In this document: positions 1 through 64,000 of the stretch, piece after piece
Layout of the letters: each line of letters opens with the position of its first letter
Numbering within the stretch: the stretch's first letter is position 1
Assembly: GCA_043228905.1 (NCBI GenBank)
Contig: JBHGNT010000013.1
Span: 5,828,001-5,892,000 of the forward strand
DNA from: Azolla caroliniana
Taxonomy: Eukaryota > Plantae > Polypodiophyta
Direction of reading: 5' to 3'
DNA: 64,000 bases
Notes under the pieces: model-generated
The model's database searches: none
Seen by the model: the letters and a program-made list of their open reading frames with translations, nothing else
Told to the model about the DNA's origin: nothing
Program-made: the position numbers and the translations under genes

Positions 1-1548
1 TGTAGAGACTAATGCTTTCTTCGCTCCATTTGTCCGGATGTCAAGGCCTTCAAACTCACTGTCGAGGGAGTGAGTCGACTCGTTGCCATTGAAATGACTG
101 TCTTCATACTCCGACATTTTGGCCTTCCCTTTGTCCAGCTTTGGACTTGGTCGAGATGTGCTTTGATCGCTCGAAGGCTCTTGTGGTTCACTCAGTCAGG
201 TTTTGATCGGACTTTCTTTGAATATACGCGTGATGCGATCTTCACCTTCTGTCTCTTGTTTGGCAGATTCCGTGTCGAGCAGAGTCGTAGTCGTAGTTGT
301 CTCCGGTGCGTACTAGGATGCGGACTCGTCGAAGACTACATCTCGACTCACACGAACCTTGCAAGTCGGGGGGTTATAGCATTTGTAGCCCTTTTGCTCC
401 AGTGAGTATCCTATGAGGATACATTTCTCTGACTTTAGGCTGAGCTTTTGTTGCTTTTTGTCGAGGATGTGCACTTATGCAATGGAGCCGAATATCGAAA
501 CATGTGATAGATCCGGCTTCTTCCCGAAAAACTTCTCGTGCAAAGTAAGTTTGTGCAGACCCGATGTCGTACGCCGATTCATGAGATAGATGGCTGTGTT
601 AGCCACTTCCGCCCAATACGATTTCGGCATGTTCTTTTTGTTAAGCATAGCTCGTGCCACTTTGACGATGTGCCGATTCTTGCGTTTGGCTAATCGGTTC
701 TGTTATGGCGTATGTCAACACGAAAACTCTCCCCGCATCCCTTCTTTTCGAAGATACGCCATAAACTCATTCGAGAAATATTGCTTGCCTCCATCCGATC
801 GAAGGCACCGTACGTGTGGACCCGTGGCTTTTCCGACTCCACTCTCGAATTTTTGGAAGTGTCTGAACACTTCGCTCTTCTGCCGCATTGGGTAGATCCA
901 AGTGTGCCTTGAGAAGTCTTCAATGAAGGTTACATAATATCGGCATCCGCCAAATGTCTCCGTTTGAGCCGGTCCCCATACATCGGAATGAATTATGTTG
1001 AGTACGTCTTTGCTCATGTTCCTCTCCTTCGGAAATGAGTGCCGATGTTGCTTACCAAATTGGCACACCGCACATACGCCTTCAATCTCTCGCTCTTTGA
1101 AGGTCGGGAGTCCGATGATGACTCCTTTCAATTGCGTCACCTTGAGCTTTTGAATGTTGATATGGCCAATTCGCTTGTGCCATAACTCTATATTGGACTC
1201 GGCTTTCATACCTTTTGAGAACATGGCCAATTTCATCTCGTGTGAGTCGAGAATGAACATTGAGCCCTCTCTTCATCCACGTGCGATAAGTCGACCTTCT
1301 TTCTCAATAAAGCAACCACCTTGACTAAATTGAACTTGCATTCCTTGCTCTACAATTTGGCCGACAGAGACCAAATTCTTCGTAATGGTAGGGACATGCA
1401 AAACATTTTTAATGCAGGTTTGCTTCCCTTTTTCTTCGAATGAGACATTGTTGATGTGTCGAATGGGATGCATAGCGTCGTTTCCGGTTTCGACATAGTT
1501 GGGTCGCTCCGGCTCTCAAAGTTCTTGGAACCATTCTTGATAAGACGT
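1..1548 (-). pseudogene. copia A protease C-terminus, integrase and IN-RT linker (stops and frameshifts)
   Basis: ORF fragments 1273..1473, 715..1260 and 475..660 carry GAG-pre-integrase and integrase core motifs. Confidence 0.9.
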
Positions 1549-2268
1549 TGTCGTGAAGATTTTCGTCCACGAGCGGAAACCCGAGCAACGAGAGCCAAAG
1601 AGCGACGTGCAACGTTGCACGCGTACATAATGTATTTGTAATAATAATAGGGGAAAAGGGTATGGTGCTAGAAATGCCCCATAAGATCCCTAAGGTATAA
1701 AGGCGATGTGGTCTTGTGCGCACATCCACGCGAGAGAGAGAGAGAGGTACTATGCGGTACATAGGTCCCTAGTTGTTTGTGAGGAGGTGGGAGTAAAGGG
1801 GCCATCAATCTCACCCTCCCCAAATCAAGGCAAATACCCCCTTTGAATGAAAGGGGATATTTTAGTCTCGTTTTTGTAAACGGTCTTCCCTCCTTGTGCT
1901 ATAAAAGGAGAGGGAAGGCACCATTGTGAGGGTTGCCTATTTTGAGTGTGCGAGGTTTACCACAGAGGTCGAGCGTTAGGGTTAGGGTTAGGGTTTCTTG
2001 ATCTTTATCTTCATCTTCGTCGGTTAGGGTTTCGAGTAGTCGTTTGGTGCGGCCTATGCGGCCACCATTTTGTAATCGTTCATTTCGTTTTAATATATCT
2101 TGTTGATCATCTTGTCTCCATCTTCCTCTTGTTTGATCTAATCTCTTGTTGATTCTTCTTCTTCCTGAGCAAAGCTTCCATTCCGTGTCCGATTCCTTCT
2201 CCTCTACTCCTTAGTCCAAGACCCCCGTGGTCCCGCCCTTCTCCACGCACACGCGTAGCAACACGACA
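1549..2268 (+). repeat. 5' LTR of element G; contains (TTAGGG)3 at 1976-1993
   Basis: Direct repeat of 21957..22676; TG...CA termini. Confidence 0.95.
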
Positions 2269-2273
2269 TCTTT

Positions 2274-2291
2274 TGGTGAACCCGATGTGAA
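2274..2291 (+). other. Primer-binding site complementary to the tRNA-Trp(CCA) 3' end
   Basis: TGGTGAACCCGATGTGAA vs reverse complement of the plant tRNA-Trp end ...TTCACGTCGGGTTCA-CCA; one G:U-compatible change; 5 nt after the LTR. Confidence 0.8.
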
Positions 2292-2314
2292 GAGGCGGAA
2301 AAGGAAAAAAGGGG

Positions 2315-2680
2315 ATGGAAGCCGGAGACATCGCTGAAGTAATTACGAAAATGGCAAGGGATTTCGCAAGAAGGAGAGGAAGACGAGAAGAGGCGTACAA
2401 GTACGATCGACGCGAGTTCGATCTATGGGTGTCGTCGGCAAAGGTTCCTCGAAGCGCAATGAAGGCATTTCGGGAGTTCGATCTCCGGTTTTCCCAACTT
2501 TCGGTCCGGGATCAAGAATCGGTGGGGGCAGACAAGGTCCCACTATTCTTGAAGTCGGTCAACGAAAGGGGAAGAATGGCCATTTTTCCCTACCTCGAAG
2601 ACGATGAAGGGGCGTACGGCCTCACCTAAGATTGGAACGAGGTGGAATGGGCGTGCATACAATGCGATGAGAGGCGGTCG
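2315..2680 (+). pseudogene. Gag-like remnant of element G
   Basis: First ORF after the PBS: FREFDLRFSQLS...DKVPLFLKSV...LEDDEGAYGLT*DWNEV, resembling a gypsy gag; in-frame stop at 2627-2629. Confidence 0.55.
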
Positions 2681-2899
2681 GCCACAACGCGGCCTGCGAG
2701 CGGCGGAGAAGAGAGAGCGGCGACCGACTACACACTACCGCCGGAAGAGAGCTCAATGCAAATGGGTTCGGAGAAGCTCGACATCAAAGCCTTGGTGCGG
2801 GAAGCGTACGAGATCGTAGAGGCACAAATCGAAGCCGAAGAAGGGCTTATTGCGGAGTCCGGCCCGAGCGGATCGGAGGATGAGGAGGCTGAAAGAGAA

Positions 2900-3960
2900 T
2901 GGTACATCGGTACCATGGGAGAGGGTGTGGAGCGAGCCACCCTCTCGACATGCGGAGAAAGATCGACCGAGGACGAGGTCGGGGACGGTGAGGCGGCGAT
3001 CGCCGATTCGAGCGGACATGAGGGAGTTCGGGCATGGAGGCCCGAAACATCGAGCGGGGAGAAGATGGGCGGTGGTGTCGGGACCTTACGCACACCGGGC
3101 CTAGAGACTCCGGCAACCGGCCCGAGAGCCGGTGTGAGACCTAGAGTGACGGCGGCGGCGGCGGGAAGGCGGGCGACCACGATGGTGACATGGGAGAGGG
3201 TGCGGAAAGAGCGACCCTCTCGTCTTGCGGCGAATGGACGGCCATGGAGGCCGGTAACTACGGATTCGGGACATAGCGGCCTGAAACATCGAGTGAGGAG
3301 GAGACAAGTGGCGGTGTCGCGACCTTACACACACTGGCCGTAGAGGCACCGACGGTCGGCCCGATTGCCGGCGTGAGACCTAGAGCGACGAGCGGTGGCG
3401 ACGGCAAGGCGGGCAACCGAGACAACGGTAAGGAGACCGTGCATATACGGAGGCGGGGTAGCCACGGACGACGATGTCTGAATGGAGGTGGCTACAGGCA
3501 TAGCTTCGACGAGCGGCGGCGTTGCTACCTTACACGCACTGGTTCAAGAGACCCCGGCGGCCGGCCCGAGTGCCCGCGTGAGACCTAGGGTAACGAACGG
3601 TGGCGGCGGCAAGGCGGGCGACCACGGCGACGATGTGGGAGAGGGTGCGGAGCGAGCGACCCTCTCGACTTGCGGGAATAGGACGGCCATGGATGAGGCC
3701 GATATCTACAGAGCAATGGACGCCACGTCGAGAGTGAGCGAAAGTTTCGGGACGCGGTTGCCCGAAACGTTCTACGAGGATTTCGCGAGCATACTCAAGG
3801 CTTGCGAAATCGAGGAAGAAGAGGAGACAAGCGGTGGTGCCGCAACCTTCCACACACCGGTCCTAGAGACTCCGGCAACCGGCCCGAGAGCCGGTGTAAG
3901 ACCTAGAGAGACGGATGGTGGCGGTGGCAAGGCGGGCAACCGAAATGACGAAGAGGAGGT
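2900..3960 (+). repeat. Degenerate ~200-300 bp internal repeats of element G
   Basis: Recurrent blocks GGAGAGGGTGYGGA..CCCTCTCG (~2918, 3193, 3638) and ACAC..CTAGAGACTCCGGCAACCGGCCCGAGAGCCGGTGT.AGACCTAG (~3090, 3328, 3533, 3850). Confidence 0.75.
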
Positions 3961-4200
3961 TTGTAGCGGACGGAGGCGAGATCCCTCGACACCAGGGCCG
4001 GAGACTTCGGCGGTTGTGCCCAAGTGCGGACATAAGACCGAAGAGATGGACAGTGGCCGTGAGGATGAGAGGCCCGGAGTGGGCACGTGCGAAAAGGCCG
4101 AACGAGAGGTCCGGAGTGGCATCAAGGAGCGAGTCGGGAACCGACCCGACCGAAAGATGAGCCGGTCGATAATCCGACCCGACCAGGAGGCGGAGTGGAA

Positions 4201-5636
4201 AAAGAGTGAAGCGGGGTCCGGTCAACCGGACCCAAACCGAAGAAGAACCGGCAAGGCCGGATTTGCTCGGACAAACATGTACCGGCCGGTTACGATTAGG
4301 AAAGGGAGCCGACCAAACCGGAACTCCATCGACCGAGACCGATCCGGGCGAAGGCTATGTCGGCATGATTGGAGGCCGAGGCATACGAGCCACAACACGC
4401 GGTGGGAGCCGGTGAGCGCAAGAAGGAGGCTAACCGGGCACGGTGATTACGGCTTGGCGGAAGACCGAGAGCAAGGGAAACCCTCCCCACCTATTCCTGA
4501 GACTTTGGCGGTTGCGGATCAACATAAGACCGAAGAGACGGCGGGTGGCGGCGAGGACTTGGAGACCAGAACGGACGAGGCTACCAGAACGGGTACCCGG
4601 TGCGTGAAGACGGTCGAGCACGACCCAGATGGCGAGCCGGACCCGGAAGGGGCTATGGCAACAAAGGACAAAGAGACCGACGCGGAGGTCAGGACTACGG
4701 CGGATGAAGGGCGTGACACGAAGCATGCATTACGGTCGGTGAAGGGCCCAAGAACGAGCATGCATCCGAGAGAGCGTCAACGAGTGATCGGAAACGGTGG
4801 ACCGATTGAGCCTTTGAGAGGCGAAGACTCGGTGGTGGACTGAGAGTGGGAGGAACCCTCCACACCTATCCGTGAGGCATCGGCGGCCGCGGATCGAAGG
4901 GAAACCGAAGAAACGGTGGGTGGCGGTGAGGAGTTGGAGACGGACGCGGAGGTCGGGTCTACGGCGGAAGCGCGACACGAGACACATGCAATACGGCTGG
5001 TGGAGGGCCAAGACACAAGCATGCATACGGCGGATGGGCGACAACAATTGACCGACGATGACGGTCGGGTCAAGCCTTCGAGAGGCAAGCGCGGGATGAA
5101 TGACGGCTCGGCGAAACACCAAGACCGAAGACATGGGCCGAGCGCGATCGGCATGAGCGGAGAGTCGTGTCTTGAGAACCGAAGAAAGTGCGCGGAGAGC
5201 AACGGGCTGCGCGCCAGGAAGAGGAAGTGCGGCTTCCCGGAGGGCATGCAAGGCCAAGCGGGCCAAGAGGGCGCAAGTCGAGGCGAAGCGGTAACGGGAG
5301 CCTTGAGGGACACCGACACAGAGGTCGGGATGACAGTACGCTCTACCGCGAGAGAGCAAGGCGAACGACGGGGAAAGCCTATGGAAGGCAAGCGCCGAGC
5401 GGAGAGAGTCGGCACGCCGAGGTGTGCGGCACGCAAAGGGCAGAATCTAACATGCGACCGGGAGCGCATCCGGAGGATATACGAGGCGGACAAAGGAAGA
5501 GCAACCGGGTCGGCGACGGCGTTCAGGAGGATCGAACGGGGAGGAAAGCACGGGCATCGGATACGGAGGATCGGATGTAGTCGGTGGTGCAAGGATCCAC
5601 GGTGGACGTGGCAGATCGGGTGGAGGCAACGGCTCG
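4201..5636 (+). repeat. Left copy of the 1436-bp direct duplication flanking the Penelope-like element
   Basis: Colinear with 14921..15601 + 20958..21712 (681+755=1436 bp); about 24 substitutions by manual count; this copy has the empty GCATC site where copia C2 sits in the right copy. Confidence 0.95.
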
Positions 5637-6402
5637 GCGAGAACGGCCACGGAACTTAGAGATAAAACAAGAGCACAAAATAAATATGAAAACCCTAATA
5701 TTAGAGATATTGACATTACAATGTATGAAGGGGAAGAAGAAAATGATAATGAAATGTTTTATGACAGTCCCTCGTACATTGCTCCCTTAGAAGCCAAGAT
5801 AAATAATACTAAAAATTCTGTCCCCCATACTATTAACCTAAATAAAAATTCTAATCACATACCCACACCCAACCCCAAAAAGAATCTAAACTTTACCCTA
5901 AACCCTAATCTAGAACCTAAGTCTAACCCAAACACTAAACTCTAATTCCAAAAATACCACTAACCCTTTTCCTAACTCTCACCCTAACCCAAACCACCGC
6001 TCCAATAATAACTCCAAACAAGCGCAACGTCCTCGTCATCGAGCATCTAACCTCCTTTTCACCTGCAACACCGCAACTAATGAGGTTAAACAAGCATTTA
6101 AACCTTATCCCAACCATGGAGGGCCTCAAGTTCTTTTTCATAACCCAAACTTTGCCAATAATGAACTGCACCATTCTCGCTCACCACAAGCTTTCGCAAC
6201 GATAGGCCTTGGTCATCTCCCCGCTCATATAAGTCCTCCGACTCCTAACACCGTCCCCGAGCTCCATCCACCATACTATCGTCAACCGCACCTGCCAAAC
6301 ATTACAAGACAACAATTTCAACACTCTGTTACGAATCAAAGCCGCCAACAAAACTTCCCGCCGTCGCCACCGCCCCTTTTCCGTCGTACACATGGTACAC
6401 CC

Positions 6403-9400
6403 TGTTGGGATTTCGGTCCCTTTCGGATGGGATGGTCGGATATCGGAGATGAATGCCGACAAGCCCGGTTTCGGTTTCGGATCCGGATGACGAAGACCCC
6501 GGCTTCGGTGCCGGATGACGAATGTACCCGAAGAGCGATCCGGATGCAGGGACATATCCGTGAATATGTTCGCTACGAGCCCCCTGAGGCTATAGTTGTA
6601 AATAGCCCAAAGTCATATAAGTATAAATATGACTTAGGGCAAACAGTTTTTCTGTTGCTTCTCATTTTTCTGTTTTTCCACTTTAGAGGAGTGAAGAGAG
6701 AGCAGCCGAGAGAGAGAGAGAAAGAGAGAGAGCGCGAGAGAGAAAGAGGTAGACGCCTCTGTGTATTTCCGCCGCCTGTGGCGAGGACAGCGAGCTCAAG
6801 GTCGTCGCCTTGGAGCTCGTCATTGTATACTTCTCTGTATAGTGTTGTTTGGAGTCTTGTACTCCCGTGGTTTTTCCCCGTTTAGGGTTTTCCACGTTAA
6901 TCCTTGTGTACTCGCGTTTCTTCGTTTTGTTTCTACGTGTGTTTCCTATTTTCTGCTCCATTGATCCGCGATTAATCGGTTGTGGCCGAGATAAGAAGCC
7001 GGATAGAAGGGCCTATTCCTTACAAACTGGTATCAGAGCGACTGTTGCAGAAAATGGAAGGCGGCGGCAGCGGGCAGCCGATGATGATGGTGCTGAATGC
7101 ACAGAATTACGCCGACTGGAAGATCAAGATGGAGGATCTTCTGATTGTTCGGGACCTGTACGAACCGATTGACAGGTCGGAAATACCGAAGGGGGTACTT
7201 GAGTCGGAGTGGAAGCTCCTGAACCGGAAAGCCGTAGCGACGATCCGACAATATGTCGACGTAAGCGTCCTGCAACATGTGGCGAACGACACCAACGCAT
7301 ACGAGATGTGGAAGAAGCTGTCTGGCCTCTATGAGAGGAAGAATGCGTTGAACCGGACCTCCCTGATGAGGAAGATTGTGAATCTCAAGTATCGGGACGG
7401 CGAGAGTATGGTGGAACACGTAAGCACGTTCATGGGATTCGTGAATCAGCTTGCGGCGATCAAGTTCCCGCTGGAGGATGCAATGCAAGCCATCATCCTG
7501 ATGTGTACATTGCCGGACAGCTGGGAGAACCTGGTGGTGACTCTCAGCACCTCCTGCACCGAAGATAACTTGTCCCTACAAACGGTAAAGACAAGTATTC
7601 TGAATGAAGAAGCGCGTCGGAGAGATAAGGAACCGGCCTCCGACCCGAAGATGCTGTTTACCGAATCGGATCGGGGAAGACAGTGGAACCGGAGTCCGCA
7701 AAGACGGGAGAAGTCGGGGACCCGGTCGCAGTCAAGAGGAAGGCCAACATGCTTCCACTGTGGGAAGCCGGGGCACTTCCGAAAGAATTGTCGGCATTAC
7801 CGAAAAGACAATGGAACCGACAACACCGATTCGAAGAAGTCACCGGAGAGAAACGGTGCATACCGGGGAGCCACGGACCGGAATGGTTCGGATCGGCGAG
7901 GACAGGACCGGAAAGGAACAACGGCACTCGCGGCAAGTGAGGAAGAAATCATGCTCATCACCGAAGAAGGTGAGCTAAACGTTGCCGGCGATGAGACGAC
8001 CTGGGTGGTCGATTCCGGAGCATCGTTCCACCTGACCCCGGAGAGAAGATACTTCTCATCCTACACAGCCGGCGAGCATGGCTGTGTTCGGATGGGAAAT
8101 GAAGGTACGTGCCGGATTGCCGGCATAGGAGACGTGTGGTTGACAACCCCGACCGGATGCAAAATGCTGCTGAAAGATGTCCGACACGTTCCGGAGGTCC
8201 GATTGAACCTGATTTCGGCCGGGAGGCTAGATGATGAAGGCTACACGGGTAGCATCCGGAACGGTGTCATGAAGTTCAGCAAGGGGAGCTTGATAGTGGT
8301 TCGGGCCCGGAAGGTCAACACACTGTACCTGATGAATGCCCGGTTATGTCCGGAAGAGCTGAATGTGGCAGCCGACACTGCCGGTGAGCTGTGGCACAAA
8401 AGACTGTGCCACATGAGTGAGAAGGGGATGAAGAGGCTTGCAGAAGACAACCTCATCCCAGTGAAGTACGTGCACCTGGAGAAGTGCACCGACTGCCTGG
8501 CCGGTAAGCAAAACCGAACCTCCTTCCACTCAAGGCCACCGACGAGACGTAGCGCACCATTGGAGTTGGTGCACACTGATGTGTGTCAGGTAGAGACGAA
8601 GTCACATGGCGGAGCCCAGTACTTCGTAACATTCATCGATGATCATAGCCGAAAACTGTGGACGGCACCGATGAAGACAAAGGACCAAGTGTTGTCCGTC
8701 TTCAAAGAACTCCATGCGAGAGTGGAAAGAGAATCCGGCAAGAAGCTGAAAGCGATACGAGCGGATAACGGAGGGGAATACCGAGGGCAGTTCCAGGAGT
8801 ACTGTCGCTCGAAGGGAATCCGACTCGAGTTTACTGTGCCGAAGACGCCGGAACTGAACGGGCTGGCCGAGAGGATGAACCGGACCATAATGGAGCGGGT
8901 CCGGAGTATGCTGGCGCATGCGAAATTACCCAAGGGGTTTTGGGCTGAGGCAATGTCGACGGCGACATACGTGATAAACAGATCACCCTCAGTACCTTTG
9001 GACGGAGACACGCCGCAGAAAGTGTGGACTGGTAAGGAAGTGTCCTACCGGCATCTGAAGGTGTTCGGGTGTCTCGCATACGTGCATGTGGCAAAGGACC
9101 GGAGAGGAAAGCTAGATCCGAAGACCCGGCCATGCATATTCCTCGGTTACGGCGACGACGAGTTCGGCTACCGAGTATGGGACCCGGTCGACAAGAAGAT
9201 ATTCCGGAGTCGTGATATCATCTTCATGGAGAACAAGACGCTCGCCGACTGGGAGTCGGAGAAGAAGATGAAGAGCTCCAAGTCGACCGGTGAGGATCAA
9301 CTCTACGAGGAGCAGTCCCGACCGGCAAGGGACCGGTTAGCACTCGAGGATCCGGCCGAAGACAGTGAAGACACAGAACCGGCCGAAGAAGATGAAAATG

Positions 9401-11758
9401 ATACCGGAACCGGCCCCGATCCCGAAATGGTCTCGGATGAAGAAGAATCGGAAGAACCGGTTACCGAAGCTCCGGAACGGAGATATCCTCTAAGAGAGAG
9501 AAGGGCCCCCCCGGAGATTTCCGGAACCAGAGCACGTGCTGCTAACCGACGAGGGGGAGCCGGAGAGCTTTGAAGAAGCAAAGCATGACACCCAGAGCCG
9601 CAGGTGGTTGAGTGCCATGCAGGACGAGATGGATTCCCTGCATGAGAACCACACATATGAACTTGTGGAGTTGCCGAAGGGAAAGCGGGCACTTCGAAAC
9701 AAGTGGGTGTTCAAGCTGAAACCGGGAGATGCCGGAAACCCCCCGAGATACAAAGCCAGGATCGTGGTGAAGGGGTTTCAGCAAAAGAAGGGCGTCGACT
9801 TCGACGAGATATTTGCCCCGGTAGTGAAGATGACCTCCATCCGGACGGTGCTGAGCATAGCGGCAAGCATGGACCTCGAGGTAGAACAGATGGACGTGAA
9901 GACGGCATTCCTTCACGGCGACCTCGATGAAGAGATCTACATGCAGCAACCGGAAGGATTCGAGAAGGAAGGGAAGGAGCACCTGGTATGCCGGTTGAAG
10001 AAGAGCCTTTACGGACTGAAGCAGGCTCCCCGGCAATGGTACCGGAAGTTCGACTCCTTCATGACCGACGAAGGGTACCTCAAAACGCAGTCCGACCACT
10101 GCGTGTTTGTGAAGGAGTTCGAAGGAGGAGACTCTCTAATACTCCTCCTGTACGTGGACGACATGTTGATCGTCGGACGGGACCAGGTCAAGATACGGAT
10201 GCTGAAGAAGGCTCTTCACCGAACCTTCTCAATGAAGGACCTGGGTCCGGCGAGGCAAATACTAGGGATGCACATCATCCGGGACCGGAAGAAGAAGCAG
10301 TTGTGGCTGTCACAGGAGAAGTACGTGACAAAGGTGCTTCAACGGTTCAACATGTCGGAAGCAAGACCGGTCGGATCGACCCTCCCGGCAAACTGCAAGC
10401 TGTCCAGCAAGCAAAGTCCCAAGACAAAGGCTGAAAAGGAGGATATGATGAAAGTGCCGTATGCCTCAGCAGTCGGGAGCTTGATGTACGCCATGGTGTG
10501 TACGAGACCGGACATCGGATATGCAGTCGGAGTGGTGAGCCGGTACATGAGCAATCCCGGCAAAGAGCACTGGAACGCGGTCAAGTGGATACTCCGATAC
10601 CTGAAGGGCACGGCAAACGTGTGCCTCCGATTCGGCTCCGGTAAGCCCGAACTCGAAGGCTTTACTGATTCTGATATGTCGGCTGATGCAGATACCAGCC
10701 GGTCCACATCAGGGTATGTGATGACGTATGCAGGGGGAGCTGTTTCGTGGCAGTCGAGGCTGCAGAAGACGGTTGCGTTGTCAACCACGGAGGCGGAGTA
10801 CATGGCGGCTGTTGAAGCCGGCAAGGAAATAATATGGATGAAGGACTTCATTAGAGAGCTCGGTATCCGGCAAGAGGAGTACCGACTCTACTGCGACAGT
10901 CAGAGTGCCATCCACCTTGCGAAGAACGCAGCCTATCACTCCCGGACGAAGCACATCCAGCGAAGATATCACTGGATCCGGGAAAGGATAGAAGACAAGG
11001 AGTTCGTGCTGACGAAGATCCACACCGACGAGAACGGGTCGGATATGCTGACCAAGGTGCTCACACCCGACAAGCTGGAAGCATGCCGGAAGAGGATCGG
11101 ATTGGAAAGACATCCCATGCCGAAGTGAAGGGGGAGTTTGTTGGGATTTCGGTCCCTTTCGGATGGGATGGTCGGATATCGGAGATGAATGCCGACAAGC
11201 CCGGTTTCGGTTTCGGATCCGGATGACGAAGACCCCGGCTTCGGTGCCGGATGACGAATGTACCCGAAGAGCGATCCGGATGCAGGGACATATCCGTGAA
11301 TATGTTCGCTACGAGCCCCCTGAGGCTATAGTTGTAAATAGCCCAAAGTCATATAAGTATAAATATGACTTAGGGCAAACAGTTTTTCTGTTGCTTCTCA
11401 TTTTTCTGTTTTTCCACTTTAGAGGAGTGAAGAGAGCAGCCGAGAGAGAGAGAGAAAGAGAGAGAGCGCGAGAGAGAAAGAGGTAGACGCCTCTGTGTAT
11501 TTCCGCCGCCTGTGGCGAGGACAGCGAGCTCAAGGTCGTCGCCTTGGAGCTCGTCATTGTATACTTCTCTGTATAGTGTTGTTTGGAGTCTTGTACTCCC
11601 GTGGTTTTTCCCCGTTTAGGGTTTTCCACGTTAATCCTTGTGTACTCGCGTTTCTTCGTTTTGTTTCTACGTGTGTTTCCTATTTTCTGCTCCATTGATC
11701 CGCGATTAATCGGTTGTGGCCGAGATAAGAAGCCGGATAGAAGGGCCTATTCCTTACA
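6403..11758 (+). mobile_element. Ty1/copia element C1, very recent
   Basis: LTRs 6403..7024 and 11139..11758 differ only by one AG unit on manual comparison. TSD CACCC (6398-6402/11759-11763), Met-i PBS 7028-7040, PPT GAAGGGGGAG. Confidence 0.97.
7054..11128 (+). CDS. copia C1 gag-pol (Gag, CCHC, PR, IN, RT, RNase H) with a single +1 frameshift at 9506-9512
   Basis: CFHCGKPGHFRKNC, VVDSGAS, WHKRLCH..CTDC, DVC/DNGGE/E, YVDD, TDSD. A C7 run here is C6 in relatives D and E. Confidence 0.93.
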
Positions 11759-12488
11759 CACCCTACAATAATTGGACATCATAGAAACGTGATCCACTGC
11801 ACAATAACCAGCAACATGTCGTGGTTGATCGCGGCCTATTTCATCAATCGTTCCCCCCCCCTATTGTAAACGAGTATGGGACTGTGTTGGACAGCCATCT
11901 CGTGCACCCTTCCCCCTCCCTACATGGTGCGTTGTTTGGGACTGCGCAAGGCAGCCAACACACATTCGCGCCGCCCCTCCTTCCCACCCCTCATCCATGC
12001 TCACAACAGCCTCACCTCTCACGTTTTCAGAACCCTAATTACTCCCATTTCTCTGTTCCCTCCTCACATCCCCCTTTGTCTTCCTATGGAGGCAGCCTCT
12101 ATGAACAAATGCCTCCTCCCCTCCCCTCTCCCTCTCAATTATTTCCATATCTCATACATGCCCCTTCATTACTTCCCGATAATCTAACTCATGCCCCCCC
12201 CTATTTTAGCCCTAATTCACATACTACCCCTCCCCCTCCTTTATCTAATTTTCATTCGCCCCCCCCACATTTTTTTACCCCATTTGTTGAAACCCCCCCC
12301 TCTAACTCATACTCTACCCCTCCCTCGTATCTTAATAAACCTCCTTCTTATTATCCCCTCTCTAATATAAAAACCCCCTTCACCCACCACACCACCCCTC
12401 CCTCCTATCCTAATCATAAACATTATAGAAATACACCACACTCCACTAATCCTCCCCCTACCACACACCATAGGAACCCACCTTCTAG

Positions 12489-14468
12489 CCGACCAAAAAA
12501 CGACTAGCATGGCATGCTAAGCGTGTTAACAAACACTTTAGACACGCCGTGCATCCTTGTAGACGCCTATTTTATCTTCTTAATAGGACCACCTCCACCC
12601 CAGACACTTTTATGTGGCTAGGTAATACAAATACATCTTTCCCCTTCCGCCCACGCCATAAAAAATCCAATAGACTACGAAAAAAGTTTTGGAAACCACT
12701 TAGTGCTACCCTTCGAATAGAAAGTAAAATTCACAATTTATCTAAACACCCCCTTACAAATAATGAAACACAATTGCTAAGCTTAGGACTCAAATACATT
12801 CCACCATCCTCTCTACCTTCCACTAATACTATCATTAAAGAATTTGCTAGTTTAAGTAGATCTTTACGTTTAAAACATTTCTTTAGAGACATGGACTCAC
12901 CCCCCCTTAATCCATTTAAACTACCAAATCCTAACTGGAATCCACCATCTCAATATCCCCCTCTTGAAAATATTATTAAAAAACATGAAACCCTCCTTTT
13001 GTCTAAACTCCAACAACCTAAACCCAAACCCGTTAGGACACCATTTCACCTTCGCACAACCCTTAAGAGCCTTAGGAAAAACAACCAAATTATCGTTCTT
13101 CCGGCTGATAAGAACATGGGAGTATGTGTTCTAGACAAAGATACCTATTATGAAAAAGCTATAAATCACCTCTCGGATACCACCACCTATAGAAAAGTAA
13201 CCCATTTTCCATTAGAAGAACTCTTATACCGCCTAAATAGTATAGTGCAAAAAAATCTAGGGACACTTTCCTTTATCGAAGCTAATTACATACTCCATAA
13301 ACCTGTAAAGGGATATCAAGTATCTAATATTTACTTTCTCCCTAAACTCCATAAAACACCCATTAGCTTTAGACCCATCTGTTCTTATAATAACTCGATA
13401 TTCGAGCAAACCTCGAAATGGCTACATTTTCAACTATTACCCATCCTAGTACTCCAAAAACAATACCTAAAAGACGCACACTCACTCATCCAGAAACTAG
13501 AACAACTAACCTCCCCTCCTAACAGTTTCATCTTCTCTTTTGATGTAGAATCCCTTTATCCTAGCATCCCCCCTAAGTTAGGACTCGAAGCACTCCGCCA
13601 TATCATCTCTCCCCATTTTTCCTTAGCCAAGACCAATCTTATCTATACCCTTAGCGCTCTAACCCTAGAGTATCACTATCTAACCTTCGATAACCAAGTA
13701 TACCAACAAATCAAAGGAACGGCCATGGGTAGCAATTTCTCAGTTGTCTATGCATGCCTTTTCTTATCACACCTAGAAAACTCACAAACCACACCCCATC
13801 TCTTCTATTTTACTAGGTACATAGATGATGCATTCGGGGTTTGGACAGGTACGAAACCCCAACTCTTAGACTACCTCAGTTTCTATAGCCTTATGACCAA
13901 TAACTCTATTAAACTTACGATCCATACATCCCCCACTAGGCTCCCTTTCTTGGATATTTGGATCAATCTAGAGAACTCTAAGTTCTCTTTCAATTGTTTC
14001 CAAAAACCATTAAATTCCTATCAATATCTTCCCTTCTCCTCAGACCATCCTATACACGTCAAACAAAATTTTATTTCGAACGAATTAAAACGCTACCTAG
14101 TTAGAGAAAGCACACCTATAGGGTACCTAGAAATGAAAAAACGTTTCTTCCTTAGACTCATTAGCCGAGGTTACCCACCAAATTTCATCCTTAAAGCCTT
14201 TAATAAACATCCTTTCTCCCTTAGGAATACTCTCATCCATAAGCATAAAAACAAATCTTCCCTTACACCTACCATATTCAAGCTTAGGTACTCTAAAAAC
14301 TCCCCTAAATTAGGTATCCACTCGTTCTTAAAAGACTTACACATCGACCTTAGCCTAGATCCCCAACTATAAAACATTCCTAAGCCTTTCATATGTTGGA
14401 CCAAGTCCAAATCACTCTATTCTTATCTAGTCAAAACTAAATATATTAGATCCTCAAATCCCCATTAA
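12489..14468 (+). CDS. Penelope-like reverse transcriptase; premature TAA at 14370-14372; no endonuclease
   Basis: NLSKHPLT..LLSLGLKYIP, PADKNMG, LPKLHK..FRPI, FDVESLYPSIP, QIKGTAMGS, RYIDD, PFLDI, YLPFSSDHP. The PLE-like tail PFICWTKSKSLYSYLVK continues in frame after the stop and ends at 14468. Confidence 0.9.
12495..12552 (+). promoter_or_regulatory. Putative programmed -1 ribosomal frameshift signal (A AAA AAC + 5-nt spacer + stem-loop)
   Basis: Heptamer 12495-12501 is in the ORF1 frame just before its stop; the -1 frame is the RT frame. Hairpin 12507-12552: GCAUGGC/GCCGUGC, CUAAG/UUUAG, GUGUU/AACAC. Confidence 0.75.
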
Positions 14469-14694
14469 AACATCACACTTACTATTGCTATCATTCTACT
14501 AGAACTAAATATAATAGATCCTCAAATCATCCCTTACCATCAAACTCATTAAGCTATCCCTCTCTACATTCACTACCTCCCTAACTCCCAAATCCTCCTT
14601 TATACACATTCAAATCCCCTCTCATCCATCCCCACCACTCCCCTTCACTCTTCTTGCATCTTCCCCTATATAAGCCTCTCACATTTTTGTATAT

Positions 14695-14747
14695 GGTCTT
14701 TAACACTGATGAGCTCATATAGAGCAAAACATGTTTGCCAAAAGACC
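14695..14747 (+). ncRNA. Decayed minimal type I hammerhead ribozyme in the PLE 3' region
   Basis: GGTCTTT..CTGATGA-GCTC-ATATA-GAGC-[A]AAAC-AT-GT[T]..AAAGACC. Core GAAA>AAAA and GUC>GUU. TATATAA lies ~20 nt upstream. Confidence 0.7.
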
Positions 14748-15601
14748 TTTTCTTACATAAATTGAAATTTGAATTCTCTCTCTCTCTCTCTCTCTCTTCT
14801 CCTCCCCTACTACTCTCTTTTATACTATTCTTTAGTTACCATACTATTTACACTAACTATCCAACCGCCGAAGGTTATATGCTCGCACTCCTTGCTTAGG
14901 CCATACGGCCCACAAGTACTAAAGAGTGAAACGGGGTCCGGTCAACCGGGCCCAAACCGAAGAAGAACCGACAAGGCCGGATTTGCTCGGACAAACATGT
15001 ACCGGCCGGTTACGATTAGGAAAGGGAGCCGACCAAACCGGAACTCCATCGACCGAGACCGATCCGGGCGAAGGCTATGTCGGCATGATTGGAGGCCGAG
15101 GCGTACGAGCCACAACACGCGGTGGGAGCCGGTGAGCGCAAGAAGGAGGCTAACCGGGCACGGTGATTACGGCTTGGCGGAAGACCGAGAGCAAGGGAAA
15201 CCCTCCCCACCTATTCCTGAGACTTCGGCGGTAGCGGATCAACATAAGACCGAAGAGACGGCGGGTGGCGGTGAGGACTTGGAGACCAGAACGGACGAGG
15301 CTACCAGAACGGGTACCCGGTGCGTGAAGACGGTCGAGCACGGCCCAGATGGCGAGCCGGACTCGGAAAGGGCTACGGCAACAAAGGACAAAGAGACCGA
15401 CGCGGAGGTCAGGACTACGGCGGATGAAGGGCGTGACACGAAGCATGCATTACGGTCGGTGAAGGGCCCAAGAACGAGCATGCATCCGAGAGAGCGTCAA
15501 CGAGTGATCGGAAACGGTGGACCGATTGAGCCTTTGAGAGGCGAAGACTCGGTGGTGGACTGAGAGTGGGAGGAACCCTCCACACCTATCCGTGAGGCAT
15601 C

Positions 15602-18600
15602 TGTTGGAAGCAATGTCGTCTGTGCGGAAGATCTTGAAGCACTCGATTCCTGTTTATTCCCTGTGTATGACAGAATGTAGGTCGTTGCACAGAGAGAGAG
15701 AGAGAGAGAGAGACACAAAAGAGTTTCTTATTTCATAAAGCAACAATACAACAACCAACCTCACAAAGAGGTTACAAGGTCACTATATATAGTGACCGAC
15801 TTAGGGCAACTGCCCTTTATGCTAATTACATAAATGGCCAAAACGGGATGGTGTGAATACGTCCATTATACACAGGTATTCAACACTCCCCCGTAATGGG
15901 CGTATACATGGGTTATCTAAGGTTACAGGTATAGACTTAGGTTCTCGGACATATCAGCTTTGTTCGAGTCGGCAGGGTTCGAAGGCAGAAGACCGAACTG
16001 GTCGGGTCGGAACAGTTGAAGCCGATCATTAAGGAACTGATGTCGGTTGTCGGGAACCATCCTGCTCTGTGTCCGGCTCTAACCGGACTGGTTTGTCGTT
16101 ACGCCCATCTGATGCCGAAGAGACCGAAAACGGTCTGCCGAAAGACACTTGGTCATTCCATCTGCGACATTGTCGGTTGTGGATATTTTCTCTAGACCGA
16201 TTTTCCTTGAAATGACGCAGTCCCGAACGAAGTGATATCGAACATCGATATGTTTGGAGGCGTTGTGGTGAACCGGATTTTTCGACAAGGCAACAGCACC
16301 TTGACTGTCGCTGTAGACAACTGGAGCCGAGTCATGTTCGACTTGTCGAAACGTGTGCGCCAGCCGACCGAGCCACAAAGCTTCTTTTGCTGCGTCGGAC
16401 GCAGCTACATATTCTGCTTCGGTCGTTGAGGTCGCTGTGCACTCCTGAAGTTTCGACTTCCACGAGATTGCTCCATTGCCGAATTTGAAGCAGTATCCGG
16501 TTGTTGATTTCCGGCTGTCTATACAGCCGGCGAAGTCCGAGTCGGTGTAACCGACTACGCCTGAGGTTCGGTTCGGACCGAAAAGAATGCCGTGATCTTT
16601 TGTGCCAGCCAGATATCTGAACACATGCTTGACTGCGTTCCAATGCGATCGGCCAGGATTGTGCATAAATCTGCTAACGACTCCTACGGCATGAGAGATG
16701 TCAGGCCGTGTCGCGACCATCAGGTACATAAGGGAGCCGACTGCCGGTGCATACGGTACCGACTTCATATCTTCCCCCTCCGAACCGGATGTCGGGCAGT
16801 CTCGCTGAGAGAGCCGAAGATTCATAGGGAGTGGGGTTGAAGCAGATTTGGCTGATTGCATGTTGAAGCGTTCCAAGACACGTCCGATATAGTCGGTCTG
16901 AGACAAAAAAAGATGTCGTGTATCGCGATGCCGACTAATCTTCATGCCAAGGATGTGTCGTGCCGGACCGAGGTCCTTCATGGCAAACTTCAACCGCAGT
17001 TGCCGAACGAGATCGGCAAGTTCGCCCGCGTGGCGTCCAGAAATTAGCATGTCGTCCACGTAAATGATGAGGAAGATGGGTGATCCATCTTGAGCTGTGT
17101 TGGTGAAGAGACAATGGTCCTCATCGCTTTTGGAGAAGCCGATCGATTGGATGAAGTCGTCGAACTTCTTGTACCATTGTCGCGGTGCCTGTTTGAGGCC
17201 GTATAGACTCTTCCTGAGTCGGCAGACTAGATGTTCTTGGCCAGTTGCCACGAAGCCTTTTGGCTGCTCCATATAAATTTCCTCCTCGAGATCACCATGG
17301 AGGAAGGCTGTTTTGACATCTAGCTGAATCAGCTCCAAGTTGTCGGCTGCCACGACGCCGAGCAGAAAACGAAGGGTTGTCATTTTCACCACTGGTGAAA
17401 AAATCTCGTCGAAGTCGACGCCATATTCTTGTCGGAAGCCCTTCGCAACTAATCTGGCCTTGTACTTTGGGGTGGTCGAATCAGACGTCTCTTTTAGTCG
17501 ATAAACCCACTTGCAAGGAAGAGCACGTCGGTTCCTAGGTAATTCGACCAGATCCCAAGTCTTGTTTGCACGGATGGAGTGCATTTCCGACTCCATCGCC
17601 AGATGCCAGGTGGCCGAATCGACAGATGTCGATGCTTCTTCGTAAGACGTCGGTTCGCCGGCGTCGGTGAAGAAAATTCCAGGAGAATACCTCTCCGGAG
17701 GTTGCGACAGTCTCTCGGATCGTCGAGGTATGATTGGACTGGTCGCATCGGGTATCGAGGTCGGATGGTCCGAAACCGAATCATTCGGCTGTGCTGAGTC
17801 AGAGTTGTCTGAGTCGGTAGTATAAGGTTCAGCTACCCGTGAAGCTGACCGTGTGTTGAGAGCGGGGCCTTCTTGAAGGGTCGGCACATCGGAGAATGTT
17901 ACCCTTCGGACTTCGATCAGTTTTTCGACTGATGGATTCATAGCCGACTCGTTGAACACAACGTCCGAACTTCGAACGATTTGTCTGCGTTCGGGGTCCC
18001 AGAGTCGGTATCCCATTTCGCTGTCTGATCCATATCCAAGGAAAATGCATTTCCTGGACCGAGGTGCAAGTTTTCGGCGATCATCTTTCGGAATAAGGGC
18101 GTACGCCTCGCATCCGAAGATCCTCAGCTTGTCGTAATTCGGCTTGCTGCCGATCCATAGTTCCTGAGGAATTTGAAGTCCTAGAGGTCTACTTGGCGAC
18201 ATATTGATTATGTGTACTGCCGTGAGTAGAGCCTCTGCCCAGAAGCCATCCGACAGTCCGGAGTGTTGGAGCATGGAAACTATCCTTTCTTGGATTGTCC
18301 GATTCATTCGTTCTGCAACCCCGTTTTGCTCCGGACTGTGTGGTGCCGTAAATTCATGTCGGATGCCGCGTTGTCGGCAGAATTTGACGAATTCGTCGGA
18401 TTTGAACTCTCCCCCATTATCGGTCCGAAGGCATTTCAGCTTTCGGTCGGTTTGATTTTCTACCATAGCGAGCCAATCGGTGAAGATCGAGAAGACACGA
18501 TCTTTGGTGCGAATTGGATAAGCCCACACCTTTCGAGTCGAATCGTCAATAAAACTGACGAAGTAAGAGGCACCGCCTAGAGACTGATTCGGCATTGGGC

Positions 18601-20952
18601 CACAGACGTCCGAATGGACTAGATCGAGAGGTCTCGTTTCTTTTGGTGCTGATGTCGGGTGTGATGTGGCTACTTGTTTGCCATACTGGCAATGCTCGCA
18701 GAATTGATGGTCGGAGAAGGAGAGTTTGGGGATGTACCCGGCTCTGGATAGGTGCGTGATGCCGGCCTTGCTGAGGTGTCCTAATCTTCGGTGCCATAGT
18801 GATGACACAGGAATATCCACCAAAAACAGGTTACCCTCTCTGAGCGTAACATGTAGCGGATACAATGAGTGTATCTTAGGTCCTCTAGCAAGCAGGAGGT
18901 TCCCCCTGTGGAGTGTCCACCCTCCCGAAGAAAAACCGGCACGAATGCCGTCTTCATCTAGTTGTCCGACTGAGATCAATGGCCTTGAGAGCTCGGGTAC
19001 ATGTCGGACACTGTGGAGTACAAGTGTTGAGCCACCTGCAAGGTTGAGCTCTACTGTGCCGATTCCGATGATGTCGCAGTGTTGCGAGTTACCGACTCGA
19101 ACTGAGTCGGAGTGACGGATCGTATATTGCCGAAATTGGGATCGATGAGGAGTCACGTGAAACGACGCGCCCGAATCTAAGAGCCATGTGCTCGACTCTT
19201 CAGTCGTGAGTAGAACTTCTGATCCGACTGGATTTTCGATTGATAGTATATTCGGGTCGTCTGGTAGCACATCAGCTGAGAAGCTGACGTAGTTGACCTC
19301 CTCATGCCGGCCACTCTTCTTGTTGTTCTTGTTCTTGAGTGCGCGGCAGTCGGCTTTGATGTGTCCGGGTTTCTTGCAATAGTTGCAGGTTCGGTTATCC
19401 CGTGACTGGCTCCGTCTTCGCTGATTGTTCGGCGGTCGTGAGGAATCTCTTCCTCGTATGTTCGATCGGTCTGTCGAACCTTGTACTACGTAAGCGTCGT
19501 CCGTTGAGTCTTTGGCAAAAGACTTTCTCCGAGCTGCTTCGGTCAGGATTGCGCTCGTGACTTCGGAGTATTTAACAGCCGTGGTTGACGCGTTGCACAC
19601 AGTTGTGACGAAAGTTTCCCATGATGAGGGAAGGCTGCTCATGAGTATCATTGCTCTGAGCTCATCCTCGATTGCCGTCCCCTGTGACGAGATTTGGGAG
19701 CTTATGCTTTCGTACTCATTGAGGTGTGCTTGAACCGAATCGGATTCTTTCATCCGCAAGTTGTAGAGGCGCCGGATCAGAAACATCTTTGTTGCGGCGA
19801 CCTTCTTTTCGTAAGTGTCCGACAGCGTTTTCCACAGTTCGAATGCTGTCGTACACGATTGCACCGTAAAGTATACCGATTCCGATAGGTGCATCCGAAT
19901 CGTGGCGCGGACGATTCTGTCCAGCTTCTGCCACTCAATTGGTTTGTATCCTTCTGGAGGTTCTTCATTTTCGATGGGATCGATCTGCCCCTTGACTATG
20001 AGATAGTCCTGCATTTGTTCCTTCCAGAAGTTGAAGTTCGATCCATCGAACTTTCGTAGACTCATTTCTGACGAGCCGGATGTTGATGCCATCAAATTCG
20101 GTTTCAGTTGACGAAGCTCGGTTCGGAGTTGACTACGAACCTTGTTGGAGTGCAGCCGGTTGGCTCACCCGATATCGTTCTAGTCGGATTTGAACCCGAG
20201 TCGGTTCGGCTTCGGAACTTGCTCGAATTGACTCCGGTAACTTGAGGGACAGAACCGACTGGTCTTCCCGAATGTTGCCGAGTCGGAGTGAGCCCGGTTC
20301 GTTTCGGATATATATGCCGAATACCGATTATTAAAACCGATTATCTGAACCGATTTTGCTTCGGTTGACTGCAGCGACGAGAGAGACGGATCCGACTGAT
20401 CCTCCCGAATGTCGATCAGCCAGATGAAGCATGAATTTGGGTTGTTGTCAGGGTTGCACAAGGGGATTTCACCTCGAGCGGTTACGATCACGGGGAGCGG
20501 AGTACAACCTGCTGGCTTACTCCAAACAAAGATGATCTAACGCGATGAGATGCAAACCTGGTTTTTCTTCTTCTTCTCTCTTCTTCGAATGACGCAGGGA
20601 ACCGAATGCAGAGACGACGGCCGACAGCGGATTGAGGGACCGACTACTGTGCAGGCTCTGATACCAGATGTTGGAAGCAATGTCGTCTGTGCGGAAGATC
20701 TTGAAGCACTCGATTCTTGTTTATTCCCTGTGTATGACAGAATGTAGGTCGTTGCACAGAGAGAGAGAGAGAGAGAGAGACACAAAAGAGTTTCTTATTT
20801 CATAAAGCAACAATACAACAACCAACCTCACAAAGAGGTTACAAGGTCACTATATATAGTGACCGACTTAGGGCAACTGCCCTTTATGCTAATTACATAA
20901 ATGGCCAAAACGGGATGGTGTGAATACGTCCATTATACACAGGTATTCGACA
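15602..20952 (-). mobile_element. Ty1/copia element C2, structurally intact
   Basis: 284-bp LTRs 15602..15885 and 20669..20952 (2 differences). TSD GCATC (15597-15601/20953-20957), Met-i PBS 20655-20666, PPT beside 15885. Confidence 0.97.
16079..20092 (-). CDS. Uninterrupted copia gag-pol polyprotein (~1337 aa)
   Basis: CNYCKKPGHIKADC, LLDSGAS, WHRRLGH..CEHC, HSDVCG/DNGGEF, YVDD, TDSD; no stops or frameshifts. Confidence 0.96.
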   Translation of the reverse strand: MASTSGSSEMSLRKFDGSNFNFWKEQMQDYLIVKGQIDPIENEEPPEGYKPIEWQKLDRIVRATIRMHLSESVYFTVQSCTTAFELWKTLSDTYEKKVAATKMFLIRRLYNLRMKESDSVQAHLNEYESISSQISSQGTAIEDELRAMILMSSLPSSWETFVTTVCNASTTAVKYSEVTSAILTEAARRKSFAKDSTDDAYVVQGSTDRSNIRGRDSSRPPNNQRRRSQSRDNRTCNYCKKPGHIKADCRALKNKNNKKSGRHEEVNYVSFSADVLPDDPNILSIENPVGSEVLLTTEESSTWLLDSGASFHVTPHRSQFRQYTIRHSDSVRVGNSQHCDIIGIGTVELNLAGGSTLVLHSVRHVPELSRPLISVGQLDEDGIRAGFSSGGWTLHRGNLLLARGPKIHSLYPLHVTLREGNLFLVDIPVSSLWHRRLGHLSKAGITHLSRAGYIPKLSFSDHQFCEHCQYGKQVATSHPTSAPKETRPLDLVHSDVCGPMPNQSLGGASYFVSFIDDSTRKVWAYPIRTKDRVFSIFTDWLAMVENQTDRKLKCLRTDNGGEFKSDEFVKFCRQRGIRHEFTAPHSPEQNGVAERMNRTIQERIVSMLQHSGLSDGFWAEALLTAVHIINMSPSRPLGLQIPQELWIGSKPNYDKLRIFGCEAYALIPKDDRRKLAPRSRKCIFLGYGSDSEMGYRLWDPERRQIVRSSDVVFNESAMNPSVEKLIEVRRVTFSDVPTLQEGPALNTRSASRVAEPYTTDSDNSDSAQPNDSVSDHPTSIPDATSPIIPRRSERLSQPPERYSPGIFFTDAGEPTSYEEASTSVDSATWHLAMESEMHSIRANKTWDLVELPRNRRALPCKWVYRLKETSDSTTPKYKARLVAKGFRQEYGVDFDEIFSPVVKMTTLRFLLGVVAADNLELIQLDVKTAFLHGDLEEEIYMEQPKGFVATGQEHLVCRLRKSLYGLKQAPRQWYKKFDDFIQSIGFSKSDEDHCLFTNTAQDGSPIFLIIYVDDMLISGRHAGELADLVRQLRLKFAMKDLGPARHILGMKISRHRDTRHLFLSQTDYIGRVLERFNMQSAKSASTPLPMNLRLSQRDCPTSGSEGEDMKSVPYAPAVGSLMYLMVATRPDISHAVGVVSRFMHNPGRSHWNAVKHVFRYLAGTKDHGILFGPNRTSGVVGYTDSDFAGCIDSRKSTTGYCFKFGNGAISWKSKLQECTATSTTEAEYVAASDAAKEALWLGRLAHTFRQVEHDSAPVVYSDSQGAVALSKNPVHHNASKHIDVRYHFVRDCVISRKIGLEKISTTDNVADGMTKCLSADRFRSLRHQMGVTTNQSG

Positions 20953-21956
20953 GCATCGGCGGCCGCGGATCGAAGGGAAACCGAAGAAACGGTGGGTGGC
21001 GGTGAGGAGTTGGAGACGGACGCGGAGGTCGGGTCTACGGCGGAAGCGCGACACGAGACACATGCAATACGGCTGGTGGAGGGCCAAGACACAAGCATGC
21101 ATACGACGGATGGGCGACAACAATTGACCGACGATGACGGTCGGGTCAAGCCTTCGAGAGGCAAGCGCGGGATGAACGACGGCTCGGCGAAACACCAAGA
21201 CCGAAGACATGGGCCGAGCGCGATCGGCATGAGCGGAGAGTCGTGTCTTGAGAACCGAAGAAAGTGCGCGGAGAGCAACGGGCTGCGCGCCGGGAAGAGG
21301 AAGCGCGGCTTCCCGGAGGGCATGCAAGGCCAAGCGGTCCAAGAGGGCGCAAGTCGAGGCGAAGCGGTAACGGGAGCCTTGAGGGACACCGACACAGAGG
21401 TCGGGATGACAGTACGCTCTACCGCGAGAGAGCAAGGCGAACGACGGGGAAAGCCTATGGAAGGCAAGCGCCGAGCGGAGAGAGTCGGCATGCCGAGGTG
21501 TGCGGCATGCAAAGGGTAGAATCTAACATGCGACCGGGAGCGCATCCGGAGGATATACGAGGCGGACAAAGGAAGAGCAACCGGGTCGGCGACGGCGTTC
21601 AGGAGGATCGAACGGGGAGGAAATCACGGGCATCGGATACGTCGGATCGGATGTAGTCGGTGGTGCAAGGATCCACGGTGGACATGGCGGATCGGGTGGA
21701 GGCAACGGCTCGTTGAACATCGTCGAGTGTGGCGGATCGGATGGCGCCGACGGTTCGAGACCATTCGGAGAGGATGGTGGACCGGAAGGCGGCGGCGGTT
21801 CGTGTGGAGGGGGTGGTCTTGCTCGAAGTGGAGGACAAAACCGGGCGGGCCCATGAGGGCGCTAAGGACTCGGCCGGTCGTCGTGGCCGAAAATCTCGTG
21901 TTCTCTCCCCTATGTTTTGGCACATACCGGTGGATGTGCGGTTAGGTGGGGGCGGA

Positions 21957-22676
21957 TTTTGTGAAGATTTTTGTCCACGAGCGGAAACCCGAGCAACGAG
22001 AGCCAAAGAGCGACGTGCAACGTTGCACGCGTACATAATTTATTTGTAATAATAATAGGGGAAAAGGGTATGGTGCTAGAAATGCCCCATAAGATCCCTA
22101 AGGTATAAAGGCGATGTGGTCTTGTGCGCACATCCACGCGAGAGAGAGAGAGAGGCACTATGCAGTACATAGGTGCCTAGTTGTTTGTGAGGAGGTGGGA
22201 GTAAAGGGGCCATCAATCTCACCCTCCCCAAATCAAGGCAAATACCCCCTTTGAATGAAAGGGGATATTTTAGTCTCGTTTTTGTAAACGGTCTTCCCTC
22301 CTTGTGCTATAAAAGGAGAGGGAAGGCACCATTGTGAGGGTTGCCCATTTTGAGTGTGCGAGGTATACCACAGAGGTCGAGCGTTAGGGTTAGGGTTAGG
22401 GTTTCTTGATCTTTATCTTCATCTTCGTCGGTTAGGGTTTCGAGTAGCCGTTTAGTGCGGCCTATGTGGCCACCATTTTGTAATCGTTCATTTCGTTTTA
22501 ATATATCTTGTTGATCATTTTGTCTCCATCTTCCTCTTGTTCGATCTAATCTCTTGTTGATTCTTCTTCTTCCTGAGCAAAGCTTCCATTCCGTGTCTGA
22601 TTCCTTCTCCTCTACTCCTTAGTCCAAGACCCCCGTGGTCCCGCCCTTCTCCACGCACGCGCGTAGCAACGCGACA
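21957..22676 (+). repeat. 3' LTR of element G (first bases TTTT instead of TGTC)
   Basis: Direct repeat of 1549..2268; preceded by PPT AGGTGGGGGCGGA. Confidence 0.93.
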
Positions 22677-22680
22677 ACGT

Positions 22681-23706
22681 CATGTGGTTCGAAGCACTAG
22701 AGTCGACGAACATATGTCTTCCGGACCGGAGACACTAGTTGATGTAGAAACCGACATAGAGTTTGCTCTACGTCTCATTACGAATAGTGCACCGTAGTTG
22801 TCGTACTCGGAGTTGGTGGCATAATTCGTGAGTTGTCGGCTTGTGGACGCTGAGTCACACATCTTCTTTCGACACTCTTCTTCGCGGTGGCCGATTTGCC
22901 GCAATATCCGCATTCGATGGAGGTTTGTCGGCTCGCACCGGAATGGTGGCTCCCGCTTCTTCCGAAGGTTCCTCAATGGGCTCCATCTTGTTGCCATAAT
23001 TGAGAGTTATTTTCGTAACTCGGGCTCGTCTGCCTCGTCATTGGCTGAATTGGCCTCTTCTTACACGGCTGTGTCCTTTTCCTCCGTTTGAATGCGTGTA
23101 GAGCATATGGCCTTCTAAGGCATTGCTCCTTGTTCGAACATGATTCTCTTCTACCAATAACATGGATTGAAGATCGAAAAAGGAGGTCGGATTCTCCCAT
23201 GCTAGTATGGCGGTCCGCATCGCGCCAAACCGTGGTGCAAGGCCGCCGAGGCATATTTGCACCATTTAGTAATCCTCCACGTTTACGCTTATTGAGCCGA
23301 GCGCATCACAAAGCTCCTTGATCTTCAAGGTGTAGCTTGTGATGGACATACCCCTTTGTTGGATGTTGTTCAACTCTTGGTGGAGTTGAAGCTTCCTCGT
23401 GGTCGTGTTGGCGTCGAAAATCTTTTGTAGATTCTCCCATGCTTCCTTCGGCGTCTCGGCTTCTCGAATGTAGCCGAGCATGTGGTCGTGAATGCATGTC
23501 GCTAAGTAATACATTACTCGATTCGCCGCTTGCTCCCGTGTTGCGTAGTTGGCGTCTTTGGGGTCGGCTTTGTTTTCTTGTGCTCCTTTGATGTAACTCT
23601 AATAGCCTTGGACGACAAGGTATTGGTGCATCTTGTACTCCCAAGATGCAAAGTTGTTTCGATCCAACTTCTCATTAGGGAGAGCGCTCCCCATTTGAGT
23701 ATTCAT
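22681..23706 (-). pseudogene. copia A gag and protease N-terminus
   Basis: MGSALPNEKLDRNNFASWEYKMHQYL..., RKLQLHQELNNIQQ, MVQICLGGLA; multiple frameshifts. Confidence 0.88.
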
Positions 23707-23873
23707 GGTTGATGAAGTTTCCTTTCTTCTTTTCCTTCTCTCTCGAACACGAACTATGTAGTTGCATTACGATAGCGATGAGCTAGTTCTTCTTGAACGT
23801 TTGCGTAGAACACAACACACAATTACGATGAGGTGAGTGGGCTAGATCGAGCTACCAAGTTGCTCTGATACCA

Positions 23874-24336
23874 TGTAAAGAATTGGGTATGATTCTTGTG
23901 TAGCGGAAGAGATGTGTGTTGTGTGTATGTGTGAGAGGAAAGAGAGAAGAGAAGAGAAACACAAAATAGATTAGTTGAAGTGAAAAAGGAGTACTCAAGA
24001 AGATGTATATTTCACAAGTAAAATATGAATTACAAAATGTAGCATTACAAGGAGTCCCAACCGACTTAGTATGAATTAGCAGGAGGGTGCTTTATATAAG
24101 GTCACCCTCTCTCTTCATTAACTCGTTACAACTTCCACTCTCTCTCTAGAACCTTGAGGAATGTGAAGACTCATAGTTATCGGGAATATGGAACTCATTA
24201 GTTATGTGTCATAGAATATGATTCTATGACATATAGTTTAATGTGTAGAGAGTGGTACGACACTTCACCTTTGAGTGCACATAGATTCTCAAAGGTGTGT
24301 TCGCATATTGCTCTATGTTGAGCTTGATTATCAATA
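23874..24336 (-). repeat. 5' LTR of copia A
   Basis: Abuts PBS 23862-23873. Outer end ATGTTGAGCTTGATTATCAATA resembles the ATGTTGAGCTTGTCTCTCAACA end of element B; the background repeat resumes right after. Confidence 0.7.
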
Positions 24337-24412
24337 GTATTACTTACTGTAGGGTCTATTCATTTCATAAGCAAGTAGAGAAAGTTCAAGGAAATTATCA
24401 AATATTGGAAAA

Positions 24413-24447
24413 AACATGTTTGTGTTCAGAAGTGGAAGGATCGCGCA
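24413..24447 (+). repeat. Left terminal inverted repeat
   Basis: AACATGTTTGTGTTCAGAAGTGGAAGGATCGCGCA vs the reverse complement of the right end, AACACGTTCGCGTTCAGAAGTGGAAGGGTCGCGCA. Confidence 0.9.
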
Positions 24448-24809
24448 TTACACTTTTAGATTCCCTTTATAACTACACAATGTTAGCTTGTTGTGAAATA
24501 TGACGTGCACCAGTATCACATGATAAACCACGGAGGGTGAATTTATTGATTTATTAATCGGATACATCTCTATACCAAGAGAACATGCTATTTATTGGAG
24601 AAAATATAAATGTACTAGATTTATTCTTGCAATGTTTACAAATTTAGGGTTGGTTTTTACTACGCATTCATTTTATACAAATTAATTATTTGACTAAAGC
24701 ATTAACAAACAGGAATTCCATTTTCGCGAGATGTAAAGTGCATAGGTTTACAGTGGTTAAACTTTCCAAGAGAGGTGTATATACTATTTGAGAAATTGAT
24801 ATTTACATA

Positions 24810-26900
24810 TTATTGAATACAATACGTATTAATGTCTATCATTAAACGTTGGGGCTTCTGGTAGGGATTCACAAGCCCGTGCTTAGTCGTGGTCACATGT
24901 CGAAGCTTCCGTGGCCTGGCTGGATATACGAGCAGGTTTGAGCATCCCACTTCATTCGAATGCTCCTTGATTCTTTGCTTCTTGATCTCGTCATAATAAC
25001 CAACTGTTATATATTCCATTGCGTTGACGAACCGAATAGTCGGTCCCCTATTTACGTTGGTTTTAATCCTGATCATTGAGAAAAAAGTTATAAGCAGTTT
25101 AAATTATAATATATAATTCCTATTGAAATAAAGTGCTTTCGATAAAATCCTTACCAAGCCAGGTTCTCAATTCCATGGCAACGAGACCTCAACGCTTGAG
25201 CCATGGAATATCCCTAGTCCATGCTATGAAATATTACAATTCTCCACAAGGAAGCGGTGGTCAAGTTGGCGAAATCTTGTACCATTTTTTTCAACTGCAT
25301 GAACCTAAAAGGTTCGTCATCGTAGATTGAACCAGCCATACGAAAACCGTATGGAATATCAGCTACCATTAACATATACTCTTTCTTTGGTAGCTTCTGG
25401 ATCATGTCAGCCACGTCACCACAGTAAACATTGTAGTACAGATCTCTGGTGATGTCTTTTTTGTGGCTGAACTTCTTGAAAGTGTCGTCATCTTCCACCT
25501 TATACGCCCTTACCAAGCGTCGATCCTTCTCTGTTCTTGCCCTTTCAAGATGCGCAAGAAAGGATGTTGTAAAGTCATGTATATCCTTTATTTCACCAGG
25601 TCTCTTACTCCGATATGGTTTCTAAAAAAAATAAGACATCAACAAAGTTATAGTGATACACAGGATGGACCACCACAAATTGATCAAACAAAGAGTTATA
25701 CTCACCCAATCCTTAAATGCAATGAAATATTCCCATAACGCCTTGTACGAAGATGTTATCTGATATTCTTCAGTCACTTGTTACCACGATAAGCAACCTA
25801 GTTGCTTCATCATCACTTCTTGTATTTTCATATAGACTTTGTGGCTGAAAATTTATAAACCAACATTAAAAATTTATTTCTTAAAACAAGATAAACCATA
25901 AAAAATTTAGTAAGACCTTGTTGAACTCCGTAACCATTTCCTCTAGGCTCAGCTCCTTTGCTACAACTCTTGAAAGCATAGATATAAGAAGTTTCTTATC
26001 TTTGATCCCTTGCATTGCCCTCCATAAAGACAACTTCATATCATCTGCCGCTTCCTCAATGGTAAGCTCAGTCTTCGCAATTGAGCTCTTCAATTCTAAT
26101 TGAGGGTCAACTTTCGACTTCTTTTGTCTTTGACCCTTCACTTCCTTATTCTCCCACATCGTAAATATTTGATCTTGAGGATCCCAAACTCCTCCATCCC
26201 TAAATGCAAGTTGAAACCACGGTTCATACTTTCTGATTCCAGTAGACTTCACCGCATCGTCCACCACAATTCCCACTTCGTGGAGACATTGACGTCATAG
26301 AGCTGGATATAATTTCGCTCCAAATTTGGTTTTCCCGTCGAGGTACTCATGGTGAAAAAATCTAATGCATTCGATGGAGGACATTTCTGCTGGTAGTCAT
26401 TGTCGTTATTGTGGTCCCATGCTAACAACTGCGCCTCCTCAGTTGTTAACCCCACATAAATTTTGCATTCCGCATATTTGAAGAAGAACGTTGTGGGATG
26501 CTCGCGGACTAGTTGTCGTCTTGCGTCCGCTGAGTGAGATCCTCCAATCACAAAATAATTGTATTGGTCCTGCTTCTTAATATCAAAATCCTCTAGCTTC
26601 GAGCACTCAAGAGGATCCACCATTACAATAAAAGGCACGACCGTTGCATGAGGGTTGATTTTCATCTTCTTCTTTAAATTTTGGATGTGTAGCTTATGTG
26701 GTTCCCTGATCTCCAAAGGGCGACATCCTGTATTCTCATCCAGAGGGGTGCGATGAATATGGGTTATCGAAAGGTTAAAAACTTGCCCCTTCCACACAAG
26801 TTTTCTATGTATTAAGTCCCTTCTAATTTTATTTTGTTCTAATGAGAACACACCAGATGCCAGCTCTGCTCCTGGTGTAGCTTGAACCTCTTCATCCTCT
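24810..26900 (-). pseudogene. Spliced gene: ParB/Srx-like domain + helical region + beta-class N6-adenine/N4-cytosine methyltransferase domain (decayed; true start further upstream)
   Basis: YFVIGGSHSADARRQL...LTTEEAQLLAWDHNND (ParB-like); VYCGDVADMIQKLPKKEYMLMVADIPYG; spliced ENLAW|IKTN..RFVNAMEYITV; VNPYQKPQRLM. GT-AG introns at ~25916-25845, 25705-25622 and 25154-25069. Confidence 0.8.
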
Positions 26901-27881
26901 GTTGAACTCGATGACTAAGAATTTGACATTCTCGTCACCTTCTTTTTTGAGGGCCTGGACTGCACCGCAGATTTCCTTATTGGTGTTTTAATGGGCGATA
27001 AGGTGGCTATCTTCAAATTAACATGACCTTGAATATATGGCCTCCGTGTTGTTATTAAGTTAGTACTTGTCTCAATAGCATGTCAGAAGAATTTTGGCCC
27101 GCATGAATCCGTCAACAAGTACTCTTCGGAGACCATCATCTATCGGACTCCTTTTGTACAGTTGACTAATACAATCGAATTATTGAGTCCGCATCTTCAT
27201 AGTCCAGTCGCAAGATTTTGCCATAGCTAAATGCATGATCTTGCGCAAACATACCATGTCCAACTAGTCTAGTAACTAACATAACTACCTTCTTTTTCGA
27301 CTCTACATATTGCATTGCCCACTCATATCCAGTTAAGTCTATGTCTAACTGGTCCTCACTTCCTCCAACCGCGGCAGATGTTTTCTAACTAACCTCGTTA
27401 GACGGCTGCCTCACGACTTCGTCTTCAAACATGAGTTTCTTTCCCTTTTGTGGGTATGTCACAACAAGGATCTTCGTGTTGTCTGGAGGTGAGCTTTGAT
27501 ACTTAATCCGAATTCTGTTGAGTGGCCTCTCCTCCTTAGTGCCAGTCGACCTGCATAAAATAATACAACAGATGAACCTAAACCTATAATCTCTCCAATT
27601 ATGGGGTGTCAAATTATATACAGTATGCAGATTGGTAGTATGGAATGCCAAATTAGCAATCCAATATAGTTATGAATTTGAAACCTAGGGACTAAACAAA
27701 GGAAAATGTATATTTAATGTCTCATAGGCCACCGGACAGTAAAAATAGTAAGATTTTGGTATCCCCAACAGTACCTAAATATCAACTTTATTGACCCAAT
27801 TTGACCGTATTTTGACCTAATTTAGAATTTTTGAACCTATTTTTACTACTTATTTTTGGTCTAATGTGTGTTATGACCCCC

Positions 27882-28588
27882 AACTCGATACTACGTATCG
27901 AGTTTTAGCCTGGGAGCCACAACTCGATACGCCGTATCGACTTAAGACCTCCAATTCGATACGCCGTATCGACTTAAGACCTCCAATTCGATACGCCGTA
28001 TCGAGTTGTAGCCGTAGGAGCCACAACTCGATACGACATATCGAGTTAAGACCCCCATGTATTGAGTTTTAGCACTGGGAGCCACAACTCGATATGCTGT
28101 ATCGAATTAAGACGCCTAACTCGTTATACTGTATCGAGTTTAGCCCTGGGAAGCACAACTCGATACGTCGTATTGAACCATAACGAGTTGGGAGGAATAA
28201 CTCGATACGCCATATCGAGTTATGTCCCCCAACTCGTTATGGCGTATCGCGTTCTGCCTCCTAGGGCTACAACTCGATACGCCGTATCGAGTTGTAGCCC
28301 TAGGAGGCACAACTCGATACGGCATACCGAGTTGTAGCCCTAGGAGGCACAACTCGATACGGCATACCGAGTTGTAGCCCTAGGAGGCATAACACGATAC
28401 GCCGTAACGAGTTATATCCCCCAATTCAATACGGCGTATCGAGTTGTGACACCTAAGCCAACAACTTGATATGGCGTATCGAGTTGGGGGACATAACTCG
28501 ATACGCCGCATCGTGTTATGCCTCCCAACTCATTACGGCGTATCTAGTTCTAGCCTTAGGAGCCACTAGATACGGCGTAACGAGTTCT
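27882..28588. repeat. Array of ~20 palindromic 23-bp sites, consensus AACTCGATAC-GCC-GTATCGAGTT, period ~31-32 or ~40 bp
   Basis: Read directly, e.g. 28271, 28311, 28351, 28391. Linkers are short and repeated (TAAGACCTCC, GTAGCCCTAGGAGGCAC). Confidence 0.92.
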
Positions 28589-29281
28589 AATACGAAATAT
28601 AAAGCATGTAGATGGTCATATACAGATTAGGGTTTAGATCCTACTTGGTGTCAGAACGGGCAGTCTTTTTGCTCGACATGATGATCATGTCGGTTCGGGG
28701 ATGCGTGAGGTATTTCGGGAGTTCTCGTGTCTGTGCTTTGGCGCTCTGAAGAGTTGTTACGCTGAACTATGGGGAATGAAAAAGAGCGGTCGGTTCTATT
28801 TATGGGAGGGGAAGGGACCATAGTTAAAGAAGTAACCACGGTTAGAATTAAATGCCAATAGTGCCTTCAGTTATTTATTATTATCATAACATAATGATTA
28901 TCTTTATACTTTATGTGTAATATGATCATTATGATCTAGTAGTTATGATTTAGTACCTATTATGATCTAGTACTTATTATGATTTAGTACATGTCCAAGG
29001 TCAGTCCAATGATTGAGTATACTTATCTACATTTATGGTAGTCTAATGATTTTGATACTGAGAACATTCACAAATTGGGTGAGGATAGTGGTATTATGCA
29101 ATTATGTCACGTGGACACGTGATCATTTTTTATTTATAACTAATAGAAATATAGGAAAAATTATATAATAAACTATACAAAATACATATATATATCCTTA
29201 GAATTGTATTTTTTGTTTAAGTATGTCTTACAATTTGTATGCTTAGGGAGTGAAATATAAAGGATATTAGAACCTCAAACA

Positions 29282-31967
29282 ATGGGAAATAATTCACCCT
29301 TTTCTGTTGAGGAATATCAACTGTCATCGGATTCCTCACCTTCTCTGGGGTTTTTGGTGGAAGAATACCATTGGTCTCAAGATTCTAATTTCTCCATTGA
29401 GGAGTATATAATCTCTGACAGTCCAGTCAATATGACAAGATGCCTTGAATTCTCAATTGAAGAGTATGACCCATACGCAGACTCGGGTGAGAATGTAGGC
29501 AATTGTCAATGTCCCGAAAGTATTTCTACCCAGCAACAGAGAACAAATGTGCGCCAAGACGAAGACACACCAATATCAGCTAAGGATGACAATAAGTCAG
29601 TGAGCCCCTTATTTTTCAAAAGGGTCTCAAGACGTATTAGTTGAGAACGATTTGCTTTAGTGACATCTAAGGCTCAACTTACCGTAGATGTTAAAAAGAC
29701 ATGTTGCGCTCGTGGGTGTCTGGCGATGATTGGAAAGCAAAACTTGCAGTGGTGATGAACAAGACACCTATCTTATGACACACTTACAGATGGTGTAAGA
29801 CAAAGCCTCAGATATCTCGATCTCTTTCGAGTATTACCTTTTTACAGCACGACAATGTTCTAGAGTGGCATTCAAGATCGCACTTTGTGTTAGCAACATG
29901 AGATTACATAGAGTGCAACAAAGAGTTTTAAACAACAACAATCCCATTGAAGATGATAATTTGCCAAGTATGAAGGGTGCATCAGGTAGAAATGCGATCT
30001 CCTGGATGAAGACATACTTCAAGTTCAATTGTGAGATAATGCCAACTACCAGTAGGTTGCATCTCTCTGACAATTATACACGTCGAGAAGTTTATGATTC
30101 CTATAGATTGGAAATGTCATCTTGTTGCGACAAGTATGTCACCTATAGTCAGTTCACAAGGTTGTGGACATTGCACTTTAGTAACGTTATTATACCTCGT
30201 AAAGTATGTATGGGGTATTGTTCAGTATGTGCAAACCTAAAGAGCGTGTGTAAAGGGGCAAAGACAGCGACAAAGAAGGAGCTAAATAAGAAATTGTTAC
30301 AAGATCACCGAGATGCCCAAGCATTAGAGCGAAAAAGAGCTATGTACCATAGGGAAAAGTCGATAAACAATCCAACTAAGTACATGTGTTTAATGATAGA
30401 TGGAATGGACCAAAAGAAGACGTGTCTACGTCATCTTAAACGTCTTCCTAAAGATGTGAATGATGATTGTCTCGTGCAGATGCACTTGGTGGGTTGTTTA
30501 GCCTATAATGGAAGTGTGAAGCCTCATGTCTTCGTCACCTACCCAAATGTCCACAATGACCCTAATTTAACAGTCACTGTGATTCAAAAAGTATTGATGT
30601 CTTGGGGGCAGTCTTTGCCGCCGGTTTTATATATTCAACTAGACAATACTACTCGGGAAAACAAAAATTATACGGTGTTTGGTTATCTAAGTATGCTGGT
30701 GAACCAAGGAATTTTTAGGAAAGTGAAAGTTAACTTTCTATTGGTTTGTCACACACATGACCATATCGATCTGATGTTTAGTAACTTCTCTAGGAAATTA
30801 TCACGATGTGATGCTTTTTCGTTACCTAAGTTGCTCGACATCATTCGTGATGCATATACGCCACGCCCAATCGTGGAACACTTGAAGGAAATATATGATT
30901 TCAAGAGATACATATTAGATACATATTAGATAGTGTTAACACCCTTAAATAATATAAGTTTCGACCATGTATTCTTAATAAATAAAAATGATCATAGTGG
31001 TTGTACATTATTATATGCAAAGCAGTATTCATCCTCCTCCCAATGGGAGCCTGAAGGCGGGTGTCAGTTTCTACTTCATATGTCTTCCACTTTTGTTTAT
31101 GGTGCAGGACAAATGCCGATTGAGACTAAGAAAGTTGTCACCAATGTACTAGCTGATAATCCAAAGGATGTTTGGATGCAAGCACTGCAAGACAAACGCA
31201 AGCACATTGACAATGCGAAGAAGTATGATGGGGAACAAGACACATCATGGTGGGATGTGTTCTTTAAAGATCAAGAACAAATTGTTAACAATTGTGTCCT
31301 TGGTACTTGGACCGTGCAAATACCCTTCACCTAGAATATACAACAGTGTCGTAATTCTCAGACTAGCTTGCTCCATCCACCCCAAAGGGACATATATGTT
31401 GGACCCAGGCTGACAAAAACAACGGAAGCAAGGTGGCAAGGGAACTTGCAAGAATTGAAGGTGGGTATGTTAATTGCTACACCTGCTGATGATAATGAGC
31501 TAGGACATCAATTTTGGATTGGTAAGGTTTTAGATGTAGTGATGGATGAGAACCAAAGCCAAATCCGGTCTATAAAGGTGCATTGGTACAACACTAAAAG
31601 CAAAAATGCCTTTACCGGCAAGTATGCTTTAGAGATGATGGAATGTCCGCGGTCAAGGGGGAATAGAAAGAGGAAAAGAAATATTCGTTGCACTTCATGC
31701 CTAGACATTGGTGACGTAGATATTATTGTTTACGACTTCACACTAACAAAAGCTGGACGTCTCAGGAAGTCTATAATAGATATTATCAAGGAGAAATTAC
31801 CTATTCTACAAGGGGTCTCATGTCAAAGGCAAACAAGATCGTCTATACATAACATGGAATGTCGACATCGTGTTTTAGATGAAGACAATGCCTTAATAGG
31901 TACATCCAAAGATGACGAGGAACAATCTGCATTGTATATTAGTTATAGTAGCGACTCTGGATCATGA
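29282..31967 (+). pseudogene. Sola-like DDD transposase with Cys motifs and a C-terminal BAH/Tudor-like beta-barrel (stops and frameshifts)
   Basis: KKTCCARGCL, CSVCANL, CLMIDGMDQKKT, LYIQLDNTTRENKN, FLLVCHTHDHIDLMFS; C-terminal LKVGMLIA...FWIGKVLDV...IKVHWY. Confidence 0.8.
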
Positions 31968-33026
31968 TACCAGTGATTTTTGTAAATTTTACACTCCTCA
32001 ATGATATTTTGGTATCTAACGTAAGAGAGTGTCGTTTGTAATACTCGAAATATGCGTAAATTATGTTTAGAAATATTATTGCTTTGTACAGACATTGTTT
32101 GTTACAAAATACATTACTTCTTGACTTCTCAATGATAGTGAACATTGTACCATTTCGATTATAGCATAATTTTAGCGTTTTTCCAAGTTTAGGAAATGAT
32201 GATTTTTTGAGGTTTTCCAACGACATTTTGAGAACATGTGATACTGGTATCATTACGTTGTCGTGCCTTTTGGCTCCGGATCGTTGCGTGAGTCGGGTGG
32301 GAACCGCCGAGGTTTTTGACTAGGAGAAAGAGGAATACAACTTAAGGCTAGTTATGAATAGTGGAAAGAGAAGTAAGATAGCAATCTCGTGAATCCCACG
32401 AGTTTAGTGTATTTAAAACAATATTTAGATTATAAGAGTAATTTAGATGGCAAAATTCGTGAATCCCACAAATATATTAGATTGATCAATCCTTGTATAT
32501 TAATCAACAACCTTATACATATTTCTCTCCTCCTTATATAAAGATGGAAGAGGCTAAGCATGGCTTCATGCTTTTTCACCAAAAGTGTCCATGCACACTA
32601 AATGTGCATGTGATGCTTTGTCATTTCCTAAGTATAGGGCTCATGCATGCTAGATGTGCATGAGCCACTTTTAATGTCACGTGTAAATAAAATATTCACA
32701 ACCTAAAGAATACATTATTTTTACCTTTTAATAAAGGTATGTGTAAATAAAGGTCTTATACGTATTAAATCTATATGTATAACCCTAAAGATAAGTTATT
32801 ACAATGGTAAAGTTGGGGTTTATCTACATGGAGGTGCAGGGTTTGAATCATGCCCTATGCACGTGATAAATGTTTTGATATATTATTTATTTATTTATAT
32901 GTATCTAAAATCGGATATATTATTTTATGGTTTTCACGTAGTGTGTGGAATACACTACGACAACGTTTTGTGAATAGAGTATATAAACCCCAAAATTTGA
33001 GGGAATACTCCTTATCCTTCCATTTT

Positions 33027-33061
33027 TGCGCGACCCTTCCACTTCTGAACGCGAACGTGTT
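33027..33061 (-). repeat. Right terminal inverted repeat
   Basis: TGCGCGACCCTTCCACTTCTGAACGCGAACGTGTT. Confidence 0.9.
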
Positions 33062-33065
33062 AAAA

Positions 33066-33695
33066 TAGGACCAATGAGTGATATAAAATGGTATATTCAC
33101 ACACACACACTTGTTTAGAAAAACAACTACTTCAAACTAATGTGAGGGACAGGAAAAGAGAGAAAGAGACATAATTAAAGCTTGGACTAGTACTGAAACA
33201 TGTTTCCAAGGTTTCGATAAAGAATTTCAACTCTTGTTTCCATAAGCTTTCTCATAACACTACATCTCTATTGTTTAGTTGGATGGACCCTGAGTCATTG
33301 TAGGAGGAATCCTCCAAGTAAACAACCTTATTGTACCTCTCTGATTTTTTTGCTTTTGAAAATATATTAATACATCAAAGTTGTGTACAATTACGTCGTT
33401 TAGGTGCCAATGATCATATAATATTGATTGCATCATATCCAGGACATGATGGTAAGATAATGATGGATGTCTTCTAACAACAACATATTAGACTTAATCT
33501 CCTATATCCCAATGTTTCAAGGAATAAAAGGATATTACTTACTTCAGGGTCTATTCATTTCGTAAGCAAGTAGATAAAGTTCAAGGAAACTATCAAAAAT
33601 TGGAAATTCATCTCATGTTTGAATTTTATATATAGGACCAATGAGTGATATAAAATGGTATATTGATACATACATACATACATACATATATATAT
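33066..33695. repeat. Degenerate AT-rich background repeat (~570-bp unit); further pieces at 24337..24412, 50410..50915, ~53602 and ~53871..53912
   Basis: TAGGACCAATGAGTGATATAAAATGGTATATT at 33066 and ~33633; TATTACTTACT..CTATTCATTTC.TAAGCAAGTAGA at ~24338, 33533, 50465; 33110-33475 aligns with 50545-50915. Confidence 0.8.
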
Positions 33696-35225
33696 TGTAA
33701 AAAGTAACGTGCGGAAGCAGGTATGAAGACTGAACAGAAGGAAGGAAACTCAGGTTCAATGGAGAGCTTGAACTTACGCAGTATACTCGGGAGAGACAGA
33801 GAGAGTGATAGAGAGAAAAACACACGAACTATACTCAAAAACTTAGTCTGTACATAAGACGTGCTCAGTGAACACTTTTATACAAGTCCTACAAGGACTG
33901 ACCGAAGTACTGACAGTACTTCAATGCTCATCAAGAGCTCCTACACTAACTCCCAAATATATTCCTCACGGAATATCTTTCCTAACGACCTCCCGGTTTA
34001 CGCACTCGGCCTAACTGATCGGTCCCAACCGATCCAGCCGATGTTGAGCTTGTCTCTCAACACTCCCCCTCAAGCTCAACTTGAGGCTCTTCGGGATCGT
34101 CGGGCTCACAGCTCCAGTTCCTCCTGGCTTCACGCCTCGCTCGCACTCCTCGACCTGTTCGACTCCGCGCACTTTGACCCTTCCGGTCGGCTTGTCTGCT
34201 CATGCGGCCCTTATTAGCTCTTCTACTGTTGCGGTGTTGACGCTTCTCCTGCTTCCTTTTCTTCCGCATGAGCCTCGGTTGATTCAACGTGTCTGAATCA
34301 AACATCTGAACCGACTCGGCTACCTCCGATCGGTTTTCGCTCTCATCCGAGTTGGCTATCTCCAACTCGTCTTCGGTCTTCTCGTCCTCGATTGCATCAT
34401 CTCCCCCATGCGTGGTTGGCTTCGGCTCTCTCCTTCGGTTGCTCCCCTTCTGTCCGCTTTCGGACTTTTCCGTGGGTCCGCCCTCGGCTTCTTCAGCCGA
34501 TCCGAACTCAGACTCGGTGTCGCGGTCTCCGCTCCTTTCCTGCCGCCTTGCTTGGTCGTTCGGGACTGTTCTCCCCCTCAAGTTTGGCATGTCGAGGTGA
34601 CGCAATCCGAGCACACCTGAGAATTGCCGCAACTTGTCCAGACCAAGAGGCTTGGTGAAGATGTCGGCAATCTGCCGATCTGTCGGAACGTACTGAAGTT
34701 CGTCTCAACCGGAAAGGACACACTCACGGACGAAATGATAGTGCACGTCAATGTGCTTGGTCCGTGCGTGGAAAACGGGGTTTTTCGCAAGCTCGATGCT
34801 GCTGAGGTTGTCACAATAGATCGTCGTCGGATTTGACACCTCCTCTTGCAGGTCCTTAAGAAGCCGCTTCAACCATATGACTTCGCATGTCACGACAGCC
34901 GCTCCTCGGTACTCAGCTTCAGTGCTCGACAGTGCAACTGTTGGCTGCTTCTTACTGCTCCACGCGATCGCGGCACTCCTGAGGGAGAACGCGTATCCGG
35001 ACGTGGATCGGCGATCGGCGGCGTTGCCAGCCCAATCAGCATCGGTGTAGCCGACTAACTGCTCGGCTGTACCGGTCCGATATAGCAGTCTGCGGTCCTT
35101 AGTGCCGGTTACGTACCGTTGTACGCATTGCGTACATAGAAGGGGTGTTGGGAGACAGGTCCCTCCGGATGGGAAGGGAGAAGAATAATGCTGACAAACA
35201 AACTCGGCCGAGGCCGAAACAGTAT

Positions 35226-35441
35226 GAGGAGTACCCGGCTACGGAGAGCCGGTTGATACAGGCCCGGTGTGAACCGGATGAGGAGTACCCGGCTACGGAG
35301 AGCCGGATGATACAGGCCCGGTGTGAACCGGATGAGTAGTACCCGGCTACGGAGAGCCGAATGGTGCAGGCCCGGTGGGAACCGGATGAGGAGTACCCGG
35401 CTACGGAGAGTCGTATGGTGCAGAACCGGTGAGAATCGGAG
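35226..35441 (+). repeat. 4 x 54-bp tandem repeat in U3 of the D 5' LTR (5 copies at 45455..45724 in the 3' LTR)
   Basis: Unit GAGGAGTACCCGGCTACGGAGAGCCGGATGATACAGGCCCGGTGTGAACCGGAT. Confidence 0.92.
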
Positions 35442-35895
35442 GAAGAGACATATTCATAAATATGTTTCTGAGAGCCCATCGAGGCTATATTTGTAAATAG
35501 CCGAAAAGTCATATTAGTATAAATATGACTTAGGGCAAAATTTTAGGGTGTTGTTGTCAATTTATGTCTTGCACGAAATCAGAGTGTGTAACTGTACAGA
35601 GAAAGAGAGAGAGAGAGAGAACGAGGTCGTTGCCTCTGTTGTAACCGCCGCCTGTGGCGAAGATCGTGAGCACGAGGTCGTTGCCTCCGTGGACTCACTG
35701 TTTTGTACATTCTTACATAGTGACAGTTTGCAGCCTGTGGACTGTCGTGGTTTTTTCCCCTAGTTTGGGGTTTTTCCACGTAAACCTCTTGTGTAGTGTG
35801 TGTATATCTTCCTCTCCTTTGTGTCGTGTTTTATTTCCCATTTTCTGTGTATCATTCTACGCTCGGTTGTGGCCGAGCGTCGCGCATAAGGAACG

Positions 35896-38800
35896 TGATG
35901 GAAATAATCGAAACTTTCCAAACTTCACCTCTCGGCCACAACCAAGGAAAACACACGAATCGTTGTTGCAGAAAATGGGAAATGCAGTGGACACACGATT
36001 TATCGTGGAAAACCCTGTACGGGAAAAAACCACGGGAGTACAAGACTCCGAACCAAAACTATGCGCAGAGAAGTATACTATGGCGAGCTGCAAGGCGACG
36101 ACCTTGAGCTCGCTGTCCTCGCCACAGGCGGCGGAAATACACAGAGGCGTCGACCTCTTCCTCTCTCACGCTCTATCTCTCTCACGGCTGCTCTCTCTTC
36201 ACTCGTCTTGAGTGGAAAAACAGAAAAATAAGTAGCCACATAAAACTGTTTGCCCTAAGTCATATTTATACACATATGACTTTCGGGCTATTTACAAATA
36301 TAGCCACAAGGGCCCTTGGCAAACATATTCACAAATATGTCCCCGCATCCGGATCTCGCTCCGGGTACATTCATCATCCGGCTCCGTAGTCGGGGTCTTC
36401 ATCATCCGCCTCCGTAGCCAGGACCGTAACCGTAACCGTAACCGTAACCGGGATTGTAACCGGGATTGCCGTCATTCATCTCCGGACATCCCATTCGGAG
36501 GGACCGAAATCCCAACAAACTCCCCCTTCACTTCGGCATGGGATGTCTCTCCAATCCGATCCTCTTCCGGCATGCTTCCAGCTTGTCGGGTGTGAGTACC
36601 TTGGTCAGCATATCCGACCCGTTCTCGTCCGTGTGGATCTTCGTCAGCACGAAGTCCTTGTCTTCTATCCTTTCCCGGCTCCAGTGGTATCTACGCTGGA
36701 TGTGCTTCGTCCGGGAGTGATAGGCCGCATTCTTCGCAAGGTGGATGGCACTCTGACTGTCGCAGTAGAGTCGGTACTCCTCCTGCCGGATACCGAGCTC
36801 TCTAATGAAGTCCTTCATCCATATTATTTCCTTGCCGGCTTCAACAGCCGCCATGTACTCCGCCTCCATAGTTGACAAGGCAACCGTCTTCTGCAGCCTC
36901 GACTGCCACGAAACAGCTCCTCCTGCATACGTCATCACATACCCTAATGTGGACCGGCTGGTATCTGCATCAGCCGACATATCCGAATCGGTAAAGTCGT
37001 CGAGTTCGGGCTTACCGGAGCCGAATCGGAGGCACACGTTTGTCGTGCCCTTCAGGTATCGGAGTATCCACTTGACCGCGTTCCAGTGCTCTTTGCCGGG
37101 ATTGCTCATGTACCGGCTCACCACTCCGACTGCGTATCCTATGTCCGGTCTTGTACACACCATTGCGTACATCAAGCTTCCGACGGCAGAGGCATATGGT
37201 ACTTTCATCATGTCCTCCTTCTCAGCCTTTTTCTTGGGGCTTTGCTTGCTGGACAGCTTGCAGTTTGCCGGGAGGGTTGACCCGACCGGTCTTGCTTCCG
37301 ACACGTTGAACCGGTGAAGCACCTTTGTCACGTACTTCTCTTGTGACAGCCACAACTGCTTCTTCTTCCGGTCCCGGATGATGTGCATCCCTAGTATTTG
37401 CCTCGCCGGACCCAGGTCCTTCATTGAGAAGGTTCGGTGAAGAGCCCTCTTCAGCATCCGTATCTTGACCTGGTCTCGTCCGACGATCAACATGTCGTCC
37501 ACGTACAGGAGGAGTATTAGAAAGTCTCCTCCTTCAAACTTCTTCACAAACACGCAGTGGTCGGACTGCGTTTTGAGGTACCCTTCGTCGGTCATGAAAG
37601 AGTCGAACTTCCGGTACCATTGCCGGGGAGCCTGCTTCAGTCCGTAAAGGCTCTTCTTCAACCGGCATACCAGGTGCTCCTTCCCTTTCTTCTCGAATCC
37701 TTCCGGTTGCTGCATGTAGATCTCTTCTTCGAGGTCACCGTGAAGGAATGCCGTCTTCACGTCCATCTGTTCTACCTCGAGGTCCATGCTTGCCGCTATG
37801 CTCAGCACCGTCCGGATGGAGGTCATCTTCACTACCGGGGCAAATATCTCGTCGAAATCGACGCCCTTCTTCTGCTGAAACCCCTTCACCACGATCCTGG
37901 CTTTGTATCTCGGGGGGTTTCCGGCATCTCCCGGTTTCAGCTTGAACACCCACTTGTTTCGAAGTGCCCGCTTTCCTTTCGGCAACTCCACAAGTTCATA
38001 TGTGTGGTTCTCATGCAGGGAATCCATCTCGTCCTGCATGGCACTCAACCACCTGCGGCTCTGGGTGTCATGCTTTGCTTCTTCAAAGCTCTCCGGCTCC
38101 CCCTCGTCGGTTAGCAGCACGTGCTCTGGTTCCGGAAATCTCCGGGGGGCCCTTCTCTCTCTTAGAGGATATCTCCGTTCCGGAGCTTCGGTAACCGGTT
38201 CTTCCGATTCTTCTTCATCCGAATCCATTTCGGGATCGGGGCCGGTTCCGGTATCATTTTCATCTTCTTCGGCCGGTTCTGTTTCTTCACCGTCTTCGGC
38301 CGGATCCTCGAGTGCTAACCGGTCCCTTGCCGGTCGGGACTGCTCCTCGTAGAGTTGATCCTCACCGGTCGACTTGGAGCTCTTCATCTTCTTCTCCGCC
38401 TCCCAGTCGGCGAGTGTCTTGTTCTCCATGAAGATGATATCACGACTCCGGAATATCTTCTTGTCGACCGGGTCCCATACTCGGTAGCCGAACTCGTCGT
38501 CGCCGTAACCGAGGAATATGCATGGCCGGGTCTTTGGATCGAGCTTTCCTCTCCGGTCCTTAGCCACATGCACATATGCGAGACACCCGAACACCTTCAG
38601 ATGCCGGTAGGATACTTCCCTACCGGTCCACACTCTCTGCGGCGTGTCTCCGTCCAAAGGTGCTGAGGGTGATCTGTTTATCACGTATGTCGCCGTCGAC
38701 ATTGCCTCAGCCCAAAACCCCTTGGGTAATTTCGCATGCGCCAGCATACTCCGGACCCTCTCCATTATGGTCCGGTTCATCCTCTCGGCCAGCCCGTTCA

Positions 38801-41254
38801 GTTCCGGCGTCTTCGGCATAGTAAACTCGAGCCGAATTCCCTTCGAGCGACAGTACTCCTTGAACTGCCCCCGGTATTCCCCCCCGTTATCCGCTCGTAT
38901 CGCTTTCAGCTTCTTGCCGGATTCCCTTTCCACTCTCGCGTGGAGTTCTTTGAAGACGCACAACACTTGGTCCTTTGTCTTCAGCGGTGCCGTCCACAGT
39001 TTTCGGCTATGATCATCTATGAATGTTACGAAGTACTGGGCTCCGCCATGTGACTTCGTTTCTACCTGACACACATCAGTGTGCACCAACTCCAATGGTG
39101 CGCTACGTCTCGTCGGTGGCCTTGAGTGGAAGGAGGTTCGGTTCTGCTTACCGGCCAGGCAATTGGTGCACTTCTCCAGGTGCACATGCTTCACTGGAAT
39201 AAGGTTGTCTTCTGCAAGCCTCTTCATCCCCTTCTCACTCATGTGGCACAGTCTCTTGTGCCACAGCTCACCGGCAGTGTCGGCTGCCACGTTCAACTCT
39301 TCCGAACACAACCAGGCATTATAAGGTACAGTGTGTTGACTTTCCGGGCCCGAGCCACTATCAGGCTTCCCTTGCTGAACTTCATTACGCCGTTCCGGAT
39401 GCTACCTGTGTAGCCTTCATCGTCTAGCCTCCCGGCCGAAATCAGGTTCAATCGAACCTCCGGAACGTGTCGGACATCCTTCAGCAGCATTTTGCATCCA
39501 GTCGGGGTTGTCAACCACACGTCTCCTATGCCGGCAATCCGGCACGTGCCTTCATTTCCCATCCGAACACAGCCAAGCTCGCCGGCTGTGTAGGATGAGA
39601 AGTATCTTCTTTCTGGGGTCAGGTGGAACGACGCTCCGGAATCGACCACCCAGGTAGTCTCATCGCCGGCAATGTTTAGGTCACCTTCTTCGGTGATGAG
39701 CATGATCTCCTCTTCACTTGCCGCGAGTGCCGTCGTTCCTTTCCGGTCCTGCCCTCGCCGATCCGAACCATTCCGGTCCGTGGCTCCCCGGTAAGCACCG
39801 TTCCGTTCCGAAGACTTCTTCGAATCGGTGTCGTCGGCTCCGTTGTCTTTTCGGTAATGCCGACAATTCTTTCGGAAGTGCCCCGGCTTCCCACAGTGGA
39901 AGCATGTGGGCCTTCCTCTTGACTGCGACCGGGTCCCCGACTTCTCCCGTCTTTGCGGACTCCGGTTCCATTGTCTTCCCCGTTCCGATTCGGTAAGCAG
40001 CGCCTTCGAGTCGGAGGCCGGTTCTTTATCTCTCCGACGCGCTTCTTCGTTCAAAATACTTGTCTTTACCGTTTGTAGGGACAAGTTATCTTCGGTGCAG
40101 GAGGTGCTGAGAGTCACCACCAAGTTCTCCCAGCTTTCCGGCAATGTACACATCAGAATGATGGCTTGCATTGCATCCTCCAGCGGGAACTTGATCGCCG
40201 CAAGCTGGTTCACGAATCCCATGAACGTGCTTACGTGTTCCACCATACTCTCGCCGTCCCGGTACTTGAGGTTCACTATCTTCCTCATCAGGGAGGTCCG
40301 GTTCAACGCATTCTTCCTCTCATAGAGGCCCGACAGCTTCCGCCACATCTCATATGCGTTGGTGTCGTTCGCCACATGTTGTAGAACGCTCACGTCTACG
40401 TATTGCCGAATGGTTGCAACGGCTTTCCGGTTCAGAAGCCTCCATTCTGACTCAAGTACCCCCTTCGGTATTTCCGACCTGTCAATCGGTTCGTACAGGT
40501 CCCGAACAATCAGAAGATCCTCCATCTTGATCTTCCAGTCGGCGTAATTCTGCGCATTCAGCACCATCAATCCCGGCTGCCCGCTGCCGCCGCCTTCCAT
40601 TTTCTGCAGCAACCTCGCTCTGATACCAAAATTGATGGAAATAATCGAAACTTTCCAAACTTCACCTCTCGGCCACAACCAAGGAAAACACACGAATCGT
40701 TGTTGCAGAAAATGGGAAATGCAGTGGACACACGATTTATCGTGGAAAACCCTGTACGGGAAAAAACCACGGGAGTACAAGACTCCGAACCAAAACTATG
40801 CGCAGAGAAGTATACTATGGCGAGCTGCAATGCGATGACCTTGAGCTCGCTGTCCTCGCCACAGGCGGTGGAAATACACAGAGGCGTCGACCTCTTCCTC
40901 TCTCACGCTCTATCTCTCTCACGGCTGCTCTCTCTTCACTCGTCTTGAGTGGAAAAACAGAAAAATAAGTAGTCACATAAAACTGTTTGCCCTAAGTCAT
41001 ATTTATACACATATGACTTTCGGGCTATTTACAAATATAGCCACAAGGGCCCTTGGCAAACATATTCACAAATATGTCCCCGCATCCGGATCTCGCTCCG
41101 GGTACATTCATCATCCGGCTCCGTAGCCGGGGTCTTCATCATCCGGCTCCGTAGCCAGGACCGTAACCGTAACCGTAACCGTAACCGGGATTGTAACCGG
41201 GATTGCCGTCATTCATCTCCGGACATCCCATTCGGAGGGACCGAAATCCCAACA
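35896..41254 (-). mobile_element. Ty1/copia element E (close relative of C1) inserted in U5 of the D 5' LTR
   Basis: 622-bp LTRs 35896..36517 and 40633..41254 (~6 differences). TSD GAACG (35891-35895/41255-41259), PBS 40616-40628. Confidence 0.96.
36528..40600 (-). pseudogene. copia E gag-pol with a single 1-bp deletion near 39321
   Basis: ORFs 39293..40780 and 36528..39311 join if one G is restored (C1: CTGATGAATGCC; E: CTTATAATGCC). Confidence 0.93.
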
Positions 41255-41303
41255 GAACGTTGGGTTCCCGTCAAGTGGTATCAGAGCAAAATCGACACAG
41301 AAA

Positions 41304-44300
41304 ATGGACGAATCATTTGGCGGCATGTTCAAGCTCACCGGCTCCAACTATTCAGTATGGAAGTCGAAGATGAGGAACATGCTCGTTGTTAAAGACCTCT
41401 GGCTGCCGGTTCAGTTCGGGGACAAGAGACCGGACAAAATCGACGCCGCAATATGGGAGGTGATGCACATGAAGACAACGGCGTACATACGGTGCTTCAT
41501 CGACATGAGCCTGTACAATAACTTCAATGAAGAGAGCAAGGCTCATGAGCTCTGGGAGAAGATCGGCATAATGTTCCAAAACAAAAATGCTGTTAATCAG
41601 GTTTTGGTATTCCGGAAGCTAGTAAGACTCCGGTACCAAGATGGCTCCAGCATGGCGGAGCACATGAATGCCTTCCAGGGGCTGATCGACCAGGCAACTT
41701 CATTGGAAGTACCTCTCGCCGATGAGGTACTTGCGCTACTCCTGCTTGGTTCCCTCCCGGATAGCTGGGAGACGTTGGTTGTCACTTTGGGCAACGCCGG
41801 GCCGGAAGGAAAGCGGTTATCCCTAGCAAGAGTAAAGTCGAGCTTGCTAGATGAGGAGGCGCGTCGGAAAGACAAAGATACGAGCTCCGACTCCAAAGCG
41901 CTCCTTACCGAATCGGAACGCGGAAGACATAGAAACCGTAGTCCCCAAAACCGGGAGAAGTTGGGGACACGGTCAAAGTCAAGGGGGAGGCCTACTTGCT
42001 TCTATTGCGGCAAGCCGGGACACTTCCAAAAGAACTGTCGGCATTTTCGTAAAGACAAGGAAACCGACGGTACCGATTTGAAGCAAACCCTGGACCGGAA
42101 CGGTAAAGACCGGAACGGTAAAGAACGGAGGGGGCCGGACCGGAAGGGAACGACGGCAATCGCGGCAAGTGAAGAGGAGTTGATGCTCATCACCGAGGAG
42201 AGTAAGATAAACCTTGCCGGCGACGAGATGACCTGGGTGGTAGACTCCGGAGCATCGTTCCACCTTACCCCAGACCGGAAATGCTTCGCATCCTACTCAT
42301 CCGGTGACCACGGCTGTGTCCGGATGGGGAATGAAGGTATATGCCGAATTGTCAGCATAGGAGACGTGTGGCTGACAACACCAACCGGATGCAAGTTGCT
42401 GCTGAAGGATGTCCGACACGTTCCGGAAGTTCGTCTAAACCTGATATCAGCCGGTCGGTTAGATGATGAAGGCTACACGGGTAGCATCCGGAATGGTGTC
42501 ATGAAGTTCAGCAAAGGGAGCCTGATTGTGGCTCGGGCCCGGAAGGTAAACACACTGTACCTGATGAGTGCCCGGTTATGTCCGGAAGAAGTGAACGTGG
42601 CATCCGACACTGCCGGTGAGCTGTGGCACAAGAGGCTGTGTCATATGAGTGAGAAGGGGATGAAGAGGCTTGCAGATGACAACCTCATTCCAGTGAAGAA
42701 CGTGCACTTAGAGAAGTGCACTGATTGTCTGGCCGGTAAGCAGAACCGGACCTCCTTCTGACCAAGGCCACCGATGAGACGTAATGCACCACTGGAGTTG
42801 GTGCATACGGATGTGTGTCAGGTAGACACGAAGTCACATGCCGGAGCGCAGTACTTCGTGACGTTCATAGATGACCACAGCCGGAAGCTGTGGGCCACAC
42901 CGTTGAAGACGAAGGATCAGGTGTTATTTGTCTTCAAAGAGCTCCACGCGAGAGTGGAAAGAGAAACCAGCCGGAAGCTGAAGGCGGTTCGAGCAGATAA
43001 CGGAGGAGAGTACCGGGGGCAGTTTGAGGAGTACTGCCGCTCGAAGGGAATCCGGCTCGAATTTACCATGCCGAAGACGCCGGAACTAAACGGACTGGCC
43101 GAGAGGATGAACCGGACCATAATGGAGAGGGTCCAGAGTATGCTAGCACATACAAAACTACCCAAGAAGTTTTGGGCTGAGGCACTGTCAACGACGACAT
43201 ACGTGATTAATAGATCACCCTCAGTACCCTTGGACGGAGACACGCCACAAAGAGTGTGGACCAGTAAGGAAGTATCCTACCAGCATCTGAAGGTGTTCGG
43301 GTGTCTCGCGTACGTGCATGTAGCAAAGGACCGGAGAGGAAAGTTAGATCCAAAGACCCGGCCATGCATATTCCTCGGTTACGGTGACGATGAGTTCGGT
43401 TACCAAGTGTGGGACCCGGTCGACAAGAAGGTATTCCAGAGTCGAGATATTATCTTCATGGAGGACAAGACGCTCGCCGACTAGGAGTCGGAGAAGAAGA
43501 TAATGAACTCCGAGTCGACCGGTAAGGATAGACTCTACGATGAGCAGACCCAACCGGCAAGAGACCGGTTAGCACTCGAGGAACCAGCCGGTTACGGTGA
43601 GGATACCGAACCGGCAGATGAAGAGGTAGAGGAAGCTGAGACCGGAACCGGCCAAGACTCCGAATCGGATTCGGATGAAGAGCAAATGGAGGAGCCGGTT
43701 ACCGAAACCCGAAGACGGAGATATCCTCTCAGAGAGAGAAGGGCCCCCCGGAGATTTCCGGATGCAGAGCATGTTCTGCTGACCGATGAGGGGGAGCCGG
43801 AAAGCTTCGAAGAAGTGAAGGAAGACACCCAGAGCCGAAAATGGTTAAGTGCCATGCAGGATGAGATGGATTCCCTGCATGAGAACCATACGTACGAATT
43901 GGTGGAGTTGCCGAAAGGAAAGCGGGCACTCCGAAACAAGTGGGTGTACAAGTTGAAACTGGGAGATGCCGGCAACCCCCCGAGATACAAAGCCAGGATC
44001 GTGGTGAAGGGGTTCCAGCAGAAGAAGGGCGTGGACTTCGACGAGATATTTGCCCCGGTAGTAAAGATGACCTCCATCCGGACGGTGCTGAGTATAGCAG
44101 CAAGCATGGACCTCGAGGTAGAGCAGCTGGACGTGAAGACGGCATTCCTTCACAGCGACCTCGAAGAGGAGATCTACATGCAGCAACCGGAAGGATTTGT
44201 GGAGAAAGGGAAGGAGCACCTGGTATGCCGGTTGAAGAAGAGCCTGTACGGACTGAAGCAGGCTCCCCGGCAATGGTACCGGAAGTTCGACTCCTTCATG

Positions 44301-45364
44301 ACCGATCAAGGGTACCACAAGACGCAGGCCGATCACTGCGTGTTTGCGAACAAGTTCGAAGGAGGGAACTTCCTGATACTCCTCCTGTACGTGGATGACA
44401 TGTTGATCGTCGGACGAGACCAAGGCAAAATACGGATGCTGAAGAAGGCTCTCAACCGGACCTTCTCAATGAAAGACTTGGGTCCGTCAAGACAGATGTT
44501 GGGGATGCACATCATTCGGGACCGGTCAGTGAAGCAATTATGGTTGTCACAGGAGAAGTATGTGACAAAGGTGCTTCACCGGTTCAACATGTCAGAAGCA
44601 AAACCGGTCGGATCGACACTTCCGGCAAACTGTAGGCTGTCCGGCAAGCAAAGCCCGAAGACGAAAGGAGAGAAGGCAGATATGATGAAGATTCCATATG
44701 CCTCTGCCGTCGGGAGCTTGATGTACGCAATGGTTTGTACCCAACCGGACATTGGATACGCAGTCGGAGTGGTGAGCCGGTTCATGAGTAATCCCGGCAA
44801 GGAGCACTGGAACGCAGTCAAATGGATACTCCGGTATTTGAAGGGCACTTCAAATATGTGTCTCCGATTCGGCTCCGGAAAACCTCAACTGGACGGTTTC
44901 ACCGATTCGGACATGTCGGCTGATGTGGATACCAGTCGGTCTACATCCGGGTATGTGATGACATATGCAGGGGGAGCTGTTTCGTGGCAGTCGAGGCTGC
45001 AGAAGACGGTTGCATTGTCAACCACAGAGGCGGAGTACATGGCAGCTGTGGAAGCCGGCAAGGAAATATTATGGATGAAGGACTTCATCAGAGAGCTCGG
45101 TATCCGGCAAGCGGAATATCGAGTCTACTGCGACAGTCAAAGTGCCATCCACCTTGCTAAAAATGCGGCCTACCATTCCCGGACGAAGCATATCCAGCGG
45201 AGGTATCACTGGATCCGGGAAAGAGTAGATGACCAGGAGTTCGCACTAACGAAGATCCACACGGCCGAGAACGGGTCAGATATGCTAACCAAAGTGCTGA
45301 CACCGACAAGCTGGATGCATGCCGGAAGAGAATCGGACTAGTAAGACACCCCATGCCGGAGTGA
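41304..45364 (+). pseudogene. copia D gag-pol, two in-frame stops and a C-terminal frameshift
   Basis: ORFs 41304..42761, 42774..43484 and 43503..45341 share one frame; stops are consistent with CGA>TGA and TGG>TAG. Confidence 0.93.
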
Positions 45365-46190
45365 AGGGGGAGTTTGTTGGGAGACAGGTTGCGCCGGATG
45401 GGAAGGGAGAAGAACAATGCCGACGAACAAACTCGGCCGAGGCCGAAACGGTATGAGGAGTACCCGGCTACGGAGAGCCAGATGATACAGGCCCGGTGTG
45501 AACCGGATGAGGAGTACCCGGCTACAGAGAGCCGGATGATACATGCCCGGTGTGAACCGGATGAGGAGTACCCGGCTACGGAGAGCCGGATGATACAGGC
45601 CCGGTGTGAACCGGATGAGTAGTACCTGGCTACGGAGAGCCGGATGGTGCAGGCCCGGTGGGAACCGGATGAGGAGTACCCGGCTACGGAGAGCCGGATG
45701 GTGCAGAACCGGTGAGAACCGAAGGAAGAGACATATTCGTAAATATGTTTCTGAGAGCCCATCGAGGCTATATTTGTAAATAGCCGAAAAGTCATATTAG
45801 TATAAATATGACTTAGGGCAAACTTTTAGGGTGTTGTTGTCAATTTCGGTCTTGCACGAAATCAGAGTGTGTAACTGTACAGAGAGAGAGAGAGAGAGAG
45901 AACGAGGTCGTTGCCTCTGTTGTAACCGCCGCCTGTGGCGAAGATCGTGAGCACGAGGTCGTTGCCTCCGTGGACTCACTGTTTTGTACATTCTTACATA
46001 GTGACAGTTTGCAGCCTGTGGACTGCCGTGGTTTTTTCCCCTAGTTTGGGGTTTTTCCACATAAACCTCCTGTGTAGTGTGTGTGTATCTTCCTCTCCTT
46101 TGTGTCGTGTTTTATTTCCCGTTTTCTGTGTATCATTCTACGCTCGGTTGTGGCCGAGCGTCGCGCATAAGGAATGTTGGGTTCGCGTCA

Positions 46191-49100
46191 AGGTGCTCCT
46201 CAGTAGGTCGCGCCATGAACTGATTGATCACTCCGACGGGATAACTGAGGTCGGGTCGGGTGATGGTCAAGTATATGAGGCTTCCGACAATTTGCCAGAA
46301 CCTCGTCGGGTCGCATACCTTTCCCGTATCGGGACGAAGCTTGACGGTTCTGTCCAGAGGAGTCGAGACGGACTTACAGTCGGCCATCCCGAGTTTGAAG
46401 AGCATACTCAACACGTAATGGCGTTGGCTGATCAATATGCCTTCGGGGATACGGATCACTTCGATCCCGAGGAAGTAATGAAGGTCCCCCAGATCCTTCA
46501 TGTCGAACGATGCCGCAAGCTGGAGCTTCACGCGGTTGATTTCACCTAGGTCGGCGTCGGTGATGACCAAGTCATCAACATATAGTAAAATACTAACCGG
46601 TCCGAGTCGACCTTTCCGGATGAACAGGGAAGAGTCTGATTTTGACGTGGCGAAGCCCATCCGACACAGTTGTTGCATGATCTTCGCGTTCCAGGCACGC
46701 GGGACTTGCTTCAGTCCGTAAAGGGACTTCTTCAGTCGGCATACTGCCGAGGAGTTCGTTCCGGAGTGAAATCCGGGGGGTTGTACCATGTACACCTGTT
46801 CCTCAAGGTCACCTTGCAGGAACGCATTCTTTACATCCATCTGATGTAAGTGCCACCCCTTGGCCGCGGCTACTGCAAGCAAAACACGGACGGTCGTCAT
46901 TTTCGCGACCGGCGCAAACGTCTCATTGTAGTCGATGCCATGTTTCTGCGCGTAGCCCTTTGCCTCCAGTCGAGCCTGTTACCAGTTGACCGAGCCATCG
47001 GTGTTGTACTTGACCTTGTACACCCACCTACACCCGATCGGTTTTACCCCTTTTAGTGCGTCAACCAGGTCCCAGGTCTCGTTCTCCGCCAATGCGTGCA
47101 TCTCTTCCTCCATCGCGGCACGCCAATTCACGTCTTTAGCCGCTTCTGCGTAGCTCTCCGGCTCACGCACTTCCGCTACACGGGTCATGTACGCATAGTG
47201 ATGCACCATGTACTCGTTGTATCCGAACCGCAAAACAGGATTCTTCTAGCGGGTAGATCAGCGTAATCTCACATCAGCCGATGTCGAGGCCTTCTCGGTC
47301 GACGCGGTCTTCATCTTTAAAGACCTCTCACCGGTTCCCTCGGAGTCGAACTCGCGTCGGTCTGACTCGTTCCTATCCGTGCCGGAATCCAACACCTTCT
47401 TCTTCCCTTTCTCTTTGCGCGTAAACCGTCTCCTCGGCTTCCTGCGCGGGGAATGCACGGCCGAGTCTCCACTACTCGCCGGCTCTTCATCGGACTGGTC
47501 GTACCGACTCAGTCGTCCAATCGGTCCACTTAACCGGAGTGAAATCGGACTCTCTTCGCGGGTCTCAATTTCGGGCTCATCCGGAGGCATCTCGGCCTCG
47601 CTGACCTCATCGTCAGAACTCGGATTGGAGTCGGGGTTCGGAGTCGGGGGCAGGTACCAGGACACGGACTCGTCAAACACAACGTCGCGGCTGACGCGCG
47701 CTTGTTTGGTGCGAGGGTTATAGCACTTATAACTCTTTTGCTCGTCCGAGTAACCGACCAAGATGCATTTCTCGGCCTTTGCGTCCAGCTTCCTCCTTTT
47801 CTCCTTCAGTACATGCACATACGCGATGCTACCGAATACCCTCAAGTGTCGCAAATTCGGCTTCGTTCCGAAATATAGCTCGTGCGCCGACACTTTGTCT
47901 CCGATCCGGTTTTGGATGTATACCGCGGTCCTTACCGCCTCGGCCCAGTAGAACTTGGGCAAGCTCTTTTCCTCCAGCATTGCCCGTGCCGCTTCCACAA
48001 CTGACTGATTCTTCCTCTCGGCCACGTCGTTCTGCTCCGGCGTGTATCTACAACTGAATTCGCGCCGAATTTCCATTTGTTGTAGATAACCGTTGAATTG
48101 ACCGTAAAAGTACTCTTTCTCGCCATCCGACCGCAGGCACTTGATCTTTCGTCCCGTTTCCGTTTCCACGAACCCTTTGAGGTCCCGGAAACAGTCGAAG
48201 ACTTCGCTCTTCCTCTCAATGAGGTAGATCCATGTGTGCCACGTGTGGTCGTCGATGAAGGAGACGAAATATCGGCTCCCGCCAAGACTAACGTTTTGTG
48301 TCGGCCCCCATACATCGGAGTGTATAAGGTCGAGCTTATTCCGTCTCCGGTTTTGCTCGTTGGGGAAAGGAAGTCGGTGTTGCTTCCCGAGTTGGCAAGC
48401 TTCACAAATTTGTGGCTTTCGGCCACTAAATTTGGGCAATCCGAACACTACCTGTTTCGATTGCAGATCTTGAAGCCGTTGGTGGTTGACGTGGCCTATC
48501 CGCTTGTGCCACAAGTCGATGTCCGACTCGGATTTTTGTCCCTTTGCGAACATTGCGGTGCCGCCGTCAGTGGAGTCGAGGATGAACATCCTCCCGTCTC
48601 TGCACCCTTGCGCAATCACACGACCTTCTACCTCAATGAAGCACCCGAGGTGTGTAAACCGAACCTCCATCCCTTGGTCGACGATCTGTCCGACTGAGAC
48701 CAAGTTCTTCGTGATTGTCGGAACGTCACAACACGTTCATGAGTTTCCCTTTCTGCCCGACATGGCTAAGGGGAACTTCTCCGACATTTGCGATCGGATG
48801 CGGAGTGTTGTCTCCAGTTGCGACTACTCCAGGTTGTATCGGTTTTTCAAGGTACGAGAACCACTCCTTATGGCTCGTCATGTGGTTTGACGCGCCGGAG
48901 TCTACGTACCACACCTCGTCCGATCTTGGGGTGCTCTGTTTCATTGAGTTTGCTTCGTGTCTCGTCACGAAGACAGACCCTTCTCCGACTCTCCCAGAGT
49001 CTTGGGCGTAGTGTGATCGCTGCCGATTTCCCTTGTCGGTATGTCCGGAGCCGTTTCCGTTTCCGGTTCTCTCCGAATCGGCGCGCTTCTTCCAGCACTC

Positions 49101-49922
49101 ACTTTCCTTGTGGCCTTTCTTGCCACAGTACCAGCACTCCACGATGGACTTCCCTTGCCGGTTCTCATCGCTTCGACTCCCCTGGTTTCCAGAGGGTCAT
49201 GAGTTGCTGTCGGCATCAATTTGGTGCCTTCTTCCTTGATCTCGTTGGCCGCCTCCATTGCGCGCCGACTCGCCTCGTCCTCCACGTCCACGAGGCCTAT
49301 CTCCCTCCGTGTACAACATTCTGCTGTCGGTGTGCGTGCTCGTCGACGCACCCGCGTGGTTCTCCTCTACCAGGAGCATCGACTGTAAGTCGAAAAAGGA
49401 CGGTGTATTCTCCCGGGTACACACAGCCGTTCGGAACACTCCGAACTTCGACGCCAAACCTCCGAGACAGATCTGGACCATCTCGCTCTCCTCGATGTTC
49501 ACCTCTATGGAGGCGAGGGAGTCGCAGATATCCTTGATCTTCGAGGTATAGTCCACCACCGACAAGTCGCGTTGTCGTAGGTTGCTCAACTCCTATCGGA
49601 GCTGAAGCTTCCTGGGTGTGGTGCTCGCGGCGAAAATCTTCTTCAGATTTTCCCACGCACCCTTCGGCGTCTTTGCATCCCGAACATAGCTCAATAGTTG
49701 TTCGCCCACACATGACGCGAAGCAGTACAATACCCTCCTCGCTGATTGCTCCCACGACGGGAAGTCTCTGTGTGTCGATTCGGGTGCCGTGTCATTAGCT
49801 CCTTCGACATAACTCCAGTAGCCGTGCCCGAGCAGGTACTAGTGCATCTTGTAGGACCAAGACGCGTAGTTGGTTCTGTCGAGCTTCTCTGTTGGAAGCG
49901 AGCTCGCCATGCCTCTATCCAT
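46191..49922 (-). pseudogene. copia B gag, PR, IN and RT N-terminal part
   Basis: CWYCGKKGHKESEC, YVDSGASNHM, WHKRIGH..CEAC, HSDVWG, YVDDL. Confidence 0.92.
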
Positions 49923-50508
49923 CGTTCTTCTTGTTCTTCTTCGACAAGCTGTGTCGGCTGCAGAGAGGTTCTCAACCCTCGCGCTCTGATACCATGTAAA
50001 AAGTAACGTGCGGAAGCAAGTATGAAGACCGAACAGAAGGAAGGAAACTCAGGTTCAATGGAGAGCTTGAGCTTACGCAGTATACTCGGGAGAGACAGAG
50101 AGAGTGATAGAGAGAAAAACACACGAACTATATTCAAAAACTCAGTCTGTACATAAGACGTGCTCAGTGAACACTTTTATACAAGTCCTAGAAGGACTGA
50201 CCGAAGTACTGACAGTACTTCAATGCTCATCAAGAGCTCCTACACTAACTCCCAAATATATTCCTCACGGAATATCTTTCCTAACGACCTCCCGATTTAC
50301 GCACTCGGCCTAACCAATCGGTCCCAACCAATCCGGTCCTCGGCTTCTTCAGCCGATCCGGCCAATGTTGAGCTTGTCTCTCAACACACACACACACAAA
50401 CACACATATATATATGCTTGTGCAGTTTAACTTGGGCATCACAATGGTTCAAGGAATAAAAGGGTATTACTTACTTTAGGCTCTATTCATTTCGTAAGCA
50501 AGTAGATA

Positions 50509-50546
<38 letters not shown>

Positions 50547-50915
50547 TCTTTTAGAAAACCAACTACATCAAACCAAAGTGAGGGACAGGAAAAGAGAGAA
50601 AGAGACAATGAAATAATTTAAGCTTGAAGTAGTATTGAAGCATGTTTCCAAGGTTTGGATAAACAATTTCAACATCTGTTTCCATAAGCTTTCTCATAAC
50701 AGTACATCTCTATTGTTTAGTTGGATAAACAATCAGTCCATAAGTAAACAACCTTATTGTACTTCTTGAGTTTTTTGCATTTGAAATTATATTAATACAT
50801 CAAAGTTCTATAGCTTTGAACTCTCAACATTTACCTAGTTTAGGTGCCAATGATCAATATAATATTGATTGCATCATAGCCATGAAACGATGGTAAGCTA
50901 ATTATGGATGTCTTT

Positions 50916-53601
50916 TGTTGTTGGGGTGGGGGTGAAGCCTAGAACACCCAAAATAAGAGGGAAAAAGTTATTCATTACATACCCCATAGGGGGTTTATAT
51001 AATACATCCAATGTAACGGTTACATGACTGTTATAAATAAGATCGTTACACATTCTTGTACACATACTCATCCTCACACACTCATTTACTTTACACATAC
51101 ACATCAACCATATCATTACACCTACCCTTATGCCTCCCTGTATATTCTTACGAGTAGCACATGGCACGCCTGTCGGACAGTGCATTGCACGGTTAACCCA
51201 CTCTCCATGGCAACTCCTCTCGACTGGAACTCCATCGGTCGTCTCAACGGTCAGAGATCCCTCGACCGGATCACTGCTCTACGATCGATAACTTTGATCG
51301 GAGCTTTGCCTGACTTGAACCTTCTCGTTCTGTCAGGACAAGTCACAATTAGATCATACACCAATTAGCTAGTTCACTGTGGCATGGGTCGTGAAATTGT
51401 GTTGTGCATTTGTGTATTCTTTCTTTCATCATGTGAAGTGAGCTTTATATTTTTTACCCTTTGGTCTTTAAAATTTTGCCCTCAAGTTTTTTTAAATTTT
51501 TTAAATTTTATGGCCATGATTTTTCGAAATTTTCTCTTCTACCCTCCAGTTTTTGGAATTTGGTCTCATGTCCTCGAGCTTTTGAAATTCCAGTATCTGC
51601 CCTCGAACTTCTGAAATTCGGTTTTATGCCCTTCTCCTCTTTCCTTTCAACTGCTTTTCTTACTTCCTCGTCGTCACTTTCTTCTTATTCTTCTGTTTTC
51701 TTTGCTTTGTCTTCTTCTACTTCTTTCTCTTCTTCCTTTCTGTTTTCTTCTCTGTCTTTGTCTTCTTCCTGCGTTTTTCTCCTTCCTTTCTTCCATTTCT
51801 TCTTCACCTTCATCCGTTTCTCCTTATTTAGCCATGGCAAGAGCTCGGTGGAGCTCTCTCTCTACTATGTCTTGGTCTGTGTCTGTGTCTGTGTCTGTCA
51901 AAGTCGTTTCTGTTCGTCGGCCGTCGGTCGTGCCTGTCCGTTGGCCACCTGTCGATTGTCGCCGTCGCGGACTGTCCGACGGCCATCTCTCAGTTCGGCC
52001 GGCTGAGTCGTCGGTGGTCGTGTTTGTTTGGCTAGTGTCTTCTTTTTTGTCGTCTGGCTCTTTGGTCGTCTCTCTTGCGTGGCTGTTTGGCCATACTCTC
52101 GGCTGGCCGCGCATCTCAGCCATATTCTCGGCCGCACGTTTTGGCCGTCTTCTCGGTGGCGCGTCTCGTCTCGGCCATGCTCTCTCGCCCGTTGTTTCTC
52201 AGCCATCACTTGGCCGTAGTATTCTCGGCCGTACGTGGCCATCGGCCCAGCCACCATTGTTTAGCCAATGCAATCTGTCTGGCTCGTCTATGCCTCGAGT
52301 CTCACCTCAGCCCGTGTCCCCCTATGCGGCTGCCTCGTCTTGATTGTCCTTCCTGCCTCCCCCTGAAGCTCTCTCTTCTTGAGTTGCACTTAGATTCGGG
52401 TAGATCTAGAGGTCAATCTCGTGGTATATTCATAGTACGAAAACTCTTGAACTACTTTCTGAGATTCTTTGAGAAGACCAGCATCATCTTGCTGCGCAGA
52501 GCTTAAATGAGGACGTGCATAATGACATGAATCAACAAACAACCGCACCTTTCTTCAGTGCAATCATGTCTTTCAAGCATATCTTGAAATCGATGCAGTC
52601 CATGACGCAACATCTCTGACTCAAGCATATAAAGCACTTTCTGAGCTGCATCAAGAAACTCATACCTAGCATACATATAAACCAATGTGCTTCCACCGCT
52701 TTTTGATACTAGAATATGCATTTTAGATCCATTTCGTGGATCTTTAAGCTTTTCTGAAGTAATTAGTAATGCCACAAGAGTGACACTACACATACAAACA
52801 GGAACATTCATCTCCATTTCCTCATATAATGTCAAGTGTTCATGGGTGGGCATTGAAGGAGGAGAACTGGGTAATGGAAACAGAGGATGGGTACTCTAAA
52901 GCTAGCAAAAGGTGAGATGTAGCAAGCGACACAGGGCAGGTCTAGGGTAAGGGCAAGCTATGGTGAGAATCTTCTTTTTCTTCTTCAAGCTCGGCTATGA
53001 ACTGGACATATAGATAAAGGGAGAGACACTTCTTCTTAAGGGATGGGTGGGGGAAACTGAATAAACTCCTCTCATGGCACACCCACCCTTTCTTTCTTCG
53101 GTTTCACCAACACACAAACATAGAGGAGCAAAGAGGGAGTGGGAGCTTTAGGCATCATGGCCATGGACGACGTTGCTTGGCTTTAGGTTTCCTTCACAAT
53201 AGTAGACACCCACACACTTGGGCATACTCGCAAATAAGACAGAGTTGCAAACCCTAAACTTCTTCTCAAAGGACGGTCGTCCGTTCAGACGTGCCAAAAG
53301 TGTTGTTGGGGTGGGGGGTGAAGCCTAGAATGGCTTCACCCCCCTCCCAAGCGGGTATGATATAGAGAGAGAAGGAGAGAGTGAAAATAAGAATGACACC
53401 CAAAATAAGTGGGAAAAAGTTATTCATTACATACCCCATAGGGGGTTTATATAATACATCCAATGTACCGGTTACATGACCGTTATTATGTGCATGTGTC
53501 CATACACATACTTATCCTCACACTCATTTACTTTACACATACATATCAACCACATCATTACACCTACCCTTATGCCTCCCTGTATATTCTTACGGGTAAC
53601 A
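50916..53601 (-). mobile_element. Small non-autonomous LTR element H (TRIM/LARD-like)
   Basis: Direct repeats 50916..51159 and 53301..53601 (TG...CA; left copy has deletions). TSD TCTTT/TCTTC. TATATAAA on the minus strand; PBS-like TGGCACG at 53296-53279; no pol. Confidence 0.8.
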
Positions 53602-53738
53602 TCTTCTACCAACAAGACTAGATGTTTTGAATAGTGAAAGAAACAACAACATACTGTCAAGATTCAAATTCTTGACCTCTTGTATTATAGTCAAATGCTA
53701 TATTGTAACCAACACATCCAAGTACATGGTCATGTGTT

Positions 53739-53857
53739 CATGACACAGTCCTAGGTTCAAGTCCACGTTAAGCATAATGTTCATGGATTCATGACACTCA
53801 TGACACAGTCCTGGGTTCAAGTCCAAGTAAAGCATAATGTTCACGAATTCATGACAC
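53739..53857. repeat. 2 x 60-bp tandem duplication
   Basis: CATGACACAGTCCT.GGTTCAAGTCCA.GT.AAGCATAATGTTCA at 53739 and 53799. Confidence 0.85.
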
Positions 53858-55559
53858 AAACTACTCCTTAATCTTCTATATGCTTGTACATTCTAACTTG
53901 GGCATCACAATGATTAGAGATTATTCCTAATGTAAACATAAGATAGATATATAAGAAAAAAGAGATAAAAGGGTATTGATCCACCTGATCACCACCGAGC
54001 GAAGAGATCAAGACATAATCAAGCCTTGATTGGCGTCCCACAACATTGCCATGACATCGAGTTGTACTAGTGTCGTGGATGATTGTGGTCACTAGGAGAA
54101 AGGTCCGTTAGATGTGTGTGAAGAAGGGTGTGAACAGATGTACATGAAAAGAAGTCGTATGTATAAACAATCATAAGTATTATAGTATTAACAAGTACAA
54201 GGTAGAGTATTTTAATAGGTACTTTATGATCCACCAAAAAGAGTGATGGGAGGAAATCGTGGAGGGAATATCTCACAGAAAACGACTAACAAAGTAGCAT
54301 GGAGATATAACAAGGAAGGGAAGATGTTTGTTTGAGAGATAAGTCATTTTGGAGGAAAAGTTGCCGTCAAATTGTGTTTTGGAGTACTATAGGTTTCCTG
54401 TAACGATCAACCGGTGAAGTGGTGTGCGGCCTCTGCTTGTGTTGGAAGCTCGTGTGCTCCCGACTAAAGGCTAACTAGTCTGCATGATTGTTGAGCTCGA
54501 AGTTTTGTTTCTAGCCCAAGGCCAACTTTATATTCTTTCTTAGTGTTTAATCGATTATTTGGAGTTGATTAATCTGGGGGCTCACTCTGTGATGCCTGTT
54601 TGTCTCTCCTTGAGTTGTGTCAATATTCCTAACTTGTTTGCGGTGTTCAGGGAGGTATCGTTCTTCTCTCCTCTGTTCTACACTTCCTGATTCATGTCTG
54701 TGAGCATGTGTATTCATCATCTAGATTTTGGCGATAGAGCCACATCGGATATGGCTCTATGAGCCCATGTCCTCATTAAATAGACTCGGATAACTAGGCT
54801 AGATCGGTTGCTACGAACCTCAACTGCCACTCATTCTTAACCTCAACTGGTAAAGGAGCTTTGAGAAGCTCATAGATTGTGGGAGACCTTCGACGAGGGG
54901 CTATTAGAGACATATGGCTATGAGAGACTGAAGGGGTGAGATCATTGCGAGTTTTGATAGGTGGGTAGTGTTAGCGAAGGCCCATTGAGGCACAATGAAA
55001 GCATTCCTAGAGTTTGAGCGATGCTATGCTCGACTCTCATAACGGGAACAATGACTGGTGGGCGTGGATAAGGTCTTATTATTCATGAAGTCCATTGACT
55101 GAAGGGAATATATGGCCATAGGACTCAAGCTCAAAGACGATGATGGCCTCACCGAGGACTAGATGGATGTAAAGAGTGTAACAAGAAGCACACAGGACCC
55201 TCGCCAGCCATGACATGGCCCGCCAACGGTTAAAGGAGGGTGAAGTGCGATGGTGTGCCATCACAACAAGAAGTGGGCATGCCAGGGATGGTTCGACGGT
55301 GCTCGACGTCAAGTCCTTGATAAGGTTGATGCCAAAGAGAGGTTTATTATGGAGTCAGGATCAGAATGATCGAAGGTTGAGGAGGAAGTCGCTTCCTTGG
55401 GCACAAAGGACAGGGCCTATGTGGAGGTCGTGATACGGTGCAAGGGTACCTTGGGAGAGAATGCAGAGCAAGACACTCTCTCATCTTGCGAAGGATTGAC
55501 AGATGAGGATAAGGCTGGGAGCTGTGGAGGGATAGACGCCGCTTCAAGAGTGGATTTCC

Positions 55560-56720
55560 CACACCAGTTCTTGGCAGTTTGGCAGTTGTGCCCGACAACC
55601 AATGTGAGACCGAAGAGACGGAAGGTGACGGCAGGAAAATAGAGGACCAAGCCAACGAGGACGATGACAACGAGACATTTGGCGAAAGACAAGACCTCCC
55701 CACTTTGGTTCTAGAGACTTTGGTGGGCCCATGTGTCAATATGAAAAAGTGGAGAACAGAGACAACGGCAAGGAGGAGGAGGATGACAACAGAAAATGGG
55801 ATCTCTCCACACTAGTTCTAGAGACTTTGGCAATTCTGCCCGAGAGCCAACATGAGACTAGAGAAATGGAAGATGGCAATAAGGAAACAAGGCCCCACGC
55901 CAATGTATGTGAAGGGAAGGAGGTTGTCAACGATGAGGCTAAGGAAAAAGCTGAGGGAAAGCTCTATGAAGAGGCAAGAGGCGGCAAGGAAGGGAGGGGC
56001 AAGAGCTAACCTGGAAGGAAAATGGTTTGGTCTGATACTAGTCGGTCAAACCCGACTCACATGAGATCTAACTCGGATGAAACCGATTGGTCAAACCCAA
56101 TCTAGAAGGAAGCCGACCCGGTCGAGACCGATTGATTGAGACCAATTTGGCCAACTTGAAGAGAGGATCTAAACGAAAATTGACTAAACCAGAACACTAC
56201 CAACCAAGATTGATCCAAATAGAAGTTGGGTTGGCCTAGTTGATGGTCGAAGTGATCAACTGGTGACATCCGGTTGGGGTTGGTGGGAGCAAGGAGGAGG
56301 CCAAGCGAGCATGACGACTATGAGGAAGAAGACGAAGATCAAGAAGAATCCTCCACACTTAAACCTGAGACTTTGGCAGTTGCGGATCAACATAAGAACG
56401 GAGAGACAGAGGGTGGTGGCGAGGAGTCGAAGGTTGAAGAGGGCAAGGGTTTCAGAAAGGATGAAAGGAGTGTTATGGGGGACAATTGGAGCCAAGAAGG
56501 CCAATCATATTGGAAGGGTGATCCTCAAGACAAGGCGGTGATATTGGAGGCCACGGAAGAGACCAAACTAGACTACACTAACACGGATGTCAGGATGGTG
56601 ATGGACTCTACCATAAGAGAACACCACAACAAAATGAGAAGCATGTAATGTGGTCACATAAGGGCCTAGGCATGAGCACATATTCGAAGGAGATCAATGT
56701 CAACGGGAAGTGATCAAAGA
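55560..56720 (+). mobile_element. Old relic homologous to the internal region of element G
   Basis: 56351-56426 resembles 4483-4558 (CCTGAGACTTTGGC.GTTGCGGATCAACATAAGA); 55800-55880 resembles 3845-3930; 56650-56720 resembles 4731-4793. Confidence 0.65.
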
Positions 56721-56859
56721 ATAAAGAAGGACGACACGCCAAATTGCCTGGGTCAAAGGAAAGTTGGGCCGGCAGCGGCACATACAAGGTGCATGGCAAA
56801 CAATATCTGGCATGCGGTGTGAATGGTTGGGAGCTCAATTGGAGGACATGGGAAGAGGG

Positions 56860-57623
56860 GTCTGGTAGGCAAAGCGCAAGGACATGGTCGCTCCTTCTGG
56901 TCAAGACCACCGATGAGACGAAATGGACCATAGGAGTTGGTGCATGTACTGATGTGTGTCAAGTGGACATGAAATCACATGCCGGATCGCAGTACTTCGT
57001 GACATTCATAGATGACCACAGCCGGAAGTTGTGAATCTCTTCAAGTGTTGTCCATCTTCAAGGAGCTCCATGCAAGAGTGGAAAAGGAAACCAGTCGGAA
57101 GCTAAAGGCAATTCGGGCAGATAACGGAGGCAAATATCAAGGGTAGTTCAAGGACTATTGCGGGTCGAAGGGAATCCAGCTCGAATTTATCATGCTGAAG
57201 ATGTCGGAATTGAACGGGCAGGCTAAACGGATGAACTAGACCATAATGGAGAGAGTTTGGTGCATGTTGGCATATGCAGAGCTACCCAAGATGTTTTGGG
57301 CTAAGGCGCTGATGAGAGCGACCTACGTGATAAACAGATCACCCTCAACACCCTTGGATGGAGACACACCGCAGAGCGTACGGACCGGTAAGGACATGTC
57401 TTACCGACATCTGAAGGTGTTCGAGTGTCTCGCCTATGTGTGTGTTGCAAAAGACAAGAGAGCGAAGTTGGATCCGAAGTCCCAACCTTGCATATTCCTC
57501 GGATACGGTGACGATGAGTTTGGCTATCGAGTGTTGGACCTGATTGACAAGAAGGTTTTCCGGAGTCGGGACATCATCTTCATGGAGGATAAGACCATTG
57601 CTGATTGGGAGTCGGAGAAGAAG
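56860..57623 (+). pseudogene. Decayed D/C1-family copia integrase fragment; continues at 63265 after element F
   Basis: TDVCQVDMKSHAGSQYFVTFIDDHSRKL, CIFLGYGDDEFGYRV, DWESEKK|VMN. Confidence 0.85.
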
Positions 57624-60600
57624 TGTTGAGTGACAAGCTCAACATTGGGTGCGTAATACGACGCATAACCCAGTGTGTAGACTGGACGCATAACTTGGCC
57701 GAAAGGCCGTTAGAGAGATATTCCTCGTAAGGAATAATTTTGGGAGTGAGTGTCGAGGCTCATTTATAAGCAGTCAAGTAATGTCGGTACTTGTGTCAGT
57801 CCGATTGTCAGGGCTTGTATAAAAGGTACTCACTGAGCACGAAGTATGTACAGAGTGTTGTTATTTTTGAAATTGAACTATTGTGTGTGCTCTCTCTCTC
57901 TCTCTCCATCTCTCCATTTCCATTTCCATCACTGTGTTTTCTACGTTTAACGAACTCTCTTATTTCCAAACTGTATACACTGTGTTTACGCATATGCTTC
58001 CGCACACGCTATTCTTTACATGGTATCAGAGCACGAGGGTTGAAGTCCTCTACAACTGACAACAAAAGCTTGCGACCAAACAGAGTTGAAGTTGTTCTTC
58101 GTTTTTCAGAAAAGGAAAAGACAACAAAATGGACAGAGGTATGGGAAGCTCACTTCCGACTGAAAAGCTCACTTCCGCATCTTGGTCATACAAGATCCAC
58201 CAGTACCTACTCGGCCATGGCTACTGGAGTTACGTCAAAGGAGCTAATGATACAACACCCAACTCGACACACAAGGATTTTTCGGCTTCGGAACAAGCGG
58301 CAAGTAGAGTTCTCTACTGCTTTGCCTCCTGTGTGAGCGACCAACTGTTAAGCTACATTCGGGATCCTAAGACGCTGAAGTACGCGTGGGCGAATCTCAA
58401 AAGGATTTTCGTTGCTAGCGCAATGGCCAGGAAGCTGCAGCTCAGATAGGAACTCGACAATGTCCGACAGAAAGATCTGTCTGTGGCCGATTACATGGCT
58501 TGGATCAAGGAAATATGCGACTCTCTCGCCTCCGTCAACGTGAACGTCGAGGAGGACGAGATAGTGCAAGTGTGCCTTGGTGGTCTAGCATCCAAGTTTG
58601 GAGCTTTTCGAACGACAATCTGTACGAGGGAGAATACGGCTTCGTTTTTCGAACTTCAGTTAATGTTGCTCATGGAGGAAAACCACGCGGATGCGTCGAC
58701 GAGTACGCACACCGATGGCAAGATGCTATACATGGAGGAAGATGGGCCCCATGGTCGTGGTGGACGAGGCGGATTGGCGCGCATTGGAGGCAGCCGAAAA
58801 GAGCAGAATGGACGGCATAATCGAGATGCCGGAAGCAATTCTGAACCCTCTAGAAGCAAGGGGAGTCATGGCGGTACCAGAAGACGGAAAGAGAAGGCCG
58901 CTTTGGAATGAAAGTACTATGGCAAGAAAGGCCACAGATAGAGGGAGTACTAGAAGAAACAAGCCGATTCAGACAAAGCTGGATCAAGCTGAAGAGACGC
59001 AGGAAGGCGTCAAAAGTCGCACTATGCTGAGGGCTCCGAACGAGCGAGAAATGGATCAGGCCCAGCCTTCGTAATGGAGCATAAGGCCAACTCGATGGCC
59101 GTGAACACCTCGAAATTGAGTGAGGTGTGGTATGATTCTGGAGCGTCAAATCATATGCCAAGTCACGACGAATGGTTCTTGTACTTGGAGAAACCAGAAT
59201 CACAAGGAGTTGTCGAGAGCGGAGACCACACTCCGCATACTATCGAGCATGTCGGGGAAGTTACCCTCAGCCACGTCGGGCAGAAAGGGAAGCTTATGAA
59301 TGTGTTGCATGTCCCGACAATAAAGAAGAATTTGGTGTCGGTCGGTCAGATCGTCAACCAAGGGATGCAGGTTCGATTCATGCATCTCGGTTGCTTCATC
59401 GAAGAAGAAGGCAAAGTCATTGCACAGGGGCACCGTGAAGAGAGGATGTTTATCCTCGAAACCGACAATGTGGGCACCTCAATGTTCGTGAAAGGACAGA
59501 AGGTCGAGTCGGATATCGACCTATGGCACAAGCAGTTCGGCCACGTAAATTTCCCACGGCTTCGTGAAATGCAGACGAAGAACATTGTTTTCAGATTGTC
59601 AAAATTTTGGCGCCGTAATGCCCAAGTCTGCGAAGCCTGCCAAATGGGAAAACAAAACCGACTTCCATTCCCCAAGGAGCGTAATCGGAGCCAAAATCCG
59701 CTCGATTTGATCCACTCAGATGTGTGGGGACTAGCACAGAACGTAACTCTCGGTGGAAGCCGTTACTTTGTAACCTTCATCGATTATTTCACTCGTCATA
59801 CGTGGGCATGCACGATCGTGAAGAAGAGCAAAGTCTTCGCATGTTTCCTGGAGGTAAAGAGCCTTGCGGAAAGGGAAATGGGGCATAAGATCAAATGCCT
59901 ACGGTCCAATGGCGAGAAGGAGTATACTCCGGAGCAGAACGACGTAGTCGAAAGGAAGAATCAGACGATTAAAGAAGCGCGGTCAGGGCAATGCTTCAAG
60001 AGAAGCACATGCCGAAATTTTATTGGGCCGAAGCCATGAGGACGGCTGTGTACTTGCAGAATCGAACTTCTACTAATGGAGGTGTATCGCCACATGAGCT
60101 ATATTTCGGAAAGAAGCCGAACTTGGCACACTTGAGGATTTTCGGCAGCATCGTGTATTGGCATGTGCCAAAGGAGAAAAGGATGAAGTTGGATGCCAAT
60201 GCTGAGAAATGTATCTTGGTTGCCTATTTAGACAAGCAGAAGGGGTATAAGTGTTATAACCCCCGAACAAAGGAAGTACGCGTAAGCCATGACGTCGTGT
60301 TCGACGAGTCCACTTCGTGGTACTTTCCTTCTCCTCCAATACCTCACAAATCCATTTCGATTTCTGAAGAAGAAGATAGCGAGGCCGAAATGCCTCTACA
60401 CGATGAAGAAATCGGAGCTCTGAGAGAGAGTCCGATATCATTTCGGCTGACTGGGCTGAATGAGGGGTTGGGCCGAGATTGCCAACCAGATAAAGAGACG
60501 GTGAGTAGTGGAGACTCGGTCGTGATGTCCCCGCGTAAGGAACCAAGAAGACGGTTTACGTGCAAGGAGAAGGGGAAGAAGAAGACATTGGAATATGATT

Positions 60601-63259
60601 TCGGTAGTGTCGAGTTAGTTCGTAGCGAATCTAACATCGAGCTAGTCAGAGAGGAACCTCTACAAAAGAGGTCGAAATTGGCCGAAAAGGTCGTGAAATC
60701 GGGTAATCTCGAATTACGCCGATCAACCCGCCAAACGAACCCCATAAAGAGGTACAAGTATAATCAGTACATGGCGCATCATTATGCGTATATGACGCGA
60801 GTGGCGGAAGTGCGTGAGCCGGAGAGCTATGTAGAAGCGAGAAAAGACGCAAAGTGGCGTGCCGCAATGGAGGAAGAGATGCGCGCTTTAACGGACAATG
60901 AGACGTGGGACCTGGTTGACGCACCGAAGGGTGTAAAGCCGATCAGATGCAGATGGGTGTATAAAGTGAAATCCAACACCGACGGCTCTGTTAACCACTC
61001 CAAGGCCCGATTAGTAGTGAAAGGCTACGCACAAAAGCACGACGTGGACTATGACGAGACCTTCGTGCCAATTGTGAAGATGACCACCATGCGATTCCTG
61101 CTAGCTGTAGCTGCGGCGAAGGGGTGGCACTTACATCAAATGGATGTAAAGAATGCGTTCCTACAAGGTGATCTTGAGTAACAGGTATACATGGCGCAAC
61201 CCCCCTGATTTCTATCCGAACAGAACACTTCGGCGGTTTGCCGATTGAAGAAGTCACTTTATGGACTTAAGAAAGCCCCGCAAGCTTGGAACGCGAAGAT
61301 CATGCAACAATTGTGTAAGATGGGGTTTGCTCCGTCGAAGTCGGACTCTTCATTGTTTGTTCGGCAGGGTTAATATAGACTGGACAACCTTCTTTTGTAT
61401 GTTGATGATTTAGTCATCGCCGGTGCCGACCTGAATGAAATCCACCGCGTAAAGTCTCAACTTGCAGGATCTTGGAGACCTTCATTACTTCCTCGGCATC
61501 GAAGTGATCCGTACCCTCGAAGGCATATTGATCAGCTAGCATCATTACGCGCTTAGTATGCTTTTCATGTTCGGGATGGAAAATTGTAAGCCCATCTCGA
61601 CTCCTCAGGATAGAAACACAAAGCTTCGCCAAGACTCAGGAAAGCCGTGCGACCCGACACAGTTCTGACAGAGTGTCGGAAGCCTTATCTATTTGACGAT
61701 CACTCGGCCGGACCTAAGTTACCTGGTCGGCATGATCAGTCAATTCATATCGCAGCCTATGGCTGAACACTTTCAGTGCGCGCAAAGGATATTGTGATAT
61801 GTTAGCGGCACGAAAGATATGGCGTTGTTGTATCGGGAAGGCGTAGCCGAACAATTAGTTGGTTACACGGATGCCGATTGGGCCGGAAACGCCCACAATC
61901 GTCGATCCACATCAGGATACGCATTCTCTCTGGGAAGTGCAGCGATTGCGTGGACTAGTAAGAAGCAGCCGACTGTACCACTATCGAGCATGGAGGCCGA
62001 ATATTGAGGGGCGACTGTCGCTACGTGTGAAGTCATTTGGCTGAAGCGGCTATTACGAGATCTGCATGTAGAGGTGTCCGATCCGACAACGATCTATTGC
62101 GACAATCTCAGCAATATCCACCTTGCGAGAAACCCCGTATTCCACGCCCGGACCAAGCACATTGAGGTGCCTTACGATTTTGTCCGTGAGCGGGTCCTTT
62201 AGGTGAAGTCGAATTGGTGCATGTTTCGACTGATCGGCAAGTTGCTGACATCTTCACCAAGTTTCTTGGTCTCGACAAGTTACGGCATTTCTCGGGTGAG
62301 CATGGGTTGCGTCACCTCGACACACCGAACTTGAGGGGAAGAAAGGAAGAACAGGAAGAAGAGCGTGAAAGGAGCGATGTTGTGGAATCGGATGAAGAAT
62401 TCAATCTCGAACCGGCTGAAGAAGCCGAAGAAGGGAGCAAGGGACGTAATTGTAAGAAAGAACCGAGGACAACCGAATTAGGGGGAGATAAGGCCAAGAT
62501 CAAGACGTGGTCTGATATTGTCAAAGGCCCGAAGACAGAAGATGAATTGGAGACAACCGATCCGGATGAGAGCGGAATTGAATCAGAAGAGTTCGATTCA
62601 ATCGGAATGATCGATTCGGATACGCCGAATCAACTAATGGCCAAGTGGAGAAAAGCACAGCGAAGAACGTGCCAATACCGTGGCAACAAGGGAGCTGAGA
62701 AGAGCCGAACGAGTAGACAAGCCGACTAGAATGAGGCGCGCAGAATTGAACAAGTCGAGGAGCGCGAGTGAGGTGCGAAGCTAGGAGAAGCCGGAGCATA
62801 GATCTGGAAGGTAGGATGGAACCTCAAGTTGAGCTTGAGGGGGAGTGTTGAGTGACAAGCTCAACATTGGGTGCGTAATACGGTGCGTAACCCAGTGCGT
62901 AGACTGGACACATAAGTTAGGATGCACAACTTGGCCGAAAGACCGTTAGAGAGATATTCCTCATAAGGAATAATTTTGGGAGTGAGTGTTGAGGCTCATT
63001 TATGAGCGGTCAAGTACTGTCAGTACTTGTGTCCGCCCGATTGTTAGGACTTGTATAAAAGGTGCTCACTGAGCAGAAGTATGTATAGAGTGTTGTTATT
63101 TTTGAAATTGAACTATTGTGTGTGCTCTCTCTGTCTCTCTCTCTCCATCTCTCCATCCCCATCTCCATCTCAGTGTTTTTTGCATTTACCGAACTGTCTT
63201 ATTTCCGAACTGTATACACTGTGTTTACGCATACGCTTCCGCACACGCTATTCTTTACA
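57624..63259 (+). mobile_element. Ty1/copia element F (A/B/F family), full length but decayed
   Basis: LTRs 57624..58020 and 62846..63259; TSD AGAAG (57619-57623/63260-63264); PBS 58021-58032 abutting the LTR; PPT GAGGGGGAG. Confidence 0.95.
58129..62845 (+). pseudogene. copia F gag-pol with many stops and deletions
   Basis: YDSGASNHM, WHKQFGH..CEAC, HSDVWG, QMDVKNAFL, YTDADWAG. Confidence 0.9.
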
Positions 63260-63302
63260 AGAAGGTAATGAATTTAGGTTCAACAAGCAAAGAACAACTG
63301 AA

Positions 63303-63811
63303 GGAGAGAAGGACCTATCCGGCCGAAACCCAAATGACACTCGAAGAACCGGCCGGATTCGAAGCAGAAACCTGTCGAGAAACCGTTTGTTGTCCGTGGG
63401 CTAAAAATGTAATATTGTTTGGGATTCGCATATGTAATATCTAAAACCCCTAACGCAAAGTAGGTAAACAAATATAATCAAGAAGGAAGTTGAGTCACAC
63501 GCAGCCAAAAACAAAGGACAGTGAGAGCGTGCGCCGAAGACAGGCTATATAAGGAGGAGAGAAGGACTTATCCGGCCGAAACCCAAATGACACTCGAAGA
63601 ACCGGCTGGATTCGAAGAAGAAACCTGTCGAGAAACCGTTTGTTGTCCATGGGCTAAAAATGTAATATTGTTTGGGATTCGTATATGTAATATCTAAAAC
63701 CTCTAACGCAAAGTAGGTAAAAGTAGGTAAACAAATATAATCAAGAAGGAAGCCGAGTCACATGCAGCCAAAAACAAAGGATAGTAAGAGCGTGCGCCGA
63801 AGACAGGCTAT
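63303..63811. repeat. 2 x ~255-bp tandem duplication
   Basis: GGAGAGAAGGAC.TATCCGGCCGAAACCCAAATGAC...GCCGAAGACAGGCTATA at ~63303 and ~63556. Confidence 0.88.
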
Positions 63812-64000
63812 AATACAATTAGAGTTGGGTTTTAAGTTGTGCCTCCTTTCGATTTCGTAACTAGACAGTGTTATCTCTTCCATTATTATTTACTAGCGCT
63901 ATGATTAACCCGTGAACGTTCATAACCTTTACGTTTCGGAAAGACAGTTTGGGGACTACTCGTACCACACCTTCCCGCCGCACAGAGCGCACCGAGGAAA

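Follow-up and report, generated by a model that had tools for sequence, protein, structure and literature searches.

Penelope-like elements (PLEs) that lack an endonuclease (EN-minus) are thought to be mostly restricted to chromosome ends. How those of plants find 3'-OH ends and insert internally is a stated open question (PMC8557442). The 64-kb stretch of Azolla caroliniana DNA analysed here (the window) contains an apparently endonuclease-less PLE, P, nested inside a long terminal repeat (LTR) retrotransposon, G, and raises the question of how the element reached this position. At this locus, the 3' end of the element looks intact, its 5' end is truncated, a short microhomology is present, and a target that is otherwise single-copy is duplicated on a kilobase scale. 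Being clean, internal, and readable at its junctions, the insertion provides a concrete, testable model for how EN-minus PLEs insert internally.

The host retrotransposon and its duplicated segment

The interior of G consists of region X, the first copy of a segment D (D1), P, the second copy of the segment (D2), and region Y, in this order (Table 1). The two halves of G belong to one insertion, because the ACGT target-site duplications (TSDs) on its two sides match and its LTRs are 97.9% identical. The divergence of the LTRs is 2.1%. No Pfam domain was detected in region X, which is collinear with the G relatives L009–L011 and has composition and internal repeats in common with D. When public assemblies were searched for this G subfamily and for the junctions found here, the best G-ORF match had 82% identity over 12% of the query.

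Table 1 Features of the P locus (positions in the window)
Feature	Position	Strand	Description
G, LTR retrotransposon	1549-22676	+	716-bp LTRs, TSD ACGT, without pol
G 5' LTR	1549..2268	+	1553-2268 matches 21961-22676, 97.9% over 716 bp; TSD ACGT at 1545-1548
G internal region X	2269..4200	+	Purine-rich, repetitive
D1, first copy of duplicated G segment	4201..5636	+	Self-BLAST and repeat search
PLE P, whole insert between D copies	5637-14920	+	One PLE copy, split by Copia A
P left segment	5637..6402	+	Junction filler, ORF1 N-domain remnant, telomere-like tract, start of ORF1 C-part
Copia A, later insertion within P	6403..11758	+	622-bp LTRs; TSD CACCC at 6398-6402 and 11759-11763
P right segment	11764..14920	+	Remaining ORF1, RT ORF, 3' UTR; alignment to L001 runs on across excised Copia A
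P RT ORF	12612..14372	+	Frame open from 12489; ATG 12612 matches P0001 start
Hammerhead ribozyme relic, HH9-type	14692..14756	+	3' UTR; core CGAAAC changed to CAAAAC
Conserved 3'-terminal motif (CGCACTCCTTG and hairpin GGCCATACGGCC) and P|D2 junction	14884..14925	+	
D2, left part	14921..15601	+	Self-BLAST
Copia B, later insertion within D2	15602..20952	-	284-bp LTRs 99.3% identical; TSD GCATC
D2, right part	20953..21712	+	First 5 nt are the second Copia B TSD copy
G region Y with polypurine tract (to 21960), then 3' LTR	21713..22676	+	ACGT TSD at 22677-22680

Self-BLAST of the window matches positions 4201–4881 to 14921–15601 with 98.4% identity, and positions 4877–5636 to 20953–21712 with 98.3% identity. 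The two blocks overlap by five base pairs, GCATC, which are the TSD of the nested Copia B. After the excision of Copia B together with one copy of its TSD, D1 and D2 are each exactly 1436 bp long and differ by 24 substitutions and no indels, which corresponds to a divergence of 1.67%. Copia B contains an intact ORF for a 1338-residue-long polyprotein, and the sole difference between the LTRs of Copia A is a 2-bp indel. The only repeats reported by Tandem Repeats Finder are two dinucleotide microsatellites, both within the LTRs of Copia A.

Four PLE-free copies of G (L009 twice, L010, and L011) were available for comparison; these are 77–85% relatives from other assemblies and do not represent an allelic empty site. 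All four contain a single D between X and Y, with the X|D boundary contiguous in L010 and L011 and the D|Y boundary contiguous in L009 and L010. The direct repeats flanking P thus correspond to single-copy host sequence in relatives of the family, as distinct from an allelic empty site. Because the PLE-free relatives hold one contiguous D, the segment is genuine G sequence that is duplicated only at this locus, and not a pseudo-LTR of the PLE. Since D is single-copy in these relatives, the 1436-bp duplication was made together with the insertion of P. The ratio of the D1/D2 divergence to that of the G LTRs is 0.80 (95% CI 0.42–1.55), so that the two are statistically indistinguishable, and a Bayes factor of 1.8 favours the simultaneity of the duplication and G. 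Therefore, P may have arrived together with G.

Identity and ends of the inserted element

Judged from its sequence, P is a true PLE, because it encodes a reverse transcriptase (RT) with DKN and YIDD motifs (PADKN and YIDD in frame 12489–14369), carries a relic of a hammerhead ribozyme, and has relatives with pseudo-LTRs or tandem arrays. Further marks of PLEs were observed across the family: 5' truncation in P and L019, a pseudo-LTR in L020, circular assembly in L004–L006, and tandem RT genes in Cryptomeria. A local Pfam search with the RT of P gave a weak RVT_1 match only, and a sequence search of the PDB found no match for the RT and, for ORF1, only low-complexity ones of the NANP type. For the N-terminal domain of ORF1, AF2 modelling from a four-sequence alignment gave three long helices with a pLDDT of 42, which is too poor for a fold search. 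The hammerhead relic was matched by Rfam with an E-value of 0.013 and 21 bits, below the gathering score, as was the corresponding region of L001 (4560–4624, E 0.011); the window has no matches at Rfam gathering thresholds, and the hammerhead shows only at E-value thresholds. An intact CUGAUGAG...CGAAAC core is present at the same place in 15 contigs of relatives (L001–L008, L012–L015, L017, and L020), with TGAAAC as the core in L013.

The relatives of the RT at 25–32% identity include PLE proteins bearing a C-terminal GIY-YIG domain, according to precomputed Pfam domains. No GIY-YIG match was obtained with Pfam in any ORF of P up to E ≤ 5, or in the full-length ORF1 (L005, L016, L017, and L001) and RTs of the relatives at E ≤ 1; the GIY-YIG domain of the positive control P0051 was detected at 2e-6. 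Neither a CxC motif in the RT frame nor an N-terminal GIY-YIG, features of the Chlamys, Naiad, and PLE-X groups, was found. In an RT tree calculated with FastTree, whose deep branches are indicative only, the window RT belongs to a GIY-YIG-free clade with proteins from Selaginella, Ginkgo, Cryptomeria, and Closterium, and all ten GIY-YIG proteins are on the other side of a branch with 98% support; the tree is without labelled Coprina or Athena references, and the nearest named proteins in it are uncharacterised. The clade of P appears to be endonuclease-less, with no nuclease detectable by sequence methods.

With Copia A removed, P aligns to the ENA contig L001 in a single 3.8-kb HSP with 89% identity. 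The frame that is open at position 5637 is the homologue of L001 ORF1, and P begins at approximately position 877–882 of L001. The 5' end of P is short of approximately 780 bp, and the truncation is located inside ORF1. A second copy from the family, L019, is truncated at another position of ORF1. The D1|P junction contains 3–5 nucleotides of filler (GCGAG). The linker of ORF1 in P includes a degenerate (CCCTAA)-like tract at approximately 5845–5995; the (CCCTAA)n blocks inside the ORF1 of relatives are perfect, and the tract of P is only degenerate.

At the P|D2 junction, the sequence AAAGA (14921–14925) is common to the PLE end and the target, which gives a microhomology of 4–5 nucleotides (AAGA/AAAGA); the chance of at least 4 nucleotides is approximately 0.016. 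The right end of P is within a zone of approximately 25 nucleotides, from the conserved 3'-UTR hairpin to the ATG of ORF1, in which unit ends join in all relatives, and it coincides with the point where the 3' UTR of the relatives meets ORF1. No telomeric repeats are present at the 5636/5637 or 14920/14921 junctions. A second family copy with the 3' terminus of P beside a different flank was not found among the relatives, and the 64-kb window does not contain another PLE copy that could be a donor.

The contig L020 contains a full-length unit that adjoins a LINE and is preceded only by a pseudo-LTR (pLTR) of approximately 320 nucleotides, which supports the unit order pLTR-ORF1-RT-3'UTR. A telomeric tract as the unit end of the family was also considered, based on the termination of L002 and L003 in the (CCCTAA)n tract and on the Coprina literature; L001 and L016 stop at a (CT)n run. 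This arrangement seems less likely than pLTR-ORF1-RT-3'UTR, because in L005, L016, L017, and L020 the (CCCTAA)n tract is read through by ORF1 in one and the same phase, because L020 is full-length, and because two copies are truncated in the N-terminal domain of ORF1. Contigs L004–L006 assemble as circles, RT genes of Cryptomeria are in tandem 4.33 kb apart (known from gene positions only), and direct repeats of 1.95 kb surround the ORFs of the Selaginella relative L018.

The original prediction had described an endonuclease-less PLE, truncated at its 5' end with ORF1 open at the junction, without GIY-YIG beside the RT or telomeric repeats at the junctions, and followed by an equally long recurrence of 4201..5636. 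The alignment to L001, the Pfam scans, the junction sequences, and the excision of Copia B agree with this description, and the RT phylogeny that it called for places the element in a GIY-YIG-free clade. It had also named findings that would speak against it, namely a tandem D in PLE-free copies of G, GIY-YIG in full-length PLE copies, and two separate G insertions; the G relatives, the ORF1 and RT scans, and the matching TSDs and LTRs of G point the other way. The splitting of D2 and P by Copia elements, the internal (CCCTAA)-like tract, and the hammerhead relic are additional to that description.

Possible routes of insertion

P may well have been inserted by target-primed reverse transcription that needed no endonuclease: a 3' end already present in the DNA would have served as primer, and a distant break in the second strand would have resulted in a long TSD. 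This explanation is the best one, though tentative. The PLE would have been inserted after, or as, G integrated. An existing 3'-OH in the bottom strand of G, at the present position 14921 (equivalent to 4201), would have served as the primer, and the terminal bases of the PLE RNA (...ACUnAAGA) would have annealed to the complementary TCTTT at its end. Reverse transcription would then have begun at the 3' end of the RNA and broken off, by a stop or dissociation of the RT, approximately 780 nucleotides before the 5' end. Because the element is without a nuclease for a nearby top-strand cut, the primer for the second strand would have been a top-strand 3' end located 1436 bp downstream (after 5636), and the filler bases would have been added as synthesis began. 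D would have been duplicated when the two long single strands were filled in. Copia A and Copia B inserted afterwards. The topology of the event is that of an ordinary target-site duplication, merely a very long one.

P displays hallmarks of target-primed reverse transcription in its 5' truncation and in the position of its right end in the unit-end zone. The insert was probably made from RNA by an RT and not by the copying of DNA; the primer could have been a nick or a fork end, and the strand events presumably occurred in the order given above. The unwinding of 1.4 kb between two nicks would need help from replication or repair. Two observations also count against this route: the D1/D2 divergence does not differ measurably from that of the G LTRs, and other copies of the family have different ends, in the (CCCTAA)n tract (L002 and L003) or at a (CT)n run (L001 and L016). 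The evidence is from a single locus, from which the original prediction had likewise read priming at a break or a collapsed fork. Its statement that 1.4 kb is far beyond a staggered-cut TSD was overstated, as L1 TSDs of up to 5.3 kb are documented, and in NER-deficient cells their median is 1.5 kb (PMC5223499). A kilobase-scale TSD at this locus is not unprecedented, because L1 forms such TSDs with a distant second nick. The AAGA motif occurs 42 times on the plus strand of G and five times on the minus strand, and microhomology priming would therefore favour the same-sense orientation of P and G.

The same orientation is also the pattern predicted by LTR-mediated capture in the virus-like particle of G, and in this respect it counts against target-primed reverse transcription, all the more as the second PLE copy, L019, adjoins G-like sequence in the same orientation. 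Such capture, which is unlikely but a serious alternative, would have produced a chimeric cDNA that integrated as one G element. At 4201, the minus-strand cDNA growing on G RNA would have jumped to a PLE RNA packaged in the same particle, entering it at its 3' end; after copying the PLE RNA to 5637–5642, the cDNA would have moved back to the second G RNA 1436 nucleotides out of register, recopying D. Such capture is an established mechanism in eukaryotes at large, and its junctions show microsimilarity or a small number of de novo bases (PMC5131818). It demands the same orientation of the insert and the LTR element, as is seen here. It predicts that the D1/D2 divergence equals the LTR divergence, with which the values are compatible, and both LTRs of G and its clean ACGT TSD are present. 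However, in documented cases the captured RNA replaces a part of the LTR element and is not flanked by its duplication (PMC5131818). In place of a replaced interior with microsimilarity at both switches, the locus has a duplicated interior, filler at the 5' junction, and microhomology at the 3' junction. The probability of a random acceptor in the 3'-terminal zone of the PLE is below 1%, barring an end-to-end jump from a broken donor RNA, and the orientation and the association with G can also be explained by the eightfold strand asymmetry of AAGA or by the abundance of G. If the chimera arose in the virus-like particle of G, one retroelement was captured and carried by another.

A DNA-level event, either a replication-based template switch (FoSTeS/MMBIR) or unequal sister-chromatid repair, is improbable. 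After 5636 the nascent strand would have departed from G, taken up PLE sequence, either 3.9 kb copied from a genomic array or a fragment of PLE cDNA, and returned to G at 4201; the outcome would be a tandem duplication whose junction holds an insert. This gives the observed topology, and a short microhomology at one junction with filler at the other is in line with it; tandem arrays of relatives (the Cryptomeria RT genes and the circular L004–L006) are possible donors. However, the right end of P coincides with that expected of a unit, on the left P shows the usual 5' truncation, and the 64-kb window is without a PLE donor. Templated insertions of approximately 4 kb are unusual for replication-template-switch events, which also counts against this route. 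Very improbable, and largely refuted, are the readings of D as a PLE pseudo-LTR, of a native D-D tandem in the G family, and of an assembly artefact. PLEs typically bear pseudo-LTRs, and L018 has its 1.95-kb repeats; however, a pseudo-LTR is ruled out by the absence of D from the 15 PLE contigs examined and its single occurrence in PLE-free G copies, where D lies once between X and Y, contrary to a native tandem. D1 and D2 are distinct genomic copies, which speaks against an artefact, because they differ at 24 sites and the Copia element with its own TSD is in D2 only.

Following the preferred explanation by target-primed reverse transcription, it is possible, though doubtful, that endonuclease-less PLEs of the plant lineage can insert in chromosome interiors by priming on whatever 3' end is exposed and shows some bases of complementarity to the terminus of their RNA, and that they leave TSDs that are variable and often kilobases long, because they are unable to make a second cut. 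These elements may prefer purine-rich, nick-prone sequence such as that of the G family. If they prime on any 3' end, this would explain the genome-wide spread of EN-minus PLEs and make PLEs a source of small segmental duplications. If long TSDs are general in the family of P, they would mark priming without an endonuclease and add a new source of kilobase-scale duplication.

Comparison with known systems

Compared with the published descriptions of the EN-deficient Coprina and Athena elements (Gladyshev & Arkhipova 2007; PMC8557442, PMC13159263), P resembles them in its RT with DKN and a thumb but without GIY-YIG, in a separate upstream ORF1 that is predicted to be helical, and in a hammerhead motif, located in the 3' UTR or the pseudo-LTR. 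The relatives of P further resemble Coprina and Athena in their reverse-complement telomere-type repeats, which are (CCCTAA)n in L002–L007, L016, L017, and L020 but (CCCTAAA)n in L018 of Selaginella, and in the head-to-tail arrays that they form. By contrast, Coprina and Athena end in telomeric repeats, whereas P is inside a retrotransposon and has none at its junctions. The degenerate telomere-like tract of P is not terminal but within the linker of ORF1, and host sequence duplicated over 1.4 kb flanks the element. In the 64-kb window, the chromosome-end location with telomeric junctions that is expected of EN-minus PLEs was not found, and P is nested in an LTR retrotransposon.

The EN-minus PLE-X families of Selaginella and Chara, which are related to Chlamys, insert inside chromosomes, in 28S rDNA and, in Chara, genome-wide (PMC8557442). 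Both they and P are PLEs of the plant lineage in which an endonuclease has not been identified and which insert internally; however, PLE-X proteins have a CxC motif and an N-terminal extension (PMC8557442), and the window RT is without CxC.

Long-TSD insertions of L1 resemble P in that a 5'-truncated element is located between kilobase-scale direct duplications of the target (PMC5223499). The long TSDs of L1 are attributed to a break in the second strand at a great distance from where priming occurred; at pre-existing ends, microhomology is used (PMC5223499). L1 belongs to a different RT class, that of LINEs with an APE endonuclease, and its endonuclease-independent events are usually without TSDs and often delete the target (PMC5223499), from which P differs. 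The chimeras formed by LTR retroposition (Tan et al. 2016, PMC5131818), such as Bs1 of maize, share with P an RNA-derived insert in the same orientation within an LTR element, the retention of both LTRs, and switch points that show microsimilarity or filler. In these chimeras the internal sequence is replaced, whereas at this locus it is duplicated and the insert retains its own 3' terminus.

Nested elements and the duplicated host segment

Self-comparison of the window and reading of its junctions identify four nested elements at the locus (see table). The outermost, G, is an LTR retrotransposon with a polypurine tract ahead of its 3′ LTR and ACGT on either side. Its LTRs are ~716–720 bp long and 97.9% identical. 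The interior of G, of which X and Y are the parts outside the duplicated segment D, consists of degenerate internal repeats rich in GC and purine (A 0.25, G 0.38), and a Pfam scan found no domain in it; we take G to be a non-autonomous LTR element. Both G LTRs contain (TTAGGG)3 at equivalent positions (1976–1993 and 22384–22401).

Copia A and Copia B are later insertions, and before alignment each was excised together with one copy of its target-site duplication (TSD). D1 and D2 are then both exactly 1436 bp long, with 24 substitutions (1.67% of sites) and no indels, which confirms the predicted direct duplication around the Penelope-like element (PLE) copy P. Relatives of G were sought in ENA assemblies with a word search based on the G ORF that spans the X–D boundary. 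The three contigs retrieved, L009 (two G-like copies), L010, and L011, represent family relatives from other samples rather than an allelic empty site. They are collinear with G and 77–85% identical to it, and the alignments run unbroken across 4200/4201 in L010 and L011 and across 21712/21713 in L009 and L010. Each copy in these contigs has a single D and no PLE. A tandem D in PLE-free copies, which would have spoken against the original prediction, was thus not seen, and a native D–D tandem of the G family is ruled out. D was not found in any PLE contig and is single between X and Y in the G relatives, which rules out that it is a pseudo-LTR of the PLE. On the evidence of these sequences, D is host sequence duplicated only here.

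The LTRs of G differ at 15 of 716 sites (2.1%). The ratio of D to LTR divergence is 0.80 (95% CI 0.42–1.55), and duplication of D at the same time as G is favoured only 1.8-fold over any later time. LTR divergence is 0.7% in Copia B; Copia A has no substitutions between its LTRs and is therefore a very recent insertion.

Copia B retains an intact 1338-aa ORF. Copia elements are nested throughout the window: besides Copia A, they occupy 35896–41258 (−; a sister of Copia A, 94% identical), 41851–45382 (a relative, 86%), 46133–48703 (−), and 56891–61748. A diverged G-like element at 54953–56425 has X-like then D-like pieces in preserved order; after it, at 56891–57623, comes similarity to a Copia-like integrase. 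The ORF at 29865–30929, which strongly matches DUF7869 (E 1e-48) and may be a transposase-related gene, sits in an AT-rich stretch (24–34 kb, 34–41% GC); the retrotransposons, by contrast, are GC-rich.

Features of the nested locus and telomere-type repeat tracts of PLE relatives
Feature	Sequence	Position	Strand	Remarks
G, LTR retrotransposon, outermost	window	1549–22676	+	self-comparison, junction reads
X, G interior	window	2269–4200
D1	window	4201–5636
P	window	5637–14920
D2	window	14921–21712
Y, G interior	window	21713–21960
Copia A, in P	window	6403–11758	+	TSD CACCC; full gag-pol Pfam architecture
Copia B, in D2	window	15602–20952	−	TSD GCATC; full gag-pol Pfam architecture
RT open frame, P	window	12489–14369	+	627 codons; ATG at 12612
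Hammerhead (HH9-type) motif, P 3′ UTR	window	14692–14756		core mutated
ORF1 linker, telomere-type repeat tract	window	~5845–5995
ORF1 linker, telomere-type repeat tract	L005	1128–1337
ORF1 linker, telomere-type repeat tract	L016	1090–1143
ORF1 linker, telomere-type repeat tract	L017	4156–4341
ORF1 linker, telomere-type repeat tract	L020	8083–8136
ORF1 linker, telomere-type repeat tract	L018	6502–6629

Identity and unit structure of the Penelope-like element

That P belongs to the PLEs is well supported. Its RT has the motifs PADKN and YIDD. Assemblies in ENA and Logan contain close relatives of ~620 aa that reach 93% identity, and more distant ones occur among Cryptomeria, Selaginella, Ginkgo, and Closterium proteins (33–43%); the RT also matches ~620–810-aa proteins with a C-terminal GIY-YIG domain at ~25–32% identity. 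A hammerhead occurs at the equivalent place in 15 relative contigs. Pfam detected neither GIY-YIG nor another nuclease in any ORF of P, and no nuclease in the full-length ORF1 (819, 733, and 825+ aa) or RTs of relatives, whereas the same scan picked up GIY-YIG in P0051, the positive control. In a FastTree phylogeny of 69 RTs, that of P falls within a 44-row clade free of GIY-YIG members, and a branch with 98% support sets apart 10/10 GIY-YIG proteins. The absence of GIY-YIG, noted in the original prediction, is supported by both scan and tree. For the N-domain of ORF1, AlphaFold predicts only helices, at low confidence, with no hint of a nuclease, which such a model cannot exclude. The sequences support assignment of P to the endonuclease-minus (EN-minus) kind as regards nuclease absence; the telomeric location of that kind was not found at P.

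In the relatives, a 3′ UTR holding the hammerhead, (CT)n, conserved CGCACTCCTTG, and a hairpin is followed after ~25 nt by the ORF1 ATG. ORF1, one continuous open frame in L005, L016, L017, and L020, comprises a conserved N-domain, a linker, and a C-domain. Repeats of the (CCCTAA)n type code for the linker as Pro-Asn; L005, L016, and L017 share one reading phase, and L005 has 12-nt spacers. In the window copy and L001 the tract is degenerate, and in the Selaginella relative L018 it is replaced by (CCCTAAA)n. The tract may serve both as coding sequence and as a site where telomeric overhangs anneal.

In L020, a full-length unit, the sole upstream PLE sequence is a ~320-nt pseudo-LTR (pLTR) adjoining a LINE. 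L019, 98.8% identical to L001, is truncated at L001 position 372, and P begins inside ORF1 at L001 position ~877–882. L004–L006 are circular in assembly (end identity 55–119 nt, unit ~4.95 kb), and in Cryptomeria three RT genes lie on one contig at a spacing of 4.33 kb; in both cases these are arrays joined head to tail or terminal repeats that have collapsed. Together with the layout of the relatives, these observations favour the unit order pLTR-ORF1-RT-3′UTR. On this order, P is 5′-truncated by ~780 bp, as its truncation had been predicted, and its right end coincides with the unit 3′ end or lies no more than a few bases from it. Other copies end elsewhere: L002 and L003 terminate within the (CCCTAA)n tract beside two different flanks, and PLE homology in L001 and L016 stops at the (CT)n run. 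These ends, which may reflect priming at alternative sites or insertions that came later, leave the unit 3′ end without an independent fix.

In L018 (GL377752.1), 1.95-kb direct repeats (4671–6627 and 12121–14071, 98% identical) surround ORF1 and RT, and a hammerhead (4603–4628) and a TTAGGG-like run lie immediately upstream of the first; the repeats may be pseudo-LTRs or a long host duplication as in the window. The L016 copy is without the hammerhead region. Its flank, with a SUEL-lectin-domain gene (4629–4988, −) 390 bp beyond the RT stop, is among the few that contain a host gene.

Junctions and possible routes to the duplication

At the 3′ junction, P ends in GGCCATACGGCCCACAAGTACT and is followed by AAAGAGTG. 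At the corresponding place L001 reads ACTCAAGA, then ORF1, and G relatives read GGAA(G/A)AAGAG, so that 4–5 nt (AAGA/AAAGA) are common to the PLE end and the target; the probability of at least 4 shared bases by chance is ~0.016. At the 5′ junction, GGCAACGGCTCG is separated from AACGGCCACGG by GCGAG, a filler with 3–5 bases that match neither D nor P. Window 5625–5650 has two further features: the filler and the end of D together make a short palindrome (CTCG-G-CGAG), and AACGGC occurs twice, 14 nt apart, shortly before the D end and at the P start. Each may be fortuitous or may have been left by template switching.

The arrangement X-D-P-D-Y is obtainable in one event by three processes. Endonuclease-independent target-primed reverse transcription is the reading we prefer, tentatively and at slightly less than an even chance. 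Reverse transcription of PLE RNA would be primed at 4201 by a 3′ end that already existed in the bottom strand, the second strand would be primed by a top-strand end after 5636, and the result would have ordinary TSD topology. In L1, a remote second nick yields kilobase TSDs that reach 5.3 kb and have a median of 1.5 kb in NER-deficient cells (PMC5223499); lacking a nuclease of its own, an element has to depend on such unrelated breaks. The TSD topology, 5′ truncation, near-terminal 3′ end, and terminal microhomology count for this route. The predicted priming by a pre-existing 3′ end is the preferred reading, with two rivals beside it. Inside a G virus-like particle, the growing minus strand could have switched from its G RNA template to PLE RNA and then returned to G RNA at a shifted register, and LTR-mediated retroposition by template switching is an established route (PMC5131818). 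In favour of this capture, P and G have the same orientation, the ages of D and the G LTRs are compatible, and L019, a second PLE copy, has a G-family-like upstream flank in the same orientation. However, the orientation argument is weak, because AAGA is 8 times commoner on the + strand of G than on the − strand, and published chimeras replace the interior of the LTR element, whereas here D is duplicated; we consider such capture rather unlikely. Replication-based template switching or unequal repair with PLE DNA copied, a route at the DNA level, is improbable, and artefact, mixed, or unforeseen routes take the remaining probability.

Positions 1–1063 of L019 resemble X then D, collinearly and in patches (73–84%), matched to the PLE orientation, and at the 5′ junction of this copy 19 nt of PLE sequence are duplicated. 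The position of L019 beside G-like sequence suggests either that G is a preferred target or that it has captured PLEs repeatedly.

Comparison with known elements

PLE-X elements have a CxC motif, whereas none is present in the RT of P. EN-minus PLEs are largely telomeric, whereas P lies within G. Internal insertion has already been reported for the EN-minus PLE-X, its mechanism being unknown (PMC8557442), and scattered copies have been mentioned for Coprina (PMC13159263). Kilobase TSDs have a precedent in L1; here, the 1.4-kb duplication flanks an EN-minus PLE. The locus merits a genome-wide census. What is new, in a claim that stands on one locus, is the combination of an EN-minus PLE whose internal junctions can be read with 1.4 kb of duplicated target that is demonstrably single-copy elsewhere.
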